Source: an uncultured Bacilli bacterium
GTDB lineage: Bacteria; Bacillota_I; Bacilli_A; RF39; UBA660
Reading direction: 5' to 3'
NCBI GenBank assembly: GCA_910585915.1
Contig: CAJUGF010000001.1
Coordinates: 4,622-68,621 of the forward strand
Length of the DNA: 64,000 nt
In this document: positions 1-64,000 of the stretch, in pieces
How the letters are laid out: every line of letters starts with the position of its first letter
Position numbering within the stretch: the stretch's first letter is position 1
Made by a program: the position numbers and the translations under genes
Notes under the pieces: model-generated
Seen by the model: only the letters and a program-made list of their open reading frames with translations
Told to the model about the DNA's origin: nothing
Database searches by the model: none

Positions 1-63
1 ATGATATGTTGATATTATAAATAATAAAATCAAGTAAAATAGTTGATTATAAGGAAGTATTGT

Positions 64-1548
64 ATGGAAAAGAAAAAAGTGTGGTTGTTAGTAAGTATTA
101 TGGGAGTATTTTTAGTAGCAGTGGGAGTGAGTTTTGCTCTTTGGTATATGAGGGCAGAACAAACAAGTACGAATGAAGTAATGAGTGATTGTTTTAAAAT
201 TGAATTTGAAAGTGGTATTGGTATTACTTTGAATCAAGCATATCCGATGATTGATAAAGAGGGGTTAAAAAATGATCCATATACTTTTACTTTGAAGAAT
301 ATATGTAATAGTAGTGCTAGGTATCAAATTAATTTAGAAACCTTGAATGTAAGTGGAAAAGCATTACCAGATGGATATTTAAAAGTTAATCTAGAAGAAG
401 ATGGTGTTTCAGTCATTACAACGAAGTTAGAAGAAAGTATTCAAGTGGATGTAACAATAGAAGGGGCTATGAAAGCCTATAAATTATTAACTGAAGTACT
501 GGGTCCAAACGAAGAAAAAGAATTTAATTTAAGACTATGGATGCATGAAGATGTTGGAGTAAGTGATGATAGTATGAATGCTAGTTTTGCTGGAAAAATT
601 AGTGTGACTACAAGTTATAAGAAAACGGAGCCAACCATAGCAGATGCAATAAAAAGTATGCCTATTGTAACAAGTGGGACTGGATTGTATGAAGTGAATC
701 ATCCAGAAAGTGAGTTTATTGAAGAACTTTCTCAGGAATTATCTGAAAAACAAAAAGCTAATTTAAAGATGACAGAATATCGTTATGCTGGAAGGAATCC
801 CAATAATTATGTTAGTTTTAATAATGAGTTATGGCGCATTATAGGTTTAGTAAATACCCCAGAAGGGCAACGCGTTAAAATTAGATCCACTGGTTCGGCT
901 ATCACAGCAGCGTGGAACACAAATGGATCTACTACAGAGCACGATGCGAATGAATGGGGAAATTCTACTTTGATGACCTATTTCAATCATGGGAATTATT
1001 TTAATAATAGTCTTACAAGTGAAGCTAAAGAAATGATTGATACAATTACATGGAATACAGGAAGCACAGGGGATTATAGTAATATTAATGTTATGTCTTT
1101 TTATAACTTAGAGAGAAGTAATCAAAAGAATTGTAGTACAGGAGATTCCTGTAATGACATTATAGTGAAACCTACTATTTGGAAAGGTAATGTAGCATTA
1201 ATGTATCCAAGTGATTATGGCTATTCTACAAGTGGTAATGATGCAGATCATAGGCTTACTTGTTTAAATACATCTTTAGATAGTGGATGGTTATATAATT
1301 GGAGTTGCATGAACAATTCTTGGATTTTTTATACTGCTTACATATGGACACTTACAGCAGCTGCGAGAACAAGTAGTGCCTCAGGAGTATTTGGCATGGA
1401 TCAAGGGGGACATGTATATGATTCGACTGCTTCAAGAGAAACATGGAGTTATCCAGTTGTTTATCTAAAATTAAATATCGATATTACATCGGGTGATGGG
1501 ACAGTGGGAGCGCCTTATGAGCTAACTTATAGAAATGAAGAATTATAA
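64..1548 (+). CDS. Secreted/surface-anchored protein, mosaic paralog family member (N-domain A + C-domain B)
   Basis: RBS AAGGAAG then ATG at 64. Lys-rich N-terminus then a hydrophobic segment (signal peptide or signal anchor). Residues about 30-200 resemble the N-terminus of the 49767 protein. Residues about 215-500 resemble the C-terminus of the 43215 protein (YRYAG.NPNNYV.FNNELWR.IGLVNTPEGQR.KI). Confidence 0.6.
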   Translation: MEKKKVWLLVSIMGVFLVAVGVSFALWYMRAEQTSTNEVMSDCFKIEFESGIGITLNQAYPMIDKEGLKNDPYTFTLKNICNSSARYQINLETLNVSGKALPDGYLKVNLEEDGVSVITTKLEESIQVDVTIEGAMKAYKLLTEVLGPNEEKEFNLRLWMHEDVGVSDDSMNASFAGKISVTTSYKKTEPTIADAIKSMPIVTSGTGLYEVNHPESEFIEELSQELSEKQKANLKMTEYRYAGRNPNNYVSFNNELWRIIGLVNTPEGQRVKIRSTGSAITAAWNTNGSTTEHDANEWGNSTLMTYFNHGNYFNNSLTSEAKEMIDTITWNTGSTGDYSNINVMSFYNLERSNQKNCSTGDSCNDIIVKPTIWKGNVALMYPSDYGYSTSGNDADHRLTCLNTSLDSGWLYNWSCMNNSWIFYTAYIWTLTAAARTSSASGVFGMDQGGHVYDSTASRETWSYPVVYLKLNIDITSGDGTVGAPYELTYRNEEL

Positions 1549-1617
1549 ATCTTTTTATATTTCGGTGATAGGATTTTTAAGCTTGCTTTTTTAAAAATTT
1601 TCAGTTATTATAATCCA

Positions 1618-3231
1618 ATGAAATGGGTGGTAATTATGAATTTAAAGACAAGAAAGAGAATATTGGCTTCTATTTTGTCAATTACAGTACCTTTTGGGAT
1701 GAATGATATAGAATATGTTTCTAATGACATAGTGAATTCTAAAGAAAACGGGCAAAATTCAACATCGTCTGATTATCCTTTTTGTGAAAATAACACTTAT
1801 GGTGATTTCAATTTGTATGAAGCAAAGGCGTTAATGAAACAAAATTTGATTCAAGAATTTTTAGATTATTATGAAAATTTATCAATTTCTTATTATAATG
1901 CTAATATTCATTCTTCAAAAGAAGAAATATCTGCTTTTTTTCAAAATGTACAAAATAAACAGCAATGTGATTATGTTTTTGATGGTAAAGAAGAAGAATT
2001 AATTCAAACAATTCAAGCTAATTCTCGTGATGTTGCCAATGCCAATTCAAAGTATGTTTCAATTTTTGAGGGAGAAAACGAGGATCTTTCTAATTTTGTT
2101 TTTCAACGCATTCTTTCAAAAATCATTGCTCATTCCTTTAATAATGTTAATGAAGATCTTTGTCGATTTCAAGATTTAGGAATTGTATTTGGAAATGTAA
2201 ATGGCTCTACCCAGGAGCAAGGATTTAATATTTTTACTTTTATTTACAATCCAGAACAAAATATTTTGGTTTTGGATAAAGAAGCGATGGAAAAAGTTGC
2301 TTTCGCTGAAAATATTACTTATCCAGAGGAATTTGAGCATGTTTTGCTCCATGGATTAAATCGTGCACGAATGTTTTCTTGTTCTATCGATCAATTCTAT
2401 ATTCCTAGTGCCGTTCTTTTAGAAGCGGCTTCGGAAACAGAATTGTATTATTCTGAAAAGGATCAAACTGGCTATTTGAATCATTTTGGTAACTTATTAT
2501 ATTATCGAAAATTAAATCATGAAGCTCTTCTTTTGCTTCTTGGTGTGTTTCAAGAAAATTTTAGTATGGAGGAATATTATCGAGCTATTTGTGATAGTGA
2601 TGTTGCTTCATTTCAATCCTTGTTTGGATTAGAAACGAAAGAGGATGCAGTAGAGTTTTATCATATTTTAGAGTCAATGGATTTTGTTTTTCATGGTAAT
2701 GATTATTATAATCAACATTCTCAAGGATTGACTTTAAATGATACGATAAAGGAAGCGGGAATGGGATATCGTGCTAAAATATTTCAAAAATTTTTAATTT
2801 CGATGTTGCATTATAAAGAAAAGCATGTTGATTTTTCTTTGAATGACCAATTGCTATTCCTTGCTATTGCTAGAAATTTGATTATTCAAGATGTTAACTA
2901 CTATGAAAATGATAGAGCTTATTGTGATTTAGAGTTTGCAAAAATGATTTATGATATGGAAGAACAATATATTTCTTTTTTGAGTCAATATTATGAAAAA
3001 AGTATTGATGCAATTCGCTATTGCGATGGAGAGAATGATTCTTTTATTGAGGATCTTGGATTATTTTATAGAGAACATCGTCAAACATATAAAGTACGAA
3101 AATTGTTTGAACAATATCCTGTTTTAAGTGTTATTTGCTATGAAAGTGAATGTAAGGTAAGAGATTATCGAAGATTTTTAGAAGAAAATGATTTTGCGAT
3201 GAAGCGAACTATTTATCAAGGAGATTTGTGA
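1618..3231 (+). CDS. Hypothetical protein, probable secreted/lipoprotein (signal-peptide-like N-terminus); start may be the ATG at 1636
   Basis: Long ORF with AT-rich codon usage matching neighbours. N-terminus KTRKRILASILSITVPFG is signal-like. No recognisable catalytic motifs. Confidence 0.45.
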   Translation: MKWVVIMNLKTRKRILASILSITVPFGMNDIEYVSNDIVNSKENGQNSTSSDYPFCENNTYGDFNLYEAKALMKQNLIQEFLDYYENLSISYYNANIHSSKEEISAFFQNVQNKQQCDYVFDGKEEELIQTIQANSRDVANANSKYVSIFEGENEDLSNFVFQRILSKIIAHSFNNVNEDLCRFQDLGIVFGNVNGSTQEQGFNIFTFIYNPEQNILVLDKEAMEKVAFAENITYPEEFEHVLLHGLNRARMFSCSIDQFYIPSAVLLEAASETELYYSEKDQTGYLNHFGNLLYYRKLNHEALLLLLGVFQENFSMEEYYRAICDSDVASFQSLFGLETKEDAVEFYHILESMDFVFHGNDYYNQHSQGLTLNDTIKEAGMGYRAKIFQKFLISMLHYKEKHVDFSLNDQLLFLAIARNLIIQDVNYYENDRAYCDLEFAKMIYDMEEQYISFLSQYYEKSIDAIRYCDGENDSFIEDLGLFYREHRQTYKVRKLFEQYPVLSVICYESECKVRDYRRFLEENDFAMKRTIYQGDL

Positions 3232-3297
3232 TTTTTCTTTGAAATTCTAATATAATCTGTTATAATACATATGGATTTAAAAGGAGGCAAGAAAAGT

Positions 3298-3471
3298 ATG
3301 GCTAAAAATATAAATAGACAATATGTTGGTCTTAAATGTAGTAGATGTGGCAAACAAATTCGTCCTACTGTAAAAAATAAGAAAAATACGACTGATAAAT
3401 TAGAATTAAAAAAGTATTGCCCTAATTGTCGTAAAGCAGTAGTATTTAAAGAAACTAAATTAGGTAAATAA
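3298..3471 (+). CDS. rpmG: 50S ribosomal protein L33
   Basis: RBS AAAGGAGG upstream of ATG at 3298. Small basic protein with two CxxC pairs (CSRCGK ... CPNCRK) and KKYCPxC, typical of L33. Confidence 0.8.
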   Translation: MAKNINRQYVGLKCSRCGKQIRPTVKNKKNTTDKLELKKYCPNCRKAVVFKETKLGK

Positions 3472-3490
3472 TAGAAAAAGGTGAGTCATA

Positions 3491-4051
3491 ATGCTTATTA
3501 ATATTAATGATATTAAAAATGGAATGACAGTTATTGTTGATGGGAATTTGTGTTTAATTCAAGAGTTTCAACATGTTAAACCTGGTAAAGGAAGTCCATT
3601 TATTAAAATTAAATTGAAAAATTTAAGAACAGGAAGTATTGTAGAAAATACTTATAATACGAATATTAAAATTGAAAGAGCACATGTAGATAAGATGCCA
3701 ATGCAGTTTTTATATGCTGATGGATCTAATTATGTATTTATGAATACAGAAACATATGAGCAATTAGAAGTTCCTGCTACTAAATTAGAAAGTGAATCTA
3801 GATTTTTAAAAGAGGGTATGGAAATTCAGATTGATCAATATGAAGGTGAAATTTTGGGGGTAACTTTACCAGAAAAGATTGAATTTGAGATTGTAGAAAC
3901 AGAACCAGCTGTCAAAGGAAATACTACGAATAATGCAATGAAGGATGCTACAATCGAAACTGGCTATGTTGTTAAAGTACCTTTGTTTATTAATCAAGGA
4001 GAAAAGATTGTTATTTCTACTAGTGATGGAAAGTATTCTGGAAGAGCTTAA
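3491..4051 (+). CDS. efp: Elongation factor P
   Basis: RBS AAGGTGA. Motif EFQHVKPGKGSPFIKIKLKNLRTGS, with the conserved KPGKG loop, and overall EF-P length and domain order. Confidence 0.93.
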   Translation: MLININDIKNGMTVIVDGNLCLIQEFQHVKPGKGSPFIKIKLKNLRTGSIVENTYNTNIKIERAHVDKMPMQFLYADGSNYVFMNTETYEQLEVPATKLESESRFLKEGMEIQIDQYEGEILGVTLPEKIEFEIVETEPAVKGNTTNNAMKDATIETGYVVKVPLFINQGEKIVISTSDGKYSGRA

Positions 4052-4065
4052 AGCTCTTTTTTTTC
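4043..4065 (+). terminator. Intrinsic terminator after efp
   Basis: Hairpin AGAGCT-taa-AGCTCT followed by a T8 run; the efp stop codon lies in the loop. Confidence 0.6.
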
Positions 4066-4100
4066 GTCATTTTTTTTGTTATACTATTTAAAATAGGGAA

Positions 4101-5774
4101 GTGTTGAGTGTGAAAGAAAATATACGCATGTTTCAAGAGTGGTATCGTCTTTGTAAGCCAAATAAAGCTTATTGGTTTTTTCAGTTTGCTACAGTAATTG
4201 TTATTAGTATTTGTTTGGTTTGTGAATCGATGTATGTAGCTAAGGTTACTACTAGTTTGGCTGAGGGAAATATTAGAATGGCAATATTTTGCTTGACACT
4301 TGGACTTTTATTTGTTTTGTTGCGTCAATTTTCTTGGATACTTAATTATAAAAATATGTATCATTTGATTGGTGATATTTATAAACGCTTGGAAATGAAA
4401 ATATTTCACAAAATAATTCATGGTAAAGAGAAAAATTTTGAAGCAATATCGAAAGAAAAATTAATTAATATTTTTCATAGTGATGCTTATGAAACCGCTA
4501 AATTTAGTGATCATATCTGTTCTAGATTTCGTTATTTGCTTTCTACATTATTAACTTTGGGTTACGTTTGTACAGTTTCTCTTCCAATTGCATTTGTTAT
4601 TCTTTTGATTATTATGGTTAATTACAAAATTCTTAATTGGATTAATGGGCGTATTAGTTTAGCAACAAAAGAAACAAAAGAAGCTGTCGATGCAGAATTT
4701 GAAACATTTTCTGAAATAATTTTATCTAAAAATATGATTGATTCTTATGATTTAACAAAGAAGATGGAACGAGAATTTCGAAAGAAAAATGATAATTTTA
4801 TGGTTCTTCAACAAAAGAAGAATATGGCTACTTCTATGTTAGAAAATAACTTTTTTGGTTATTATAAAACTGTTATTTACGGTATTACTTTGCTTTTAAT
4901 ATATTTGTTATCTTCTGGCAATCTTTCTTTAACTGTATATTTAATTGTAGTGTCTTATTTGACAGATAGTATTACAAATAGTAAAGATTTTATGGGAATT
5001 TTAACGGAATTAAAAAATGCTTATGTTACTTGTAATCGAGTTAATATTATTTTGAATTTTGATGAAAAAGAGGAGTTCTCTTTTGGTAATATTAAAGTGA
5101 ATGATATTTTGGGAGAAATAGATTTTATGAATGTTTCAGTGAATGCTTCTGAGATATTTGATTTTGAAGTGAATGATTTAAAAAATGTAAGTTTCCATAT
5201 TTCTTCCAATCAAACTGTTTTATTTCATGGAGCAAGGAGTAGTGGAAAACGAACGATATTTTATTTGCTTCGTCGGGTGATTATGCCAATGGAAGGTGAG
5301 ATATACGTTGATAAATATAAAATACAAGATTATCAGGAAAAAGTATATCGTAGAAATGTAAATTATTTAACAACTAAACCATTTTTTTATCATGGTTCTA
5401 TTCTCAGTAATTTAAAGTTAGTTCAATCAAATAATGAAAAAATAATTGATAGTTTGAAGGAAGTGGAACTATATGATTATATTATGGGTCTTCCGATGGG
5501 ATTAAAGTCAGAGGCGAATGCTTTACCACCTCGTGAGCAATATTTATTGGGGTTGGCCAGACTTTTACTTATGAATAGTGAAATTCTAGTTTTATATGAA
5601 TTTCCTAATTATTTAAGCAGTAAAGATAAGATGTTTATTAAAAATATTTTAATGAATATGCATGGTAAAAAAACCATTCTAGTGTTTTCGGCTAATGTAG
5701 ATATTGCTGATATTGCCGATCAGGTTTATGAGGTTGAACGTGGACGAGTTAATCTACATACTAAAAGAAGTTAA
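4101..5774 (+). CDS. ABC exporter-like half transporter (TMD+NBD) with degenerate ATPase motifs; start ambiguous (GTG at 4101/4110 or ATG at 4128)
   Basis: N-terminal 6-TM exporter-type domain. C-terminal NBD-like region with Walker A GARSSGKRT (K-R instead of K-S/T), signature LPPREQ instead of LSGGQ, Walker B ILVLYE (D to Y), and the H-loop His missing (TILVFSANV). Confidence 0.6.
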   Translation: MLSVKENIRMFQEWYRLCKPNKAYWFFQFATVIVISICLVCESMYVAKVTTSLAEGNIRMAIFCLTLGLLFVLLRQFSWILNYKNMYHLIGDIYKRLEMKIFHKIIHGKEKNFEAISKEKLINIFHSDAYETAKFSDHICSRFRYLLSTLLTLGYVCTVSLPIAFVILLIIMVNYKILNWINGRISLATKETKEAVDAEFETFSEIILSKNMIDSYDLTKKMEREFRKKNDNFMVLQQKKNMATSMLENNFFGYYKTVIYGITLLLIYLLSSGNLSLTVYLIVVSYLTDSITNSKDFMGILTELKNAYVTCNRVNIILNFDEKEEFSFGNIKVNDILGEIDFMNVSVNASEIFDFEVNDLKNVSFHISSNQTVLFHGARSSGKRTIFYLLRRVIMPMEGEIYVDKYKIQDYQEKVYRRNVNYLTTKPFFYHGSILSNLKLVQSNNEKIIDSLKEVELYDYIMGLPMGLKSEANALPPREQYLLGLARLLLMNSEILVLYEFPNYLSSKDKMFIKNILMNMHGKKTILVFSANVDIADIADQVYEVERGRVNLHTKRS

Positions 5775-5775
5775 A

Positions 5776-5816
5776 AATAAAAAACAAGCTTAGTTCATCT
5801 GAGCTTGTTTTTCATC
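5776..5816. terminator. Bidirectional intrinsic terminator between convergent ABC-like gene and murC
   Basis: Stem AAACAAGCT / AGCTTGTTT with an 11-nt loop, flanked by an A-run upstream and a T-run downstream. Confidence 0.6.
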
Positions 5817-7187
5817 TTTTAATGTATAACCAATTTGGTTTATTGTCCCTGCACCAATGGTGATGATGATATCATTTTCTTTAATGTTATCTTTTAGGTA
5901 ATTTAATATTTTTTCATAACTATTTAGAAAGATACAGTTTGTATTTTTCTTTTTTATTATAGTTTCCAAATCTTTGGAAGAGATATTATTTTCATTGGTT
6001 TCTCTGGCTGCATAGATCTCAGAAAGAATAATATGATCAAATTGTGATAAAATTTCAGCAAATTCATTTAAATGAGCTGTAGTTCTAGAGTAAGTGTGGG
6101 GTTCAAATATAGCCCAAGTTTCATGATGAGGTATGTCTTGACTACATTTATAAGTTGCTTCAATTTCAGTTGGATGGTGAGCATAATCATCAAAAATAGG
6201 AATATTTTTATATGTTCCAATTTTTTCAAATCGGCGATTTGCTCCTGTAAATTGTAATAGGCCATTTTGAATATTCTTTAAGTTTATTTTATATAAATCA
6301 CAGGTAGCAATTGTAGCTAGAGCATTTTGTATGTTATGAGTACCTAACACATTTAATTCAAAGGTTCCATAAAAATTTTGTTCTTTTAAAACATCAAATT
6401 TCGGAAATCCAAATTTATTTTTTTGAATGTTGATGGCTGTAAATGTAGCTTTGGGATTTTCTATTCCATAAGAAATCAAATTATGTGTTGTGTTTTTGAT
6501 AATATCGTAAGTGTTTTCATCATCAAGATTAGCAATAATTGTACCTGTTTCATTTAATCTTTCTGTAAATTTTTGAAATGATTTTTTGATGTTATCAATG
6601 TTTTGAAAATAATCTAAATGATCGTTATCTATATTTAGGATTATCTCTGTGTGAGGATGAAATTTAAGAAAAGAATCTACATATTCACAAGCTTCTAAAA
6701 TAAAGTATTCACTTTTTCCAGTTTTATTATTTCCTTTTATTTGTTTTAAATAAGCTCCTACTTCAATCGTAGGGTCTAGATTGGCTTCTAAAAAACAGGT
6801 GGCAATCATAGACGTAGTTGTCGTTTTTCCATGTGTTCCACTGATACATATACATTCTTGATAGCACTTGGTAAGTTCCCCTAAAAATTCACTGCGTTCC
6901 ATCATTGGTTTTCCCACTTGTTTTGCATACATGTATTCTTCATCGTTTGCTGGAATAGCAGCTGTATAAACTACTAAATCTGCTTGATCAATTATTTTAT
7001 TCTGATGACCAATCGTGATATTAATTCCTATCTTTTGAAGATGTTTTGTATTCTCGCTTTCTTTCGCATCGCTTCCTGTAATTATAAAGCCGAAATGGGT
7101 TAGGTGTTCTGCAAGACCACTCATACTTACACCACCAATTCCAATCATATGAATTTTATTCCATTGTTTTAAATTGTCTAATGTCAT
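5790..7187 (-). CDS. murC: UDP-N-acetylmuramate--L-alanine ligase
   Basis: N-terminus IHMIGIGGVSMSGLA (Mur ligase Rossmann), GTHGKTTTTSMIA P-loop, overall MurC length. ATG at 7187 is preceded by AAAAGAGGT. Confidence 0.9.
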   Translation of the reverse strand: MTLDNLKQWNKIHMIGIGGVSMSGLAEHLTHFGFIITGSDAKESENTKHLQKIGINITIGHQNKIIDQADLVVYTAAIPANDEEYMYAKQVGKPMMERSEFLGELTKCYQECICISGTHGKTTTTSMIATCFLEANLDPTIEVGAYLKQIKGNNKTGKSEYFILEACEYVDSFLKFHPHTEIILNIDNDHLDYFQNIDNIKKSFQKFTERLNETGTIIANLDDENTYDIIKNTTHNLISYGIENPKATFTAINIQKNKFGFPKFDVLKEQNFYGTFELNVLGTHNIQNALATIATCDLYKINLKNIQNGLLQFTGANRRFEKIGTYKNIPIFDDYAHHPTEIEATYKCSQDIPHHETWAIFEPHTYSRTTAHLNEFAEILSQFDHIILSEIYAARETNENNISSKDLETIIKKKNTNCIFLNSYEKILNYLKDNIKENDIIITIGAGTINQIGYTLKDEKQAQMN

Positions 7188-7335
7188 AAAAAAACCTCTT
7201 TTCACTCATTATTATATCGTATGTCTTGATAATGTAAAAGGCACAATTTTTGTTTTTCTTGGAAGATTGTTTAGAGTTTTAAGATTTAAGCTTTGTGTTT
7301 TTTCTGTCAAATTTGGTATTTTTGTTTTTCTATAC

Positions 7336-7364
7336 TTTACAATCATATTAAAATCATGTACTAT
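7336..7364 (+). promoter_or_regulatory. Candidate sigma-A promoter of the mraZ/dcw operon
   Basis: TTTACA (-35), 17-bp spacer, TACTAT (-10), immediately upstream of the MraZ box array. Confidence 0.45.
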
Positions 7365-7365
7365 A

Positions 7366-7401
7366 GTGGTAGATAGTGGCACAAGGTGGAAGAAAGTGGG
7401 G
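7366..7401 (+). promoter_or_regulatory. MraZ operator: four direct GTGG(G) repeats at exact 10-bp periodicity
   Basis: GTGG at 7366, 7376, 7386 and 7396 (the last is GTGGGG), 9 bp before the mraZ start. This matches the known MraZ binding architecture of direct TGGG-type repeats on a 10-bp period upstream of mraZ. Confidence 0.7.
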
Positions 7402-7408
7402 CAAAGAA

Positions 7409-7843
7409 ATGTTCTTAGGGGAATATCATCATAATATTGATGAGAAAGGGCGTATTGTATTGCCTTCTAAATTTCGTACAGAACTTAAGGATAAATTTAT
7501 CATTGCCCGTGGTCTTGAAAAGTGCTTGTATGTTTATTCTTTAGATGATTGGAATGAACTAGTAAGTAAATTAAATTCTCTACCTTTTACTAAAAAAGAT
7601 GCCAGGGCCTTTGTCCGTTCTTTTTTCTCTGGTGCTACTTTCTGCGAGTTCGATAGTCAAGGAAGAACTTGCATAACCTCCCCACTTGTTAGTTATGCCG
7701 GTTTAACGAAAGAATGTGTTATAATCGGCGCTAACAATCGTATTGAAATATGGGATAAAAGTGCTTGGGAGGAAGTACTTCAATATAGTGAAGATCATTT
7801 ATCTGATATTGCAGAAAACTTATTTATGGATGTGAATGTATGA
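7409..7843 (+). CDS. mraZ: Transcriptional regulator MraZ
   Basis: MFLGEYHHNIDEKGRIVLPSKFR with the duplicated MraZ/SpoVT-AbrB fold; first gene of the dcw cluster. Confidence 0.93.
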   Translation: MFLGEYHHNIDEKGRIVLPSKFRTELKDKFIIARGLEKCLYVYSLDDWNELVSKLNSLPFTKKDARAFVRSFFSGATFCEFDSQGRTCITSPLVSYAGLTKECVIIGANNRIEIWDKSAWEEVLQYSEDHLSDIAENLFMDVNV

Positions 7844-8784
7844 AACATTATTCAGTGTTGAAGATGGAATCATTAGAATACTTAAATATTAAAGAAGATG
7901 GTATTTATGTTGATGCAACGCTTGGATATGCAGGTCATTCTAGTGAAATTTTGAAACGAATTCCAAATGGATATTTATATGCTTTTGATGCGGATATGGA
8001 AGCAATACGATATTCCGATTCTGTATTGAAAGAGATTGGAACAAATTATGAAATTATTCATGCAAATTATGAGGATATGAAAGAGGAACTTTTGAAACGG
8101 GGAGTACAAGTGGTTGATGGAATACTGTTTGATCTTGGTGTATCAAGTCCACAGATTGATTCTATGACAAGAGGTTTTTCTTTTATGAGAGAAGAAATTT
8201 TGGATATGCGGATGGATCAAACACAAGATTTTGATGCAAAGATTCTTTTAAATACGTATTCTTATGAGGCATTACGTGATATTTTCTTTCAATTTGGAGA
8301 AGAAAAGAAGAGCGCTTTGATTGCTAAAAAAATAGTGGATGTAAGAAATAAAAAACGATTTGAAACAACGATAGAGCTTGTAGAAGTAATTAAAGAAGCA
8401 GTTGGAGCAAATTATTTTTATAAAAATCATCCAGAGCGAAAAATTTTTCAAGCAATTCGTATTGAAGTGAATCATGAACTTTCTAGTTTAGAGTGTGTAT
8501 TACCAGATGCAATATCATTACTTAAACAAGGGGGAAGAATTAGTGTTATTACATTTCATTCATTAGAAGATCGTATTACCAAAAAAGTTTTTAAACAATT
8601 TAGTGAAGTAGATGACATGGTAAAAGGGTTACCTGAAATACCATATGAGTATCAACCAATGATTCAGTTGGTTCTTCGTAAACCGCTTTTGCCTAGTGAT
8701 AAAGAAGTTAATGAAAATAGTCGAAGTAAGAGTGCAAAGCTTCGAGTTATTGAAAGGATAAAAGAAAATGAAAAAGAGAAATAA
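7840..8784 (+). CDS. rsmH: 16S rRNA (cytosine1402-N4)-methyltransferase RsmH (MraW)
   Basis: HYSVL ... YVDATLGYAGHS SAM-binding motif; position after mraZ; 4-nt overlap. Confidence 0.93.
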   Translation: MKHYSVLKMESLEYLNIKEDGIYVDATLGYAGHSSEILKRIPNGYLYAFDADMEAIRYSDSVLKEIGTNYEIIHANYEDMKEELLKRGVQVVDGILFDLGVSSPQIDSMTRGFSFMREEILDMRMDQTQDFDAKILLNTYSYEALRDIFFQFGEEKKSALIAKKIVDVRNKKRFETTIELVEVIKEAVGANYFYKNHPERKIFQAIRIEVNHELSSLECVLPDAISLLKQGGRISVITFHSLEDRITKKVFKQFSEVDDMVKGLPEIPYEYQPMIQLVLRKPLLPSDKEVNENSRSKSAKLRVIERIKENEKEK

Positions 8785-9061
8785 TACAGTAAAAATTTTA
8801 AGAGGAGAAAAAATTATTTATGGAATGATTTTTTTATTAATTATTTCTATGCCTATTTGTACAGTACTTACAAAAGCCTTTTTGTCTGAAAGTAATATTC
8901 AAGTAGAACAAATGAAGTCCAAAATTGAAACCCAGACAGATAAAAATGAATCTCTAAGTATGCAGATTGATGAGTTAGCAAGTCTTGATAAAGTACAAGA
9001 AGTTGCAAGTGAAAAAGGATTGAGTTATAATAATGATAATGTTAAAGTAATTACAGAATAG
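8768..9061 (+). CDS. ftsL: Cell division protein FtsL
   Basis: 97 aa, single TM (IIYGMIFLLIISMPICTVL) followed by a coiled-coil; located between rsmH and a PBP. Confidence 0.75.
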   Translation: MKKRNNTVKILRGEKIIYGMIFLLIISMPICTVLTKAFLSESNIQVEQMKSKIETQTDKNESLSMQIDELASLDKVQEVASEKGLSYNNDNVKVITE

Positions 9062-9071
9062 GATCATTTTT

Positions 9072-11192
9072 ATGAAGAAGAGAAAAGGCAGATTTAAAAT
9101 TACAATGAATATCAATTTAAAGATAACATTGCTTGTCTTTTCTTTTTTGTTTTTGTTCATCATTATTAAACTTGCTTATGTTGTTTTAAGTGATAATGTT
9201 GATGGTATTAATTTGACTGAGTTTGCTAATAATCGAAATACTACTAAACAGACTTTGTATGCTTCGCGAGGATCAATTTATGACGTTAACGGAGATGAAC
9301 TTGCTAAAAATGTGAAGTCTTATACGGTCATTGCTTATTTGTCTTCTAGTAGAACAACGAACGAAAAGAAGCCAGAACATGTGGTGGATCCTGAGGGAAC
9401 GGCAAAGGCTTTAGCACCAATTATTCATATGAGTGAAGAAGCCATTTTGAAGTTATTAAGCCAAAAGTTATATCAAGTAGAACTTGGCCCTGGAGGAAGA
9501 GGTATTACTGAAGATACTAAAAAACAAATTGAAGATTTAGAACTTCCAGGGATTAGTTTTATTACTAGTATGAAGCGCTTTTATAAAAATAAGAGTTATG
9601 CTTCTTATTTAGTTGGTTATGCTCGAAGTGATGATAGTGGTGAGATTAAAGGTCAGATGGGGGTTGAATCTTACTATGATGATCTTTTAAAAGGAACAGA
9701 TGGTTATACAGAGTATCAACAAGATGCTGCTGGATATCCAATGCCTAATACACAGATTACAAAAGAAGCAGAAAGTGGAGCAGACATTTATTTGACAATC
9801 AATAATAATATTCAATTAATTTTGGAGAATGTATTAACCAAACTAAAAAATGAGCATAGTTTGGAGTGGGCACAGTTTTCAGTGATGGATGCTAAAACTG
9901 GAGCAATTGTAGGAAGTGCTACCGTTCCTAATTTTGATCTAAATACTTTAAAAGGGATTACTTCTTATTTGAATCCTTTAACAAGTTATCAATATGAACC
10001 TGGTTCAACGATGAAAATATTTTCTTTTATGGCAGCGATTGAAAATGGAATTTATAAGGGCGATGATACTTTTCAGTCAGGGCATATTATTTTGAATGAT
10101 GGAACACGTATTAATGATTTTAATAATGTTGGATGGGGAACTATTAATTATGATACTGGTTTTTCTTACTCTTCTAATGTAGCTGCTACTAAACTTGCTC
10201 TTAATTTAGGTGTTTCAAAGTTAAAAGATTTTTATGAAACTTGTGGTTTTGGAAAGAAAACTGGAATTACTTTACCAAGTGAAAGTATAGGATCTATTAA
10301 TTTTAATTATGAAAGTGAATTAGCTAACGCGAGTTTTGGGCAAGGGATGAGTGTTACACCAATTCAAATGCTACAGGCATTGTCAAGTCTTGTAAATGAT
10401 GGAATTATGATTAAGCCTTATATTGTTTCTAAGGTGGTTAATTCTAAAGGGGAGATCATTCAAAGTGGTCAACGAGAAGAAGTTGGACGAGTTGCTAGTG
10501 TAACTACTATTTCGCGCATGAAGAAAATGATGTATGATGTTGTTTATAATGGTTTTTCTTATAATAAAGGGTATGCTCCTAGCAATGTGACGATTGCTGG
10601 TAAAACAGGTACAGCACAGATTGCTAGTCCAAAAGGTGGCTATTTAACTGGGGAATACGATTATATTAAGAGTTTTGCTGGATTTTTTCCTTATGAAGAT
10701 CCCCAATATGTTTTATATTTTTCAACGAAACAGTTAGTTAGTAGTAGTGCAGATATTATGCAAGTTGTTTCTTCCACAATTGGAGAAATTGCAAAAGTCA
10801 TGAGTATTCAAGATAATAGTAGCGATGAGACTGTTCAAAAAGTGGTTATTATGAATAATTATATTTCTCAACAATTGGATAGTAGTCTTGAGGATTTGAA
10901 AAAATTACAATTAAACCCTATTGTATTAGGAGAAGGTAGTCATGTTATTTCACAGTATCCTAAAGTTGGAAGTAGTGTTTTACAAAAATCTAAGGTGTTT
11001 TTGCTTACTAATGATACAACTTATAAAATGCCAGATGTAATTGGTTGGAGTACGAATGATTTAATTCGTTTTTGTAATATGATTGGTCTTTCTTATCATA
11101 TGAATGGATATGGAAAAGTTGTTAGTACTAATATAGAAGCAGGTAGTATCATTGATTTGAATGTCCCTTTAGAAATTCAACTTGGAATTTAA
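9072..11192 (+). CDS. Class B penicillin-binding protein (FtsI/PBP2B-like transpeptidase) with C-terminal PASTA domains
   Basis: N-terminal TM, PBP dimerisation region, transpeptidase motifs STMK (SxxK) and SSN, KTGT(A) box, and two C-terminal PASTA-like repeats. Confidence 0.88.
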   Translation: MKKRKGRFKITMNINLKITLLVFSFLFLFIIIKLAYVVLSDNVDGINLTEFANNRNTTKQTLYASRGSIYDVNGDELAKNVKSYTVIAYLSSSRTTNEKKPEHVVDPEGTAKALAPIIHMSEEAILKLLSQKLYQVELGPGGRGITEDTKKQIEDLELPGISFITSMKRFYKNKSYASYLVGYARSDDSGEIKGQMGVESYYDDLLKGTDGYTEYQQDAAGYPMPNTQITKEAESGADIYLTINNNIQLILENVLTKLKNEHSLEWAQFSVMDAKTGAIVGSATVPNFDLNTLKGITSYLNPLTSYQYEPGSTMKIFSFMAAIENGIYKGDDTFQSGHIILNDGTRINDFNNVGWGTINYDTGFSYSSNVAATKLALNLGVSKLKDFYETCGFGKKTGITLPSESIGSINFNYESELANASFGQGMSVTPIQMLQALSSLVNDGIMIKPYIVSKVVNSKGEIIQSGQREEVGRVASVTTISRMKKMMYDVVYNGFSYNKGYAPSNVTIAGKTGTAQIASPKGGYLTGEYDYIKSFAGFFPYEDPQYVLYFSTKQLVSSSADIMQVVSSTIGEIAKVMSIQDNSSDETVQKVVIMNNYISQQLDSSLEDLKKLQLNPIVLGEGSHVISQYPKVGSSVLQKSKVFLLTNDTTYKMPDVIGWSTNDLIRFCNMIGLSYHMNGYGKVVSTNIEAGSIIDLNVPLEIQLGI

Positions 11193-11259
11193 GGAATTAT
11201 AATTCTCATCCTAAGAAAAAATAAAATTATACGAATTGGGAAGGAGAAAAGTGATTCTT

Positions 11260-12009
11260 ATGGTAAAACATTTTATTATTATGGGAAGTTCTTATGAAAC
11301 AAAACGAAAAATTGCATTAGATGTAGTTGGAGAAGAACGAGTTTGTGAAAAGGAAGTTCGTTCTATTATGGATTATTTGAAAGAAAATTGTCTTTTAAGT
11401 TCTATTTCTACACATATGATTATTACCGATTCTCCAACTTTTCAATCTGTACAAAATCATGATCATTTTTTTTCTAATGTTAGTCTAATTTCAACAAAAG
11501 AAGAATTTGTTAATCTAATTAATAAAGATCGATATTTAAAAGGAATTGATGTAGCTAATTATATAAAAACACGTATTTCTTGTACTCATTTAAAAATTGA
11601 AAAATTAACTTATCTTTGTTATGCTGATTATCTTTGTGCTTATCATAAGCCTTTATTTCAAGATAAAATATTCGCTTATGCTAAGGGACCAGTGGTACAA
11701 TCCGTTTATCGAAAGTTTAAAGGCATAAAATCTTTATTAAATGTGAGTGAGGATGATAAGAAGGAATATTCTAATAAAAGTGCTTATATGTCTGTACGTA
11801 GTAGAATTATGGTTTCAGAAGATGGATTATATAAATTGGATAGTATTAATAAAACTTTAGAGAAGTATGGCCATTTGAAAGGTCAAGAATTAGTAGAATT
11901 GACACATAGAGTGGATAGTCCATGGGTTTATTCGGGAAGTGGAAAGAAAAAATATCAAAAAATTACAGATGATATTATTTTGAAATATCATTGTAATGAG
12001 ATTCTTTGA
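11260..12009 (+). CDS. Panacea/GepA-like (DUF4065) domain protein, solo; ORF track starts at 11236 (TTG)
   Basis: Core LKIEKLTYLCYADYLCAYHKPLFQDKIFAYAKGPVVQSVYRKFKG closely matches the Panacea/SocA-GepA domain consensus (KLQKLLYyaq ... PLF.d.i.AW.yGPVvpsvY). Flanked by novel N- and C-terminal extensions. RBS GGAAGGAG. Confidence 0.75.
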   Translation: MVKHFIIMGSSYETKRKIALDVVGEERVCEKEVRSIMDYLKENCLLSSISTHMIITDSPTFQSVQNHDHFFSNVSLISTKEEFVNLINKDRYLKGIDVANYIKTRISCTHLKIEKLTYLCYADYLCAYHKPLFQDKIFAYAKGPVVQSVYRKFKGIKSLLNVSEDDKKEYSNKSAYMSVRSRIMVSEDGLYKLDSINKTLEKYGHLKGQELVELTHRVDSPWVYSGSGKKKYQKITDDIILKYHCNEIL

Positions 12010-12104
12010 TATTGTGATGTTGTGTATTTTGAAACTGGAAAAATTATCGCTTAAAGATAATTTTTTTTCTTTTAGTAATAAAAATGTTATAAATTCCATA
12101 ATTT

Positions 12105-12215
12105 GGGCTCGACAAATTTAAAAAATGTGATAAAATAACAACTTAATTAATCATTTTATGGGGGTTGTGATGTATTTTCGACAAATTGCGACAAATGTGG
12201 TGACAAATGTGTGTT
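12105..12215 (+). promoter_or_regulatory. Array of four GACAAAT direct repeats upstream of the polysaccharide locus (candidate transcription-factor binding sites)
   Basis: (C/T)GACAAAT at 12111, 12180, 12190 and 12202; the last three are on a 10-12 bp (helical) period and followed by GTG. They sit in the 290-bp intergenic region before the initiating sugar transferase gene. Confidence 0.5.
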
Positions 12216-12301
12216 AAGTTAATGTTATGATCTGTGAAGTAAAGTAGATTAATGTTATACTTTTATTAAGTTAAAGGGGATTTAAAAGGAGAGGTTGGTT
12301 T

Positions 12302-12979
12302 ATGAATCAAGAAAAGGTTTTAATTGAAAGTACGCATAGTGGAATTGCTACTTTTAAGAAGATTTGTTATGTTTGTAGTAAAAGAACATTTGATGTTTTA
12401 GTGAGTCTGATTGGAATGTTATGGTTACTTCCACTTGCTATTATTATTAAAGTAATTTATGTGTGTACAGGGGATTTTCATAGTATTTTTTATAAGCAAG
12501 AGAGAATTGGCCTTCATGGAAAAACTTTTATGCTTTATAAGTTTCGTACAATGAAACCACATGCAGATGAGTTACTTAAAATTATTCTTGCAAATAATGA
12601 AGATTTGCGTAATGAATATGAAGAAAATAAAAAAATGAAAAATGATCCTCGTATTACGAAAGCTGGTAAAATAATTCGTAAACTTTCTTTGGATGAATTT
12701 CCTCAATTTATTAATATTTTTAAGGGAGATATGAGTTTGGTTGGAAATCGTCCTTATTTACCACGTGAGAAAGAAGATATGGGAAGTTATTATAAATATA
12801 TTATTAAAACAAAACCCGGTCTTACTGGATATTGGCAAGTGAATGGTAGAAGTAATACAACGTTTATTGATCGACTTAGAATGGAGAAAAAGTATAGTAA
12901 TATTCAAAGTTTTGGTTTAGATGTCAAGATCATTTTTAAAACAATGGAACAATTTATTAAACATAATGGAGCTATGTAA
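12302..12979 (+). CDS. Polyprenyl-phosphate sugar phosphotransferase (bacterial sugar transferase, WbaP/CpsE C-terminal domain type)
   Basis: Single N-terminal TM then the Bac_transf domain motifs (KFRTM, DELPQ-like DEFPQFINIFKGDMSLVGNRP, YWQV). RBS AAAGGAGAGG. Confidence 0.88.
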   Translation: MNQEKVLIESTHSGIATFKKICYVCSKRTFDVLVSLIGMLWLLPLAIIIKVIYVCTGDFHSIFYKQERIGLHGKTFMLYKFRTMKPHADELLKIILANNEDLRNEYEENKKMKNDPRITKAGKIIRKLSLDEFPQFINIFKGDMSLVGNRPYLPREKEDMGSYYKYIIKTKPGLTGYWQVNGRSNTTFIDRLRMEKKYSNIQSFGLDVKIIFKTMEQFIKHNGAM

Positions 12980-13054
12980 TTTTATAGCTTTTTTTATTGA
13001 AAAGTTTTGAAAATTTTGGATAGTATGTTAAAATTATATTGGAAGGTAAGTTTT

Positions 13055-14233
13055 ATGAAACACGTTTTTATTATTGGATCTAAAGGTATTCCAGCTAATT
13101 ATGGAGGATATGAAACTTTTGTACATAAATTAACTGAATACCAAAAGAATAAACATCTTAAATTTCATGTAGCATGTGCAGTGGATGATTTGTCTAAACA
13201 TTCAATTGAGTTTGAATTTAATGGAGCGCATTGTTTTAATATTGAATGGCGCAGGCTTGGATCTGCACGAGCTATTTTTTATGATGTGGATGCATTAAAA
13301 TGGGCTATTCAATATGTTAAAGCCAATAAAATAGAAAAACCAATTTTTTATATTTTGGCATGTCGAATGGGGCCATTTATTCATAAATATAAGAAAATTA
13401 TTTCTAGTTTAGGTGGAAAACTTTATGTTAATCCAGATGGTCATGAATGGTTACGAAGTAAATGGAGTTTGCCAGTTAGAAAATATTGGAAGATTTCAGA
13501 AAGTTTAATGATAAAACATGCTGATTTAGTAATATGTGATAGTAAAAATATTGAAGAATATATTCATAAAGAATATAAAAAATATCATCCTAATACAACT
13601 TATATTGCTTATGGTGCAGAAACTTCTCCATCTACTTTATCTGATGATGATAATAAATGGAAGGAATGGCTTAGTAAAAATCAAGTAAAATCTAATCAAT
13701 ATTATTTGATTGTGGGAAGATTTGTACCAGAGAATAATTATGAAACTATGATTAGAGAATTTTGTAATTCAAATATTTCAAAGGATTTGGTTATTATAAC
13801 TGGGGTAAAATCTAATGATAAATTTTTTGATTATTTGAGTCAAACTACAAATTTTCAAAAGGATAAGCGTGTAAAGTTTGTTGGAACAGTTTATGATCAA
13901 GATCTTTTAAAAAAAATTCGTGAAGAAGCTTATGGATATTTGCATGGACATGAGGTTGGAGGTACCAATCCAAGTTTATTAGAAGCTTTAGGTTTAACAA
14001 AGCTAAATCTTTTATTCGATGTCGGTTTTAATCGAGAAGTGGCACTTGATACTGCTTATTATTGGACCAAAGAAAAAAATAATTTATCTAAACTTTTAGA
14101 AAAGTGCGAAAATTTGAGTGCAGCAGAGATCAATGATATTTCTAAATCTGCGAAAAAGATTATTCGGGAAAAATATAGTTGTGAGTACATTAACGAACGA
14201 TATGAAAGGTTGTTTTATGATGGAGAAAAATGA
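13055..14233 (+). CDS. Glycosyltransferase family 4 with DUF1972-type N-terminus (WchF/Cps2T-like rhamnosyl/glycosyl transferase)
   Basis: N-terminus MKHVFIIGSKGIPANYGGYETFV is typical of DUF1972-GT4 enzymes. C-terminal GT4 E..GG..P..LEA-type region (HGHEVGGTNPSLLEA). Confidence 0.75.
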   Translation: MKHVFIIGSKGIPANYGGYETFVHKLTEYQKNKHLKFHVACAVDDLSKHSIEFEFNGAHCFNIEWRRLGSARAIFYDVDALKWAIQYVKANKIEKPIFYILACRMGPFIHKYKKIISSLGGKLYVNPDGHEWLRSKWSLPVRKYWKISESLMIKHADLVICDSKNIEEYIHKEYKKYHPNTTYIAYGAETSPSTLSDDDNKWKEWLSKNQVKSNQYYLIVGRFVPENNYETMIREFCNSNISKDLVIITGVKSNDKFFDYLSQTTNFQKDKRVKFVGTVYDQDLLKKIREEAYGYLHGHEVGGTNPSLLEALGLTKLNLLFDVGFNREVALDTAYYWTKEKNNLSKLLEKCENLSAAEINDISKSAKKIIREKYSCEYINERYERLFYDGEK

Positions 14234-15047
14234 TTTTTTGTTGCAGATTCAGTCTTTAGAACTGGAAGCTTTAAAAGAATTAAAATCGTTTTGTGATAAG
14301 CATCAAATAAAGTTCTTTTTACGTGGTGGTAGTGTTATGGGAGCAATTAAGTATTCAGGATTTGTTCCTTGGGATGATGATGCAGATATTGCTATTCCTA
14401 GAGATCAGTATGATAAGTTAATAAGTCTTTGTCAGACAGAAGAATGGTCCGAAAAATTCTATATTGCCAGTTATCATTATAATTCAGAAATACATTGTTA
14501 TTTCCCAAGAGTTTTAGTTAAAAATGAGGTTTTAGAACAATTGCAATTACCAAAGAATAATCATTTAGGTTTAACCATTATTGATATTTTGCCATTAGAT
14601 GGTGCTCCAAAAAGTCGCTTTGCTCGGGAATTATATTTTTTCAAAGTTTATGTTTTAAGAGCGTTAGCAGGGGTTCATACTCTTAGTATTAAAGAAACTG
14701 TTGATATGCATGATAGCAAAAAAAGACTTGTTTTAAAATTATTAAAATTTTTTCATGTTGATTCTTTGTATTCTCAAGATCAAATATATCATGCTCTTGA
14801 TCGCTTATATAAAAGATATGACTATAAAACTTGCAAACATATAGGTACTCTTACTGGATCTTTGTATAAGAAAGAAATTTTTCCAAGAGATTATTGGGGG
14901 GAAGGCGTTTATCATAAATTTTGTGATACTGAATTTTTAGTTCCAGATGAATATGATAAATATTTGCAACAATTATATGGAAAGGATTATATGACTACTA
15001 TACCAACAGAAGAGAAGATTGCAGCAAAAAAACATATAAAAGAGTAG
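14217..15047 (+). CDS. LicD-family phosphotransferase (phosphocholine/polyol-phosphate transfer to glycopolymers)
   Basis: LRGGSVMGAIKYSGFVPWDDDADIAIPR matches the LicD nucleotidyltransferase-fold DxD motif; overlaps the upstream gene by 17 nt. Confidence 0.8.
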   Translation: MMEKNDFLLQIQSLELEALKELKSFCDKHQIKFFLRGGSVMGAIKYSGFVPWDDDADIAIPRDQYDKLISLCQTEEWSEKFYIASYHYNSEIHCYFPRVLVKNEVLEQLQLPKNNHLGLTIIDILPLDGAPKSRFARELYFFKVYVLRALAGVHTLSIKETVDMHDSKKRLVLKLLKFFHVDSLYSQDQIYHALDRLYKRYDYKTCKHIGTLTGSLYKKEIFPRDYWGEGVYHKFCDTEFLVPDEYDKYLQQLYGKDYMTTIPTEEKIAAKKHIKE

Positions 15048-15059
15048 TATGAGAAATTT

Positions 15060-15935
15060 ATGATAGGGTTTGTTATTTTACATTATATGGCTTATGATGA
15101 AACCATAAAATGTACAGAGAAAATTTTAGAAAATGTGAGAGAAGAAAAAAAAATTGTAATTGTTGATAATGCGTCTAGTAATGGTTCAGGGCAAAAGTTA
15201 AAAGAATATTTTGCTAATAATGATGATGTTATTGTAATTTTACAATCATCTAATTTAGGATTTGCTAAAGGAAATAATATTGGATTTCAATATATAAAGA
15301 GTAATTTTAATTGTGATTATTTAGTGATACTTAATAACGATGTAGAGATATCTGATCAATGTTTTAAAGAAAAATTGGATGATGCTTATCAAAAATATGA
15401 TTTTGATGTTTTGGGACCTGATATTTATTGTACCACTTTAGATGTTCATCAAAGTCCTAAAAGGTTATCTTCTTATACTTACAATGAAGTTGTAAGTGAA
15501 TTAGATAAATATAGAAAAAAATCTCAAAGCAAGTATGTTACTGCATTTAAATGTTATTTGAAGAAAATTCCTTTTTTAAAGAAAATGGTACATGGGAAAA
15601 GACGTGGAAGACAGCAGATTGATTATAATAAAACTTATTTTAATGTTCCATTACATGGCTCTTGTGTTGTTTATTCAAAAAAATTTATAGAAAAAAGATC
15701 CTATGCTTTTTTTGATCAAACTTTTATGTATTTTGAGTTAGAAATATTGGATTATGAATGTCATAGAGATTCTATGAAAACGGTGTATTATCCAGCTATT
15801 AAAGTTTTACATCATCATAATGTTTCAACTAATCTGGCATATAAATCTGAACTTCAAAAAGTTCATTTTATGAATCAATGTATATGTGAATCATTAGAAA
15901 AATTTGTAGAACTAATGGAAAAGGATAGAAATTAA
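15060..15935 (+). CDS. Glycosyltransferase family 2
   Basis: VIVDNASSNGS, LNNDVE (DxD-like) and the GT-A architecture. Confidence 0.8.
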   Translation: MIGFVILHYMAYDETIKCTEKILENVREEKKIVIVDNASSNGSGQKLKEYFANNDDVIVILQSSNLGFAKGNNIGFQYIKSNFNCDYLVILNNDVEISDQCFKEKLDDAYQKYDFDVLGPDIYCTTLDVHQSPKRLSSYTYNEVVSELDKYRKKSQSKYVTAFKCYLKKIPFLKKMVHGKRRGRQQIDYNKTYFNVPLHGSCVVYSKKFIEKRSYAFFDQTFMYFELEILDYECHRDSMKTVYYPAIKVLHHHNVSTNLAYKSELQKVHFMNQCICESLEKFVELMEKDRN

Positions 15936-15949
15936 AAGAGGGTGAATTA

Positions 15950-17293
15950 ATGGAATACTTAGTATTACTGTTTATTACAGAAATTTTCTTTTTAATGATT
16001 TCTTATTTTTCGACTGGGAGAGATATTTTAAGACCTATAAATGTTATGCTTGGAATGTTTTGTTTAAGTACTTTCATTGCGCTTTTGAATGTATTTAATT
16101 GGAATATTGTTTATTCATGGCGCTCTTATTTTATTCTTTCCACAGGGTTATTAGTAGCTTTAATGGCAGATGTTTTTGCTTATAAAAAAAATGATAAGAA
16201 GGCTATTGTTTCAAAAAGAGAGTTAAAAAAAATTGACATTTCTACTTATAAAATTTATTTTATTATTTTGGTTGAATTGGTGATTCTTTTCTTGTATTAT
16301 CGAGAAATAAGACGGCTTGCTATTTTAGATGGTTATGTGGATGGTGCAAACTTATTATGGCATTTTCGAAATATTACTTCTTATACAAGTGAGGAGAGCT
16401 TACGAGGAATTATTAGTTTATTAATTAAATTCATTGATGCTGTTGCTTATGTTTTATCATTTGTTTTGATTAATAATTTATTTTCTAAAAAAATTAAAAA
16501 AAGTGAAGTAGTGCTTTTCTCAATTCCTATTTTATTGTTTGCAGGTAAGGTGTTAATGAGTTCTGCTAGAATGGAATTATTACGTTGGGGAGCTTATTCT
16601 TTTGTTGTAAGTTATATATTGTATAAATATAAAGTTGGATGGGATAAAAATACTACTAAGAGATATGTTACTAAAGGTCTAATTTTAATTCCTGTTGTTT
16701 TATTATTATTTTATTATGCTTCTAGTATTATTGGACGTTCAACAACACGTTCTATGTTTGATTATATATCTACTTATGCAGGTGGTTCTATTCAACATTT
16801 TAATCAATATATTGATTCACCTACCACGACTGAACATTTTGGAGAGGAGACTTTCCCTGCCGTTTATACTATGTTTAAAAGAATCGGATTAACTGATTAT
16901 AGTCGTCCTGTGCATTTGGAAATGCGTCAATTGGGAGTAACTCAGGGCAATGTTTATACTTTTTTTCGCAGACCTTATAATGATTTTGGATATTTTGGAA
17001 TGTTGATTTTTACTTTTATTTTGATTTTTTTCTTTTCTAATGTGTATTCAAAATTTAAGTATAAACACAATAGTTATAGAAATGATTGCGTAATAATTTT
17101 TTACAGTTATTTATTTTATTGGATTGTTCTTTCTTCAGTAGAGCAATATTCAATTGGTTTTGTATCAATGGGTACTGTTTTAACTCTTATTTATTTTCGA
17201 TTATTATATTTCTTTTTTATTCAACTAAAAATACAAAAGTCGAAAATTATTATATATAAAAGCAAAGAGGGGATTTTGAATGAAGGAGAGTAA
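15950..17293 (+). CDS. Polytopic membrane protein, probable Wzy-type polysaccharide polymerase
   Basis: About 10-12 predicted TM helices with one larger loop; its position between the glycosyltransferases and the flippase suggests Wzy. Functional call by context only. Confidence 0.5.
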   Translation: MEYLVLLFITEIFFLMISYFSTGRDILRPINVMLGMFCLSTFIALLNVFNWNIVYSWRSYFILSTGLLVALMADVFAYKKNDKKAIVSKRELKKIDISTYKIYFIILVELVILFLYYREIRRLAILDGYVDGANLLWHFRNITSYTSEESLRGIISLLIKFIDAVAYVLSFVLINNLFSKKIKKSEVVLFSIPILLFAGKVLMSSARMELLRWGAYSFVVSYILYKYKVGWDKNTTKRYVTKGLILIPVVLLLFYYASSIIGRSTTRSMFDYISTYAGGSIQHFNQYIDSPTTTEHFGEETFPAVYTMFKRIGLTDYSRPVHLEMRQLGVTQGNVYTFFRRPYNDFGYFGMLIFTFILIFFFSNVYSKFKYKHNSYRNDCVIIFYSYLFYWIVLSSVEQYSIGFVSMGTVLTLIYFRLLYFFFIQLKIQKSKIIIYKSKEGILNEGE

Positions 17294-18671
17294 ATTAACT
17301 AAAGGTATGCTATATGTTTTAATGGCAAATATTGTGAATTTAATTTTTACATTGGCTACTAATTTTTTACTTCCGAAATATTTGTCTGTTGATACTTATG
17401 CTGCTATTAAAACTTTTCAATTATATGTTACTTATATTGGCTTTTTTCATTTTGGTTTTGTAGATGGAGTTTATTTGAAATTTGGTGGAAAGAATTTAGG
17501 AGCTTTGGATAAAAAAGAAACTATGCGTTCTTTGGCTACTTTGCGTATTTTCCAATTTTTACTTTCATTGTTTTTCATTCTTTTTGCTTTGGTTATTGAT
17601 GATATGATTTTGTTAATGTTTTCATTAGCCATTCTTCCTTTAAATGTAACTTCTTATTTTAAAATGCTTTATCAGTCAGTGGGGGAATTCCAAAAATATA
17701 GTAAGATTACTAATTATGTTGCAGTTTTAACTTTTGTAGTAAATATGATTTTATTATTCTTTTTCCGTAGTGCATCGTTTATGGCTTATTTATTTTGGTA
17801 TGTTTTAATAGATTTGTTTGTTTGGTTTCTTTTAGAATTTAGTTTTTGTAAAGTTTTAAATGAAAAAATTCGTCTATTTTATTTTTCTTTTCAAGAATTC
17901 TTTTCTAATATAAAATCTGGTTTTTCTTTGATGCTTGGAAATTTTGCTTCATTTATTTTAACAGGGCTTGACCGTTGGTTTGTAAAAATATTGATGTCTA
18001 CTATATCATTTGCTCAATATTCGTTTGCTGTGAGTGTCGAAAATATGCTTAACGTGGCTTTGACACCTATCTCTATACCTTTATATAATTATTTTTGTAA
18101 TGAAGATTCCTCTAAAAAAATAAATTTTGTATATCAAGGTATGGTTTTATTTGGGGTAGTTATTGTTTCATCAGCTTTTGTTGTTAAATTTATTCTGGAA
18201 GTATTTTTGACTAATTATTTAGATTCATCTGTCATTATATTTTATTTATTTGCTGCTCAAATATTTCAAATTTTAATTAAGTCTGTGTATGTCAATTTAT
18301 ATAAGGCTAGGAAGCAACAAAAGAAGTATTTTCATCGTTTGTTGTTCGTTGTTTTTTCAGGAATTGTTTTTAATATTGTTTTTTATCTTTTATTAAAAAA
18401 TATTTCAGCTTTTGCCATTGGAACTTTATTTTCTTCTATTTTGTGGTTTCTTTTTTCAAGATGGGATTTTAAAGATATTGGAAATCAATTTCAACTTTTT
18501 CTATTTTTAATTTTAGAAACATTGTTATTTTTATCTTGTGGAATTTTGTTAAATTCTATATGGGGATTTTTATGTTATGTGATAGGTTCTCTTTTCTTTA
18601 GTTTTATTTTTATGGGGGATTATATTATTAACTTATTTAAAATGCTTAAAAGTAAAATTTTGTCAAAATGA
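17280..18671 (+). CDS. Polysaccharide flippase (Wzx / MOP superfamily)
   Basis: 463 aa with about 12-14 TM helices and the Lys-rich N-terminus typical of Wzx; locus context. Confidence 0.6.
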   Translation: MKESKLTKGMLYVLMANIVNLIFTLATNFLLPKYLSVDTYAAIKTFQLYVTYIGFFHFGFVDGVYLKFGGKNLGALDKKETMRSLATLRIFQFLLSLFFILFALVIDDMILLMFSLAILPLNVTSYFKMLYQSVGEFQKYSKITNYVAVLTFVVNMILLFFFRSASFMAYLFWYVLIDLFVWFLLEFSFCKVLNEKIRLFYFSFQEFFSNIKSGFSLMLGNFASFILTGLDRWFVKILMSTISFAQYSFAVSVENMLNVALTPISIPLYNYFCNEDSSKKINFVYQGMVLFGVVIVSSAFVVKFILEVFLTNYLDSSVIIFYLFAAQIFQILIKSVYVNLYKARKQQKKYFHRLLFVVFSGIVFNIVFYLLLKNISAFAIGTLFSSILWFLFSRWDFKDIGNQFQLFLFLILETLLFLSCGILLNSIWGFLCYVIGSLFFSFIFMGDYIINLFKMLKSKILSK

Positions 18672-18758
18672 TTTACATAAAATGTTAATTTTTTATGTAA
18701 TTTTATTTGAAATAGATTATAATCATGATATATTCAATATAGTGTGGAGGGATTTTTA

Positions 18759-19460
18759 ATGGAAGAAATTAATATTGGAGAATTTTTCTCATTTGTTAAG
18801 AAACATTTAATCTTTTTTGTTTCTATGATTTTAATGATTTTAGTTATTTGTATTTTGTATTTTATAGTAATTAAAAAGCCAATATATTCATCTGATGTAT
18901 CTTTAACTTTAACTGGAGTTAATGATTCTCAAGGTAGAGTTACAACCAATGATATTACTTTAAATACAAAAATGTTACCTACCTATCAAGAGGTAATTAC
19001 AAGTCGTAAGGTACTTGATCAAGTAATTAATAATTTAAAGCTTAATAAAACCGTTTCCGAGCTTGTTGGACATATTAAAATTCAAGCTAATACGGATTCG
19101 ATGGTTTTAAATATTACGGTTACGGATGAGAATCGAGTGATTGCTAAAGATATTGCTAATGAAGTGGCTAGTATTTTTGGGGAAGAAATTAAAATTTATG
19201 GTATTACGAGTGTTACTATTTTAGATAAGGCTATTGTAAATGATACACCTATAAATATTAATTATACTAAATCAATTTTGATTAGTTTGTTGGCTGGAAT
19301 ATTTATTTCTTTGGTTTGTTTGTTTATTGTCTTTTATTTAGATACTACGGTAAAAGGTATGGAACAAGTTAATACAAAGTTAGGTCTTGTTGTCTTGGGT
19401 GGAGTTCCACTTCATACAGAAAATACCAAGGGAGTTAGAAAGGGGTTAAAACGTAAATGA
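18759..19460 (+). CDS. Chain-length determinant / BY-kinase modulator (CpsC/YwqC-like Wzz domain)
   Basis: N-terminal TM, periplasmic Wzz-like region, second TM near the C-terminus, basic tail (KGVRKGLKRK); the stop overlaps the start of the kinase gene. Confidence 0.75.
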   Translation: MEEINIGEFFSFVKKHLIFFVSMILMILVICILYFIVIKKPIYSSDVSLTLTGVNDSQGRVTTNDITLNTKMLPTYQEVITSRKVLDQVINNLKLNKTVSELVGHIKIQANTDSMVLNITVTDENRVIAKDIANEVASIFGEEIKIYGITSVTILDKAIVNDTPININYTKSILISLLAGIFISLVCLFIVFYLDTTVKGMEQVNTKLGLVVLGGVPLHTENTKGVRKGLKRK

Positions 19461-20131
19461 AAAATGAATTAATTGTTGATCAAAATCCTAAATCTTCAGT
19501 AGCAGAAGCAATTCGTATTGTTCGTACTAATCTTCAATTTTCTTCAGCAGATAAAGAAGTTAAAACAATTTTAGTAACTTCGTCGATCGCAGGAGAAGGA
19601 AAAAGTTTTATTAGTTCTAATTTGGCTATTGCTTTTGCTCAAAATGGAAAAAAAGTATTATTAATTGATTGTGATTTACGAAGAGGCCGTTTACATCGAA
19701 TTTTTAATCTTGAAAATGATAAAGGGCTTTCTAATCTTTTGATTTCTGATATTCAAGCAAATTTTTCAGGATATTTACAGAAGACTAGAATTAAAAATTT
19801 ATTTTTATTGTCTAGTGGTAGTGTTCCTCCAAATCCTAGTGAACTTTTGGATTCTAAGAAAAATGAAACTCTTATTGAACTTTTAAGTAAAAAGTTTGAT
19901 TATATTATTTTTGATGGAACTCCAGTTGGAGGATTAACTGATTCGGTTATTATGGCTAAATATGTAGATAAGGTAGCTATTGTATGTGCTGTTAATTATA
20001 CAAAGGTTGATCAACTTGTTAATACACAAAAGACTTTAGAGAATATTGAAGCAGATATTGCAGGTGTTATTGTTAATAAGATTCCTGATATGCATAGTAG
20101 TTATTATGGCAATTATTATGTAGAAGATTAA
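19457..20131 (+). CDS. Tyrosine-protein kinase (CpsD/YwqD BY-kinase, P-loop ATPase)
   Basis: Walker A SSIAGEGKSF, Walker A' LLIDCDLRR, and a C-terminal Tyr cluster YYGNYYVED. Confidence 0.88.
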   Translation: MKNELIVDQNPKSSVAEAIRIVRTNLQFSSADKEVKTILVTSSIAGEGKSFISSNLAIAFAQNGKKVLLIDCDLRRGRLHRIFNLENDKGLSNLLISDIQANFSGYLQKTRIKNLFLLSSGSVPPNPSELLDSKKNETLIELLSKKFDYIIFDGTPVGGLTDSVIMAKYVDKVAIVCAVNYTKVDQLVNTQKTLENIEADIAGVIVNKIPDMHSSYYGNYYVED

Positions 20132-20176
20132 TTGAAACTGGATTATAATTTTCAGTTTTTTCTTTTGGAGGATTGT

Positions 20177-20611
20177 ATGAAATATAAACGTGTATTAAAA
20201 TGGATATTTTTATTATTTTGGATGATTCTTATTTTTTCTTTTTCTTCTCAAAATGGTAGTACAAGTTCTTCTGTTTCTAATTTTTTTGTTTCTTTTTTTG
20301 AAAATCATTGTTTTTTGGCAGTTGATTTAGTATTTTTAATACGAAAGGGTGCTCATTTTTTTGAATATTTTATTTTAGGTGTTTTAGTTCTTTTTTTAAT
20401 TCGAGAATATGTTCTACAGGAATGGAGAGCATTATTGTATTCTTTTTGTTGTTGTCTTTTTTATGCTATTAGTGATGAGATTCATCAGCTTTTTGTTGTT
20501 GGAAGAAGTGGAAGAGTTATGGATGTTATTATTGATGGTTGTGGAGCACTTTTAGGAATTTTAATTTTTAGTTTTCTTCTGCTATTGAAAAAAAAGTCAA
20601 GAAAAAATTGA
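20177..20611 (+). CDS. VanZ-family membrane protein
   Basis: 4 TM; GAHFFEY ... DEIHQLFVVGRSGRVMDVIIDGCGALLG matches the VanZ-like signature. Confidence 0.7.
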   Translation: MKYKRVLKWIFLLFWMILIFSFSSQNGSTSSSVSNFFVSFFENHCFLAVDLVFLIRKGAHFFEYFILGVLVLFLIREYVLQEWRALLYSFCCCLFYAISDEIHQLFVVGRSGRVMDVIIDGCGALLGILIFSFLLLLKKKSRKN

Positions 20612-20875
20612 TATTTTGTCATTTTTGGTGTAAACTATGTAGTATAGTAGAGGGATTTGTCGAATGCCTTTTGTTGCATTGTCCTCTTTGCTTTTTATAA
20701 TAGTTTTTTTGAGGTGACTGGTATGATTTTTTTTCTTATAGGTAGTTTCTTTTTTTGTTATTCTTTTTGCGTTTCAGCATCTAAAGAAACTGTTGAGTTG
20801 GAGGAATGTTAATCTAAAGTTTGCATTCTGAGTGCTTTTTTGATATAGTTGTTCAGAAAGATAGTAGGGATGTTT

Positions 20876-22330
20876 ATGGCAAAAAGTAAGGGAAACAATA
20901 GATTAAGTACTAATACTTTTCGTATTTTTCGTATTGGTGGTTATGTAAGTTTTTTGCTCCTTATGATTTTTGATTATTTTTTATATCAGTTGGATGTATT
21001 GCCAAGCAAATATTTATTTTTGCTTTTGATTGTGACTTTATTAGTGGAGTTATTTGCTATTGGAGCAATTTTATTTTTTAAGAAGCCTCTTAAGATTGCA
21101 GGATTTGTTGTTGTTATAATTTTTGGCCTATTTAGTGGAATCGGTATTTATTATGGATATCATGCAAATTCTTTTTTAAATGATTCTTTTCGAAATAGTA
21201 AGCTTAATTCTTCTGCTACTTATTATATAATTGTTCCAAATGATAGTAATATCTCTTCAATAAACGATATTGATTCAACCTTTTCTTATTTGTCTGGAAC
21301 TTATTTAATTGATCAAGCTCTTATTAGTTTTCAGGAGAAAAAAAATATTCAAATGACTTCTTATGATGATGCACTTACTATGTTTCAGGATTTAAAAAGT
21401 CATTTGATTTTAGGTGCTTTAGTAGATCAGACTTCTTATCAATTGATTTTAGAAATGAAAAATGAATTTGTAGAAAGTGATTTTAAAGTAATTGATTCTT
21501 TTGAGGTTCAAATGGAAGTAGAAAATGATACGATTAGTAATAGTTCTGATAAGTTTCAAGTTTATATTGGGGGAAATGATTTTACGAATAGTTTAATGGA
21601 CTTTAATATGATTGTGACTATTAATACGAAGAGTCATCGAATTTTATTTACGAGTATTCCTCGTGATTATTATATTCCAGTTTTTGGATATGATGGAAGA
21701 CGTGATACATTAAGTTTTATGGGTGCCCGAGGTATTGAAGTTAATCGTAGGTCTTTGGCTGATTTTTTAGGAATGGATTTAAATTATTTTATGAAGCTTG
21801 AAACGAAGAGTTTGGTAGGTATTGTAGATCAAGTGGGGGGAATTACTTATTGTTCTGATCGAAGTTTTACTACTACGCATGCAACAATATTGGATACTTA
21901 TGATGATTCTAAGGGGAATAAGTTAGATGTTAAAAAAGGATGCCAGAAATTAAATGGGATTGAAGCTTTGACTGTTGCTCGTGAACGCCTTGCATTTCCA
22001 GGTGGAGATCGTCAACGTCAAAAGAATTGTCAACAAATTATTATGGCAATTTTCAAACAACTGATTAGCACTAATACTATTACTAATTATAATAATATTT
22101 TAAGTTCTTTAAGTGATTTATATCAAACTAATATTCCAAGAGAGATCATTACTGATTTAATTAAAGAAACCATTGCTGGAGCAGAGTGGGATATAGAGAA
22201 TCAATCTATGGATGGAAGTGATTCTAATAATTTTGTTCATTTGTCTAATTTAAGAAGCTATGTTATGATTCCTAACCCTGATTCTGTGGAAGAAGCAAAA
22301 ATAAAAATGAAGGATATTTTAGATTCTTAG
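20876..22330 (+). CDS. LytR-CpsA-Psr (LCP) family glycopolymer-peptidoglycan ligase
   Basis: N-terminal TM segments then the LCP core (ILFTSIPRDYYIPVFGYDGRRDTLSF ... LVGIVDQVGGI). Confidence 0.85.
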   Translation: MAKSKGNNRLSTNTFRIFRIGGYVSFLLLMIFDYFLYQLDVLPSKYLFLLLIVTLLVELFAIGAILFFKKPLKIAGFVVVIIFGLFSGIGIYYGYHANSFLNDSFRNSKLNSSATYYIIVPNDSNISSINDIDSTFSYLSGTYLIDQALISFQEKKNIQMTSYDDALTMFQDLKSHLILGALVDQTSYQLILEMKNEFVESDFKVIDSFEVQMEVENDTISNSSDKFQVYIGGNDFTNSLMDFNMIVTINTKSHRILFTSIPRDYYIPVFGYDGRRDTLSFMGARGIEVNRRSLADFLGMDLNYFMKLETKSLVGIVDQVGGITYCSDRSFTTTHATILDTYDDSKGNKLDVKKGCQKLNGIEALTVARERLAFPGGDRQRQKNCQQIIMAIFKQLISTNTITNYNNILSSLSDLYQTNIPREIITDLIKETIAGAEWDIENQSMDGSDSNNFVHLSNLRSYVMIPNPDSVEEAKIKMKDILDS

Positions 22331-22404
22331 GAATTTATATATCTTTTTTTCTTGGTAATTGGAAGCATACGTGTTATAATATTTCCACTTTTGGTGGGGT
22401 GCAT

Positions 22405-22950
22405 ATGAATATTTTAAACGATAAACATATTTCAAAAATGGATGCGATTACTTTGGATTATACTTATAAGTATCCTAGAGAGTATCCAGGGAAAACTATG
22501 TGTGGGGTTTCTTCTGATAGTCTTCAATATCATTATGAAATTTTACTTCAAATGATGTTAAAAGAGCAAATTCCAGATATTTTTTCTATTTTTAAATTAC
22601 TTCAAGGGTACGAAGTATTTAAGGCACAAGAAGAACTTGCTAGTCTTGGAGATATGTCATTGCATAGAGTTATAGGTGATGAAAATTTTAGTGGTTTCTT
22701 TTGCTTTTTTTGCCCATTAAAATTATCAGATAGTCAATTATTAAGATTACGAATGTGGTATGAATATACTAAAATTAGATCGTGTTGTTTGAATTTTCAT
22801 GTCTTATCTTATCAAGGATTTGTTGATTATGAAGCTACTTCTGATGTTCAATCTTATTTTCAACAACAACAAATTATGGATGATGAATTTGTGTTATCTC
22901 TTGTTAAAAAATATCCTAATTATTGTGATTTTTATGATATAGCATCTTAA
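22405..22950 (+). CDS. Hypothetical protein
   Basis: ORF with RBS GGTGGGGTG; Cys-rich; no recognisable domain. Confidence 0.4.
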   Translation: MNILNDKHISKMDAITLDYTYKYPREYPGKTMCGVSSDSLQYHYEILLQMMLKEQIPDIFSIFKLLQGYEVFKAQEELASLGDMSLHRVIGDENFSGFFCFFCPLKLSDSQLLRLRMWYEYTKIRSCCLNFHVLSYQGFVDYEATSDVQSYFQQQQIMDDEFVLSLVKKYPNYCDFYDIAS

Positions 22951-23014
22951 ATATTAAATATGGGTGTTTGTTCTAAAACATGATATTTTCTATATATTTT
23001 ATATAGGTGATACC

Positions 23015-24922
23015 ATGTTTTTTAATGATGTTCATACTAGAATTCGTTTTGTTTTTTTAGTGGTTTTATGTATTTTACTTGCGATTGTGATTCGGGTATT
23101 TTATATTCAAGTATTTCAATATGAAAAACTTCATGATTTAGCATCTTCATTATGGAGTAGGGAACTTCCTATTACAGCCGATCGAGGAGAAATTGTGGAT
23201 CGTAATGGAAAAGTCTTAGCAACTAATATTACGACGACTTCTTTGGTTATTATTCCTAATCAGGTTGTTAATCCAGAAGAGGTCTCCAAAAAGCTTTCTG
23301 ATATTTTAAAGTGTGATTATGAAGCAATGCTTCGTCATGTTACAAAGAAGACAAGTATTGAACGAGTTCATCCAGAGGGACGTCAGCTTTCTTATGATAT
23401 TGCTTCACAAATTGATGATTTGAATTTGGATGGGGTTTATTTGGTTAAGGAAAGTAAACGATATTATCCTTATGGAAATGTTCTTTCACATGTTTTAGGT
23501 TATGTAGGAATTGATAATCAAGGTTTATCAGGTCTTGAAATGACTTATGATCAATATTTAACAGGAGAAAATGGAGCAATTAAGTATTTTTCAGATGGTA
23601 AGGGAAATCGTTTGGAAATGACAGAGGTATATGAGGAGCCTCAAAATGGAATTAATTTGCAATTAACAATTGATTTAGATATTCAGCTTGCGGTTGAACG
23701 TGAACTTGATAATATTATGACTAAGTATACACCAGAACATGCTCTTATTATGGCAATGAATCCAAAAACTGGTGAAATTTTAGCAATGGGTAGTCGTCCT
23801 AGTTTTGATTCAAATGATTATCAATCTTATTCTACTGAGGTTATTAATCGAAATTTACCTATTTGGATGACTTATGAACCAGGATCAACTTTTAAAATCA
23901 TGACGCTTGCTGCTTCGATGGAAGAAAAAACGATTAATTTGTTTGAGGATCAATATTTTGATGGAGGAGCAATTACAGTTGAAGGTGCCACCATTCATTG
24001 TTGGAAACATGGTGGACATGGAGCACAAACATTTTTAAATGTAGTTGAAAATTCTTGCAACCCTGGGTTCGTTGTAATGGGACAGAAACTAGGGACAGAA
24101 ACACTTATGAAGTATATTCGAAATTTTGGTTTTGGGTCTAAAACTGGTATTGATTTAAATGGAGAAAGTAATGGTATTTTATTTAAAAATGAAAATATGG
24201 GGCCCGTAGAGCTTGCAACAACTAGTTTTGGGCAAGGTATTTCGGTTACTCCGATTCAACAAGTTACAGCAGTATCTGCAGTAGTAAATGGTGGAACTCT
24301 TTATCAGCCTTATATTGTTGGAAGTATGTTAGAGCCAGAAACTAATTCCATAATCCAAAAAAATGAACCAAAGGTAGTTCGTCAGGTGATTAGCGAAGAA
24401 TCTAGTAAGATGGTGCGTTATGCTCTTGAAAGTGTTGTGGCTCATGGAAGTGGAAGAAATGCTTATATTGAAAATTATCGTGTTGGGGGAAAAACGGGAA
24501 CGGCGCAAAAGGTTTTAAATGGAGCATATCAAGCGGGAAATTATATTTTATCTTTTATTGGATTTATGCCAGCAGATGATCCTGAAATTGTGGTTTATGT
24601 AGCTGTAGATCATCCTGTTGGAGTTGTGCAATATGGAGGAACTGTATCTGCACCTATTGCTAAAAGTGTCTTACAAACGGCCATTGAAGTACTCGATATT
24701 GATCCAAGTAGTGAAGGTATGGAAAAAGAGTATAATTGGATGGACACAAAATATGTGACTTTACCTGATGTTACAGGGATGACTTTGGATGAAGCTAAGA
24801 AAGTTTTAAAAGGATTTAATTTGGAATATTCTGGAGATGGAGAAACTGTTTTGTATCAAAGTCCAAGTGCAGGGTATTATGTTCGAGAGGGAGGAACAGT
24901 TAAATTAATGCTTCAATCATAA
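23015..24922 (+). CDS. Class B penicillin-binding protein (second FtsI/PBP2x/SpoVD-like transpeptidase) with C-terminal PASTA domain
   Basis: TM anchor, STFK (SxxK), SCN, KTGTA, and a C-terminal PASTA-like segment (VTLPDVTGMTLDEAKKVLKG). Confidence 0.88.
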   Translation: MFFNDVHTRIRFVFLVVLCILLAIVIRVFYIQVFQYEKLHDLASSLWSRELPITADRGEIVDRNGKVLATNITTTSLVIIPNQVVNPEEVSKKLSDILKCDYEAMLRHVTKKTSIERVHPEGRQLSYDIASQIDDLNLDGVYLVKESKRYYPYGNVLSHVLGYVGIDNQGLSGLEMTYDQYLTGENGAIKYFSDGKGNRLEMTEVYEEPQNGINLQLTIDLDIQLAVERELDNIMTKYTPEHALIMAMNPKTGEILAMGSRPSFDSNDYQSYSTEVINRNLPIWMTYEPGSTFKIMTLAASMEEKTINLFEDQYFDGGAITVEGATIHCWKHGGHGAQTFLNVVENSCNPGFVVMGQKLGTETLMKYIRNFGFGSKTGIDLNGESNGILFKNENMGPVELATTSFGQGISVTPIQQVTAVSAVVNGGTLYQPYIVGSMLEPETNSIIQKNEPKVVRQVISEESSKMVRYALESVVAHGSGRNAYIENYRVGGKTGTAQKVLNGAYQAGNYILSFIGFMPADDPEIVVYVAVDHPVGVVQYGGTVSAPIAKSVLQTAIEVLDIDPSSEGMEKEYNWMDTKYVTLPDVTGMTLDEAKKVLKGFNLEYSGDGETVLYQSPSAGYYVREGGTVKLMLQS

Positions 24923-25031
24923 TTTAGTGATTTTTCTATATAATAAAATAGGTGTAAAATTGTGTCAAAAAGTAAAGCAGATCAAAGGTTTGTCACAAGA
25001 GCATGTTATAATAAGATATGAGGTGAGCGTT

Positions 25032-26024
25032 ATGCTAATTCTTGCCAAAGCAGCCATGGCGATGATGCTTGGATTTATTTTTTCAATTTTGTGTGCATTA
25101 ATTTTAATTCCACTTCTTCGGAAATTGCATGTTGGACAAAGTGTTAGTAAAACGCTTGGTGAGCGTCATTTGAAAAAAGATGGTGTCCCTACAATGGGAG
25201 GGCTCATTTTTATTATTCCAGTGATCGTTTCGTTAGTTTTTTTATATTTTAATAAAAGCATTCAAATAAATCATAATTTGATTATTTTGGTTTTGGTCTT
25301 TTTAGCATATGCTGGACTGGGATTTATTGATGATTTTTTAAAAATTCATTTTCGAAATAATACTGGACTTAAAATAACTAGTAAGTTATTAATTCAAATG
25401 GTGATTGCTCTTGTATTTTTTTATATTTTTATGAAAAATGGTGGAGAACCTATTCTTCGAATTACATCACTCCGTTTGGTTATTCCAATGGGGTGGATGT
25501 TTGGTTTATTTATTTTATTCTTGTTAGTTGGTACTAGTAATGCTGTTAATATTACTGATGGATTGGATGGATTAGCTGGGGGACTTTGTGTTATTGCTTT
25601 CTTTGCATTTGGAGTCATTTCTTGGAATACTGGATGGATGGAAGGATACCAAGAGATTGCCATTTTCTGCTTTATTTTAGTAGGAAGTTTGCTTGGATTT
25701 TTACTTTTTAATACACATCCTGCAAAAATTTTTATGGGTGATTTAGGGAGCCTTGCGTTAGGAGGAGCTCTTGCTACTATTGCTATTTTAACACGACATG
25801 AATTGTCTTTGGGCCTTGTTGGAGGGGTATTTGTAGTGGAGACGATTTCTTCATTTATTCAAATTGTTTCCATTCGCAAATTTCATAAAAAAATATTTAA
25901 AATGGCACCTTTGCATCATCATTTTGAACAACTTGGATGGGCAGAAACAGATATTGTTAAATTGTTTTGGGTTATTGGTCTTATTTTGGCAATGGCAGCG
26001 ATTACGTATGGAGTGTGGATTTAA
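25032..26024 (+). CDS. mraY: Phospho-N-acetylmuramoyl-pentapeptide-transferase
   Basis: RBS GAGGTGA; 10-TM MraY fold, with DD motif region (NAVNITDGLDGLA) and HHHFE. Confidence 0.92.
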   Translation: MLILAKAAMAMMLGFIFSILCALILIPLLRKLHVGQSVSKTLGERHLKKDGVPTMGGLIFIIPVIVSLVFLYFNKSIQINHNLIILVLVFLAYAGLGFIDDFLKIHFRNNTGLKITSKLLIQMVIALVFFYIFMKNGGEPILRITSLRLVIPMGWMFGLFILFLLVGTSNAVNITDGLDGLAGGLCVIAFFAFGVISWNTGWMEGYQEIAIFCFILVGSLLGFLLFNTHPAKIFMGDLGSLALGGALATIAILTRHELSLGLVGGVFVVETISSFIQIVSIRKFHKKIFKMAPLHHHFEQLGWAETDIVKLFWVIGLILAMAAITYGVWI

Positions 26025-26047
26025 CAGATAGTTTATCTGTTTTTTGT
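26025..26047 (+). terminator. Intrinsic terminator after mraY
   Basis: ACAGATA-gtt-TATCTGT hairpin plus a T6 run. Confidence 0.55.
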
Positions 26048-26098
26048 TGTAAATTTTTACTTTTTGTTTTATTATAATCCCAATTTGGGAGGATTAAG

Positions 26099-27004
26099 AT
26101 GAGTGACCAATTTAATGAAGCAGTAACGCAAAATATGGAAAAATCTTATGAGCGTGAGGATCAATTTTTTTTAGAATATTATAATTATTTAAAACAGTAT
26201 CCCACTGTTATTTCACGATTTCACCGACTTTGTCGAAATCTTTCAAGAGATTTAAGGATTATTTTAAAAGCTGAAATTTTGCCAACTCTTTCTTTTTATG
26301 ATCAACAGAAATACTATGATATGTTATCAGATTTTGATATGCGTATTTTGGACGAAGCTTTAGATTGTATTCGTGAAATTGCAACTTCAAAAGATTCACA
26401 AAAGGAATTAAGAAAATGGGCAAAACTTCCTTGGTTTGATATTCAAAATTATGATGATGAATATTATACTGTAACTTTTTTAGGGCATCAATATTCTTTT
26501 CAATCACTTCGATTTCTTTATGGTAGTGATGTAGAGAAAATTTGTGATTTTCATCGAATGGAACATTACTCTGTTCATGATGAAGTAGGGTATGATGCAT
26601 ATGCACCTGGAAATTTGGATTATGCTTGTCATTTTTCTAGTTATCATTTTGCATTGATGCATCCAAATCTTTATGCTATGACTAGTTTATGTCCTCATAC
26701 AGTAAATGATGGTGTCTGGTATCATAGTTATAATCTGTCTGGTAATGAAAAGACAGTGTATGATGTTGCGAATGGATTTATTATGGATTATGATTGTTTT
26801 CAAAAACTTTTGGAACCAATTAATTTGGATCAAACTTTAGGTGCAAGCATTTTAGAAAGAGAAAAGGAATTACTTCAGGCAGATAATTTTTTTTACCAGA
26901 TGTATGGCGATTATTGCCCATTAAAAGGGTTTGCTTTCCAAAATTTCGATCGAATGGAACAAGCTGAACAGGCAAAACTTTTAAAAAATATTTCCAGATT
27001 TTAA
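26099..27004 (+). CDS. Hypothetical protein (Cys/His/Tyr-rich, no TM)
   Basis: RBS GGGAGGA; no recognisable domain. It occupies the slot where murD is commonly found between mraY and ftsW. Confidence 0.45.
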   Translation: MSDQFNEAVTQNMEKSYEREDQFFLEYYNYLKQYPTVISRFHRLCRNLSRDLRIILKAEILPTLSFYDQQKYYDMLSDFDMRILDEALDCIREIATSKDSQKELRKWAKLPWFDIQNYDDEYYTVTFLGHQYSFQSLRFLYGSDVEKICDFHRMEHYSVHDEVGYDAYAPGNLDYACHFSSYHFALMHPNLYAMTSLCPHTVNDGVWYHSYNLSGNEKTVYDVANGFIMDYDCFQKLLEPINLDQTLGASILEREKELLQADNFFYQMYGDYCPLKGFAFQNFDRMEQAEQAKLLKNISRF

Positions 27005-27021
27005 AAAGGGGAGGATTTTCT

Positions 27022-27837
27022 ATGACGCAGTATTCTGTGCTACCAAAAAAATATCAATTTGACCTATTACCTCAAATTGATAGCTATTCTCATTGTCGTA
27101 TTTATGACAATGAACTTATTATTAAAGAATATGAATCATGTTGTTATAATTTGTCAGTGCTTGATCAAATTATTCATTTGGATTTGCCTGGATATTCTTT
27201 TGCAGAAAGAATTTATTGTAATGAGGATTTATCTAAATTTTATCTTGTTGGTCCATTTTATAAAGATTATTGTAGTATAAGCGATGCTAATTTTATTATA
27301 TCTGATAAGGTTAATGGATTAATTGTTATGAAAAAAATGTTACTTCATTTAAAAGAGGCACATAAAAAAGGTTTTAATCCTTATGATAATCATGGAGGAA
27401 ATTATATAGTAAATTCTTTTTTGAATGTTTTAGGAATTGACTGTGATTATTCTTGTTTTCGAAAGCAATTTACTTTTGTTATTGATTCTATTCCAGCATA
27501 TTTTGAAGATTTTTTTGATAATGATATGTTTATAGATTTTCAATTTTCATCTTATTATTTGAACCTATTTGATAAGTTTCAGATGTTAGATATGTTCTTT
27601 TATTATCTTCGATTTAATGAATTTAGAAGGTATAATATTTTTGGAATTGAGGTTTTGAATCAAATTAAACCTATTTTAAGAGATATTCCTTTACCCAATA
27701 ATGTTCAAAATTATTTACAAAAGTTATTTTGTGGAATGATACCAAATTTCGATGATTATTTTATTGAAGAACTTATTGATCCTTTGATTTGTTACTATGC
27801 TAATCAAAATGTGAGAAAGAGAAAAGGAGAAGAATAA
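27022..27837 (+). CDS. Hypothetical protein with possible protein-kinase-like (PKL) fold
   Basis: RBS GGGGAGGA. HLKEAHKKGFNPYDNHGGNYIVN resembles the catalytic-loop pattern of APH/Kdo/RIO-type kinases (H..D....N.hv). The following LGIDCDYS resembles the DFG-equivalent IDxD. Tentative. Confidence 0.35.
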   Translation: MTQYSVLPKKYQFDLLPQIDSYSHCRIYDNELIIKEYESCCYNLSVLDQIIHLDLPGYSFAERIYCNEDLSKFYLVGPFYKDYCSISDANFIISDKVNGLIVMKKMLLHLKEAHKKGFNPYDNHGGNYIVNSFLNVLGIDCDYSCFRKQFTFVIDSIPAYFEDFFDNDMFIDFQFSSYYLNLFDKFQMLDMFFYYLRFNEFRRYNIFGIEVLNQIKPILRDIPLPNNVQNYLQKLFCGMIPNFDDYFIEELIDPLICYYANQNVRKRKGEE

Positions 27838-27886
27838 TCTTCTTTTTTTTTCATAATATTTTATAGGCGTCAAAAGGAGGAGAAAA

Positions 27887-28972
27887 ATGAAAAATAAGAA
27901 AATGGATTATTTTTTGTTTTTTGCTGTTCTTTTGATTGGAGTCTTTGGAATGATTATGATTTATTCTGCAAGTAGTATTTGGGCAGAATATAGGTTTCAT
28001 GATGCATTTAAATTTGTGAAAGCACAAGCCGTTTTCTTTCTTGTAGGGATTATACTTATCAATGTGATATCAAAGATTGATTATCATTTGTATCTTAAAT
28101 ATTCAAATAAAATTTTAGCCATTTGTTTTCTTTTACTAGTGTTAGTATTAATTCCTGGCATCGGAACAATTCGAAATGGATCTCGAAGTTGGTTTGGGCT
28201 TGGTGGTTTTGGTATTCAACCTTCTGAGTTTGCTAAGATTGGTTTAATTATTTATACTGCTAAGTATTTATCAAAGCACCAAAGAGAGATGCGAGATATT
28301 AAGAAGGGTGTTTTACCAATTTTGATGGTTATTGGCGTTTTTTTCTTACTTATTATGTTGGAACCTGATTTTGGAACAGCTATGGTTATTGTTTTAACAT
28401 TAGTGTGTATGATTTTTGTAAGTGGCGTTAAGATTTCCTTCTTTGTAAAAATGGGCCTTTTAGGGATTTTAGGAATTGTTGCACTTATTATTGTTGCACC
28501 ATATCGAATGGCAAGAATTGTTTCATTTTTAAATCCATGGACAGATCCTTTAGGAAGTGGATTTCAAATTATTCAATCGCTTTATGCAATTGGACCTGGG
28601 GGATTACTTGGGCAAGGATTTTTGAATAGTCATCAAAAGCATTTTTATTTGCCAGAGCCACAAACAGATTTTATTTTTTCAATTATTAGTGAAGAATTCG
28701 GCTTTCTTGGTGTTTTGATTGTGGTTAGTTTTTTCTTTTTCATTTTTTATCGTACTTTAAAGATTAGCATGAGTACAAATGATGCTTTTGGAAAATATTT
28801 ATCTTTTGGTCTTTCTTTTGGTATTATTATTCAAGCTGTTTTGAATTTATGTGTTGTTATTGGATTAATTCCTGTCACAGGAGTTACTTTGCCATTTTTA
28901 TCTTATGGAGGAAGTAGTTTACTCGTAAGTATGGCGAGTATTGGAATTATTTTAAATATTAGCAAAAATTAA
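27887..28972 (+). CDS. ftsW: SEDS-family peptidoglycan glycosyltransferase FtsW/RodA
   Basis: RBS AAAGGAGG; 10-TM SEDS protein with PFLSYGGSSLL-type C-terminal motif. Confidence 0.9.
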   Translation: MKNKKMDYFLFFAVLLIGVFGMIMIYSASSIWAEYRFHDAFKFVKAQAVFFLVGIILINVISKIDYHLYLKYSNKILAICFLLLVLVLIPGIGTIRNGSRSWFGLGGFGIQPSEFAKIGLIIYTAKYLSKHQREMRDIKKGVLPILMVIGVFFLLIMLEPDFGTAMVIVLTLVCMIFVSGVKISFFVKMGLLGILGIVALIIVAPYRMARIVSFLNPWTDPLGSGFQIIQSLYAIGPGGLLGQGFLNSHQKHFYLPEPQTDFIFSIISEEFGFLGVLIVVSFFFFIFYRTLKISMSTNDAFGKYLSFGLSFGIIIQAVLNLCVVIGLIPVTGVTLPFLSYGGSSLLVSMASIGIILNISKN

Positions 28973-29072
28973 CTATAGTTATAATGATTAGATTTTTATG
29001 AGTTTTTTGAAATTTTAGTGTTGCCAAACTAACTGTTCAATGTCATAATAATTTTCGAAGGTGATTTTTAAC

Positions 29073-32000
29073 ATGAAATTAACAAAGGAACAACAAAAAT
29101 TGTGGAATGTATATCATTATGCTTTTCCCTCTATAGATCAATTTTTAGATTTTTATAATCATGCTTTTAATGATTCGAAGCAAAATGTGAAGATAAGTTT
29201 TCAACAGTTGATGCAGCAGTATTTAAAAAAACATATGAATGTTGATTTAATGATGAATTATCTTAATCAGTTGAATATCAATTATAATTCTTCTAGTCAA
29301 GAAATTCGTATTAAATTACGTCCTTTTTATCAATTATTAGATCAATTGGATTATTGTTTAGCAATGGATGATGCAGCAGTATTAATTGAGTATCCTTTGT
29401 TTCAAACTTTATTTTCTAAACTTTTTGGTCAAAATAAAATAATAGCTGAGGATCAATTTCAAAAATTGGCGAATGATAGTATTTATTTTGAAATTTTATG
29501 TCGTGTTTATTTAGATTGTCATGATATTGAAGTAGATGAATCTTTAAATAATAAAGATGATAGAACTTTATCTAAGACAAAGATTTTGACTCATGAGGAG
29601 GAAATTGAATTAGCGAAAAGAATTGAAGCTGGTGATATAAAGGCTCAAGAAACTTTTATTTTAGCAAATCAACAATTAGTTAAGTATGTTGCAAAGAGTT
29701 ATATTGGAAATGGTCTTGAATTTGATGATTTGTTTCAAGAAGGAATCATAGGACTTATGACAGCTATTCAAAAGTTTGATTATCAAAAAGGTTATAAATT
29801 TTCTACTTATGCTGTTTGGTGGATTCGTCACGCAATATATCATGCTATAAGAAAGGCTAGAGCGATTCCAGTACCAACTTATCGCGAACAAGAATATAAT
29901 CATATTATGAAGGTGCATGCTCAACTGGTGAATGAGCTTCAACGGAAACCATCTTTAGATGAATGGGCAAATCATTTAGGAATGGAGAAAGAAAGCTTGC
30001 AAGAAATAGTCAACTCTATTCCTAATGTAGTATCATTCGAAAGCAAAGTATCGAGTGAAGATGATAAAGAACTTGGGGATTTTTATGAAGATTCAAAGGC
30101 ACGTTTTGAGGAAGATGTCGTTCAAAGACAATATGTTTCGGAAATATTAAAATTGAGTAAAGAAATATTAAGTGAAAAAGAATATCAAGTTTTATTACTT
30201 CGATTTGGATTAGCTGATGGAACCAGTTATACTTTAGAAGAAGTTGGAAGAAAATTTAATGTAACAAGAGAAAGAATTCGTCAAATTGAAGCTAAGGCAT
30301 TAATAAAATTGAAGCATAGTTTGAAATATGAAAAGAATAAAACATTACATTTAGCTGAGAATGAACCTAACTTAGAAGAAGTTGGAAAAAAATTTAATGT
30401 AACGAGAGAGAGAACTCGTCAAATTGAGAACGCTATGAATGAACCTAGCTTAGAAGAAGTTGGAAATAAATTTAATGTAACAAGTGAGAGAACTTGTCAA
30501 ATTGAGAACACTATGAATGAACCTAACTTAGAAGAAGCTGAGAAAAAAATTAATGTAACAAGAGAGAGAACTTGTCAAATTGAGAACGTTATGAATGAAC
30601 CTAACTTAGAAGAAGCTGGGAAAAAAATTAATGTAACAAGAGAGAGAACTTGTCAAATTGAGAACACTATGAATGAACCTAGTTTAGAAGCGAAAAAAAA
30701 ATATACAAAGTTTGATATTCATCTTCTTCATTCTTCCCTTTCTATATCTTTACTTGTGGATTTTATTAAACTTTTTCCAAAACATGATCAAAAACTGTAT
30801 TGCTGTTTGAGAGGAATTCAGTTGTCTCAAAAAGATATCGTTCCAATAGAAGATGATTCATTTAATGATAAACAAAAGAAATATATCACTATTATTGAAA
30901 ACGATCTGAAGGCTATGGCATGTGAATATTTTTATTATATTAAAAAACGAAAATGTGATAAGGAAGTTGCTTTAAAGCATCTTGCAAAAGTTATGGTAAT
31001 AAAATTTCTTCGTTTTCGATATCCTAATTCTACACTATCTATGATTATGGATGCAGTGAAAAAACTTCCGTTAGAACAACGTCAGGCTATATATCGAGTG
31101 CATGGTGAAGATTTGTGTTCTTATTTGTTAGGTGTAGGTGTCAGACAAAAAAAATCAAGTTTGTTAAATCTTGCCTATAAAGATATTGCTGCTATTTTAA
31201 ATGAACATGAAGTGGTTCATATCAAGACAAGAAGTAATACTTTGTTTTTACTTATGGAGAAATATCCAGAGATTTCTTTAGAACAATGGATTTTAAATAT
31301 ACAATCTTTGCCAAAAAAACAAAGAGAAATTATGCAGTATGTTCATGGAGAGAGCCTCGATCAGAATCGATCTTTTTCAAGTCAAGACAAAGTGAGGCAA
31401 TATGCTAACTATCAAAATGGACTTCGAAGTTTAGAACAATTGGCAAATGGAACTAGAAGAGTTATTACACTAAAGGAACAAAAGAAAAATATGCTGTTTT
31501 TACTTATGGAGAAATATCCAGAGATTTCTTTAGAACAATGGATTTTAAATATACAATCTTTGCCAAAAAAACAAAGAGAAATTATGCAGTATGTTCATGG
31601 AGAGAGCCTCGATCAGAATCGATCTTTTTCAAGTCAAGACAAAGTGAGGCAATATGCTAACTATCAAAATGGACTTCGAAGTTTAGAACAATTGGCAAAT
31701 GGAACTAGAAAAGTTATTACACCAAAAGAAAAATTGTTCAAAATATTGAAAGTTGATAATGTTCAGATTTTAAATGAAGCATTAGAGCAACTTGAACTTT
31801 TTGAAAGGGATGTATTTTATTCTGTACATGGACAAACATTTGAAGAGTATCATGAGATTTCTAATTTTCAAGAGTATGAAAGAGTGTTTGAAAAACTAAG
31901 TGGAATAATGTTAGAAATACAAAAAGGGAAAAAGGATACCTTACTATCTTTACTTATGAAGAAGTATCCTGATATTACGAAAAAGCACTGGCATGTTTTT

Positions 32001-33080
32001 ATTAATGCTTTATCACCCAAGCAAAAGGAAGTTATTTATGAGGTAAATGGTGTAGATCTTGATGAAAGTAATTGGATTTCTAGGAATTTACCTTCCAAAA
32101 TTTATGAACGTTATTATTATGCAATTCAAAATTTGGAAGCACTAGCACAAAAAGCCTTTAATAAAACGGAGGAAAGAGATAAAAACATTATTGATGTTTA
32201 TGGAACTGAAAGAGTACGTTTTATTTTTCAATTTTTGAATAAAGAAGAATTATCTGTCTTTTTGTATCGTCATGGTGCTGATTTGAATGAATGCAATGAA
32301 TTTCCAGAACATTTAAATCATTTAAGAAATATGTATATTTGTACTATTGAAAAAATGAAAAATTTGTTAGAAATTTATACTGATTTATTGCAAGAATTTT
32401 TAGATTGTGTAGGACTTGCTTCTTTTGAAGAGGCACAGCATTTTATTTCGCTTTTAAGCATTGAAGAACAAGCAATTATTTATCAGCGGAGAGGAGAAAA
32501 ATTAAATACATTAAATTCTTTTATCTATGGTAAATCATTTGCTTATTATAAACGGCAGTATGATGATGCAGTGCAACATTTAAAAAAATTAAAGAAAGAA
32601 GATAATCAAAGAAAAGAATATAATCAAAGAAAAGAAGAAATTATTAATAGAGAAATTTTAGAATCTCAAAAGAAAATATTACTTGATGCAAAATTAAGTC
32701 AATATCAACAAAGTCTTTATTGTGAGTTTTTCCAATTATATGGAACTTTGATAAATGAATATGATTTAATGCGTGTTATTAATAAATCTCTTCTTTCTTA
32801 TACTTCTAGTGAGGGACTTTCTGTTGAAGTGTCAAGTCATTTTAAAGTTGAGACAGCGGTTTTAGAAATGTTAGTTTGTCAATATCAAATGGTGCAGAGT
32901 CAAGAATTGTTTGAGGCAATTAATAGTATTTTAAGTGTAAACTTAGCAGAAAAGTATTCATTTGTTAAAAAGAATATTATGTCTCCAGTGATTTATGCAG
33001 TGTTTCAAAAATATGTTGATCAACAGTTAATTTTTGAGGGGCTTGAAAAACCAGTTATTAAAGCTTATCAGATGAATTAA
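29073..33080 (+). CDS. Giant sigma-70-family protein: N-terminal unknown domain + complete sigma regions 2-4 + tandem region-4 repeats + ~900-aa C-terminal extension
   Basis: Residues about 175-420 carry canonical sigma regions 2.1-2.4 (DLFQEGIIGLMTAIQKFDYQKGYKFSTYAVWWIRHAI), region 3 and region 4 (LLLRFGLADGTSYTLEEVGRKFNVTRERIRQIEAKALIKLK). After that come ~4.3 in-frame 26-aa repeats (about four copies) re-copying the 4.2 helix, then multiple LPxxQRxxxxxxHGEDL-type modules. Confidence 0.8.
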   Translation: MKLTKEQQKLWNVYHYAFPSIDQFLDFYNHAFNDSKQNVKISFQQLMQQYLKKHMNVDLMMNYLNQLNINYNSSSQEIRIKLRPFYQLLDQLDYCLAMDDAAVLIEYPLFQTLFSKLFGQNKIIAEDQFQKLANDSIYFEILCRVYLDCHDIEVDESLNNKDDRTLSKTKILTHEEEIELAKRIEAGDIKAQETFILANQQLVKYVAKSYIGNGLEFDDLFQEGIIGLMTAIQKFDYQKGYKFSTYAVWWIRHAIYHAIRKARAIPVPTYREQEYNHIMKVHAQLVNELQRKPSLDEWANHLGMEKESLQEIVNSIPNVVSFESKVSSEDDKELGDFYEDSKARFEEDVVQRQYVSEILKLSKEILSEKEYQVLLLRFGLADGTSYTLEEVGRKFNVTRERIRQIEAKALIKLKHSLKYEKNKTLHLAENEPNLEEVGKKFNVTRERTRQIENAMNEPSLEEVGNKFNVTSERTCQIENTMNEPNLEEAEKKINVTRERTCQIENVMNEPNLEEAGKKINVTRERTCQIENTMNEPSLEAKKKYTKFDIHLLHSSLSISLLVDFIKLFPKHDQKLYCCLRGIQLSQKDIVPIEDDSFNDKQKKYITIIENDLKAMACEYFYYIKKRKCDKEVALKHLAKVMVIKFLRFRYPNSTLSMIMDAVKKLPLEQRQAIYRVHGEDLCSYLLGVGVRQKKSSLLNLAYKDIAAILNEHEVVHIKTRSNTLFLLMEKYPEISLEQWILNIQSLPKKQREIMQYVHGESLDQNRSFSSQDKVRQYANYQNGLRSLEQLANGTRRVITLKEQKKNMLFLLMEKYPEISLEQWILNIQSLPKKQREIMQYVHGESLDQNRSFSSQDKVRQYANYQNGLRSLEQLANGTRKVITPKEKLFKILKVDNVQILNEALEQLELFERDVFYSVHGQTFEEYHEISNFQEYERVFEKLSGIMLEIQKGKKDTLLSLLMKKYPDITKKHWHVFINALSPKQKEVIYEVNGVDLDESNWISRNLPSKIYERYYYAIQNLEALAQKAFNKTEERDKNIIDVYGTERVRFIFQFLNKEELSVFLYRHGADLNECNEFPEHLNHLRNMYICTIEKMKNLLEIYTDLLQEFLDCVGLASFEEAQHFISLLSIEEQAIIYQRRGEKLNTLNSFIYGKSFAYYKRQYDDAVQHLKKLKKEDNQRKEYNQRKEEIINREILESQKKILLDAKLSQYQQSLYCEFFQLYGTLINEYDLMRVINKSLLSYTSSEGLSVEVSSHFKVETAVLEMLVCQYQMVQSQELFEAINSILSVNLAEKYSFVKKNIMSPVIYAVFQKYVDQQLIFEGLEKPVIKAYQMN
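30358..30695 (+). repeat. In-frame tandem repeat, 78-bp unit x ~4.3, inside the giant sigma gene
   Basis: ATGAATGAACCTA(A/G)(C/T)TTAGAAGAAG ... recurs at 30435, 30513, 30591 and 30669, with a partial first copy at about 30358. It encodes NEP(N/S)LEE(V/A)GKK(F/I)NVTRERT(R/C)QIEN.M, a fragment of the region-4.2 HTH. Confidence 0.9.
31240..31745 (+). repeat. Near-perfect 252-bp tandem duplication (2 copies) inside the giant sigma gene
   Basis: A block of about 200 identical bases (AAATATCCAGAGATTTCTTTAGAACAATGG ... GGCAAATGGAACTAGAA) occurs at about 31257 and again at about 31509. It encodes LLMEKYPEISLEQWILNIQSLPKKQREIMQYVHGESLDQNRSF ... twice. Confidence 0.9.
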
Positions 33081-33201
33081 GTTATTTTTTGATCTTGTTT
33101 GTGATATAATTTTATTAGATTTATTCATACCTTTTACTTTTAATTTATTAATAGTCATTCGTGTACGGTTTAAATCAATATGTTTTGAAGGAGGTACTTG
33201 A

Positions 33202-33390
33202 GTGGCTGATAAGAATATAACTTGTAAGATGTGTGGACAAGAATTTACTTTTACTGTTGGAGAACAAGAATGGTATTCAGAGCGTAATTTGAATGAACCA
33301 AAGTATTGTAAGACTTGTCGTGCAGAAAGAAGAAAACAAAAAGAAAAACAAAATAATATTCATAATGATTCGGTAAAGAAAGCTGCATAG
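33202..33390 (+). CDS. Small zinc-ribbon protein (zf-trcl-like, CxxC ... CxxC)
   Basis: RBS GAAGGAGG then GTG. CKMCGQEFTFTVGEQEWY ... CKTCR matches the probable zinc-ribbon small-protein family. Confidence 0.6.
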   Translation: MADKNITCKMCGQEFTFTVGEQEWYSERNLNEPKYCKTCRAERRKQKEKQNNIHNDSVKKAA

Positions 33391-33455
33391 CTTTTTTTCT
33401 TTTTGATAAACAAATGAATATAATTATAGTATAATGTATAAAAGGAGTCGTTAAT

Positions 33456-34532
33456 ATGAAAATCATAGTATCGGCAGGTGGTAGTTTTGGACATATTAAT
33501 CCTGCTTTAGCGATTATAAAAAAATTTCAAGAAAAGGAAAAAGATTTGGAAGTTTTATATATTGGTACCCATAATCGAATGGAAAAGGAGATTGTTCCAA
33601 AGGAGGGTATTCCTTATGAAGAAATTGAGATTTATGGTTTTACTAAGAATATGAAGCGCAACTTTAAAAATATCGGTTGTATTTATCATGCTACTAAAAA
33701 AGTTGAAAAGATTATAGATAAGTTTCAGCCAGATGTTGTAATTGGAGTAGGCGGCTATGTTACTTATCCAGTTTTGAAAGCTGCTCATAAAAAACATGTT
33801 AAGACTTTTATTCATGAGCAAAATAGTATTCCAGGAAAGAGTAATAAGATGATTGCTCGTTATGCCGATTTGATTGGTGTTACTTTTCAGACTTCGAAGT
33901 CGTATTTTAAAACAAAAGGCAAAATTGTTTATACTGGACACCCTTGTGGAGCGCAGGCTTTGTTAGAACCTAAACTTAATAAAAGTGATTTTGGTCTTTC
34001 AAAAACAAAGAAACTTGTTATTGTTATGGCAGGAAGTCTTGGAAGTTCTTCTTTGAATCGAAAGATGAAAGAAATGTTATACCAAGTAGGTCGTGAAAAT
34101 TTTGAAGTTTTATATGTGACAGGAAAAGCAAATTATGAGGAGTTTATGGAGGGGAAAAAGTTTCCCGATAATGTTTTTGTAAGACCCTATATTGATCATT
34201 TAGTTGGACTATTGAAATCTGCTGATGTTGTTATTTCAAGAGCTGGAGCTGCGTCTTTGTATGAACTTATTGCACTTCACATTCCAAGTATTATTGTTCC
34301 AAGTCCGAATGTAGCAAATAATCATCAGTATTATAATGCGAAAGAGATGAGTGAAAAGGGAGCTTTTGTGATGATTGAAGAAAAAAATTTGAATGCGGCT
34401 TTGATACTTCAAAAAATAAAAGAAATGTTAGATGATAGTGCGAAACGCATAGAATTAATTCAAAATATGAAGAAGTTGTCTATATTGGATAGTTCAGAAA
34501 TCATCTATCGTGAAATAAAGGAAATGATCTGA
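33456..34532 (+). CDS. murG: UDP-N-acetylglucosamine--N-acetylmuramyl-(pentapeptide) pyrophosphoryl-undecaprenol N-acetylglucosamine transferase
   Basis: MKIIVSAGGSFGHINPALAI (GT28 N-domain G-loop) and the C-terminal GT28 domain. Confidence 0.92.
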   Translation: MKIIVSAGGSFGHINPALAIIKKFQEKEKDLEVLYIGTHNRMEKEIVPKEGIPYEEIEIYGFTKNMKRNFKNIGCIYHATKKVEKIIDKFQPDVVIGVGGYVTYPVLKAAHKKHVKTFIHEQNSIPGKSNKMIARYADLIGVTFQTSKSYFKTKGKIVYTGHPCGAQALLEPKLNKSDFGLSKTKKLVIVMAGSLGSSSLNRKMKEMLYQVGRENFEVLYVTGKANYEEFMEGKKFPDNVFVRPYIDHLVGLLKSADVVISRAGAASLYELIALHIPSIIVPSPNVANNHQYYNAKEMSEKGAFVMIEEKNLNAALILQKIKEMLDDSAKRIELIQNMKKLSILDSSEIIYREIKEMI

Positions 34533-35425
34533 TGAAAGAAACGCTTATGAATTTTGGAGAAGTATTAGAGAATGTTTCTCTAAAAAATTATAATACATTT
34601 CGAATTGGTGGAATGGCTTCTTTTATAATTTTTCCTAAAACGGTTTGTGATGTTCAAAATCTTATTTATTTTTTGAAAGAGAAAAACATTAAATATTTCG
34701 TTTTAGGAAATGGTTCTAATGTTATTTTTTCTGATCAACTATTTGATGGTGTGATTGTGAATTTAAAAAAAATGGATGCTATTATTTATCAGGGAACACA
34801 AGTTATTTGTGAATCGGGAGTTATGATGCCAAGGCTTGCGATGGATGTTATATCTCATGGGCTTAAGGGGTTTGAATGGGCAGCAGGTATTCCAGGCACT
34901 GTTGGAGGATGCGTTTATGGAAATGCCGAAGCCTACAAAGAATCAACGTTTGACTTTTTATTGGAAGTTCAAGTTTTAACTCCTGAAGGCGATTTAAAAA
35001 TTTTAAAAAAAGCAGATCTTTCTTATGGCTATCGTACTAGTTTTTTTAAAGAAAATCCAGGATATGTTTTATTAAGTGCTACTTTTTCTTTGGAATATGG
35101 TGACAAGGAAGAAAGTATGGAAAAAATATTATGCCGTAAGGAAAAGCGTATGGAGACTCAACCTTTGGACTATCCAAGTGCAGGAAGTGTTTTTCGAAAT
35201 CCATCTTCTGATAATCCAAGTGGAAAGATTATTGAGAGTATTGGGATGAAAGGATATATAATTGGTGGGGCAGAAGTGAGTAAAAAACATGCTAATTTTA
35301 TAGTTAATACAGGAAATGCTACTAGTAATGATGTTAGAAATTTGGTAGAATTAGTTCATCAGAGGGTTCAGAAAGAAACAAATATTGATTTAGTAATGGA
35401 ACAAGAATTCGTTGGGTGGGACTAA
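34532..35425 (+). CDS. murB: UDP-N-acetylenolpyruvoylglucosamine reductase
   Basis: FAD-binding NYNTFRIGG ... LGNGSNV and the C-terminal MurB domain; start overlaps the murG stop. Confidence 0.9.
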   Translation: MKETLMNFGEVLENVSLKNYNTFRIGGMASFIIFPKTVCDVQNLIYFLKEKNIKYFVLGNGSNVIFSDQLFDGVIVNLKKMDAIIYQGTQVICESGVMMPRLAMDVISHGLKGFEWAAGIPGTVGGCVYGNAEAYKESTFDFLLEVQVLTPEGDLKILKKADLSYGYRTSFFKENPGYVLLSATFSLEYGDKEESMEKILCRKEKRMETQPLDYPSAGSVFRNPSSDNPSGKIIESIGMKGYIIGGAEVSKKHANFIVNTGNATSNDVRNLVELVHQRVQKETNIDLVMEQEFVGWD

Positions 35426-35426
35426 G

Positions 35427-36134
35427 ATGAAAGAGAAAAAGACTAAAACAAAGCGTAAATTAAGACTTCATAATTTTTTTCGGATTTGTTTTGTTTTAGC
35501 TCTTTTTTTTGTTTTGGGTTGTTATTTTTATTTTCTTCCTATTAAAAATATTGTTATTACTGGAACAAATTACATTACTGACAATGAAATTATTGATGTA
35601 GCTGGGATCAAGAATTATCCTCCTTTATTTCAAACTAGTAGTCGTAAACTTATTCAGGATATTGAAACTTTGGATTTCGTATCATCTGTAAAAATTCATA
35701 AAAGTGTTTTTGGGCGATTGACTATTGAAGTTTTTGAGGAGAAGCCTTTATTTTATAGTAGAAATTCAGAAAAGCTGATTTTTGCTAGTGGTAAAGAGAT
35801 TATTTCACAGGAATTAAAGGGAGTAGCAGTACTTGTTAACTATGTTCCAAATGAAATTTATGAGAGATTACTTAAAGAGATGGATGCAACGAATTCAGAT
35901 GTTTTAAAAATGATTAGTGAGATTGAGTATCAGCCGTGGATGAGCGATGATGTAGTGATAGATGATACACGCTTTTTCCTTCGAATGAATGATGGAAATG
36001 TTGTCTATGTTAATCTTATTAATTTTGAAAAGTTAAATAATTATATGACCATTTATTCGACTCTAGGAGAAAATAGTGGTATATTACAATTGGATTCATC
36101 ATTAGGAAATGGCATTACATTTGCACCATTTTAA
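35427..36134 (+). CDS. divIB: Cell division protein DivIB/FtsQ
   Basis: Basic N-terminus, single TM, POTRA-like segment; position after murB. Confidence 0.75.
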   Translation: MKEKKTKTKRKLRLHNFFRICFVLALFFVLGCYFYFLPIKNIVITGTNYITDNEIIDVAGIKNYPPLFQTSSRKLIQDIETLDFVSSVKIHKSVFGRLTIEVFEEKPLFYSRNSEKLIFASGKEIISQELKGVAVLVNYVPNEIYERLLKEMDATNSDVLKMISEIEYQPWMSDDVVIDDTRFFLRMNDGNVVYVNLINFEKLNNYMTIYSTLGENSGILQLDSSLGNGITFAPF

Positions 36135-36143
36135 GGGGGATTT

Positions 36144-36752
36144 ATGAAAGAGAATTATCATAAAAAAATGCTAGAAATTATTTCAGAAAATCAAAAGAAG
36201 CAAATTATACCAACATTACTTTTACATACGTGTTGTGCACCATGTTCTACAACGGTTATTGCAAGATTGTCTTCTCATTTTAATATTACGGTATTTTATT
36301 ATAATCCTAATATTGAACCTTATGAGGAATATTTAAAGAGAAAGAGTGAACAGATTCGCTTTTTAGAGGAATTTGAATCTGTAAATCCAATCAATTTTTT
36401 AGATTGCGATTGGGATAATGATTCTTTTTTAGAAATGGCTGTTGGCTTAGAAGATGAGCCCGAAGGCGGAAAACGATGTCATAAATGTTATTATCATCGT
36501 CTTTTGAAAACAGCAGAGATTGCTAAAGAACAAAATTTTGATTATTTTACTACTTCTTTAACAATCAGTCCCTATAAAAATAGTCAAGTTATTAATAAGA
36601 TAGGGGAGCAGTTACAAAAACAGTATGGTGCCAGTTATTTATTTTCTGACTTTAAAAAAGAGAATGGTTATTTGGAAAGTATCATGAATAGTAAAAAATA
36701 TGAATTGTATCGTCAAGATTATTGTGGATGTCATTACTCTCAGAATAATTAA
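36144..36752 (+). CDS. queH: Epoxyqueuosine reductase QueH (DUF208)
   Basis: LLLHTCCAPCS ... CHKCYYHRL ... YCGCHYS cysteine pattern and the length of the QueH family. Confidence 0.8.
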   Translation: MKENYHKKMLEIISENQKKQIIPTLLLHTCCAPCSTTVIARLSSHFNITVFYYNPNIEPYEEYLKRKSEQIRFLEEFESVNPINFLDCDWDNDSFLEMAVGLEDEPEGGKRCHKCYYHRLLKTAEIAKEQNFDYFTTSLTISPYKNSQVINKIGEQLQKQYGASYLFSDFKKENGYLESIMNSKKYELYRQDYCGCHYSQNN

Positions 36753-36878
36753 TTTTTTTGAATTTTACTATTATTTTATCGATGTTAGAATCAACATTTA
36801 TTCTAAGAAAATAGATGGTCTTAACTGTGCAAAGTTATAGTGCTGTTTTATATCCTCATGAGCGAGAATTCTTCATCA

Positions 36879-37586
36879 TTATTGTTTTCTTTTTCGGATC
36901 ATAATAGGGAATTTTTCTATGTGATTTGGATAGGATTCAATTTTGATTTCTTTACCATATTCTTCATGATAATATATACAGACATCTTCGCACCAATAGT
37001 CACCAATCCATTTAGGAATTCTGGAGTTAGAGTGATTGCATCCACAAAATGCTATTAATAAATTTTTATTTTCTTGAATTGCTTTATCAATTATTGTTGT
37101 TGTAGCTTTGCATGGGTGATGAGCGAAGAGAGTATCAATGTTCTCGATATTAGTATTTAATGTGAAGTTTTCTCTTATAAGATTAATATCTGGAAGAATA
37201 CTTGGAATGGTTTTGGGATCATAGATAGTTAAATTCTTTTTATTTTCTCTTAAAACTGGGAGAATTAGGGAAGATATTTGTGGGTATTTTCCTGCACCTA
37301 TTTCACAGCAGTTTCCGTTAAGGAATCCTAATTCTTTTAATCTATTAGCAAGATATTTGTATTGATCATATTTAGGATGTAAGATGTTAAATTTAGAAAG
37401 AATTTGTCTACAAGAGTCTGGAGTGTAACCATTTATTCCTATAAATTCTGGATTTTTTAAGATAAATAATATATCTTTTGTTAATTCTGGATCATAGAAT
37501 TCTTGATATTCTTTTAAGTAGTTTAAAATATTTTCTTTTTGCTCTAAAAGTAATTGGATATTAATTTTTTCTTTGATTGTGTTCAT
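36879..37586 (-). CDS. Hypothetical protein, possible class I SAM-dependent methyltransferase-like with Cys-rich C-terminus
   Basis: CCEIGAGKYPQIS resembles methyltransferase motif I. Acidic residue after a beta-strand (LTIYDP). C-terminal CGCNHSNS ... CEDVC may bind metal. Tentative. Confidence 0.35.
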   Translation of the reverse strand: MNTIKEKINIQLLLEQKENILNYLKEYQEFYDPELTKDILFILKNPEFIGINGYTPDSCRQILSKFNILHPKYDQYKYLANRLKELGFLNGNCCEIGAGKYPQISSLILPVLRENKKNLTIYDPKTIPSILPDINLIRENFTLNTNIENIDTLFAHHPCKATTTIIDKAIQENKNLLIAFCGCNHSNSRIPKWIGDYWCEDVCIYYHEEYGKEIKIESYPNHIEKFPIMIRKRKQ

Positions 37587-37725
37587 AATAAAGTTCTGTC
37601 TCCTTTTTTAACTTTTTTTATTCTAATCTTATTATTTTAAAAGTCAATATAAATTTTTTTGTTATCTTTTGTCAAAAGCATTTTTTGTTTTTTTGAAAAA
37701 TGCTACAGTATTTGTGGTGATTTTT

Positions 37726-37953
37726 ATGCGATTTTATTATAAGAATGAAACTTTGTATGTGGATGTGGAGATGAAGCTTGATGAGGAGAATAGAAAACGT
37801 TTTAAACGAAGAATTTTTCGGATTATTGATGATTATGATATTGACCATGTTGTAGTGAGAAATTATCAGATTAGTTTAGAGCAAAAAAAAATTCTCCAAG
37901 AAATTAAAGATGAATATCATCAAAAATTTGATGGAGAATTAGTAATTACTTAA
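37726..37953 (+). CDS. Small hypothetical protein
   Basis: Short ORF (ORF track 37669..37953); charged; no recognisable domain. Confidence 0.3.
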   Translation: MRFYYKNETLYVDVEMKLDEENRKRFKRRIFRIIDDYDIDHVVVRNYQISLEQKKILQEIKDEYHQKFDGELVIT

Positions 37954-37965
37954 TTGTTTTTTTTA

Positions 37966-39162
37966 TTATTCTTTCAATAGTTTTGTTATCATCATTGTTG
38001 ATGGGACGTCTCCTGTTGCATTTAAACATGTAGCTGGAGCATCGATTAACCAAGCAATGGTAGTCAGAATTAAGTAGGCTTCAGCTGGGAATCCAAAGAT
38101 GGATAGAATTAGCATTTCACTGATTAATCCTCCAGAAGGTATTCCTGACATAGCCATACATATAAATGTTGAAAGTAAAATAGTAATGATTATATTTGTT
38201 GGTGTAAAAAAGTTTCTTCCAAAAATGGCAAATAAGAACATTATTTTTAATACTGTTCCCATACTTGACCCTTCCATATGGGTAGCAGCACCAATTGATA
38301 AACTAACACTACTAATTTCTTCTTTAATTTTTAATTTTTTTGTTGTTTCAATGTTTACTGGAAGTGTTGCAATGGAAGAACAAGTAGCAAGAGAGGTTAG
38401 AGCAGGAGAAGAAATATTTTTCCATAGTGCTTTGACACCTTTTTTTCCTTTTGCAAAAAATGCATATAAACTATAGAATGCAACAAAATATATGAGACAT
38501 GCAATTAGATAAATAATCAAGTATGATGCATAGGATCCAATTAATTCAGGTCCCATCTCAGCAATTAAATTAGCGAAGAAAGCTAAAATTCCAATTGGAG
38601 CATAGTACATAATGATATCAATCATTTTTAATAAACTTTCTGTTCCAGCTTCTAAGATCTTTCGCATTGCTTCTCCTTTTTCTTTTGCTGCAGAGACGCC
38701 AAAACCAAATAAACTAGCAAAAATAATTAGTGGAATTAGATTTTTTCTTGATAATATTTCAGAAAAGTCTGAAACTGTAAAGGTGTCAACAATTTTTTCT
38801 GTAATATCTACTGAATCCATCTCTACTGTTTCAGTAGGAATGGTTGTTTCAATTTTGGGTTTTGTAATACTAAATGTTCCTAGCATAAAGATGGAACTAA
38901 TTAAACTGGTTGTTAAAAAGACAATGAGTGTTGTTTTTACAAGACGGCCAAATTTTTTGCCACTACCAAATTTGGCAATTGCACTTGCTATTAGAAAAAA
39001 TACTAAAGGAACAACAATTGTAAATAAAAGATTTACGAAAATGTCACCGAGTGGTTTAATATAATGTACATGATCTTTCCAGAATAACCCTAAGAGGGTT
39101 CCTAGAATCATGGCGATGATTAAGACATAGGATGATTTCCATTTGAATTTAAATTTTTTCAT
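37966..39162 (-). CDS. Dicarboxylate/amino acid:cation symporter (DAACS family; SstT/GltP-like)
   Basis: 398 aa polytopic protein with DAACS-like re-entrant-loop regions (SGGLISEMLIL, ATHMEGSSMGT). Confidence 0.7.
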   Translation of the reverse strand: MKKFKFKWKSSYVLIIAMILGTLLGLFWKDHVHYIKPLGDIFVNLLFTIVVPLVFFLIASAIAKFGSGKKFGRLVKTTLIVFLTTSLISSIFMLGTFSITKPKIETTIPTETVEMDSVDITEKIVDTFTVSDFSEILSRKNLIPLIIFASLFGFGVSAAKEKGEAMRKILEAGTESLLKMIDIIMYYAPIGILAFFANLIAEMGPELIGSYASYLIIYLIACLIYFVAFYSLYAFFAKGKKGVKALWKNISSPALTSLATCSSIATLPVNIETTKKLKIKEEISSVSLSIGAATHMEGSSMGTVLKIMFLFAIFGRNFFTPTNIIITILLSTFICMAMSGIPSGGLISEMLILSIFGFPAEAYLILTTIAWLIDAPATCLNATGDVPSTMMITKLLKE

Positions 39163-39448
39163 AAATTCCCTCCTATCCTCATTATATCTATAGATTTAGC
39201 AAAATAGAAACAAAAATTTACAGAATTTGACACTTTTGGGTGTTTATTTCTTGAAAATTGCTATTTTTTGCGAATGAAACTTATACTTTGGACATAAAAA
39301 TGCTTGTAGATATGTAAAGTTTTTGATAAAATACAAGTGGCTTTTAGTAAGCAAATAGACATGTAGTTTGAAAATTATATTCGAGTGCCGAAGAGGTGTA
39401 TATAGTTTGGTGATAATTACAGATGTTTAAACAAAGGAGGATTTTATT

Positions 39449-40384
39449 ATGGCCGTAGTTTCTATGAGTAATCTTTTAGAAGCTGGAGTTCATTTTGGAC
39501 ATCAAACAAAAAGATGGAATCCAAAGATGAAACCTTATATCTTTGCAGCAAGAGAAGATATTTATATAATTGACTTGCAAAAGACAGCTGAAAAGCTTGA
39601 AGAAGCTTATCCAGTAGTGAAAACCATTGCTGAAAATGGTGGTACTTTTCTTTTTGTAGGTACTAAAAAACAAGCGAGTGAAGTAGCCAAAGAAGAAGCT
39701 TTAAGAAGTAATTCATTTTATGTTACTGAAAGATGGCTTGGTGGAACACTTACAAATTTCCGTACTATTCGTAGACGTGTAAAACGTTTAGAAGAAATTG
39801 AAGCAATGGAGAAAAATGGTACATTTGAAGTGTTACCAAAAAAAGAAGTTATTGGACTTAAGAAAGAATATGAAAAGTTAAATCGTTTACTTTCAGGTAT
39901 TCGTGGCATGGTTAAGATACCACAAGCTATGATTATTGTAGATCCTAAGAAGGAAATTAATGCAATTCGTGAAGCACGTAAACTTAATATTCCAGTATTT
40001 GGTTTAGTAGATACCAATTGTGATCCTGATGACGTTGATTATGTAATTCCTGGTAATGATGATGCAGTTCGTTCTGTTAAAGTTGTTTTAGGAGTTTTAA
40101 ATAATGCTATTTGTGAAGCCAATCATTTAGAAATGGTTGATTATGTTACAGAAGAGGATAAGAAAAAAGTAAAAGAAGTGAAGGATGAAGTAAAAACTTC
40201 TGATGTTATGGGGACTGCTTTGCAAGAAGAAAAGAAGGAAGTAAAGGAAGTAGCAAAAGAAGATAACAATGAAGATCTTTCTAAAAAAACTTTGACTGAG
40301 CTAAAAGCTATGGCGAAAGAAGCAAATGTTAAAGGGTATAGTACTATGAAAAAGGATGAACTTATTGCATCTTTAACAAAATAA
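39449..40384 (+). CDS. rpsB: 30S ribosomal protein S2 with Lys/Glu-rich C-terminal extension
   Basis: [32 protein letters not shown]; RBS AAAGGAGG; about 60 extra residues ([14 protein letters not shown] ...) relative to typical S2. Confidence 0.95.
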
Positions 40385-40404
40385 GATAATAGGAGGAATA
40401 ACTT

Positions 40405-41280
40405 ATGATTACCGCAGAAATGGTAAAAAATTTAAGAGAAGCAACTGGTGCTGGCATGATGGATTGTAAGAAAGCATTATCTGAGTGTAACGGAGATATG
40501 GATGCTGCAATTGATTTTTTAAGAGAAAAAGGAATTGCAAAAGCTAATAAAAAAGAATCTCGTATTGCAGCAGAAGGTCTTGCTAGTATTTTTATTGATG
40601 GAAATAAGGCTGTTATTTTAGAAGTGAATTCTGAAACTGATTTTGTTAGTAAAAATGAAGAATTCCAAGGTATGATTGAAGAAATTGGATCTGCTATTTT
40701 ATCAGGAACAGCAACTACAATGGAAGAGGCTTTAGCGCTTTCTTGTAATGGAGGGACTGTTCAAGATTTGATTGTATCTAAGACTGCAAAAATTGGAGAA
40801 AAATTATCTTTTCGTCGTTTCGTTGTTATGGAAAAGAGTGATGATGAAGTTTTTGGAGCTTATTTACATTTAGGTGGAAGAATTGCAGCTTTATCAAAAC
40901 TATCTAATACAAGTGAAGATGTGGCAAAAGATGTTTCAATGCAAGCAGCTGCTATGAGTCCTCGTTATGTATTTAGAACTGATGTACCAGAGGATGAAGT
41001 TGCACGTGAAAAAGAAGTGTTAAAAGAGCAAGCAATGAATGAAGGAAAAACTGAAGAAATCGCTGCTAAGATGGTTGATGGAAGACTTCATAAGTTCTTT
41101 AAAGAAATTTGTCTTGCAGAACAAGCTTTCATTAAAGATGGCGATGTTGATGTTCAAACATATGTAAAAAATAACGGTGGAGAAATTAAAGAAGTCGTTC
41201 GTTATGAAGTAGGAGAAGGCATTGAAAAAAAGCAAGAAGATTTTGCACAAGAAGTAATGAATCAAGTCAATGGAAATTAG
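40405..41280 (+). CDS. tsf: Elongation factor Ts
   Basis: MITAEMVKNLREATGAGMMDCKKAL UBA-like N-terminus and the EF-Ts dimerisation core. Confidence 0.93.
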   Translation: MITAEMVKNLREATGAGMMDCKKALSECNGDMDAAIDFLREKGIAKANKKESRIAAEGLASIFIDGNKAVILEVNSETDFVSKNEEFQGMIEEIGSAILSGTATTMEEALALSCNGGTVQDLIVSKTAKIGEKLSFRRFVVMEKSDDEVFGAYLHLGGRIAALSKLSNTSEDVAKDVSMQAAAMSPRYVFRTDVPEDEVAREKEVLKEQAMNEGKTEEIAAKMVDGRLHKFFKEICLAEQAFIKDGDVDVQTYVKNNGGEIKEVVRYEVGEGIEKKQEDFAQEVMNQVNGN

Positions 41281-41285
41281 TTTTT

Positions 41286-41318
41286 AAAGAAGTTTTATTG
41301 AAAAACTTCTTTTTTTTG
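41286..41318 (+). terminator. Intrinsic terminator after tsf
   Basis: AAAGAAGTTTT-attg-AAAACTTCTTT hairpin plus a T7 run. Confidence 0.65.
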
Positions 41319-41379
41319 ACACTATCTTTAAGAGATAGACTTTTTTTCACTTCTTCTTTTTGTTATACTAGTTTTAGAG

Positions 41380-41982
41380 ATGATATTTATGAATACAAAA
41401 AAGCCAATGTCTAGTTTGCAAAAGTGCTTTTATGCAGTAAGTTTTATAGTACTGATTGCAGCTTTTGTTTTTCTTGGTACAAAAAATTATAAAATTAAGG
41501 AATTGTCTGATGCAGAACAATTTTCGCGAGAATATCGGACAGTTTCTTCTGATAATTTGTTTCAGGTATTTGATTCTGCGGAAGCTTTGACATTTTTAGA
41601 AAAAGGAACAGGTATTCTATTTTTGGGATTTCCAGATAATAAGTGGAGTTCTAGTATTGCAGAAATGCTTGATCAAGTGAGTCACGAGTATAATTACCCA
41701 GTAAATTATTTTAATTTTTATGATGAACGTGAGAATAGACATGATAATTATTTGGGGATTTTAACTGAAGTAGATGAGTATTTGAATTTGGATGATAAAG
41801 GTAGACTTAACTTGTATGCTCCAACGATTATTGGTGTAGTAAAAGGGGATGTTATTTATTTTGATGATGAGACAACTTTTATGAATCAAAAAATGGAACC
41901 AAGTGATTATTGGACACCTTCTCAAAAAGAGAAGAAAATGTTGCGTTTACGCTCACTTTTTTTAGAAATGAAAGGAAAGTAG
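41380..41982 (+). CDS. Membrane-anchored hypothetical protein, possible thioredoxin-like fold with degenerate CxxC (WSSS)
   Basis: N-terminal TM. GILFLGFPDNKWSSSIAEMLDQ resembles the thioredoxin active-site region (FWA.WCGPC) with Cys replaced by Ser. Tentative. Confidence 0.35.
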   Translation: MIFMNTKKPMSSLQKCFYAVSFIVLIAAFVFLGTKNYKIKELSDAEQFSREYRTVSSDNLFQVFDSAEALTFLEKGTGILFLGFPDNKWSSSIAEMLDQVSHEYNYPVNYFNFYDERENRHDNYLGILTEVDEYLNLDDKGRLNLYAPTIIGVVKGDVIYFDDETTFMNQKMEPSDYWTPSQKEKKMLRLRSLFLEMKGK

Positions 41983-41985
41983 AAT

Positions 41986-42483
41986 ATGGATGAGAAAGTT
42001 GTAAAGGTTATATCTTGTTCGGTTGCGGTGGCAGTGATGATTTTATTGCTTAGTGGGGATATGATTATATCTCAGTTTATTCGAGTTAATCCTAATCAAG
42101 ATATGATAGTAGAGGAAACTAGTTTTTGTGAGCAAAGATTTTGTTTGCAAGCTTTATCTAATCAAATAAAATATCATGATACTGTTTTTGTGCTTATTGG
42201 TCAAAGCGAAGAAGAATCTTGTAGTCAAATTCTTTCTATATTTGAAGAGACCATTGCAGAATATCCAGCAGTTTATGGGTCTTATTTTGATTTTCAACAG
42301 TTTATTTTTGAAGAGGATGAGTATCAAGCTTTTTTGGCTTTGATTAATGATGAGTCTTTGTTATCACAATCTTTTTCTGTTTTGATTTTTCAAGGTGGTG
42401 AATTTAAGGAATTGATAGATATATCTTCTTTAGAAAGATTGAAAGAACAATTAATTGATAAAATTCAATTGTATTCGAATTAA
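41986..42483 (+). CDS. Membrane-anchored hypothetical protein, weak paralog of the preceding gene (SEEESCS instead of CxxC)
   Basis: N-terminal TM; DTVFVLIGQSEEESCSQILSIFEE aligns loosely with the corresponding segment of the upstream protein. Confidence 0.3.
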   Translation: MDEKVVKVISCSVAVAVMILLLSGDMIISQFIRVNPNQDMIVEETSFCEQRFCLQALSNQIKYHDTVFVLIGQSEEESCSQILSIFEETIAEYPAVYGSYFDFQQFIFEEDEYQAFLALINDESLLSQSFSVLIFQGGEFKELIDISSLERLKEQLIDKIQLYSN

Positions 42484-42603
42484 GGGGAGTTATCTTTTTC
42501 ATAATCTAGGTTTATTGGGGTAAGATAAGAATGGTTTTTGTTGATTATGTTTTCTTAGTTTTATATAATAACAATATAGAAAAAAATTAGAAAGAGAGTT
42601 TTT

Positions 42604-43137
42604 ATGATATCAGAAATTGAACAAAAAATGAAAAAAACAATTGATGCTCTGGAGGGAAGATTATTAAATATTCGAGCAGGGAGAGCAAATCCAGCAATGT
42701 TAAATGGCATTATGGTAGAGTATTATGGAGTTCCAAGCGCTATTACAGCACTAGCAAATGTTACAGTGCCAGAGGCTCGGCAACTTATGATTAAACCTTT
42801 TGATAAAAGTGTTTTAAAAGAAATTGAAAGAAGTATTAATGAAGCAAATATGGGAATTACTCCTATTAATAATGGAGAGGTTATCATTTTAACAATTCCT
42901 GAACTTACAGAGGAAAGACGAAAAGATTATGTAAAGCAAGCAAAAAGTATTTGTGAGGATGCGAAAGTAGCACTTAGAAATATTCGTCAAGATGCAAATA
43001 ACGAAATTAAAAAAGCAGAGTTTCCTGAAGATCAAGAAAAAGCTGAACTAAGTAATGTTCAAGATTTGATTCAAGAATATAACAAAGTAGTTGATGAAAA
43101 GTTAAGGGAAAAAGAGCAAGAGTTAATGAAATTTTAA
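42604..43137 (+). CDS. frr: Ribosome recycling factor
   Basis: MKKTIDALEGRLLNIRAGRANPAMLNGIMVEYYG and overall RRF length. Confidence 0.93.
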   Translation: MISEIEQKMKKTIDALEGRLLNIRAGRANPAMLNGIMVEYYGVPSAITALANVTVPEARQLMIKPFDKSVLKEIERSINEANMGITPINNGEVIILTIPELTEERRKDYVKQAKSICEDAKVALRNIRQDANNEIKKAEFPEDQEKAELSNVQDLIQEYNKVVDEKLREKEQELMKF

Positions 43138-43214
43138 AAGAATAAAAATACTTTTTACAAAGTGTGTTTTTTATGATAGACTATTGTTAGTATAGATGAT
43201 TTGGTGATGATGCT

Positions 43215-44849
43215 ATGAACTATAAAAATATGTTAAAGAGAGAAACTAAAGTTATTGCTTACGTTGTTATTTGTTTAACTCTCGTAGTAATTGGTGTTAG
43301 TTATGCCATGTTTTTGCAAGTTAATAAGAATACTGATAATCAAGTAGTGGAAACAGGTTCTTTAGTTATTACTTATAAAAATGGCAACGGGGAAATGATT
43401 CAAGATAATGCTTGTTTGGAACCAATGACAGATGAGGATGCTTCTATTATGATAGAATGTAGTTATCAGTTAAGCATTTTAAACAGTGGATCTTTGCCTG
43501 CTAATTATAAATTGAATATTTTTGATAATTTGGAAGGTTTAAGTGGAAATGAAGTTTTTGTTAGCCATGATATTTTACGTGTTGGATTGAAAAAAGGGGT
43601 TGAGACTTTAAATCCTTTTAAGATAGAAACATTGTCTAATTTGCCACATACTGATGAAACAGCGTCTGAAACGGCTCAGAATAATATTCGTTATATATTA
43701 GATACTGGGGTATTAGAGCCTGGTGAAAATATTACTTATAGTGTTCAGATTTGGCTGAATGATGATAAGGCTAGTACAGCACTTTCGAATCAATTTGTTT
43801 CTTTGAAAATTGAAGTTGATAGTGTTGTTGCTGAGAATGTTGATGTTGGCAATGATAATTCTAGTGAAATCAAAGGTTTTTTTGAAGAAAAAGTGGTCAC
43901 TAATGGAGAAGGAGTATACAAAGTAGAACATCCTGATAGTGAATTAACAGAAGCTTTTTCAAATGATTTGTCAGAAGCTCAAAAAAATAATTTAAAGCAA
44001 ATAGAGTATCGATATGCTGGGGCTAATCCAAATAATTATGTAACATTTAACAATGAGTTATGGCGGGTGATTGGCTTAGTAAATACCCCAGAAGGACAAA
44101 GAATTAAAATAATAAGAAATGAAAGTATTGGAGAGTATTCTTGGGATAGTAGTGACAGTAGTACTAATGATGGATATGGAATTAATGAATGGAGTCAAGC
44201 AGACATAATGCATTTATTAAATGATGGTCCATACTACAATCGTACTAGTGGAATTTGTTATAATGCTCAAAATAATGCTACTATAGATTGTGACTTTAGT
44301 AATTCTGGTTTAAGTGATCAAGCAAAGAATATGATCGAAACAATCACTTGGAATACTGGAAGTAATGACGTAGCAACACATACATATGAACATATTAATA
44401 CAACAGAATTTTATAGTTTTGAACGAAGTGGAAATACTGGAAAAGTTTGTAATAGTGGAACTTATTGTAATGATACATTAACAAGAACAACTACATGGAA
44501 AGGTATGATTGGGTTAATGTATTCAAGTGACTATGGATATGCTACGAGTGGTGGGACAACAATAAATAGGATATCTTGTTTAAATTCTGAATTGTATAAT
44601 TGGAATAATAGTGAAGATTGTTATCAAAATAATTGGTTAAATAATTCAAGCATTTCTCAATGGATTATATCTCCTATAGCTGATGCAGATCTTGCTCATA
44701 GTTCTTTTGTTGTAGGAGTTAATAAACGCGTTGGAAATGGTATTGTTGCTGGGGCACGTGGTGTTAAACCAACTTTATTTCTTAAATCTAATATAAAAAT
44801 AGTTGATGGATTAGGAACACAAGAAAATCCTTATCAATTAAAAGCTTAA
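43215..44849 (+). CDS. Secreted/surface protein, mosaic paralog family member (divergent N-domain A + C-domain B)
   Basis: N-terminal signal/anchor. C-terminal about 330 aa homologous to the C-terminal half of the 64..1548 protein (EYRYAGANPNNYVTFNNELWRVIGLVNTPEGQRIKI, ITWNTGS). Confidence 0.6.
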   Translation: MNYKNMLKRETKVIAYVVICLTLVVIGVSYAMFLQVNKNTDNQVVETGSLVITYKNGNGEMIQDNACLEPMTDEDASIMIECSYQLSILNSGSLPANYKLNIFDNLEGLSGNEVFVSHDILRVGLKKGVETLNPFKIETLSNLPHTDETASETAQNNIRYILDTGVLEPGENITYSVQIWLNDDKASTALSNQFVSLKIEVDSVVAENVDVGNDNSSEIKGFFEEKVVTNGEGVYKVEHPDSELTEAFSNDLSEAQKNNLKQIEYRYAGANPNNYVTFNNELWRVIGLVNTPEGQRIKIIRNESIGEYSWDSSDSSTNDGYGINEWSQADIMHLLNDGPYYNRTSGICYNAQNNATIDCDFSNSGLSDQAKNMIETITWNTGSNDVATHTYEHINTTEFYSFERSGNTGKVCNSGTYCNDTLTRTTTWKGMIGLMYSSDYGYATSGGTTINRISCLNSELYNWNNSEDCYQNNWLNNSSISQWIISPIADADLAHSSFVVGVNKRVGNGIVAGARGVKPTLFLKSNIKIVDGLGTQENPYQLKA

Positions 44850-44855
44850 TTTTGG

Positions 44856-44882
44856 AAAAAAGATCAAAATGATCTTTTTTCT
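44856..44882 (+). terminator. Intrinsic terminator
   Basis: AAGATC-aaaat-GATCTT hairpin plus a T6 run. Confidence 0.55.
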
Positions 44883-44964
44883 TTTGTTTTCTAGAAAAAA
44901 TTGTTGATTGGAAGAAAAACTGGTGATATAATTTATGGTAGAAATTGAAGGGAGGGTATAATTT

Positions 44965-45150
44965 ATGACTAAAGTTGTAGTAACTAATAATAATATTGAT
45001 GGAGCTTTAAAGAAATTTAAAGTAAAAGTTGCTAGAAGTGGTGTCCCTTCTGAATTAAAGAAAAGAAAACACTATGAAAAACCAGGCGTTAAGAGAAGAG
45101 AAGCGAAGAAAGAAATGATTCGTAATGCTAGAAAACATAGAAGTTATTAG
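44965..45150 (+). CDS. rpsU: 30S ribosomal protein S21
   Basis: 61 aa, basic, KRREAKKEMIRNARKHRSY C-terminus typical of S21; RBS GAAGGGAGGG. Confidence 0.85.
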   Translation: MTKVVVTNNNIDGALKKFKVKVARSGVPSELKKRKHYEKPGVKRREAKKEMIRNARKHRSY

Positions 45151-45158
45151 GTGATTTT

Positions 45159-45611
45159 ATGTCTTTAACAGAAATTATTTCCAATGATTTTAAAACATGT
45201 ATGAAAGAACAAGATAAATTCTCTCTAGGTGTTTTAAGAATGCTTAAAAGTGCATTACAAATGGAACAAATTAATAAGAAACATGATTTATGTGATGATG
45301 AAGTATTAGCTGTTATTAAAAAACAAGTGAAGGTTCGTAAAGATTCTATTTTAGAGTATCAAAAATATGATCGCAAGAATGAAATTGAAATGTTAGAAAA
45401 GGAAATTAATGTTTTATCAAAATATTTGCCAGAAGAATTGAGTGAAGAAGTTGTTTTGAATGAAATTGATTGTGTATTTTCAGAAATTCAGCCAACTAGT
45501 ATGAAAGATATGGGACGGGTGATGAAGCTTTTAACTGAGCGAATTGGTAGTCAAACAGATATGTCCCACGTTAGTTTTCTTGTTAAAGAACGAATTATGA
45601 AAGGTAGCTAA
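45159..45611 (+). CDS. GatB/YqeY-domain protein
   Basis: Conserved pairing with rpsU in Firmicutes; the N-terminal helical YqeY domain pattern. Confidence 0.7.
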   Translation: MSLTEIISNDFKTCMKEQDKFSLGVLRMLKSALQMEQINKKHDLCDDEVLAVIKKQVKVRKDSILEYQKYDRKNEIEMLEKEINVLSKYLPEELSEEVVLNEIDCVFSEIQPTSMKDMGRVMKLLTERIGSQTDMSHVSFLVKERIMKGS

Positions 45612-45695
45612 TTGCTATTTTTTCTTTTTATTTGAAAAAAATGAAATTTTATGTATAATATTGTTAGTATATTTTATTTAAAGGGGGAGTAATCC

Positions 45696-46265
45696 ATGAA
45701 AAAGAAACAGTTTTTGGCGGTTGCAATCGTTTTTTGTTTAATCGTTTTATCATTTTCTGTTAGGAGTACTTTTGCTAAGTATAAGTCTTCTGTTACTGTA
45801 ACAGATGATACTAGGGTTGCTAGATGGGGTATTAATATGTCAAATGAGATTAATTTGCTTGAGAATTCCTCTTTGGTTGGAGAGACTACTACTATTGCTC
45901 CAGGAAGTTCTGGCATCTATCGTTTTCGTGTTGATGGAACAACTGAAACGAGTCATAAGTTAAAAATAAATGTATCTGGGGAAGATCATGTAGGTCGGAT
46001 TGTGTATTATTTGGATGATCCAAATAAACAGATGGGAATGGATTTTGACACTTTAAAAGTTTTTTTACAGGGTATTGTAACTGATGAAGTTATTGAACCT
46101 AATGGAAAACCTATGTTTGATTTTGATCATACTATTACTTGGGAATGGCCTATGGGGGATGCTGATTCTACTGATTATAGTATTTTTAAAGATAAAGATG
46201 GAAATACTGTTCAACCTTTTGTAACTTTGAATGTTGAGGTTATTGCTGAACAAGTAACTAAGTAG
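45696..46265 (+). CDS. Small secreted protein (possible TasA/camelysin-like beta-sandwich; tentative)
   Basis: RBS AAGGGGGAG. Signal peptide MKKKQFLAVAIVFCLIVLSF followed by STFAKYKSS, reminiscent of the FAxFSD motif of TasA-family N-termini. Followed by a signal peptidase gene. Confidence 0.4.
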   Translation: MKKKQFLAVAIVFCLIVLSFSVRSTFAKYKSSVTVTDDTRVARWGINMSNEINLLENSSLVGETTTIAPGSSGIYRFRVDGTTETSHKLKINVSGEDHVGRIVYYLDDPNKQMGMDFDTLKVFLQGIVTDEVIEPNGKPMFDFDHTITWEWPMGDADSTDYSIFKDKDGNTVQPFVTLNVEVIAEQVTK

Positions 46266-46286
46266 GTTTCTGATGGGAGAATAAAA

Positions 46287-46817
46287 ATGGATTGGTTAGA
46301 GATTAAGGAATTTTTAAAAGATACTTTTAAAGTTGTCTTTTTTATTGTTATTGTGTTATTTTTTATTCAATATGTTTTTTCGGTTACAACGGTTGTAGGG
46401 GATTCTATGAATCCCACCTTACATAATGAAGAATATCTTTTTTTAAATAAATTGAAGTATCGTATTTCTGATATTAAAAGAGGAGATGTTATTTCATTAA
46501 AGTATGAAAATACAAAATATTTGATAAAGCGTGTTATTGGTTTGCCTGGAGATACAGTACTGATTCAAAATAATCACGTTTATATCAATGGAACGATGTA
46601 CGAAGAATCATATTTATCTAGTGATTTGGAATATGATGATTTCTCTTTATCTAGTTTAGGATATGATAAAATACCAGAAGATATGTATTTTGTTTTAGGT
46701 GATAATCGAAGTAATTCTATGGATAGTAGAGAAATTGGCTTAATATCTCGAGATGATGTTATAGGAGAAATAGTATTTCGCTTTTGGCCACTTAATCGAT
46801 TTAAATTCGTTTCTTAG
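46287..46817 (+). CDS. lepB: Signal peptidase I (S26, bacterial P-type)
   Basis: N-terminal TM, catalytic GDSMNPTL (Ser) and KRVIGLPGD (Lys) boxes, and GDNRSNSMDSR box E. Confidence 0.88.
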   Translation: MDWLEIKEFLKDTFKVVFFIVIVLFFIQYVFSVTTVVGDSMNPTLHNEEYLFLNKLKYRISDIKRGDVISLKYENTKYLIKRVIGLPGDTVLIQNNHVYINGTMYEESYLSSDLEYDDFSLSSLGYDKIPEDMYFVLGDNRSNSMDSREIGLISRDDVIGEIVFRFWPLNRFKFVS

Positions 46818-47020
46818 AACTTACATTTTTTTGTAAGTTTTTTACATATTTAGACATATTATATAAACATTTTAATAGTTTATTTTTTCTTTTGGGCATT
46901 TTCTTTCCCTTGTTTATTGCGTTTTTTTCTGTCAAGTGATTTTCTTTAAAAAAATGTAACTTTTTGTTGCAGTTTTTTTTGTTTCAACGTATAATTATTA
47001 TGATAGGAAGGGTAAGATAT

Positions 47021-49252
47021 ATGAATAAACGTAAAGGAACTATTATTGCAATTTTATTGATTCTTTTTTTAGGAACAGGATCATTTGTTTTCGCTAATCC
47101 TAGTGAGAAAGAACTTGATAAAGGAAATAGCAATAATAGAAATACTACCAATAGTAATAGTGAAAAGAAGGAAAATAAAAAGGAAAGTGGTATCACTATA
47201 GATAATGATTCTGAAATTAACGATGATGATCAAGATGATAGTGATAGTATGGGCGTTTTAGCTCCTGTTCTTGAAACAACTACTTATCAGGGAAATCGTA
47301 ATCATTATGGTAGTGGTAATATAACTTCTTCAAATAATGTTGTTGATTCTAATAAACCAGGAAATGATAATACGGTTTCAACTGATCATAATTATGACAA
47401 TGCGTATAAAGCAGTTGATGAAGCTAATGCTTCTATGACAGAAGAAAATTATCAAAAAGCTTTAGAAATTGTCAATCAATTGCCTGATGGCCCAAAGAAA
47501 GATGAATTGTTAGAACAATTGGATGTTATACATAAACTAATTCAAATTTCTTCTATGTTAAATGAATTAAAAGTTATGGTTCAAAGTGCTTCAGGAAAGA
47601 GTGACATCCAAAAAGCTCAAGAGTTTTTGGAGAAGAATGATTTAGAGAAAAAGATTCAATCTCTACCAAATAGTGAAAAAAAGCAAGCATTTATGAATGA
47701 ATTAAATCAAATTTTGAATATTTTAAATGATAACGATGCGCCATCTGTTACAGGTATTCGTAATGGTGAAGTGATTAATCATAATTTGAATGTTAAAGTT
47801 ACAGATAATCTTGAAACAAGTATTCTTTTAAATGATCAAGAGATGTCTTTAGAAGAATTAAATGGTGATTTAGCTGAGGGTGAATATGATCTTGTTGTTA
47901 TTGATCAATCATTTAATGAAACTAATCTTCATTTTATTGTAGATAAAACGGCACCTGTTATTTCTGGTATTTTAAATCAAGCGCTTTATAATGCATCAGA
48001 TATTGTTAAAATTCAAGTAGAGGATGCTCATGGATTTGTTTATCATTTTGAGAGAAATGGTAAAGCAGAGGAATATACTTTAGGGCAGAGTATTTTAGAA
48101 GATGGAGAGTATTCTTTCTATGCTTATGATGAGGCTGGTAATGTTAGTGAACTTTATGGTTTTACAATCGATAGAGTAGCACCAACAGCATCTGTTTCTT
48201 ATAATATTACAGATCGCACTAATCAGGATGTAATCGGAACTCTTATTAATCCTTCTGAGGAAATAACTGTATTAAATAATGGTGGAAGTTTATCTTATAC
48301 TTTTGCAGAAAATGGTGAATTTGTATTTGAGATTTCTGATAAAGCTGGAAATAAAACTGAAATAGTTGCCAATGTTAAAAATATTGATAAAGATGCACCA
48401 CTTGTTAAAGATTTTGGTATTTTGAATTATAGTCGAGTTGGTACTAATCAAAAACTATCAGTTGCTTCTTATAAAGATGTAATTTGGGCTTATACTGTAT
48501 TTGAAGAAAAATTAGGTACAGCTCCAACAATGAAATTTTATGATCAAGAGGTAAATAGCCAATTTAGTGAGGAATATTCTACTGATGGTAAATATGTTTA
48601 TATTGCTTCTTATGAAGTTCCTTTGGATGTAGAAGAAGGAGAAGTGTTGATTGCAGTTTCTAATTATGCAGATGATCTTGGTAATGTTGGAAGTGTGCTT
48701 TCTAATCAAAGTATCATTTCTTCAGAATATGCTTCTGTTTATGTTTTGAATACTCCTGGATTTATATTCCAAAATAAAGGATATTTTAATCAAAAAGAGA
48801 TCCTTATCAAAGATCCTGATTATGATTATATGATGGTACGTAGTATTACTCCACCTATGATGAAAAAGGTAGAGGAAAATCATTTTACTATTCCTGATGG
48901 AGCATCTGTGTTTATGTTTATTGTATATTACAAAGATGGCTCTTCTGTACCATTTACTATGACATATGATGGTTTCTCTCCTCAAATTAATGGTACAGGT
49001 GTACAAGAAAATGATACACTTAATATTACCGATGGTGGAAGTTATCAAGAGGTTAATTTATCTGTTTATGATCAATATTTAGATCACGTTATCGTATCAA
49101 AAACGGTAAATGGTGTAACAACAGAAGATAAATTTGAGTTTACTGATTTATATGCAACCAAGGATTTACATTATGATGAAAGTGGAGATTATAATATTGT
49201 TGCTTATGATCGAGCTGGTAATGAAACAAGTATTCAATTTACAATTCAATGA
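47021..49252 (+). CDS. Large secreted adhesin-like protein with Asn/Ser/Asp-rich linker and three Big_5-like Ig domains (DxAGN motifs)
   Basis: Signal peptide ending FVFA-NPSE; low-complexity N-region. Repeated modules end in YAYDEAGNVSE ... DRVAP, ISDKAGNKTE ... DKDAP and VAYDRAGNETS, the conserved motif of bacterial Ig-like Big_5-type domains. Confidence 0.65.
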   Translation: MNKRKGTIIAILLILFLGTGSFVFANPSEKELDKGNSNNRNTTNSNSEKKENKKESGITIDNDSEINDDDQDDSDSMGVLAPVLETTTYQGNRNHYGSGNITSSNNVVDSNKPGNDNTVSTDHNYDNAYKAVDEANASMTEENYQKALEIVNQLPDGPKKDELLEQLDVIHKLIQISSMLNELKVMVQSASGKSDIQKAQEFLEKNDLEKKIQSLPNSEKKQAFMNELNQILNILNDNDAPSVTGIRNGEVINHNLNVKVTDNLETSILLNDQEMSLEELNGDLAEGEYDLVVIDQSFNETNLHFIVDKTAPVISGILNQALYNASDIVKIQVEDAHGFVYHFERNGKAEEYTLGQSILEDGEYSFYAYDEAGNVSELYGFTIDRVAPTASVSYNITDRTNQDVIGTLINPSEEITVLNNGGSLSYTFAENGEFVFEISDKAGNKTEIVANVKNIDKDAPLVKDFGILNYSRVGTNQKLSVASYKDVIWAYTVFEEKLGTAPTMKFYDQEVNSQFSEEYSTDGKYVYIASYEVPLDVEEGEVLIAVSNYADDLGNVGSVLSNQSIISSEYASVYVLNTPGFIFQNKGYFNQKEILIKDPDYDYMMVRSITPPMMKKVEENHFTIPDGASVFMFIVYYKDGSSVPFTMTYDGFSPQINGTGVQENDTLNITDGGSYQEVNLSVYDQYLDHVIVSKTVNGVTTEDKFEFTDLYATKDLHYDESGDYNIVAYDRAGNETSIQFTIQ

Positions 49253-49263
49253 GGTAATTAACT

Positions 49264-49659
49264 ATGGCTTATATGAAGTTTAAAGAGCTGACAAAATATT
49301 TTGATTTTAAGGAGGAGATAACAAAACTTGATTTGTTACCTCCTTATACAAAAGAGTACGTAAATGACAAGGAACATGTTTTTTTGGCTTATAAAAATAG
49401 TAAAGATTATATTGTTTTTACTGATAAAAAATTGATTTTATTCGATCGTGATCCATTAGCAATGTATTATAAAAAGGTCCATATTGTTCCTTATAAATCT
49501 ATATCTACTAGTGCAATTAATTTTTTGCCTGGTAAAGTAGAACTTTTATTTAGTTTGGATAGTGGTTATCAATTGCATCTTAATTTTGTTTCAATGAATC
49601 ATGAAAAGAAGGAAAATCTAAAACAAATTTATAATGTGATGATGAATTATAATTTGTAA
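49264..49659 (+). CDS. Small hypothetical protein (possible bacterial PH-like domain)
   Basis: 131 aa, no TM. The KKLILFDRD ... VPYKSIS pattern is compatible with bPH-type beta-sandwiches. Tentative. Confidence 0.3.
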   Translation: MAYMKFKELTKYFDFKEEITKLDLLPPYTKEYVNDKEHVFLAYKNSKDYIVFTDKKLILFDRDPLAMYYKKVHIVPYKSISTSAINFLPGKVELLFSLDSGYQLHLNFVSMNHEKKENLKQIYNVMMNYNL

Positions 49660-49686
49660 AGAAGCAAAAATTGCTTCTTTTTTTTA
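49660..49686 (+). terminator. Intrinsic terminator
   Basis: GAAGCAA-aaatt-TTGCTTC hairpin plus a T9 run. Confidence 0.65.
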
Positions 49687-49766
49687 CAGTTTTTTAATTA
49701 TTACTGGATATTTTTGTATCAGTGTGATATATTCATTTTAGGATAGAGATGGATCAAGGTGAGATT

Positions 49767-51389
49767 ATGAATAAGAAGAAGGTATGGTTATTTTCTGGAA
49801 TTATAGGGATATTATTATTATCAATGGGAATTAGTTTTGCATTATGGTTTCAAGTTTTTGAACAACAGGATACCAATGTTGTTCAATCTGCATGTTTTAA
49901 AGTAGAATTTACAGAAGGAAATGGAATTTCTTTAAGTAATGAGTTTCCAGTTTCTGATTCAGAAGGTTTACTTAAGACTCCTTATACTTTTTCTATAAAG
50001 AATATTTGTGATGATAGTGCAAGTTATCAAATTAATTTAGAATCGTTGATTCCTGAAGGAACGAGATTACCAGATCAATATTTAAAAGTTAATTTACAAG
50101 AAAATAATATATCAAGGGTAACAACAAAATTAGACAAGGAAGTTAATGTAGAAATGGAAACCGCAGTAACTATTAGTGGTGCTACTGATGCTTATAAATT
50201 ATATACAGGAATTTTAAATCCAAACGAAACCATAGAATTTAGTTTGAGATTATGGATGGATCATACGGTTACACAGCATGATGAAAATAGTATGAATGCT
50301 AATTTTTCAGCAAAGATTAATGTAATTACTGGATATTATCAGGATAGACGTGGTACTATGATGGCTGTTGTTTATAATCAACCTGTTGCTTATTTTTCAT
50401 ATCGAGAAGATATTACTAAAGTTATTATAGAAGATGTAATGGAACCAAAAGAAACTGAATTATTTTGGGATGTATCTGAGAATCAAGATGGTAGTGTTAT
50501 GAGTTATTTAATACCAAATGATGATAGTACAACTTACACTTTGTATTTGCAATCGGATGGTGGTATTAAGGCTAATCCTAAATCATCCCATTTGTTTTAT
50601 CGTTTTTCTAAGTTAGAGACTATTGAGGGATTGGAGCATTTAGATACTAGTAATGTTACAAGGATGAATGCTATGTTTTATGAGTGCTATAATCTACAAG
50701 AACTTGATTTAAAAACTTTTGATACTAGTAAAGTTATCGATATGTCTTTACTTTTTGCTGATTGTCAAAAGTTAACAAAGCTAGAAGTGGGATATTTAGA
50801 TACTAGTAATGTTACTAGTATGAAATCAATGTTTTATGGTTGCAGAGTTTTAACCAGTTTAGATTTAAGTCATTTTGATACCAGTAAGGTAACTGATATG
50901 CTTGGAATGTTTTCATATTGTTCTAAATTAAAATCTCTTGATTTAAGTCATTTTGATACAAGTAATGTTACTAGTATGGAATCAATGTTTTATTCTTGTG
51001 TCGAGTTAGTATCTTTAACTTTTGGAGATTCCTTTTTCACTAACAATGTTTTGAATATGAGTAAAATGTTTTATAGCTGTTCTAGTATTACTGATTTAAA
51101 CTTATCTGGTTTTGACACAAGTAAAGTTACTACTATGGGGGGAATGTTTGTATATTGTATTTCATTAGAGAAATTAGATTTAAGTTCTTTTAATACACAA
51201 AATGTTTCAAGTTATAATTCATATCATTTAGATTCAAATTATGGAATGTTTTATGGATGTTCTAAATTATCTAATATTATTTATGGAGATAATTTTGTTT
51301 ATAAGGAAGGTGCTCATGTTGATTCTATGTTTGATCGATGCCCTGCTAATCATCCATCACATGAATCATGGAATGGAGTGTCTTTCTAG
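49767..51389 (+). CDS. Surface protein: paralog-family N-domain A fused to BspA-type leucine-rich repeats
   Basis: N-terminus closely parallels the 64..1548 protein (CFK.EF..G.GI.L ... YQINLE.L ... YLKVNL). The C-terminal half has about 8 repeats of the LD(L/T)S.FDTSNVT.M..MFY.C pattern, the BspA/LRR_5 signature. Confidence 0.75.
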   Translation: MNKKKVWLFSGIIGILLLSMGISFALWFQVFEQQDTNVVQSACFKVEFTEGNGISLSNEFPVSDSEGLLKTPYTFSIKNICDDSASYQINLESLIPEGTRLPDQYLKVNLQENNISRVTTKLDKEVNVEMETAVTISGATDAYKLYTGILNPNETIEFSLRLWMDHTVTQHDENSMNANFSAKINVITGYYQDRRGTMMAVVYNQPVAYFSYREDITKVIIEDVMEPKETELFWDVSENQDGSVMSYLIPNDDSTTYTLYLQSDGGIKANPKSSHLFYRFSKLETIEGLEHLDTSNVTRMNAMFYECYNLQELDLKTFDTSKVIDMSLLFADCQKLTKLEVGYLDTSNVTSMKSMFYGCRVLTSLDLSHFDTSKVTDMLGMFSYCSKLKSLDLSHFDTSNVTSMESMFYSCVELVSLTFGDSFFTNNVLNMSKMFYSCSSITDLNLSGFDTSKVTTMGGMFVYCISLEKLDLSSFNTQNVSSYNSYHLDSNYGMFYGCSKLSNIIYGDNFVYKEGAHVDSMFDRCPANHPSHESWNGVSF

Positions 51390-51467
51390 TAAAGAGTAAA
51401 TATATTTTTATATTTGCTTTTTTTTAATGAAATTTCATTTTTTTCATATACTTTAGTGGTGAAGAAT

Positions 51468-51710
51468 ATGCAATTGATTAATCGAGTGCGCAATTTTTTA
51501 GTTGATCAAAATTATTATATTGATATTTATGAAAATAAAGTTCATATTTTTCATTATGTTGATATTATTAAATTACAGGATGAAGAGATTGTGCTACAAA
51601 TGGATGGCTTTCAAATTGTTTTAACAGGAGCAAATTTTCGGGTGGGGCGTTTAGAAAATCGTGAAATTTTAATTTCTGGTATTATAGAAAATTTGAAATT
51701 TGTGAGATGA
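51468..51710 (+). CDS. yqfC: YqfC/YabP-family sporulation protein
   Basis: About 80 aa. QDEEIVLQMDGFQIVLTGANFRVGRLENREILISGIIENLKF matches the YabP/YqfC beta-barrel family; followed by yqfD. Confidence 0.7.
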   Translation: MQLINRVRNFLVDQNYYIDIYENKVHIFHYVDIIKLQDEEIVLQMDGFQIVLTGANFRVGRLENREILISGIIENLKFVR

Positions 51711-52849
51711 AACATTATATTTGGATGGAAGTAAAAACAACGAATGAAAGTCGTTTGTTAGTAAAACTATTTAAAGCTGGCATTAATGTGTATGGTATTA
51801 CTTATGGAAATGGTGTTATTCGGTTTCAAATATGTGTAGAGGATCGAAAGTTATTAAAAAAAATTCCGGGATATGCGTTTCACAAAGTTCGAGATAGTGG
51901 TTTGTTTGCATTACTTGCTTATTTTAAAAAAAGAATTTTAGTATTATTGGGGATTATTTTGTTTGTTCTTTTTCTTTTTTTGGTTTCTCATGTGATGGTA
52001 TCTGTTCAAGTCATTCATTCTAATAAAGAAATTCGAGATTTGGTAACAAAATCTTTAGAGGATTATGGTATTCATCGACTTACATGGAAGAAAAATTTTC
52101 AGGAAATTGAAAATATTAAACAGCAAATTTTAAATGATTATCCTAATCAATTAGAATGGTTGGAAATAGAAGTAAGTGGGATGAAGTATATTGTCAGGAT
52201 TGAAGAACGTATTATTACGAATCCAGATGAAAAGAAGAAGCAATGTCATTTGATTGCAACAAAGTCTGCTATTGTTAAAAAAATGTTGTTTTCAAGTGGG
52301 GAAGCTAAGGTTTTAGTGAATGACTTTGTAAAAGATGGAGACATTTTAATTAGTGGAGAGCTAATTCATAATGAAGAGGTGAAAGGATTTGTTTGTGCAA
52401 CGGGGGATGTTTATGGGGAAGTTTGGTATACAGTGAAGGTAAGTTTACCACTTATTTATGAGGAAACAGAAGAAACTGGTAAAGTACGATGGAACTTTGG
52501 ATGGTCTAAAGGAGATCTTGATCATATTGTTTTTCGACCACGAGTTCAAAGTTATATAACCGAGAAAAAGCCATTGTTTACTCTTTTTGGAATTCAGTTT
52601 TCCTTTTTGAAGCAAAAGGAGGTTACCATTACACAGAAGACTTATACTGAAGAAGAAGCCATTAATAAAGCCCTTTTACTTGTTGATGAGAAAATGAAAC
52701 AGCAAATTGATCAAAATGATGAAATAACTACAAAAAAAGTTTTGAAAAAACAGCTGAATGATAGTACAATGGATATAGAAGTTTTTGTGTCTGTTGTTGA
52801 AAAAATTAGTAGACAGGAAGAATTTCAAGAGATCAAAGAAGAGGGTTAA
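51707..52849 (+). CDS. yqfD: Sporulation protein YqfD-like (stage IV sporulation family)
   Basis: About 380 aa with a single central TM; conserved pairing with yqfC upstream of ybeY/era, as in Bacillus. Confidence 0.65.
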   Translation: MKHYIWMEVKTTNESRLLVKLFKAGINVYGITYGNGVIRFQICVEDRKLLKKIPGYAFHKVRDSGLFALLAYFKKRILVLLGIILFVLFLFLVSHVMVSVQVIHSNKEIRDLVTKSLEDYGIHRLTWKKNFQEIENIKQQILNDYPNQLEWLEIEVSGMKYIVRIEERIITNPDEKKKQCHLIATKSAIVKKMLFSSGEAKVLVNDFVKDGDILISGELIHNEEVKGFVCATGDVYGEVWYTVKVSLPLIYEETEETGKVRWNFGWSKGDLDHIVFRPRVQSYITEKKPLFTLFGIQFSFLKQKEVTITQKTYTEEEAINKALLLVDEKMKQQIDQNDEITTKKVLKKQLNDSTMDIEVFVSVVEKISRQEEFQEIKEEG

Positions 52850-52852
52850 ATT

Positions 52853-53470
52853 ATGATACTAAATTTACTAACGAATGCAATTGCTAAGGTATGGCCGATG
52901 ATGACTATTTTTTTAGTAGTGTTGATTGCTATTCGTATTTCTTATATTCGTATTAATCATGAACGTTTTTGTTTTTATCGAGAGTTTTGGAATTTAATTT
53001 TTGTGGTTTATGCTATGATTTTATTCCAGCTTTTAACTGACTCTGAGATTAATACTAGTGGAGGATTAAATTTAGTTCCTTTTACTGAAATGTTTCGTTA
53101 TAAATTTGGTAGCACTTTGTTTTATTCTAATGTGGTAGGAAACATTTTGATTTTTTTGCCTTTTGGTTATTTTGTATCTGGCTATGTAAAGGCTACTAAA
53201 ATTAGTCATATATTGTTTTTGAGTGCAATTAGTAGTTTGACAGTTGAATTGGTACAATTACAAATTGGAAGAAGTTTTGACATTGATGATATCATATTAA
53301 ACGTAGTAGGGGCTATTCTTGGTTTTTTACTTTATGTTGCTTTGAATGCAATCAAGAAGCATATGCCTAAAATTCTTCAGAGTGATCTTTTTTATAATAT
53401 TATTTGTATTGTTTTATGTGTTATTTTTGTATTATATTTTATAAAGATTATTGGACTTGGGTGGTTATGA
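52853..53470 (+). CDS. VanZ-like family membrane protein
   Basis: Polytopic; C-terminal GRSFDIDDIILNVVGAILGF is the VanZ-like signature. Confidence 0.65.
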   Translation: MILNLLTNAIAKVWPMMTIFLVVLIAIRISYIRINHERFCFYREFWNLIFVVYAMILFQLLTDSEINTSGGLNLVPFTEMFRYKFGSTLFYSNVVGNILIFLPFGYFVSGYVKATKISHILFLSAISSLTVELVQLQIGRSFDIDDIILNVVGAILGFLLYVALNAIKKHMPKILQSDLFYNIICIVLCVIFVLYFIKIIGLGWL

Positions 53471-53910
53471 TGAAAAATGTTATCATTAATGATAGTTATG
53501 GTTATGAAGATTATGATTATTTAAATGAAGTATTAGAAGAAACTTTAAAGCATGAAGGGGCTACTGGGTCTATTCTATCCATTGTTTTTGTTGATGAAGA
53601 GGAGATACAAGATCTTAATCGTGAGTATCGTGGACGAGATGCAGTTACTGATGTTATTAGTTTTGCTTTTGAAGATAATGAGAATCACTTGCCAAATGAT
53701 GTACGTGTTTTAGGAGATATTTATATTTGTATTCCAAGAATGAAAGAACAGGCGAAGGAGTATGGCCATAGTGAAAAGCGGGAGTTATCTTTTTTAGTAG
53801 TGCATGGAATGCTTCATTTACTTGGATATGATCATATGGATGCTTTAGAAGAAAAAAGGATGTTTGCTTTGCAAGATGAAATTTTAGAAAGTCTTGACAT
53901 TCTTCGGTAG
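53467..53910 (+). CDS. ybeY: Endoribonuclease YbeY (rRNA maturation factor)
   Basis: HGMLHLLGYDH zinc-binding motif; about 148 aa; precedes era. Confidence 0.9.
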   Translation: MMKNVIINDSYGYEDYDYLNEVLEETLKHEGATGSILSIVFVDEEEIQDLNREYRGRDAVTDVISFAFEDNENHLPNDVRVLGDIYICIPRMKEQAKEYGHSEKRELSFLVVHGMLHLLGYDHMDALEEKRMFALQDEILESLDILR

Positions 53911-53929
53911 TTTGTAGTAGGAGGGTTTT

Positions 53930-54817
53930 ATGAAAAGTGGTTTTGTAAGTTTAATTGGTCGCCCTAATGTTGGAAAAAGTACACTTTTAAATACATTAAT
54001 TAATGAAAAGATTGCGATTACTTCTAATAAAGCACAAACAACAAGAAATATTATTCAAGGGATTTATAATGAGCCAGGATATCAGATTGTTTTCATGGAT
54101 ACTCCAGGTATTCATAAACCACAAGGAAAACTTGGAAAAATTTTGAATAAAGAGTCTTATTCTTTGACGAAAGATGTTGATGTGGTGCTTTTTGTGATTG
54201 ATGCTTCTACAGGGATTGGTCCTGGGGATAAGTTTATTATGGAAAGTTTAAAAACTAGCAAAGTTCCTGTTATTTTGGTAATGAATAAGATTGATAAAAT
54301 TTCTGATGAACAATTGATTTTGATGATTAATGAGTACAAAGACTATTTTAATTTTTCTGATATTGTACCAATTAGTGCGATTAAAAATGATAATGTAGAT
54401 CGTTTGGTCAATGTAATTAAAAAGTATTTAAAAGATGATGTCATGTATTTTGATGAAAAGACAAAAACGAGTAATAGTATTTATTTTATGGTTAGTGAAC
54501 TGGTTCGAGAGAAGCTTTTGCATGTTACGATTGAAGAAGTTCCTCATAGTTTGACTTGTATTACTACAAATTATGAAGAGGAAAAAGATTTGGTACGTAT
54601 TGCGGTTGATATTATTGTGGATCGTGATTCGATTAAGAAAATTGTTATTGGTCGTCATGGAGAACGTTTAAAAAAAGTAGGTACTCTTGCACGAAAAGAA
54701 ATGGAAGCGATGGTTCATAAAAAAGTGTATTTGGAGCTTTATGTAAAGACGGTTAAGAATTGGCGAGAAAAGGAAAAATATTTAAAGGAATTGGGTTTTC
54801 AAGATTTTGAAGCATAA
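53930..54817 (+). CDS. era: GTPase Era
   Basis: G1 GRPNVGKST, G3 DTPG, G4 NKID, and the C-terminal KH domain. Confidence 0.93.
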   Translation: MKSGFVSLIGRPNVGKSTLLNTLINEKIAITSNKAQTTRNIIQGIYNEPGYQIVFMDTPGIHKPQGKLGKILNKESYSLTKDVDVVLFVIDASTGIGPGDKFIMESLKTSKVPVILVMNKIDKISDEQLILMINEYKDYFNFSDIVPISAIKNDNVDRLVNVIKKYLKDDVMYFDEKTKTSNSIYFMVSELVREKLLHVTIEEVPHSLTCITTNYEEEKDLVRIAVDIIVDRDSIKKIVIGRHGERLKKVGTLARKEMEAMVHKKVYLELYVKTVKNWREKEKYLKELGFQDFEA

Positions 54818-54972
54818 AATATAAAACTTATGAATAGAATTCTATCATGGGAAGCATAATAATATTAGAAAAGGTGATAGAATGAATGCAAAAGAATTGT
54901 GGAATATGTTTCGAAAAACGGGGAAAATTGAATATTATTTAGCATATAAAAAAGCAGAAAAGAAGTGAGAGA

Positions 54973-55704
54973 ATGATTACAAAGGTGGAAGGTTTTATCC
55001 TAAGTGAAGTAAGTTATGGAGAAACTTCTAAGGTAATCAATATCTTAACAAAAGAATATGGCCTGGTAGGCGTCATGTGTAAGGGTGCGAAAAGTATGAA
55101 AAGTAAATTACGTGCTCTTACGATGCGTTTTACTTATGGCTTTTTTTATCTTTATAAAAAAGAAGGAAAACTATCTTTACTAAAAGATGTTGATATAATT
55201 GATTCTTTTGATCATCTTCATACTGATATTTTTCTAATTGGATATCTAAATTACTTATCAGAACTTACAGGACAAGTTTATAAAGAAAGCCATGATTTGT
55301 CACTGTTTTCTCTTTTTTTGGAAACTATTCGAAAAATTGATTCAGGATTAGATCCAATGGTACTTACTAATATTTTAGAAGTAAAGTATTTGGATTATTT
55401 GGGTGTAGGTCTTAATTTAGATGGTTGTAATAAGTGTGGCAGAACGAATGGGATTGTGACAATTGATCCTGATATTGGTGGGTATTTATGTGATCATTGT
55501 TTAAAGGATGAAAGGGTTGTTTCATTAAAGACAGTTAAGATGTTACGCATGTATTATTATGTGGATATTAAAAGTATTACTGAACTTAAAATTAGTGATG
55601 AAGTGAAACAGGACATTAATCTTTTTTTGAATCGTTATTATGACCGATATACAGGAATTTATTTAAAAAGTAAGGATTTTTTGTTTAAATTAAAAAATTT
55701 ATGA
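54973..55704 (+). CDS. recO: DNA repair protein RecO
   Basis: N-terminal OB fold (GFILSEVSYGETSKVINILTKEYGLV) and C-terminal zinc finger CNKCG ... CDHC. Confidence 0.85.
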   Translation: MITKVEGFILSEVSYGETSKVINILTKEYGLVGVMCKGAKSMKSKLRALTMRFTYGFFYLYKKEGKLSLLKDVDIIDSFDHLHTDIFLIGYLNYLSELTGQVYKESHDLSLFSLFLETIRKIDSGLDPMVLTNILEVKYLDYLGVGLNLDGCNKCGRTNGIVTIDPDIGGYLCDHCLKDERVVSLKTVKMLRMYYYVDIKSITELKISDEVKQDINLFLNRYYDRYTGIYLKSKDFLFKLKNL

Positions 55705-55753
55705 TTCCCTTTTTCAAAAAAGTATGGTACTATCTTGTTTACGGGTGATTTTT

Positions 55754-56443
55754 ATGACATTGAATGATTTTAAGCAAGAAGCAATATTAGAGGTAAAAAA
55801 ACAAGCTTTAAACCATGTTTTTTATGCAGAGGATATTAAAAATAACTTTTCTAATGTACGAAAGTTTGAAGAAAAATATCAAATATCATTGTTAGAAGCT
55901 GAACAAGTTTTAGAATATTGGAATCAATTAGTGAGAGAACAAAAGTATTCTTCAATGGTGGCTTTGAATGCAAAAGAATATCTTAATTTAATAACAGAAG
56001 AGCAAGGAAGAAATTTTTTGATGAATGCTTTAAGAATAATGGTTCCTATTTCTGGGAATGAAGATTTTTGGATTGCGCGATTGTATCAATGTAATGGTTT
56101 ATTTGAAATTATCAAGGCAATGATAGAACCAAGTATGGTAGCATCTGAAAAAGCTTATCAATTTATTACGTCTCATTTTTCTTTTACATCTCAAGTAATG
56201 GATCAAATGGATGAATCCATTAGCCCATTATTGTTAAATGAAGAGTTTTTAAAGTATTGTAGTTATTTGTTAAAAAGTAATTCTCCTTTGTTACAAGAGG
56301 ATGGTTTTGTAAGGCAACTGTTGCTTTTAATGCGTGTAAACGGAATGCATGAGGGATATTGTTATAATGATTTATCATCTTTAAAAGCTAATTTCTTTCA
56401 TATGAATCGAAATTTAGCAAGAAGAATTACTGATAATTTTTAG
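55754..56443 (+). CDS. Hypothetical protein, tandem paralog A
   Basis: Shares motifs with the next gene (QEAILEVKKQALNHVFYAEDIKNNF vs NQAIDAVGQQALHHIFYAKNFRENL; EEFLKYCSYLLKSNSPLLQEDGF vs DQFLSYCNYLINHRSALMLENEY). Confidence 0.45.
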   Translation: MTLNDFKQEAILEVKKQALNHVFYAEDIKNNFSNVRKFEEKYQISLLEAEQVLEYWNQLVREQKYSSMVALNAKEYLNLITEEQGRNFLMNALRIMVPISGNEDFWIARLYQCNGLFEIIKAMIEPSMVASEKAYQFITSHFSFTSQVMDQMDESISPLLLNEEFLKYCSYLLKSNSPLLQEDGFVRQLLLLMRVNGMHEGYCYNDLSSLKANFFHMNRNLARRITDNF

Positions 56444-56462
56444 AATAATTAGGAGGTAGATT

Positions 56463-57197
56463 ATGGAGTTAAGATCTTTTTCTAATCAGGCAATTGATGC
56501 GGTAGGGCAGCAAGCATTACATCATATATTTTATGCAAAGAATTTTCGCGAAAATTTAGAGGAAGTTATTAATTTTGAACAAGAGCAAGGTGTTTATCTT
56601 CATCATTTGATTGATATTTGGTATTATTTGCTTGGAATTAGTGAAGATAATTTGTATATGCCAATCGTTCGTCAAAATGTAGAACAGTATATTCGATATT
56701 ATTGGCTTAAGCATCGTGTGGTACCATTAGAGAAGTTTTACATGACAGATAAAATATTAAAGGGTAATCGTGAAATATTTCTAAAAGATTTTCCAAGTTT
56801 TGCAATTTGGAAGGAAAAAGCGTGTTTCGAAAGTTTAAGAAGTCGTAAGTTTTTGTATTTTTTTGCTAGTCACAAAAAAATAACACAAGAAGTTTTAGAT
56901 TTTTATTTTTCAATGTTTGGAATTACAACAGCTATTATGAGTGAGGAAAAAAAAGAATTTTTACGTTTGATTTGTGATGATCAGTTTTTGTCATATTGTA
57001 ATTATTTGATTAATCATCGTTCTGCTTTGATGTTGGAAAATGAGTATTTTTTTAAGGTGAGAGAAGTTTTAGAAGCCAATATGGATTATACTTTTACTAG
57101 TGCTCCTCATGCTATTTCTGGAACTTTTTTTGAGGAAAATGAACGTGTATTAAAACGTGTAAATGAATTAAATCCAACAGATGATATTTACAGATGA
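56463..57197 (+). CDS. Hypothetical protein, tandem paralog B
   Basis: RBS AGGAGG; paralogous to 55754..56443. Confidence 0.45.
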   Translation: MELRSFSNQAIDAVGQQALHHIFYAKNFRENLEEVINFEQEQGVYLHHLIDIWYYLLGISEDNLYMPIVRQNVEQYIRYYWLKHRVVPLEKFYMTDKILKGNREIFLKDFPSFAIWKEKACFESLRSRKFLYFFASHKKITQEVLDFYFSMFGITTAIMSEEKKEFLRLICDDQFLSYCNYLINHRSALMLENEYFFKVREVLEANMDYTFTSAPHAISGTFFEENERVLKRVNELNPTDDIYR

Positions 57198-57209
57198 TGA
57201 TTCTGTTTC

Positions 57210-57239
57210 TTGACTTTTTTCGTTTTTTTATTTTATAAT
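57210..57239 (+). promoter_or_regulatory. Sigma-A-type promoter for the T-box leader
   Basis: TTGACT (-35), 18-bp spacer, TATAAT (-10). Confidence 0.6.
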
Positions 57240-57245
57240 TTGGTT

Positions 57246-57385
57246 ATACAAGCGTTGAAGGCCTTGGAAAGCTAGAGCTATATAATTTAAGAGAGATTCT
57301 TCCAATGAATAAGTAGGGTGGAACCGCGGCTGAAACCGTCCCTATGAATTTTTTGGAGTTTTTTTATTTAGAGAGGGAGATGTTT
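57246..57385 (+). promoter_or_regulatory. T-box riboswitch leader (candidate Gly specifier GGC) upstream of the LOG-GNAT-glyQS operon
   Basis: Conserved T-box sequence AATGAATAAGTAGGGTGGAACCGCGG at 57305-57329. An AGAGA element at about 57290. A GGC codon in the upstream stem region (about 57260). U-runs (GAATTTTTTGGAGTTTTTTT) before the first ORF. Confidence 0.65.
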
Positions 57386-57386
57386 T

Positions 57387-57902
57387 TTGAATATTTTTGT
57401 TGGATGTTCTTCTAGAGAAGAAATTGCAAAAGATTATTTAGATCTTGCTACAGAAGTAGGAGATCGTTTAAAAGGAGTTCATTTCATTATTGGTGGATCT
57501 TTACATGGTATGATGGGTAGTGTAGTTAAACATATTCCTAAACCAGATATTACACAAATTATTTTAAAAGATTATGTGAATGAAGGAGAATCTTATTCAT
57601 CAAGTTATCAAATTTGTGAAACTTCTTTTGAAAGAATGGAACACATTTGGAATGCTACTGATATTTTTTTAATTTTACCAGGTGGAACAGGAACACTTGG
57701 AGAAATTATTACTTTTTTAGAAGAAAATCGAATGAAGAAAGAAAAGAAAAAAATTATAGTATTTAATTATCAAGGATTTTATGATGATATTATAGCATTT
57801 GTAGAAAAAACTAAGGAAAAGAAATTTTGTAATGATGATATTTTGGCTGGACTTTCTTTTGCAAATTGTTTGGATGAAGTTGTAGAATTGATGAAAGGAT
57901 AA
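57387..57902 (+). CDS. LOG-family (TIGR00730) nucleotide-binding protein / putative nucleotide 5-prime-monophosphate nucleosidase
   Basis: IIGGSLHGMMGSV and PGGTGTLGEI motifs characteristic of LOG/YvdD Rossmann proteins; TTG start in the ORF track. Confidence 0.7.
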   Translation: MNIFVGCSSREEIAKDYLDLATEVGDRLKGVHFIIGGSLHGMMGSVVKHIPKPDITQIILKDYVNEGESYSSSYQICETSFERMEHIWNATDIFLILPGGTGTLGEIITFLEENRMKKEKKKIIVFNYQGFYDDIIAFVEKTKEKKFCNDDILAGLSFANCLDEVVELMKG

Positions 57903-57906
57903 GCAT

Positions 57907-58437
57907 ATGAAATATTTTAAAAAAATTGATGGTGAACGTATTTATTTGTCACCAGTATCTATAGATGATGCAGAGATTTATACAAAATGGATGAATGATG
58001 AAACGATTTGTAAGAATACAAATGCTCTTGCAAGGATTGTGCCACTTCAAAAGGAACAAGAATTTCTTAATCAAGCGAATGATATTTTAGCAATTGTTCG
58101 AAAAGAAGATGATGAACTTTTAGGAAATATTAGTTTTGGGCGAGTTGATTATCATAATCGTAATGCCGAAATTGGTTTGTTTATAGGAGAGATGGAAAAT
58201 CGTCATAAAGGATATGGCACAGAAGCTTTGAAATTAATGTTAGATTATGGTTTTAATCAATTAAATTTTCATGCCATAACATTAAGCGTTTTATCTTTTA
58301 ATGAAGAAGCTATTCAATGTTATGAAAAATTAGGATTTCAAGTTGTTGGTAGGATTAAAGAGGTAATGTATTATCATAATGTTTATTATGATCGAATTAT
58401 TATGGAAATATTAGAAAGTGATTGGAGGAATTTATGA
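57907..58437 (+). CDS. GNAT-family N-acetyltransferase
   Basis: HKGYGTEALKLMLDYGF (acetyl-CoA binding Q/RxxGxG/A-like) and the RimJ/RimL-like architecture. Confidence 0.7.
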   Translation: MKYFKKIDGERIYLSPVSIDDAEIYTKWMNDETICKNTNALARIVPLQKEQEFLNQANDILAIVRKEDDELLGNISFGRVDYHNRNAEIGLFIGEMENRHKGYGTEALKLMLDYGFNQLNFHAITLSVLSFNEEAIQCYEKLGFQVVGRIKEVMYYHNVYYDRIIMEILESDWRNL

Positions 58438-59822
58438 TGCGTGCGCAAACAATGGAAGAATTGGTTAATTATTGTAAACAATATGGTTTTATATTTCAAG
58501 GAAGTGAAATTTATGGGGGGTTATCTAATACTTGGGATTATGGTCCATTGGGAATTGAGCTTAAGGAGAATGTAAGAAGAGCTTGGTGGAAGAAATTTAT
58601 ACAAGAAAATCCATATAATTATGGAATTCAAAGTGCAATTTTGATGAATCCTAAGGTTTGGGAAGCGACTGGACATGTTCAAAATTTTCATGATCCTTTA
58701 ATGGATTGTAAAAAATGTAAGATGCGTCATCGTGCTGATAAGATTGTTGATGCTTATTTACATGAACAAGGTTTAGAGGAAAGTAGTGATGGTTGGAGTA
58801 ATGAAAAATTAGAAAGTTTTATTAAAGAAGCTGGTATTACTTGTCCTAATTGTGGAGCTTGTGATTTTACAGAAATTCGTCAATTTCAAATGATGTTTAA
58901 AACTTTTATGGGAGTTACAGAAGATGCGACATCTACTATTTATTTAAGACCAGAAACAGCACAAGGAATGTTTGTTAATTTTTTGAATGTTCAAAGGAGT
59001 ATGAGGCTTAAACTTCCTTTTGGAATTGGGCAGACTGGTAAGAGTTTTCGTAATGAAATAACCCCAGGAAATTTTACGATTCGTACTCGTGAATTTGAAC
59101 AAATGGAATTAGAATTCTTTTGTAAACCTGGAGAGGATTTGGAATGGTTTGGATATTATAAAAGTTTTTGTATGGATTTTTTGACTAGTCTTGGGCTTAG
59201 TAAAGAGAATTTAAGATATCGTGATCATAAGAAAGAGGAGTTATCTTTTTATTCTGTAGCTACGACAGATATTGAATACCGCTATACTCATGGCTTTGAT
59301 GAATTGTGGGGAATAGCGGATCGAACAGATTATGATTTGTCTGTTCATCAGGACTATTCTAATAATGATTTACGTTATTTAGATCCTGAAACAAATGAAA
59401 AATATTTACCTTATGTTATTGAACCAGCTGTGGGCCTTGATCGAATGATTTTAGCTTTTTTAACGGAAGGTTATCAAAAGGAAATGCTAGAAGGAGAGGA
59501 ACGGACCGTTTTAAAAATTCATCCTTTTTTAGCACCAATTAAGGTGACAGTTCTTCCATTGATTAAGAAGATACATGGAAATAAAGCACGAGAGATTTAT
59601 GGGGATCTTGCAAAGTATTTTCAAGTATCTTATGATGAAGCTGGAAGTATTGGTAAGAGATATCGTAGAAGTGATGCTATTGGTACTCCTTTTTGCATTA
59701 CTATTGATGATGAAACGTTAAATAATAAAACGGTTACAGTCAGGGATCGAGATACAATGGAGCAAATTACTTTACCGATTTCTGAGTTAAATGATTATAT
59801 TTTGGAGCGAATTCAATTTTAA
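58434..59822 (+). CDS. glyQS: Glycine--tRNA ligase (alpha2 dimeric class II type)
   Basis: N-terminus MEELVNYCKQYGFIFQGSEIYGGLSNTWDYGPLG, class II motifs (FRNEITPGNFTIRTREFEQMELEFF), and a zinc-knuckle C..C ... C..C insertion; ATGA overlap with the GNAT gene. Confidence 0.93.
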   Translation: MMRAQTMEELVNYCKQYGFIFQGSEIYGGLSNTWDYGPLGIELKENVRRAWWKKFIQENPYNYGIQSAILMNPKVWEATGHVQNFHDPLMDCKKCKMRHRADKIVDAYLHEQGLEESSDGWSNEKLESFIKEAGITCPNCGACDFTEIRQFQMMFKTFMGVTEDATSTIYLRPETAQGMFVNFLNVQRSMRLKLPFGIGQTGKSFRNEITPGNFTIRTREFEQMELEFFCKPGEDLEWFGYYKSFCMDFLTSLGLSKENLRYRDHKKEELSFYSVATTDIEYRYTHGFDELWGIADRTDYDLSVHQDYSNNDLRYLDPETNEKYLPYVIEPAVGLDRMILAFLTEGYQKEMLEGEERTVLKIHPFLAPIKVTVLPLIKKIHGNKAREIYGDLAKYFQVSYDEAGSIGKRYRRSDAIGTPFCITIDDETLNNKTVTVRDRDTMEQITLPISELNDYILERIQF

Positions 59823-59846
59823 ATAAAATATATGATAAAATGATTG

Positions 59847-59888
59847 AAATCCTATTTCTTGTTTGAGTAAGAAATAGGATTTTATTTT
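59847..59888 (+). terminator. Intrinsic terminator after glyQS
   Basis: AATCCTATTTCT / AGAAATAGGATT 12-bp stem followed by a T-rich run. Confidence 0.7.
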
Positions 59889-59911
59889 CAATTTGTTAAA
59901 AATGAGGAGAT

Positions 59912-60622
59912 ATGGTAAGATATGGTAAGGATTTTGGGGTGTACTGTATGAATCAAAAAAGATTTGCTGAAGGTATTTGTTTTACAAAATTATTTTGGAT
60001 TTTTTTACTTGGCTCAATTTTTGGTGCATATTATGAACAAATCTTAAATTTATTTATTCATTATCATTACCATCACGAGTTTGTTTGGCAATTACGTCGT
60101 GGCGTTATTTATGGTCCTATCAGCCCAATTTACGGTGTAGGAGCGGTTTTGTTTACTATTTTATTACTTCGTAAGGAAAAAAGTAATTTTAGTATCTTTT
60201 TAAAAGGGGCTTTGATTGGTGGATCTTTTGAATATTTGATTAGTTTTTTTCAGGAAACTTTTTTTGGTACTATTTCGTGGGATTATAGTCAGGATTTTTT
60301 AAATATTAATGGAAGGACTACGATTCCGTATATGATTGTGTGGGGACTTTTAGCGCTTTTATTTGCTAAAGTTATATATCCTACGATTTCTAATATTATT
60401 GAATCTTTTCCGCAAAAATTTGGAGATGTTTTTACTGGTATTTTGGTAGTGTTGTTAGTTTTAGATTTTTTTGTTTCTTGGGGATCTTTAATTCGACAAA
60501 CATTACGTCATAAGGGATATGAACCAATTACATTTGTGGGAACATTTTTTGACAAACATTATAATGACGAAGTATTACGACAATATTATGCAAATATGAA
60601 GGTTATTAAAGTGAATAAGTGA
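59912..60622 (+). CDS. Polytopic membrane protein (possibly DUF1113 / putative ABC-transporter type IV family)
   Basis: 5-6 TM; YGPISPIYGVGA segment. Family assignment tentative. Start may be the ATG at 59948. Confidence 0.45.
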   Translation: MVRYGKDFGVYCMNQKRFAEGICFTKLFWIFLLGSIFGAYYEQILNLFIHYHYHHEFVWQLRRGVIYGPISPIYGVGAVLFTILLLRKEKSNFSIFLKGALIGGSFEYLISFFQETFFGTISWDYSQDFLNINGRTTIPYMIVWGLLALLFAKVIYPTISNIIESFPQKFGDVFTGILVVLLVLDFFVSWGSLIRQTLRHKGYEPITFVGTFFDKHYNDEVLRQYYANMKVIKVNK

Positions 60623-60717
60623 TGTTCCTTGTTCTAATTCAACATAGGCTTTTCCTTAAAGTTTAAGTAAGGATTTATGTTTTTTTTATGAAAGGCTGAG
60701 TGATAGGTGAAGTATTT

Positions 60718-61521
60718 ATGATGATTAAAAATGTGGAGTTAACCAGTGATATTCAAAGGGATTATGTACAAATGGTACATAAAATTCCGAAACTTACTGT
60801 CAAGGAAGAAAAATCTTTATTTGAGGGATATTATAATAGTAAAGATTCTCATCTTAAAGATGAAAATTCAATGTTGGAATTTAGTTATGAAGGAAAATCT
60901 TTTCATTTTGATAAAAATGATATTTCATCTTATGAATTTATGGCAGTATGTAAAGAAATTTTGAAACCTTCTTACTATCTTGTTTTATATTATCGTTATT
61001 TTTGTCTTGATCCAAAGTCTTTAAGTTTTATTGCTCATATGTTTTTTTCAACAAGACAGAATATTTCGGTTTTAATTGAGCGTGCTTTTTATGTGTTGAA
61101 ACCTTATTTAAATTGTTCAAAGGAGTATTTAAGAGTCCTTGAATGCTTAATGTCTAAGGAAGGGGATAATTTTAAATATTTGAATGTGCATCCGATTGAT
61201 CCAAAGGATATTGTTCGGTTTTGGTATGCATATCCTTATTTGAATTTGAAAGAACGAGAAGTTTTAAGAGAACACTTGCTTGGAAAGTATGATGTGTTAA
61301 CTTTTCCACTTTATCAATTGCTTGAAATGTCTAAAAAAGAATATAGTGTATGTTTGAATTCTTTACAAGAAAAGTTGGAAGTAATATTTTCTGATTATCA
61401 AAAATATTATAAGCAAGAAGAGTTATGTATTCGTGCATACAAAACAAAGATTTATAATATGGATTTGAATAGTAAGTTTTGTTTTTTTGATGATGATATT
61501 AAACGACGTTTAACTATATAA
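60718..61521 (+). CDS. Sigma-factor-like protein lacking region 2 (paralog of the C-terminal part of the next gene)
   Basis: Region-1.2-like N-terminus (DYVQMVHKIPKLTVKEEKSLFEGY), a region-4-like HTH (STRQNISVLIERAFYVLK), and a shared C-terminal module (DIVRFWYAYPYLNLKEREVLREHLLGKYD). No region 2 core. Confidence 0.55.
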   Translation: MMIKNVELTSDIQRDYVQMVHKIPKLTVKEEKSLFEGYYNSKDSHLKDENSMLEFSYEGKSFHFDKNDISSYEFMAVCKEILKPSYYLVLYYRYFCLDPKSLSFIAHMFFSTRQNISVLIERAFYVLKPYLNCSKEYLRVLECLMSKEGDNFKYLNVHPIDPKDIVRFWYAYPYLNLKEREVLREHLLGKYDVLTFPLYQLLEMSKKEYSVCLNSLQEKLEVIFSDYQKYYKQEELCIRAYKTKIYNMDLNSKFCFFDDDIKRRLTI

Positions 61522-61601
61522 AGAGAGTAAGATAATATTTTTTAGAAGAACTCTTGTTATTCAAATCTTTTTCTTTTATAATACTTTTCGAGGTGGGGGG
61601 A

Positions 61602-62831
61602 ATGGTTTCTAATAATAGCATGTTTTCTTTTTCTAATTTAGAAACTGATTATTTAACGATGATACACGGTATTCCGCTTCTTTCTTCTAATCAACTACTT
61701 GCATTGTTTTCTGAATATAAAAGTACATTAAATGAAGATATTTTGAAGCAAATTGTGGAGCATAACTTGCGATTAGTACCTGGAATCGCGAAATTGTATT
61801 TGAATAAATGTAATCATTTGAAATTCATGGATCTTATTCAAGAGGGAAATTATGGTCTTATGAAAGCAGCACGATCCTTTGATCCAAATTATGGTACTGC
61901 TTTTTCCACATTTGCTACTTCTTATATTCATGGATATATTAAGAATGCAATTGCAATGCAAGAGCGTTTGATTAAAGAAGATCCACGCTTTGTTAGTCAA
62001 TTGATGCGATATCAAAAACTAAAAAGGAAATATCAAAATTGTGAAGAGGAAGCACCTTCTGATGAAGAATTATGTTCTATATTAGGTGTTTCTTTTGATA
62101 CTTTACGATTGTTTGAAGAAGTTAATGTTAGAAAAATTACAAGTCTTGATGCCAAACTTAAAGAAGATGCTGATGATTGTTTGCTTGATGTCATTTCAAG
62201 TGCGGAAGATGTGTCTACTGAGATGGTTGATAATTATATGGATCAAGAAATTATGGTTTTATGTAAATGGCTTTTAAAATCTGTTTCATATTTTGTGTTA
62301 TATTATCAATATTTTTCGAAGAAAGTAATACTTTTAAGTGATCTTGGAAATCTTATGGGGAGTAGACGTCAGAATGCTTCTCAATATCTTAAAAAAGCAA
62401 TTCAACAACTAAAACCTTATTTTACGTCTTCTTCACTTTATTCTGAAACTTTACAAGCTATTAAAACGAGGGAAGGTAAGAATTATAGTTTTTTATCTTT
62501 GAAACCAATTTCTCCTCAAGATATTACTAAATATCTTTATGCTTATCCTTTTTTGATGCCTATAGAACAGAAAGTGCTTTATTGGGAATTGTTTGGAAAG
62601 TATGAAAGAGAATGTCCTTTTGTTTATGATTTACTTTGTATGAGTAAAGGTGAATATTATTCAACTTTGTCTTCTTTACAGTTTAGATTAAAAGAAATAT
62701 TCCAGAATTATAAAATGTATAAAGACTATGAAAAACAATGTATTGAAACTCATAAAGCGAAAATTTATAAACTTGATTTGCATTATGAGTTAGTAGATAA
62801 TAAGCTTGTTAAATCTTTTAATTCAAAGTAA
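61602..62831 (+). CDS. Atypical sigma-70-family factor with ~150-aa C-terminal extension
   Basis: RBS GAGGTGGGGGG. Region 2 (LRLVPGIAKLYLNKCNHLKFMDLIQEGNYGLMKAARSFDPNYGTAFSTFATSYIHGYI). Region-4-like HTH (SRRQNASQYLKKAIQQLK). The C-terminal module (DITKYLYAYPFLMPIEQKVLYWELFGKYE) is shared with the 60718 protein. Confidence 0.7.
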   Translation: MVSNNSMFSFSNLETDYLTMIHGIPLLSSNQLLALFSEYKSTLNEDILKQIVEHNLRLVPGIAKLYLNKCNHLKFMDLIQEGNYGLMKAARSFDPNYGTAFSTFATSYIHGYIKNAIAMQERLIKEDPRFVSQLMRYQKLKRKYQNCEEEAPSDEELCSILGVSFDTLRLFEEVNVRKITSLDAKLKEDADDCLLDVISSAEDVSTEMVDNYMDQEIMVLCKWLLKSVSYFVLYYQYFSKKVILLSDLGNLMGSRRQNASQYLKKAIQQLKPYFTSSSLYSETLQAIKTREGKNYSFLSLKPISPQDITKYLYAYPFLMPIEQKVLYWELFGKYERECPFVYDLLCMSKGEYYSTLSSLQFRLKEIFQNYKMYKDYEKQCIETHKAKIYKLDLHYELVDNKLVKSFNSK

Positions 62832-62902
62832 TTAGTTTGCGAGGGAGTTTTTAGCGTGTTATAATAAGTGTATCGAATTTCTATTTTGGAAAGAGGATTA
62901 TT

Positions 62903-64000
62903 ATGAGAGATGTAGAAATAAAAAATGTAAAAGGTACCTTTGATTATTTACCCAAAGAACAAAAAATGAGAGATTATGTTACCAGAACTTTATCTGATGT
63001 TTTTGAAATGTTTGGGTATTTGCCAGTTGTTACTCCTACACTTTGTTATTATGATGTTTTAGCTAGTAAGTATGGTGGAGGAGCAGAAATATTAAAAGAG
63101 GTTTATAAGTTGTCTGATCAAGGTAAAAGGGATCTTGCTCTTCGCTATGATTTAACAGTTCCGTTTGCTAAGCTAATTGCTTTGACAAAAGATTTATCTA
63201 TGCCATTTAAACGATATGAAATTGGGAAAGTTTTTAGAGATGGTCCAGTAAAAATAGGAAGAAATCGTGAGTTTATTCAATGTGATGTTGATGTAGTAGG
63301 AATTAAAGATGTTTTGGTAGATGCAGAACTTATTAGTCTTTATGTTTTTGCATTTGATTCGTTTGGTATTGATTATGTGGTTGACTATAATAATCGGAAG
63401 TTAATGACAGGTATTTTAGAAGAATGTGGAGTTTGTCATGAAAAAATGACAGAAGTTATTACAATTATAGATAAGTTTAAGAAATTAACTAAAGAAGATA
63501 TTCAAAAGGAATTCCAAAATGTTGGAATGAGTCATGAGCAAATTGAAAGTTTGTATGAGTATTTTAATTTAGGCTTTGATGGTATTTTAGAACGTTTTCG
63601 AAATACATCAAATGAAATGGTTCAAATGGGTATTCAAGAACTTCAAGAAGTTCAAAATTATTTGAAAGCTTTAGGAATTCAAGAACACACCAATATTGAT
63701 TTGACGCTTGCTCGAGGGCTTAATATTTATACAGGAACTGTTTTTGAAGTATTTGCAAAAAATAGTAAAGTAACTTCCGCTATTGGTGGTGGGGGAAGAT
63801 ATGATAATATTATTACTAATTTTGTGGATGATGGGAATGAATATCCAGCGATTGGATGTAGTTTTGGATTAGATGCTATAGTGGAAGTGTTGAAAGAACA
63901 AGATGAAAATCGTTTCCGTAATAATTTGGATTTATTTATTGTTCCTTTAAATACTAAAAAAGAATCTTTGAAATTGGCTAATGAGTTACGAAAGTTTGGA
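62903..64000 (+). CDS. hisS: Histidine--tRNA ligase (5-prime partial in window; continues beyond 64000)
   Basis: RBS AAGAGGA. MRDVEIKNVKGTFDYLP ... LRYDLTVPFAKLIA (class II motif 1/2, HisRS-specific), ... GGGGRYD. Confidence 0.9.
   Translation, partial: MRDVEIKNVKGTFDYLPKEQKMRDYVTRTLSDVFEMFGYLPVVTPTLCYYDVLASKYGGGAEILKEVYKLSDQGKRDLALRYDLTVPFAKLIALTKDLSMPFKRYEIGKVFRDGPVKIGRNREFIQCDVDVVGIKDVLVDAELISLYVFAFDSFGIDYVVDYNNRKLMTGILEECGVCHEKMTEVITIIDKFKKLTKEDIQKEFQNVGMSHEQIESLYEYFNLGFDGILERFRNTSNEMVQMGIQELQEVQNYLKALGIQEHTNIDLTLARGLNIYTGTVFEVFAKNSKVTSAIGGGGRYDNIITNFVDDGNEYPAIGCSFGLDAIVEVLKEQDENRFRNNLDLFIVPLNTKKESLKLANELRKFG

What the first reader, a model, noticed from the sequence alone, without database searches (positions are those of the whole stretch)
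43215..51389. Mosaic secreted-protein family with domain shuffling (N-domain A, C-domain B, BspA LRRs) clustered with a signal peptidase I and a Big_5 adhesin
Three large proteins (64..1548, 43215..44849 and 49767..51389) share modules in a patchwork. Protein 1 is A+B, protein 2 is a divergent A plus B, and protein 3 is A plus about 8 BspA-type leucine-rich repeats (LD.S.FDTSNVT.M..MFY.C). Between proteins 2 and 3 lie a small secreted protein, a P-type signal peptidase I (lepB-like), a 744-aa Big_5/Ig-like adhesin and a small PH-like protein. All four secreted proteins have a conserved short motif right after the hydrophobic core of the signal sequence (VSFALW, VSYAMF, ISFALW, STFAKY). This is loosely reminiscent of the FA.FSD motif of SipW-cognate TasA/camelysin substrates. 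It suggests a dedicated signal-peptidase/substrate system or a conserved anchor. Module swapping plus LRRs point to a variable host- or surface-interaction repertoire.
Basis: partly seen in the sequence, partly recalled or inferred. Interest (0 to 1): 0.7.

Follow-up and report, generated by a model that had tools for sequence, protein, structure and literature searches.

The report
TasA-like secreted adhesin family, SipW-type signal
Three large modular surface proteins and one small secreted protein of an uncultured gut bacterium share a signal-peptide motif in the same register as the cleavage site of the biofilm-fibre protein TasA, so they are best read as unannotated TasA-type proteins carrying sugar- or ligand-binding modules, not as clients of the ordinary signal peptidase next door.

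Summary
P1 (64-1548), P2 (43215-44849) and P3 (49767-51389) are a real mosaic: domain A is 54% identical between P1 and P3 and 24% between P1 and P2, and domain B is 47.5% identical between P1 and P2. P3 carries eight 26-residue repeats. The motif [ST]-[FY]-A-x-[WFY] occurs in only these three proteins and the small protein, out of 63 window ORFs.

Several labels need correcting:
- The repeats are PARCEL/DUF285, not BspA LRRs.
- Big_5 is not supported.
- Domain A is a divergent TasA/camelysin jelly-roll. Some A+B relatives pass Pfam PF12389.

The motif has the same register as the TasA site T-W-A|A-F. Relatives of the small protein lie within 500 nt of a SipW-type peptidase in 72 of 77 genomes. 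The motif is found in 138 of 304 ORFs inside those operons and 12 of 378 in the flanks. A/B-family genes are never next to any S26 peptidase (79 loci).

The window's bacterial-type peptidase belongs to a conserved cassette (small, peptidase, Ig-like protein, bPH). That cassette looks like a reduced form of a nine-gene cluster with two SipW genes. Whether this genome encodes SipW was not determined.

Verdict: a new variant of the SipW/TasA kind, of moderate interest.

The parts
64..1548 (+). P1, 494 aa. Signal peptide with SFALW (130-144); domain A, a TasA/camelysin-like jelly-roll (about 64-648); domain B, an enlarged C-type-lectin-like domain (about 676-1545).
43215..44849 (+). P2, 544 aa. 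Signal peptide with SYAMF (43299-43313); divergent domain A' (about 43215-43859); domain B (about 43887-44846).
   Evidence: domA HMM 146.7 bits and domB HMM 453.5 bits. A' matches the PF12389-positive protein L108:2239-2781 at E 4e-4.
44854..44882 (+). Terminator-like hairpin after P2.
   Evidence: This is a consensus scan only; 2 sites were found against 1.7 expected.
45632..45659 (+). Best sigma-70-like site in the region (TTGAAA-16-TATAAT, 11 of 12), 37 nt upstream of the small gene.
   Evidence: Consensus scan; the overall count is not above chance.
45696..46265 (+). Small secreted protein, 189 aa, signal ...SVRSTFA|KYKSS (TFAKY at 45768-45782). It belongs to an unannotated family that is almost always encoded beside SipW-type peptidases.
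   Evidence: 342 cluster representatives at E<=1e-3. Invariant A27 and Y29. 72 of 77 loci have a SipW-type gene within 500 nt. No Pfam or NCBIfam match. Model pLDDT 83.6, generic jelly-roll hits only.
46287..46817 (+). Signal peptidase I, bacterial P-type, 176 aa, 21 nt after the small gene. The catalytic motifs GDSMNPT, KRVIGLPGD and GDNRSNSMDSR are present.
   Evidence: TIGR02227 166 bits against TIGR02228 33.6 bits. PF10502 163.5 bits. Sequence read. It is the only S26 gene in the window.
47021..49252 (+). 743-aa secreted protein with Ig-like repeats and signal GSFVFA|NP. It is the conserved downstream partner of the P-type peptidase in relatives.
   Evidence: Sub-threshold Big_3_2 only. 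No PDB sequence relative. It follows the P-type peptidase in L010, L016, L019, L023, L034 and L074.
49264..49659 (+). Bacterial PH-domain protein (bPH_1), 131 aa, with no signal peptide. It is a conserved member of the cassette or cluster.
   Evidence: PF08000 48 bits. Present in L010, L016, L019, L023, L034 and L040.
49658..49680 (+). Terminator-like hairpin after bPH. It would close a four-gene unit, 45696-49659.
   Evidence: consensus scan.
49767..51389 (+). P3, 540 aa. Signal peptide with SFALW (49833-49847); domain A (about 49767-50351); eight 26-residue PARCEL/DUF285 leucine-rich repeats (about 50622-51266).
   Evidence: TIGR02167 217.5 bits and PF03382 157.7 bits. Weak matches to generic LRR structures.

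Best explanation
P1, P2, P3 and the small protein are members of a large, unannotated branch of the TasA/camelysin (SipW-dependent) class of secreted proteins in uncultured low-GC gut Bacilli.

The motif G-x-[ST]-[FY]-A|x-[WFY] spans positions -3 to +2 of a TasA-type signal-peptide cleavage site. The peptide would be cut after the Ala, by a SipW-type (ER/archaeal-type) signal peptidase that is probably encoded elsewhere in this genome. The aromatic residue at +2 would then begin the mature N-terminal segment, which in TasA is the donor strand.

Domain A is the TasA-like jelly-roll. It is fused to exchangeable binding modules: an enlarged C-type-lectin-like domain (B) or PARCEL leucine-rich repeats. 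These would present ligand-binding heads on, or alongside, TasA-like assemblies.

The P-type peptidase, the Ig-like protein and the bPH protein form a conserved cassette together with an orphan small-family gene. This cassette looks like a reduced or split form of a nine-gene cluster seen in relatives: bPH, SipW, small1, giant protein, SipW, small2, a protein of about 600 aa, P-type peptidase, Ig-like protein.

Shown here: the mosaic, the specificity of the motif, the genomic linkage of the small family to SipW, the PF12389-positive relatives of domain A, and the fold of domain B. Inferred: cleavage at the motif, which peptidase does the cutting, any fibre formation, and ligand binding.
For: 1. 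Register. TasA reads T25-W26-A27|A28-F29. My recalled TasA sequence scored 513.8 bits on the TasA equivalog model, and the mature protein starts at residue 28 (PMC9674648). The A family has S(91%)-Y/F-A(91%)-x-W(96%) and the small family T(94%)-Y/F-A(100%)-K-Y(100%) in the same positions.

2. Linkage to SipW. In 72 of 77 species-level genome loci a small-family gene lies within 500 nt of a SipW-type peptidase. Eight of these peptidases were checked and all exceed the TIGR02228 cut-off.

3. Motif enrichment. The motif occurs in 138 of 304 ORFs inside the SipW operons and 12 of 378 in their flanks. Most of those 12 are operon members or A-family genes.

5. Link between the families. Iterating from L108 retrieves P1 to P3 (99-219 bits) and the window's small protein at E 2e-18.

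7. SipW elsewhere. The related genomes with the same cassette (L011, L012, L019) also carry separate double-SipW operons (L070, L072, L055).
Against: - None of the four window proteins hits TIGR04088, PF12389 or the TasA model directly, even at a permissive E-value. The positive control does hit.
- hhalign of domain A or the small family against TasA is not significant. Domain A against the small family gives 45% probability with the signal peptide included and 5% without it.
- No SipW-type gene lies in the 64-kb window or in the roughly 10 kb beyond either end.
- A-family genes are not physically linked to SipW.
- The only S26 gene at the locus is P-type, 21 nt from the small gene.
- Cleavage, fibre formation and ligand binding are all untested.
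Confidence: 0.6

Rival explanations
1. The adjacent P-type signal peptidase I is a dedicated paralogue that processes the motif-bearing proteins (small, P1 to P3), in the way SipW serves TasA but using a bacterial-type enzyme.
For: The small gene and the peptidase are 21 nt apart. The same adjacency, at 22-43 nt, occurs in L010, L011, L012 and L019, which have different flanking genes. The P-type peptidase also sits at the end of the double-SipW cluster in L016, L023, L034, L054 and L074, so it is a conserved neighbour of this system. Archaeal TasA-like pilins appear to be processed by the generic peptidase (PMC9245690). No SipW was found in about 84 kb of this genome.
Against: In 72 of 77 loci the small family pairs with SipW-type peptidases, and the full clusters keep two SipW genes in addition to the P-type one. 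None of 79 A/B-family loci (783 kb) has any S26 gene nearby. The constant partner of the P-type gene is the Ig-like protein, whose signal (TFVFA|N) lacks the motif. The peptidase looks like an ordinary SipS/LepB-type enzyme. Genomes with the same cassette still have SipW operons.
Confidence: 0.15
2. The N-terminal hydrophobic segment is an uncleaved signal anchor. The motif would be an interfacial aromatic belt that keeps the proteins tethered to the membrane.
For: AF2 models a continuous helix over residues 2-31 of P1 and 2-25 of the small protein, running through the motif. None of these proteins shows an LPXTG or other cell-wall anchor in Pfam or NCBIfam, so another means of retention would be needed.
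Against: Small residues at -3 (S/T) and -1 (A, 91-100% conserved) are the classical peptidase I cleavage rule (established knowledge). The register equals TasA's proven cleavage site. The tight linkage of the motif to peptidase genes argues for cleavage. AF2 routinely models signal peptides as helices.
Confidence: 0.12
3. The motif is only an ordinary Sec/peptidase I cleavage site, conserved by common descent of paralogues, with no special peptidase or assembly role. The proteins would be independent monomeric adhesins.
For: S-x-A fits the generic -3/-1 rule. A-family genes are scattered among housekeeping genes with no accessory genes nearby. TIGR04088 does not recognise them.
Against: The aromatic residues at -2 and +2 are 96-100% conserved across proteins that are only about 27-42% identical overall. 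A generic cleavage site does not need them. The motif is shared by families whose mature parts are barely alignable. It is strongly enriched in SipW operons. Other secreted or anchored proteins in the window lack it.
Confidence: 0.1

Closest known systems
tapA-sipW-tasA (Bacillus subtilis) and sipW-tasA / calY (B. cereus): TasA/camelysin family, Pfam PF12389, signal class TIGR04088
   Same: The signal peptide ends in [ST]-aromatic-A|x-aromatic. An N-terminal jelly-roll follows it. The small-protein family is encoded directly beside SipW-type peptidases. Several paralogous substrates occur per operon.
   Different: The window proteins fail the PF12389 and TIGR04088 models, and only some relatives pass. 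The operon in relatives has two SipW genes plus proteins of 900-1500 aa and about 600 aa that have no TapA counterpart. The window itself has only a P-type peptidase. The A-domain proteins carry large C-terminal lectin-like or LRR modules that TasA lacks.
BsaA family of SipW-dependent biofilm matrix proteins (Clostridium perfringens; TIGR04090)
   Same: Firmicute proteins of a sipW-linked operon. One small-family member, L060:12361-12822, gives a sub-threshold TIGR04090 hit (E 7.7e-5).
   Different: The score is below the cut-off (22.5 against 60), and the window proteins do not hit at all. Nothing here tests isopeptide-type or other polymer chemistry.
Archaeal bundling pili AbpA/AbpB (Pyrobaculum calidifontis), TasA-like donor-strand filaments
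   Same: A divergent TasA-like jelly-roll detectable only by sensitive methods. Foldseek lists 7ueg among the matches to P1. No dedicated SipW lies next to the genes, and the generic peptidase has been proposed instead. An accessory protein with distal domains has been proposed to act as an adhesin (PMC9245690).
   Different: Those are archaeal. Here the adhesin-like modules are fused directly to the TasA-like domain, and many paralogues are scattered through the genome.
N-terminal domain of Thomasclavelia ramosa IgA peptidase (PDB 9qa6), an enlarged C-type-lectin-like domain
   Different: Identity is only 15-18%, and a profile search of PDB sequences finds nothing. In IgAse the domain precedes a metallopeptidase and is dispensable for IgA cleavage, with unknown function. 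Here it is C-terminal to a TasA-like domain. The zinc ligands were not checked.
PARCEL / DUF285 repeat surface proteins (Listeria and Mycoplasma lipoproteins; TIGR02167, PF03382)
   Same: P3 has eight 26-residue repeats that score 217.5 and 157.7 bits.
   Different: P3 has a TasA-like N-domain with the SipW-type motif rather than a lipoprotein signal.
FimH-type two-domain adhesins of chaperone-usher pili (functional analogy only)
   Same: A fibre-subunit-like domain joined to a lectin-like binding domain.
   Different: There is no homology, the domain order is reversed, the secretion and assembly machinery is different, and incorporation into a fibre is purely hypothetical here.

Membership tests
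SipW-dependent-type signal peptide (TIGR04088) | Score of at least 19 bits on the TIGR04088 HMM | tested here: not met
   No hit for P1 to P3, the small protein or their N-terminal fragments at E up to 10. No hit for SipW-operon relatives either. The positive control, TasA, scores 38 bits.
SipW-dependent-type signal peptide (TIGR04088) | Cleavage-site register [ST]-aromatic-A|x-aromatic after the hydrophobic core, as in TasA T-W-A|A-F | tested here: met
   Column frequencies in the A and small-family alignments. The TasA sequence was validated, and its mature start at residue 28 comes from PMC9674648.
SipW-dependent-type signal peptide (TIGR04088) | Gene encoded next to a SipW-type (TIGR02228 / NF046067) signal peptidase | tested here: inconclusive
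   Met for relatives of the small protein, 72 of 77 loci. Not met in the window, where the only S26 gene is P-type. Not met for A/B-family loci, 0 of 79.
SipW-dependent-type signal peptide (TIGR04088) | Actual processing by SipW | not testable with these tools
   This needs biochemistry or genetics.
TasA/camelysin family (Pfam PF12389 Peptidase_M73) | PF12389 score at or above the gathering score of 22.5 | tested here: not met
   The window's A domains and small protein give no hit, even at E up to 10. The homologues L130 (34.5), L108 (30.3) and L160 (22.7) pass, and L137, L152 and P0090 are sub-threshold. The link is therefore transitive.
TasA/camelysin family (Pfam PF12389 Peptidase_M73) | Jelly-roll fold superposable on TasA | tested here: inconclusive
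TasA/camelysin family (Pfam PF12389 Peptidase_M73) | Polymerisation by N-terminal donor-strand exchange | not testable with these tools
   No multimer prediction or experiment was available.
Signal peptidase I, bacterial P-type (TIGR02227 / PF10502) | HMM scores above cut-off, and the Ser/Lys catalytic boxes present | tested here: met
   166 bits (cut-off 47) and 163.5 bits (cut-off 22.9). GDSMNPT, KRVIGLPGD and GDNRSNSMDSR were read; assigning them to the catalytic boxes rests on established knowledge.
Signal peptidase I, ER/archaeal SipW type (TIGR02228) | TIGR02228 score of at least 51.85 bits | tested here: not met
   The window peptidase scores 33.6 bits over residues 15-85 only. A SipW HMM built from relatives gives 25 bits.
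PARCEL / DUF285 repeat proteins | TIGR02167 and PF03382 above cut-off; 26-residue repeat period | tested here: met
BspA-type LRR (Pfam LRR_5) | A Pfam LRR_5 hit | tested here: not met
   Not among the Pfam hits of P3 at E up to 0.01. DUF285 takes the region.
Big_5 bacterial Ig-like domain | A Pfam Big_5 hit on the 743-aa protein | tested here: not met
   Only Big_3_2 at 22.3 bits, below its cut-off of 23.3.
IgAse-NTD-like enlarged C-type-lectin-like domain | Fold match to 9qa6 and to canonical C-type lectin domains | tested here: met
IgAse-NTD-like enlarged C-type-lectin-like domain | Detectable sequence homology and the structural zinc site (D78/H90/C126) | tested here: not met
   A profile of the family finds no PDB relative at the sequence level. 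This tests only the sequence-homology half of the feature; the zinc ligands were not examined.
Bacterial PH domain bPH_1 (PF08000) | Pfam score above 27.7 | tested here: met
   48 bits.

The most novel reading that the evidence does not exclude
Uncultured gut Bacilli may build a SipW-dependent, TasA-like donor-strand fibre from the small-family subunits, using a nine-gene cluster with three signal peptidases. The many scattered proteins that join domain A to a lectin-like or LRR module would be exchangeable adhesin subunits that plug into or cap that fibre. This would be a Gram-positive, sortase-independent counterpart of FimH-type two-domain adhesins. In the window's lineage the cluster has been split, and an orphan subunit now sits beside, and may be processed by, a bacterial-type peptidase.
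Probability: 0.25. Interest if true: 0.75.

Novelty: new variant of a known kind. Interest (0 to 1): 0.5.

Why it matters
TasA-type fibres are the model protein scaffold of Bacillus biofilms, and they are known mostly from cultured Bacillus and Clostridium and a few archaea.

This work shows two large families with no Pfam or NCBIfam annotation that carry the TasA-type cleavage motif. One has more than 3983 database hits. The other has 342 cluster representatives. In uncultured gut Bacilli the TasA-like domain is fused to lectin-like or leucine-rich binding modules.

If these fusions join or decorate fibres, that would give a concrete molecular route for adhesion and aggregation in a poorly known part of the gut microbiota. 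It would also extend the SipW substrate class well beyond current curated models.

The work gives a structural label (IgAse-NTD-like C-type-lectin-like domain) to a widespread domain that had none. It also documents a conserved cluster with two SipW-type and one P-type signal peptidase, a natural test case for peptidase-substrate specificity.

Tried and rejected
- **Direct Pfam and NCBIfam scans** of all eight proteins, and of N-terminal fragments at E up to 10, gave nothing for domains A and B or for the small protein.
- **Word-indexed homologue search** with the small protein found only the protein itself. The exhaustive search was needed.
- **hhalign** of domain A or the small family against TasA was not significant. 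Domain A against the small family was not significant once the signal peptide was removed.
- **Profile search of PDB sequences** with the A+B alignment gave only a spurious kinase hit. The 743-aa protein found nothing.
- **First genome scan** with the 47-sequence alignment failed because no stretch was conserved enough. It was repeated with 12 sequences.
- **Locating a SipW gene in this genome.** There is none in the window or in the contig ends. One look-up failed because of the start-codon choice. The last homologue search, using a relative's SipW, returned 1475 near-equidistant hits that cannot be assigned to this genome.
- **ORF 1618-3231 as a conserved partner of A+B genes.** Rejected: it has no homologue near A+B genes in L005, L007 or L008.
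- **Recent recombination between paralogues.** Rejected: DNA identity is 67-75% with no near-identical tract.
- **Physical linkage of the A/B family to any S26 peptidase.** Rejected: 0 of 79 loci.

Full report
**Source and context.** The window has 29.5% G+C. It matches contig CATDNY010000001.1 of the metagenome-assembled genome GCA_949518705.1. Relatives of its proteins come from uncultured gut 'Bacilli', 'Tenericutes' or 'Erysipelotrichaceae' assemblies, for example Candidatus Ventrenecus. The genes of the finding are inserted in a housekeeping backbone: tsf, frr, rpsU, yqeY, then yabP, yqfD, ybeY, era and recO.

**Checking the observation.**

All the ORFs are present. P1 (64-1548) and P2 (43215-44849) align over their full length (3e-83). 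P1 and P3 (49767-51389) align only over residues 1-207, at 51% identity. P2 and P3 align only in the N-domain, at 26%. By domain, A is 54% identical between P1 and P3 and 24% between P1 and P2, and B is 47.5% identical between P1 and P2. P1 therefore shares its head with P3 and its tail with P2. That is a true mosaic.

The mosaic is old. DNA identity is 67-75%, with no near-identical tract. The same architectures recur in other genomes:
- A with B;
- A with DUF285 repeats;
- A with other C-terminal domains;
- other N-domains with B;
- tandem arrays of paralogues.

A pattern of 'hydrophobic stretch followed by [ST][FYWLH][AS]x[FYW]' picks out only these four proteins among 63 window ORFs. Penicillin-binding proteins, FtsQ-like proteins and other anchored proteins lack it.

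Three labels need correcting:
- The P3 repeats, eight units of 26 residues, are PARCEL/DUF285 (217.5 and 157.7 bits). They are not BspA LRR_5.
- The 743-aa protein has only a sub-threshold Big_3_2 hit.
- Its signal peptide, GSFVFA|NP, does not carry the motif.

**What the modules are.**

An AlphaFold model of P1, built on 47 homologues, has a mean pLDDT of 85.

The decisive link is by sequence, through relatives. A stand-alone homologue next to an A+B gene, L108:2239-2781, scores 30.3 bits on Pfam PF12389 (TasA/camelysin, gathering score 22.5). L130 scores 34.5 and the A+B protein L160 scores 22.7. Three more relatives are just below threshold. A domain A profile built without the signal peptide matches the mature part of L108 at 30.4 bits, E 4.5e-8. 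P2's own A' matches L108 at E 4e-4. The window's own A domains do not reach PF12389. They are a divergent branch of the family, not curated members.

**The small protein and its peptidases.**

The word-indexed search found nothing for the small protein. The exhaustive search found 342 cluster representatives. Their N-terminus is strikingly conserved...SVSGT[YF]AKY[TI]S....D.ARVAKWG. None of them has a Pfam or NCBIfam family.

A scan of one genome per species returned 77 loci. In 72 of them a small-family gene lies within 500 nt of a signal peptidase of the ER/archaeal SipW type. Eight of those peptidases were checked, and all exceed the TIGR02228 cut-off and hit the SipW model.

The usual operon is SipW1, small1, a protein of 900-1500 aa, SipW2, small2 (…VVTYSKY…), and a protein of 530-850 aa (…T[YN]SK[YF]…). 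The motif occurs in 138 of 304 ORFs inside these operons and 12 of 378 in the flanks. Most of those 12 are operon members that my operon-boundary classification placed among the flanks, or A-family genes.

As a negative control, 79 metagenome loci (783 kb) carrying A/B-family genes contain no S26 peptidase of either type. Three looked-up loci contain none either.

**Register of the motif.** The positions line up as follows.

| Family | -3 | -2 | -1 | +1 | +2 |
|---|---|---|---|---|---|
| A family | S 91% | Y/F | A 91% | variable | W 96% |
| Small family | T 94% | Y/F/L | A 100% | K 91% | Y 100% |
| TasA | T25 | W26 | A27 | A28 | F29 |

My recalled TasA sequence was validated at 513.8 bits. Residues 28-38 of TasA are the N-terminal donor strand of the mature protein (PMC9674648). 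The motif therefore covers positions -3 to +2 of a TasA-type cleavage site. The curated signal model TIGR04088 does not recognise these proteins, although it does recognise TasA. They are an uncurated variant of that class.

**The peptidase in the window.**

It is an ordinary-looking bacterial-type enzyme, scoring 166 bits on TIGR02227 against 33.6 on TIGR02228, with its catalytic boxes intact. It is the only S26 gene in the window.

The five loci without an adjacent SipW are one short contig and four loci (L010, L011, L012, L019) with exactly the window's arrangement: small gene, P-type peptidase 22-43 nt downstream, Ig-like protein, bPH protein. Their flanking genes differ.

In L016, L023, L034, L054 and L074 the same pair, P-type peptidase and Ig-like protein, sits at the end of the full double-SipW operon. 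In three of these loci (L016, L023, L034) the bPH gene sits at the start. The window cassette therefore looks like a reduced or split version of that nine-gene cluster.

The genomes of L011, L012 and L019 also contain a separate complete double-SipW operon (L070, L072, L055). A SipW elsewhere in this genome is therefore likely, but it has not been shown. None lies within about 10 kb of either window end, and the last homologue search could not be tied to this genome.

A promoter-like site at 45632-45659 and hairpins at 44854-44882 and 49658-49680 would bracket a four-gene unit. These are consensus matches only.

**Most likely mechanism.**

*Shown.* The four window proteins share a TasA-register cleavage motif. 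Their wider families include PF12389-positive members. The small family is genomically wedded to SipW-type peptidases.

*Inferred.* The precursors are exported by Sec and cut after the motif Ala, most probably by a SipW-type enzyme encoded elsewhere. The P-type neighbour is an alternative, as has been proposed for archaeal TasA-like pilins. The freed N-terminal segment and jelly-roll may then mediate TasA-like self-association or docking. The C-terminal lectin-like or leucine-rich modules would bind host or microbial ligands.

I put 0.6 on this overall reading and considerably less on the fibre step. The rivals are:
- a dedicated P-type peptidase for the motif-bearing proteins (0.15);
- an uncleaved signal anchor (0.12);
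- a generic cleavage site with no special meaning (0.10).

**Novelty and verdict.**

I found no paper describing these families in three full-text searches. The closest systems are tapA-sipW-tasA, sipW-bsaA and the archaeal AbpA/AbpB pili.

However, it is a new variant of a known kind rather than a new principle, and the proposed 'dedicated lepB' is the least supported part. Interest is 0.5.

Noticed in passing
L016, L023, L034, L054, L074 (for example L034:8742-19646): A conserved cluster of about nine genes: bPH, SipW1, small1, a protein of about 950-1020 aa in these loci (up to about 1500 aa in the separate operons L055/L070/L072), SipW2, small2, a protein of 530-850 aa, P-type signal peptidase, Ig-like protein. 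The bPH gene is seen at the start in L016, L023 and L034. That puts three signal peptidases of two types in one secretion-related cluster.
   Followed up: partly
window 47021-47125; L010:11384, L019:3674, L034:17505, L016:17698: Orthologues of the 743-aa Ig-like protein keep a near-identical signal-peptide end, G-T-(G)-[ST]-F-V-F-A|[NGS]. They always follow the P-type peptidase, which suggests a pairing between this protein and that peptidase.
   Followed up: partly
window 49264-49659 and relatives: A cytoplasmic-looking bacterial PH-domain protein (bPH_1) travels with the cassette or cluster. It lies upstream of SipW1 in the full clusters L016, L023 and L034, and downstream of the Ig-like protein in the reduced cassettes. 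Its role is unknown.
   Followed up: no
window 1618-3231: A 537-aa ORF directly downstream of P1 has no Pfam or NCBIfam match. It has no homologue beside A+B genes in three other genomes.
   Followed up: partly
window 51414-52849: YabP- and YqfD-type sporulation genes (the YabP Pfam hit is faint), taken from precomputed Pfam hits on the identical Logan contig L087. They suggest this uncultured low-GC bacterium may form spores.
   Followed up: no
L001:854-1321 (about 3.8 kb upstream of the window start): A 155-aa protein with a prepilin-type N-terminal methylation domain (PF07963). It points to a type IV pilin or competence pseudopilin system in the same genome.
   Followed up: no
L087 start / window about 51390: An independent Logan assembly of the same organism (L087) begins just downstream of P3. 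A contig break falls there, possibly because of the repeats or paralogues.
   Followed up: no
L007:5925-11548; L005:10001-14574: In other genomes the A-family genes form tandem arrays: three in a row in L007, followed two genes downstream by a sortase gene, and two in L005. The C-terminal modules differ between neighbours.
   Followed up: partly
window 41380-42483: Two adjacent small N-terminally anchored proteins of 200 and 165 aa, of unknown function, lie between tsf and frr, just upstream of the region of interest. They lack the motif.
   Followed up: no

What the first reader, a model, noticed from the sequence alone, without database searches (positions are those of the whole stretch)
60718..62831. 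Second locus of atypical sigma-like proteins: a sigma with a C-terminal extension plus a region-2-less paralog immediately upstream
The 61602..62831 protein has a sigma region 2 and a 4.2-like HTH, but continues about 150 aa beyond it. The upstream 60718..61521 protein shares the HTH and the extension (about 35% identity across YAYP(Y/F)L ... LLGKY(D/E) and LYY(R/Q)YF ... QN(I/A)S ... LKPY(L/F)) but has no region 2. It retains only a region-1.2-like N-terminus. A sigma-like protein unable to bind core RNAP but retaining the promoter-binding and extension modules could act as a competitor or anti-sigma-like partner. Together with the giant sigma, this suggests a lineage-specific expansion of extended sigma-like regulators.
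Basis: partly seen in the sequence, partly recalled or inferred. Interest (0 to 1): 0.75.

Follow-up and report, generated by a model that had tools for sequence, protein, structure and literature searches.

The report
Sigma factor pair with duplicated region 4
Two neighbouring genes encode members of an undescribed branch of bacterial sigma factors that carry a second, degenerate copy of the promoter-binding region 4, and one of the two has lost the part that binds RNA polymerase, so it may now modulate transcription rather than start it.

Summary
ORF B (61602..62831, 409 aa) is a complete sigma-70 protein (regions 1.2, 2, 3, 4) with about 130 further residues. ORF A (60718..61521, 267 aa) shares region 4 plus that extension (42% identity over 179 aa) and a region-1.2-like N-terminus, but has no region 2 or 3.

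New points:
- The "extension" is a helical linker, a second degenerate non-basic copy of region 4 (r4') and a conserved tail.
- The r4+r4' module defines a family of at least 160 clusters, named only "sigma-70 family" in uncultured gut Bacilli MAGs. It includes ~400-aa and ~1200-aa sigmas and forms without region 2.
- A is the ortholog of a full-length sigma (413 aa in one relative; a single 407-aa gene in another) that lost regions 2.1-3 by internal deletion.
- A's module has not evolved faster than its full-length ortholog's.
- Elsewhere, independent region-2-less module proteins sit upstream of a full family sigma and are under purifying selection (dN/dS 0.24).
- The module is not homologous to the tail of the window's giant sigma.

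A's role as competitor or partner is plausible but untested. Decay after duplication remains a serious rival.

The parts
60705..60712 (+). Ribosome-binding site AGGTGAAG of ORF A
   Evidence: Sequence. The same AGGTGA lies before the A-type orthologs in L001 and L092.
60718..61521 (+). ORF A: 267-aa sigma-derived protein without regions 2-3 (r1.2 stub + r4 + linker + r4' + tail)
   Evidence: The identical architecture is seen on 11 contigs.
60745..60831 (+). A: region-1.2-like N-terminal segment (res 10-38)
   Evidence: BLASTP 38% identity over 29 aa to B. Family r1.2-r3 profile positions 2-38, 15.5 bits. Weak NCBIfam sigma-32 match to model positions 17-47.
60832..60939 (+). A: decayed stub of regions 2.1/2.2 plus the r3.2-like linker (res 39-74). 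This is the site of the internal deletions.
   Evidence: Alignments A1/A4: YNSKDSHLKDENSMLE aligns to Y..KCNHLKFMDLIQE. The near-invariant D77 and Q80 are lost. Gaps of 26 and 116 columns separate it from the full-length orthologs.
60940..61119 (+). A: region 4 (res 75-134), recognition helix STRQNISV
   Evidence: Family module profile 168.9 bits. Pfam Sigma70_r4 15 bits. Aligned to B's r4.
61120..61218 (+). A: helical linker (res 135-167)
   Evidence: Aligned to B 278-310. B's model has helix 277-297 there.
61219..61398 (+). A: r4', the second degenerate region-4 copy (res 168-227)
   Evidence: Aligned to B 311-370. The family's r4' against its own r4 gives hhalign Prob 96-97%.
61399..61518 (+). 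A: conserved C-terminal tail (res 228-267) with A-type signature ..FFDD.DIKRRL..I
   Evidence: Alignment A4.
61554..61582 (+). Sigma-A-type promoter-like site TTGTTA-17-TATAAT upstream of B
   Evidence: Scan. Nearly identical sequence lies upstream of the B ortholog in L001. Function not shown.
61602..62831 (+). ORF B: 409-aa sigma-70-family protein, r1.2-r2-r3-r4-linker-r4'-tail
61752..61967 (+). B: region 2 (res 51-122)
62001..62222 (+). B: region 3 (res 134-207)
   Evidence: Pfam Sigma70_r3 14 bits, below cutoff. NCBIfam RpoS/RpoD alignments span it. Helices in the model.
62253..62432 (+). B: region 4 (res 218-277), recognition helix SRRQNASQ
   Evidence: hhalign of the family r4 against generic sigma r4: Prob 98.5%, E 2.4e-15. 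NCBIfam alignments run to res 271-284.
62433..62531 (+). B: helical linker (res 278-310)
   Evidence: AF2 helix 277-297, pLDDT >93.
62532..62711 (+). B: r4', second degenerate region-4 copy (res 311-370), non-basic recognition helix GEYYSTL
   Evidence: hhalign against the family r4: Prob 96-97%, E 3e-9 to 2e-10, 60 columns. Against generic r4: Prob 86%. The helix pattern repeats that of r4. Mean net charge -1 against +4.2 for r4.
62712..62828 (+). B: C-terminal tail (res 371-409), long helix 370-390

Best explanation
The locus holds two tandem paralogs of an uncharacterised sigma-70 subfamily.

The family hallmark (shown): a C-terminal module of about 190 aa. It consists of a canonical region 4, a helical linker, a second degenerate non-basic region-4-like helix-turn-helix (r4') and a conserved tail.

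B (shown and inferred): B is a complete sigma (r1.2-r2-r3-r4-r4') with its own conserved sigma-A-type promoter-like site. By inference it forms a holoenzyme and directs transcription of an unknown regulon. Also by inference, r4' serves as a protein-docking or regulatory surface rather than a second DNA reader.

A, anatomy (shown): A is the ortholog of the upstream full-length paralog, which is 413 aa in a relative and the only copy, 407 aa, in another. A lost regions 2.1-3 through internal in-frame deletions. It keeps an r1.2 stub and the whole module, including the RQN recognition-helix motif it shares with B.

A, function (inferred): A cannot nucleate a holoenzyme or open a promoter. The selective retention of its module suggests it acts in trans as a module-only accessory factor. 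It could compete with B for the beta-flap or the -35-type site, or for whatever binds r4', and so damp or retune B-dependent transcription.
For: Anatomy of A and B:
- Searches give the domain content described above.
- The AF2 model of B, built with 56 homologs, has mean pLDDT 90.3, with 93-97 through the extension.

r4' as a region-4 copy:
- Profile-profile alignment runs in register over 60 columns: Prob 96-97% to the family's own r4 and 86% to generic r4. Controls: r2 0.2%, r3 64% over the HTH only.
- The helix pattern of r4 is repeated in the model.
- r4' has an acidic recognition helix and net charge -1, against +4.2 for r4.

The family:
- 162 representative proteins hold the whole module at residues ~215-410.
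- The module is repeated in tandem in some members.

Origin of A:
- Syntenic loci are L001 (413 aa + 410 aa) and L092 (a single 407 aa).
- The NJ tree groups A with these upstream-type copies at 99% bootstrap.

Constraint on A:
- Intact ORF on 11 contigs, 3 alleles.
- Near-invariant family residues and A-type signature residues are kept through to the C-terminal tail.
- Tajima relative-rate counts for unique changes, A versus its full-length ortholog: 20 vs 18, 11 vs 26 and 12 vs 21.
- The leftover r2.2 stub, in contrast, has lost the invariant D and Q.

Recurrence:
- L103/L104 carry region-2-less module-first proteins (about 1000 aa and 451 aa), followed in L103 by a full 452-aa family sigma. 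dN/dS is 0.24 for the 451-aa pair.
Against: - There are no expression, binding or structural-complex data.
- Within-species polymorphism in A (pN/pS about 0.4-1.1, from 6-8 substitutions) is too sparse to show constraint and leans toward relaxation, against 0.1-0.2 for B.
- The -10 box conserved upstream of A-type genes in L001 and L092 (TACAATACG) is not evident upstream of A in the window.
- Only one species shows this particular truncation.
- The family shows frequent gene breakage (L096, L098, L105).
- One relative keeps only the A-type copy, so the two copies may be redundant and A may simply be decaying.
- r4' was identified by profile comparison and secondary structure only. No 3D superposition was possible.
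Confidence: 0.5

Rival explanations
1. A is a non-functional remnant. After tandem duplication the two sigmas were redundant. In this lineage the upstream copy suffered in-frame deletions and is on its way to loss. Its intact frame and conserved module only reflect a recent event.
For: - L092 keeps a single copy at the locus, so one copy suffices.
- Family genes are often broken (L096, L098, L105).
- A's within-species pN/pS is about 0.4-1.1.
- The conserved -10 box of A-type genes is not evident upstream of A.
- No second species has the same truncation.
Against: - There are two separate deletions, and the r2.2 stub has decayed, which argues for elapsed time. Yet 804 nt stay open and the module shows no rate acceleration relative to the full-length ortholog.
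- A-type-specific residues are kept up to the last residues.
- The RBS is kept.
- Region-2-less module proteins are demonstrably under selection elsewhere.
Confidence: 0.33
2. A is one half of a split, two-subunit sigma. It supplies region 4 while another protein supplies region 2, as in T4 gp55/gp33 or B. subtilis SigO-RsoA (comparison from general knowledge).
For: - A retains r4 and an r1.2-like segment.
- Module-only proteins are recurrent in the family.
Against: - No region-2-only ORF exists in the 64-kb window. The family r1.2-r3 profile hits only B and the giant sigma, both of which have their own r4.
- In L096 and L105 the apparent r2-only plus module-only pairs are frameshifted single genes.
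Confidence: 0.05
3. A works as an ordinary stand-alone HTH transcription factor, like LuxR/GerE-type proteins whose fold resembles region 4. It would bind its own operators independently of B and of RNA polymerase.
For: - r4 is a DNA-binding HTH that is positively charged across the family.
- Region-2-less family proteins of ~450 and ~1000 aa exist as selected genes.
Against: - In the A/B clade the recognition helix has lost two of the basic residues of the family consensus (TRQRIRQ becomes (S/T)RQN(I/A)S).
- There is no Pfam GerE or other transcription-factor hit.
- The genomic pairing with a full sigma that shares the RQN motif points to a linked function.
Confidence: 0.12

Closest known systems
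Group 2/3 sigma-70 factors (RpoS, SigB/F/G type)
   Same: B has r1.2, r2, r3 and r4 and no r1.1. Its best NCBIfam matches are RpoS and RpoD C-terminal models (112-117 bits). The top structural hits are sigma-S and SigA chains.
   Different: All scores lie far below the equivalog cutoffs (354-394 bits). B carries about 130 extra C-terminal residues with a second region-4-like domain, which none of these models cover.
ECF sigma factors with C-terminal regulatory extensions (ECF41/42/56 type, e.g. SigG1; PMC7730460)
   Same: An extra domain is fused after region 4 and is presumed to regulate sigma activity.
   Different: Those are sigma2-sigma4-only proteins whose extensions are SnoaL-like or other non-sigma folds (PMC7730460 abstract). 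Here the sigma has r1.2 and r3, and the extension is itself a degenerate region-4 copy.
PhyR-type sigma mimicry (anti-anti-sigma; PMC4551977)
   Same: A sigma-derived protein that no longer acts as a sigma but could titrate a partner of the real sigma.
   Different: PhyR keeps sigma2- and sigma4-like parts fused to a receiver domain. A has no region 2 and no receiver domain, and no NepR-like partner is evident.
Split or two-subunit sigmas (T4 gp55 + gp33; B. subtilis SigO-RsoA) - from general knowledge
   Different: No r2-only partner lies near A. A's neighbour B is a complete sigma.
SigI-type sigmas with a non-canonical C-terminal domain
   Different: In SigI the C-terminal domain replaces region 4 (general knowledge). 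Here a canonical region 4 is kept and a second copy is added.

Membership tests
Sigma-70 family (ORF B) | Region 2 (core binding 2.2, -10 recognition 2.3/2.4) | tested here: met
Sigma-70 family (ORF B) | Region 4 helix-turn-helix | tested here: met
   Pfam r4 is not reported for B alone. NCBIfam full-length sigma models align through res 271-284. The family r4 profile matches generic sigma r4 at Prob 98.5%.
Sigma-70 family (ORF B) | Binds core RNA polymerase and directs promoter-specific initiation | not testable with these tools
   Needs biochemistry or multimer modelling.
Sigma-70 family (ORF A) | Region 2 | tested here: not met
   No Pfam r2. The family r1.2-r3 profile matches only positions 2-38. 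The alignment shows 26- and 116-column deletions. A is sigma-derived but is not a sigma factor.
Primary sigma (RpoD/SigA, group 1) for B | Scores above the RpoD equivalog cutoffs; region 1.1 present | tested here: not met
   RpoD_Cterm 111.8 bits against cutoff 354. Region 1.2 starts at about residue 10-15, leaving no room for a region 1.1. Bacillus and Erysipelotrichaceae SigA match the window's giant sigma at 45-46% but B at only 28-29%.
ECF sigma with C-terminal extension | Sigma2-sigma4 only, no region 3 or 1.2 | tested here: not met
   B aligns to RpoS/RpoD models across r1.2-r3. The model shows r3 helices.
r4+r4' module family (new, defined here) | Complete ~190-aa module: r4, linker, r4', tail | tested here: met
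   Family module profile: A 168.9 bits and B 169.5 bits, each covering profile positions 2-193/196. 162 representatives.
r4+r4' module family: the window's giant sigma (29061..33080) | Complete module after region 3 | tested here: not met
   Only its r4 matches (39 bits, profile positions 4-68). Nothing matches the linker, r4' or tail.
Anti-sigma factor (ORF A) | A recognised anti-sigma domain, or demonstrated sigma binding | tested here: not met
   No Pfam or NCBIfam anti-sigma domain. Binding is not testable here.
Split sigma (ORF A as the r4 half) | A separate region-2-only partner gene | tested here: not met
   A six-frame profile search of the window finds r2 only in B and the giant sigma.

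The most novel reading that the evidence does not exclude
The r4-linker-r4'-tail module may be an autonomous regulatory unit of a previously unrecognised sigma system in uncultured low-GC gut Bacilli. Sigmas would carry it in cis, in ~400-aa and ~1200-aa forms. Region-2-less module-only proteins (A here; the ~450-aa and ~1000-aa proteins in L103/L104) would be dedicated trans-acting partners. They would dock on the beta-flap or on the sigma's own r4' to switch, block or extend promoter recognition. This would be a 'co-sigma' layer built from recycled region-4 domains.
Probability: 0.25. Interest if true: 0.8.

Novelty: new variant of a known kind. Interest (0 to 1): 0.6.

Why it matters
Sigma factors are among the best-studied bacterial regulators. 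I know of no described sigma-70 protein with a second region-4 copy, and full-text searches found none. A family of more than 160 clusters has this architecture, with giant and region-2-less derivatives. It may point to an unexplored way of building promoter specificity or sigma regulation in a group of uncultured gut bacteria. The A/B pair is a compact test case. It offers a complete sigma and, beside it, a natural 'region 4 only' derivative that has been kept intact. Its effect on transcription can be assayed directly with heterologous Firmicute RNA polymerase.

Tried and rejected
- Pfam and PDB sequence searches of the extension alone returned nothing significant.
- The 4-sequence hhalign of the extension against r4 was in register but weak (Prob 12%). 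It became convincing only with 56 homologs.
- The AF2 run with 4 sequences gave an unusable extension (pLDDT below 50).
- Pattern scans of genome contigs and metagenome contigs with the 4-sequence module alignment found no relatives, because the patterns were too strict.
- tblastn of the module against phage genomes gave no match.
- Homology between the module and the tail of the giant sigma was tested three ways and rejected.
- The nearest GTDB genomes by GlyRS (75% identity) have no A/B homolog within 10 kb of glyS, so they gave no synteny information.
- Within-species dN/dS for A and B had too few substitutions. hisS shows 5 non-synonymous and 0 synonymous changes, so the measure is uninformative.
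- Several 'short' family proteins first looked like further region-2-less forms but are frameshifted or stop-interrupted full-length genes (P0044 in L096, P0085 in L098, P0110 in L105).
- Rfam found nothing in the window.
Full report
**1. What is at the coordinates**

The window has about 29% G+C and nearly all genes lie on the + strand. Around the finding the gene order is recO, two unknown ORFs, a LOG-family gene, a GNAT acetyltransferase, glyS, a CmpB-type membrane protein, ORF A, ORF B and hisS.

- ORF A starts at ATG 60718, behind AGGTGAAG, and encodes 267 aa. Gene callers use GTG 60700 and report 273 aa.
- ORF B starts at ATG 61602, behind GAGGTGGGGGG, and encodes 409 aa.
- B is preceded by TTGTTA-17-TATAAT (61554..61582). 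This site is almost identical upstream of its ortholog in a relative.

**2. Check of the observation**

BLASTP of A against B gives 42% identity over 179 ungapped residues (A 73-251, B 216-394, E 8e-41). A second segment gives 38% over 29 N-terminal residues.

- B has Pfam Sigma70_r2 at 50.8 bits and a weak r3.
- NCBIfam RpoS/RpoD models align B residues 16-284 (112-117 bits, far below the equivalog cutoffs). About 125-130 residues therefore lie beyond region 4.
- A has no r2 or r3. It gives only a sub-threshold r4 hit.
- A family profile of r1.2-r3 matches A only at positions 2-38, at 15.5 bits, against 205.5 bits for B.

**3. What the extension is**

Taken alone, the extension has no Pfam or PDB sequence match.

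I searched 1.84 billion representative proteins with a HMMER profile of the shared module. It found 162 proteins at E<=1e-3, of which 103 were at E<=1e-10. Nearly all hold the whole module at residues ~215-410.

I aligned 56 of the 370-520-aa members (A3) and compared profiles with hhalign:

| Query | Target | Result |
|---|---|---|
| Extension core (B 311-370) | Family's own region 4 (B 218-277) | Prob 96-97%, E 3e-9 to 2e-10, 60 columns in register |
| Extension core | Generic sigma r4 | Prob 86% |
| Extension core | r2 (control) | Prob 0.2% |
| Extension core | r3 (control) | Prob 64%, HTH only |
| Family's first r4 | Generic r4 | Prob 98.5% |

AlphaFold2 with this alignment gives mean pLDDT 90.3, with 93-97 through residue 390. 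The helix pattern of r4 (203-224, 227-238, 245-251, 256-275) recurs at 305-317, 320-331, 340-344 and 349-366. A linker helix (277-297) separates the two sets, and a tail helix (370-390) follows.

Across the family r4 is basic (mean net charge +4.2) and its recognition helix has the consensus T-R-Q-R-I-R-Q. The second copy, r4', has net charge -1 and an acidic helix start. I infer that r4' is a protein-interaction or regulatory domain rather than a second DNA reader.

**4. The family**

Sources name members only [quoted passage not shown], from MAGs. One member lies in GCA_947624115.1.

- There are two main size classes, about 400 aa and about 1200 aa.
- The giants have r1.2-r4 at residues 1-280, the module, and further r4-like HTH hits at about 640-690 and 810-915.
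- Some members repeat the whole module in tandem (P0035, P0046, P0050). P0032 has two modules and no region 2.
- The module has no match in phage genomes.
- By GlyRS, the window organism is nearest (75% identity) to uncultured gut Bacilli MAGs and to CAG:582/CAG:956/CAG:594-type genomes.

**5. Origin of A**

- In L001, a relative in which the B ortholog is 53% identical, the locus reads CmpB, a glycosyltransferase, a 413-aa sigma (Pfam r2 30.6 bits), the 410-aa B ortholog and hisS.
- In L092 the syntenic locus holds a single 407-aa sigma between CmpB and hisS.
- An NJ tree of the module groups A with the 413-aa and 407-aa proteins (99% bootstrap) and groups the two B-type proteins together (100%).
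- Alignment shows that A lacks 26 columns (helix 2.1) and 116 columns (regions 2.2 to 3.2).
- A keeps a short stub, YNSKDSHLKDENSMLE, which aligns to Y..KCNHLKFMDLIQE. The family's near-invariant D and Q are lost in it.

A is therefore a full-length sigma paralog that suffered internal in-frame deletions after the split from the L001 lineage.

**6. Is A still under selection?**

For:
- The 804-nt frame is intact on 11 contigs in 3 alleles.
- Module invariants and A-type signature residues are kept to the very C-terminus.
- Tajima relative-rate counts show no acceleration against the full-length ortholog. Unique changes are 20 vs 18 with the L092 protein as outgroup, and 11 vs 26 and 12 vs 21 with B-type outgroups.
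- The r2 stub, by contrast, has decayed.

Against, or neutral:
- Within-species pN/pS for A is about 0.4-1.1, from 6-8 substitutions, against 0.1-0.2 for B. The counts are too small to decide, and hisS shows 5 non-synonymous and 0 synonymous changes.
- The TACAATACG -10 box upstream of A-type genes in L001 and L092 is not evident upstream of A.
- The family contains broken genes: L096 and L105 are frameshifted, and L098 has an in-frame TAA.

**7. Recurrence of region-2-less forms**

L103 carries an array of four genes:
- a region-2-less protein of at least 926 aa;
- a 1005-aa region-2-less protein with the module at residues 13-219;
- a 451-aa region-2-less protein with the module at residues 13-217;
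- a complete 452-aa family sigma, with r1.2-r3 at 12-193 and the module at 208-411.

L104 holds orthologs of the 1005-aa and 451-aa proteins at 71% and 89% identity. The 451-aa pair has dS 0.22 and dN/dS 0.24.

Region-2-less module proteins are therefore genuine genes under purifying selection. In L103 they sit upstream of a full sigma of the same family, as A does here. This arrangement arose independently.

**8. Mechanism**

Shown:
- B has every sequence and fold feature of a sigma, plus r4'.
- A has r4, r4' and the tail, but lacks the regions that sigma-70 proteins use to bind the beta-prime coiled-coil and to melt the -10 element. That role of region 2 is established knowledge of the family.

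Inferred:
- B is an alternative sigma. The giant sigma at 29061..33080 is much closer to Bacillus and Erysipelotrichaceae SigA: 45-46% identity and 227 bits, against 28-29% and 95 bits for B.
- A most likely acts in trans through its module. It could occupy the beta-flap or a -35-type site recognised through the RQN helix it shares with B, or it could titrate the partner of r4'.

I put this at about 0.5. Decay without function gets about 0.33. A stand-alone transcription factor gets about 0.12, and a split sigma about 0.05.

**9. Relation to the giant sigma**

The module profile matches the giant sigma only through its r4 (39 bits). BLASTP and profile searches find nothing in its 900-aa tail.

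Directly after its r4, that protein carries four 26-aa tandem copies of its own r4.2 HTH core. "Region-4 reuse" is thus a shared theme, but the extensions are not homologous.

**10. Novelty**

Four full-text searches found no description of sigma factors with a second region 4, or of region-2-less sigma paralogs of this kind. Absence from that library is not proof. I class the finding as a new variant of a known kind: sigma-70 with a new domain architecture and derived module-only paralogs.

Noticed in passing
window 30351..30680 (giant sigma ORF 29061..33080, res 431-540): Directly after its region 4.2, the 1339-aa sigma has four tandem 26-aa repeats (NEPxLEEVGKKFNVTRERTxQIENxM). These are copies of its own region-4.2 helix-turn-helix core.
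   Followed up: partly
window 29061..33080 and 59912..62831: The giant sigma, lying between ftsW/spoVE-like and murG genes, is the most SigA-like gene in the window (45-46% identity to Bacillus and Erysipelotrichaceae SigA). In those relatives sigA lies a few kb downstream of glyS, a position occupied here by CmpB-A-B. BLAST with the ORFs of the Bacillus and Erysipelotrichaceae loci, including those between glyS and sigA, found no further match in the window, so no dnaG-like gene was detected.
   Followed up: partly
window 55724..56443 and 56463..57197: Two adjacent ORFs of 239 and 244 aa have no Pfam match. They are distant tandem paralogs (23% identity, E 2.5e-15). ORFs of like size (230 and 245 aa, also without Pfam hits) occupy the same place after recO in L092.
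   Followed up: partly
window 1..64000, especially upstream of glyS (58422) and hisS (62904): Rfam at gathering thresholds finds nothing in the whole window, so no T-box leader precedes glyS or hisS. The hisS upstream gap is only 72 nt and holds a TTGCGA-17-TATAAT promoter-like site with a TG extension.
   Followed up: no
L103:1-6731 and L104:410-4824: Arrays of region-2-less family proteins of ~1000 aa and 451 aa lie next to a full 452-aa sigma of the same family. They are conserved between two related metagenomic genomes (71% and 89% identity; dN/dS 0.24 for the 451-aa pair).
   Followed up: partly
L096:4375-5624, L098:2-1138, L105:115-2379: Family sigma genes interrupted by one frameshift (L096, seen in 4 contigs), an in-frame TAA in region 2 (L098) or two frameshifts (L105). 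These are either pseudogenes or assembly errors.
   Followed up: partly
window 59845..59884: A long (18-pair) A+T-rich hairpin followed by a T run lies right after glyS. It is terminator-like on both strands.
   Followed up: no
L102:6211-10801: A 1195-aa giant member of the module family lies directly downstream of whiA in one metagenomic contig. Contexts of other members differ, so no conserved operon partner was seen.
   Followed up: no
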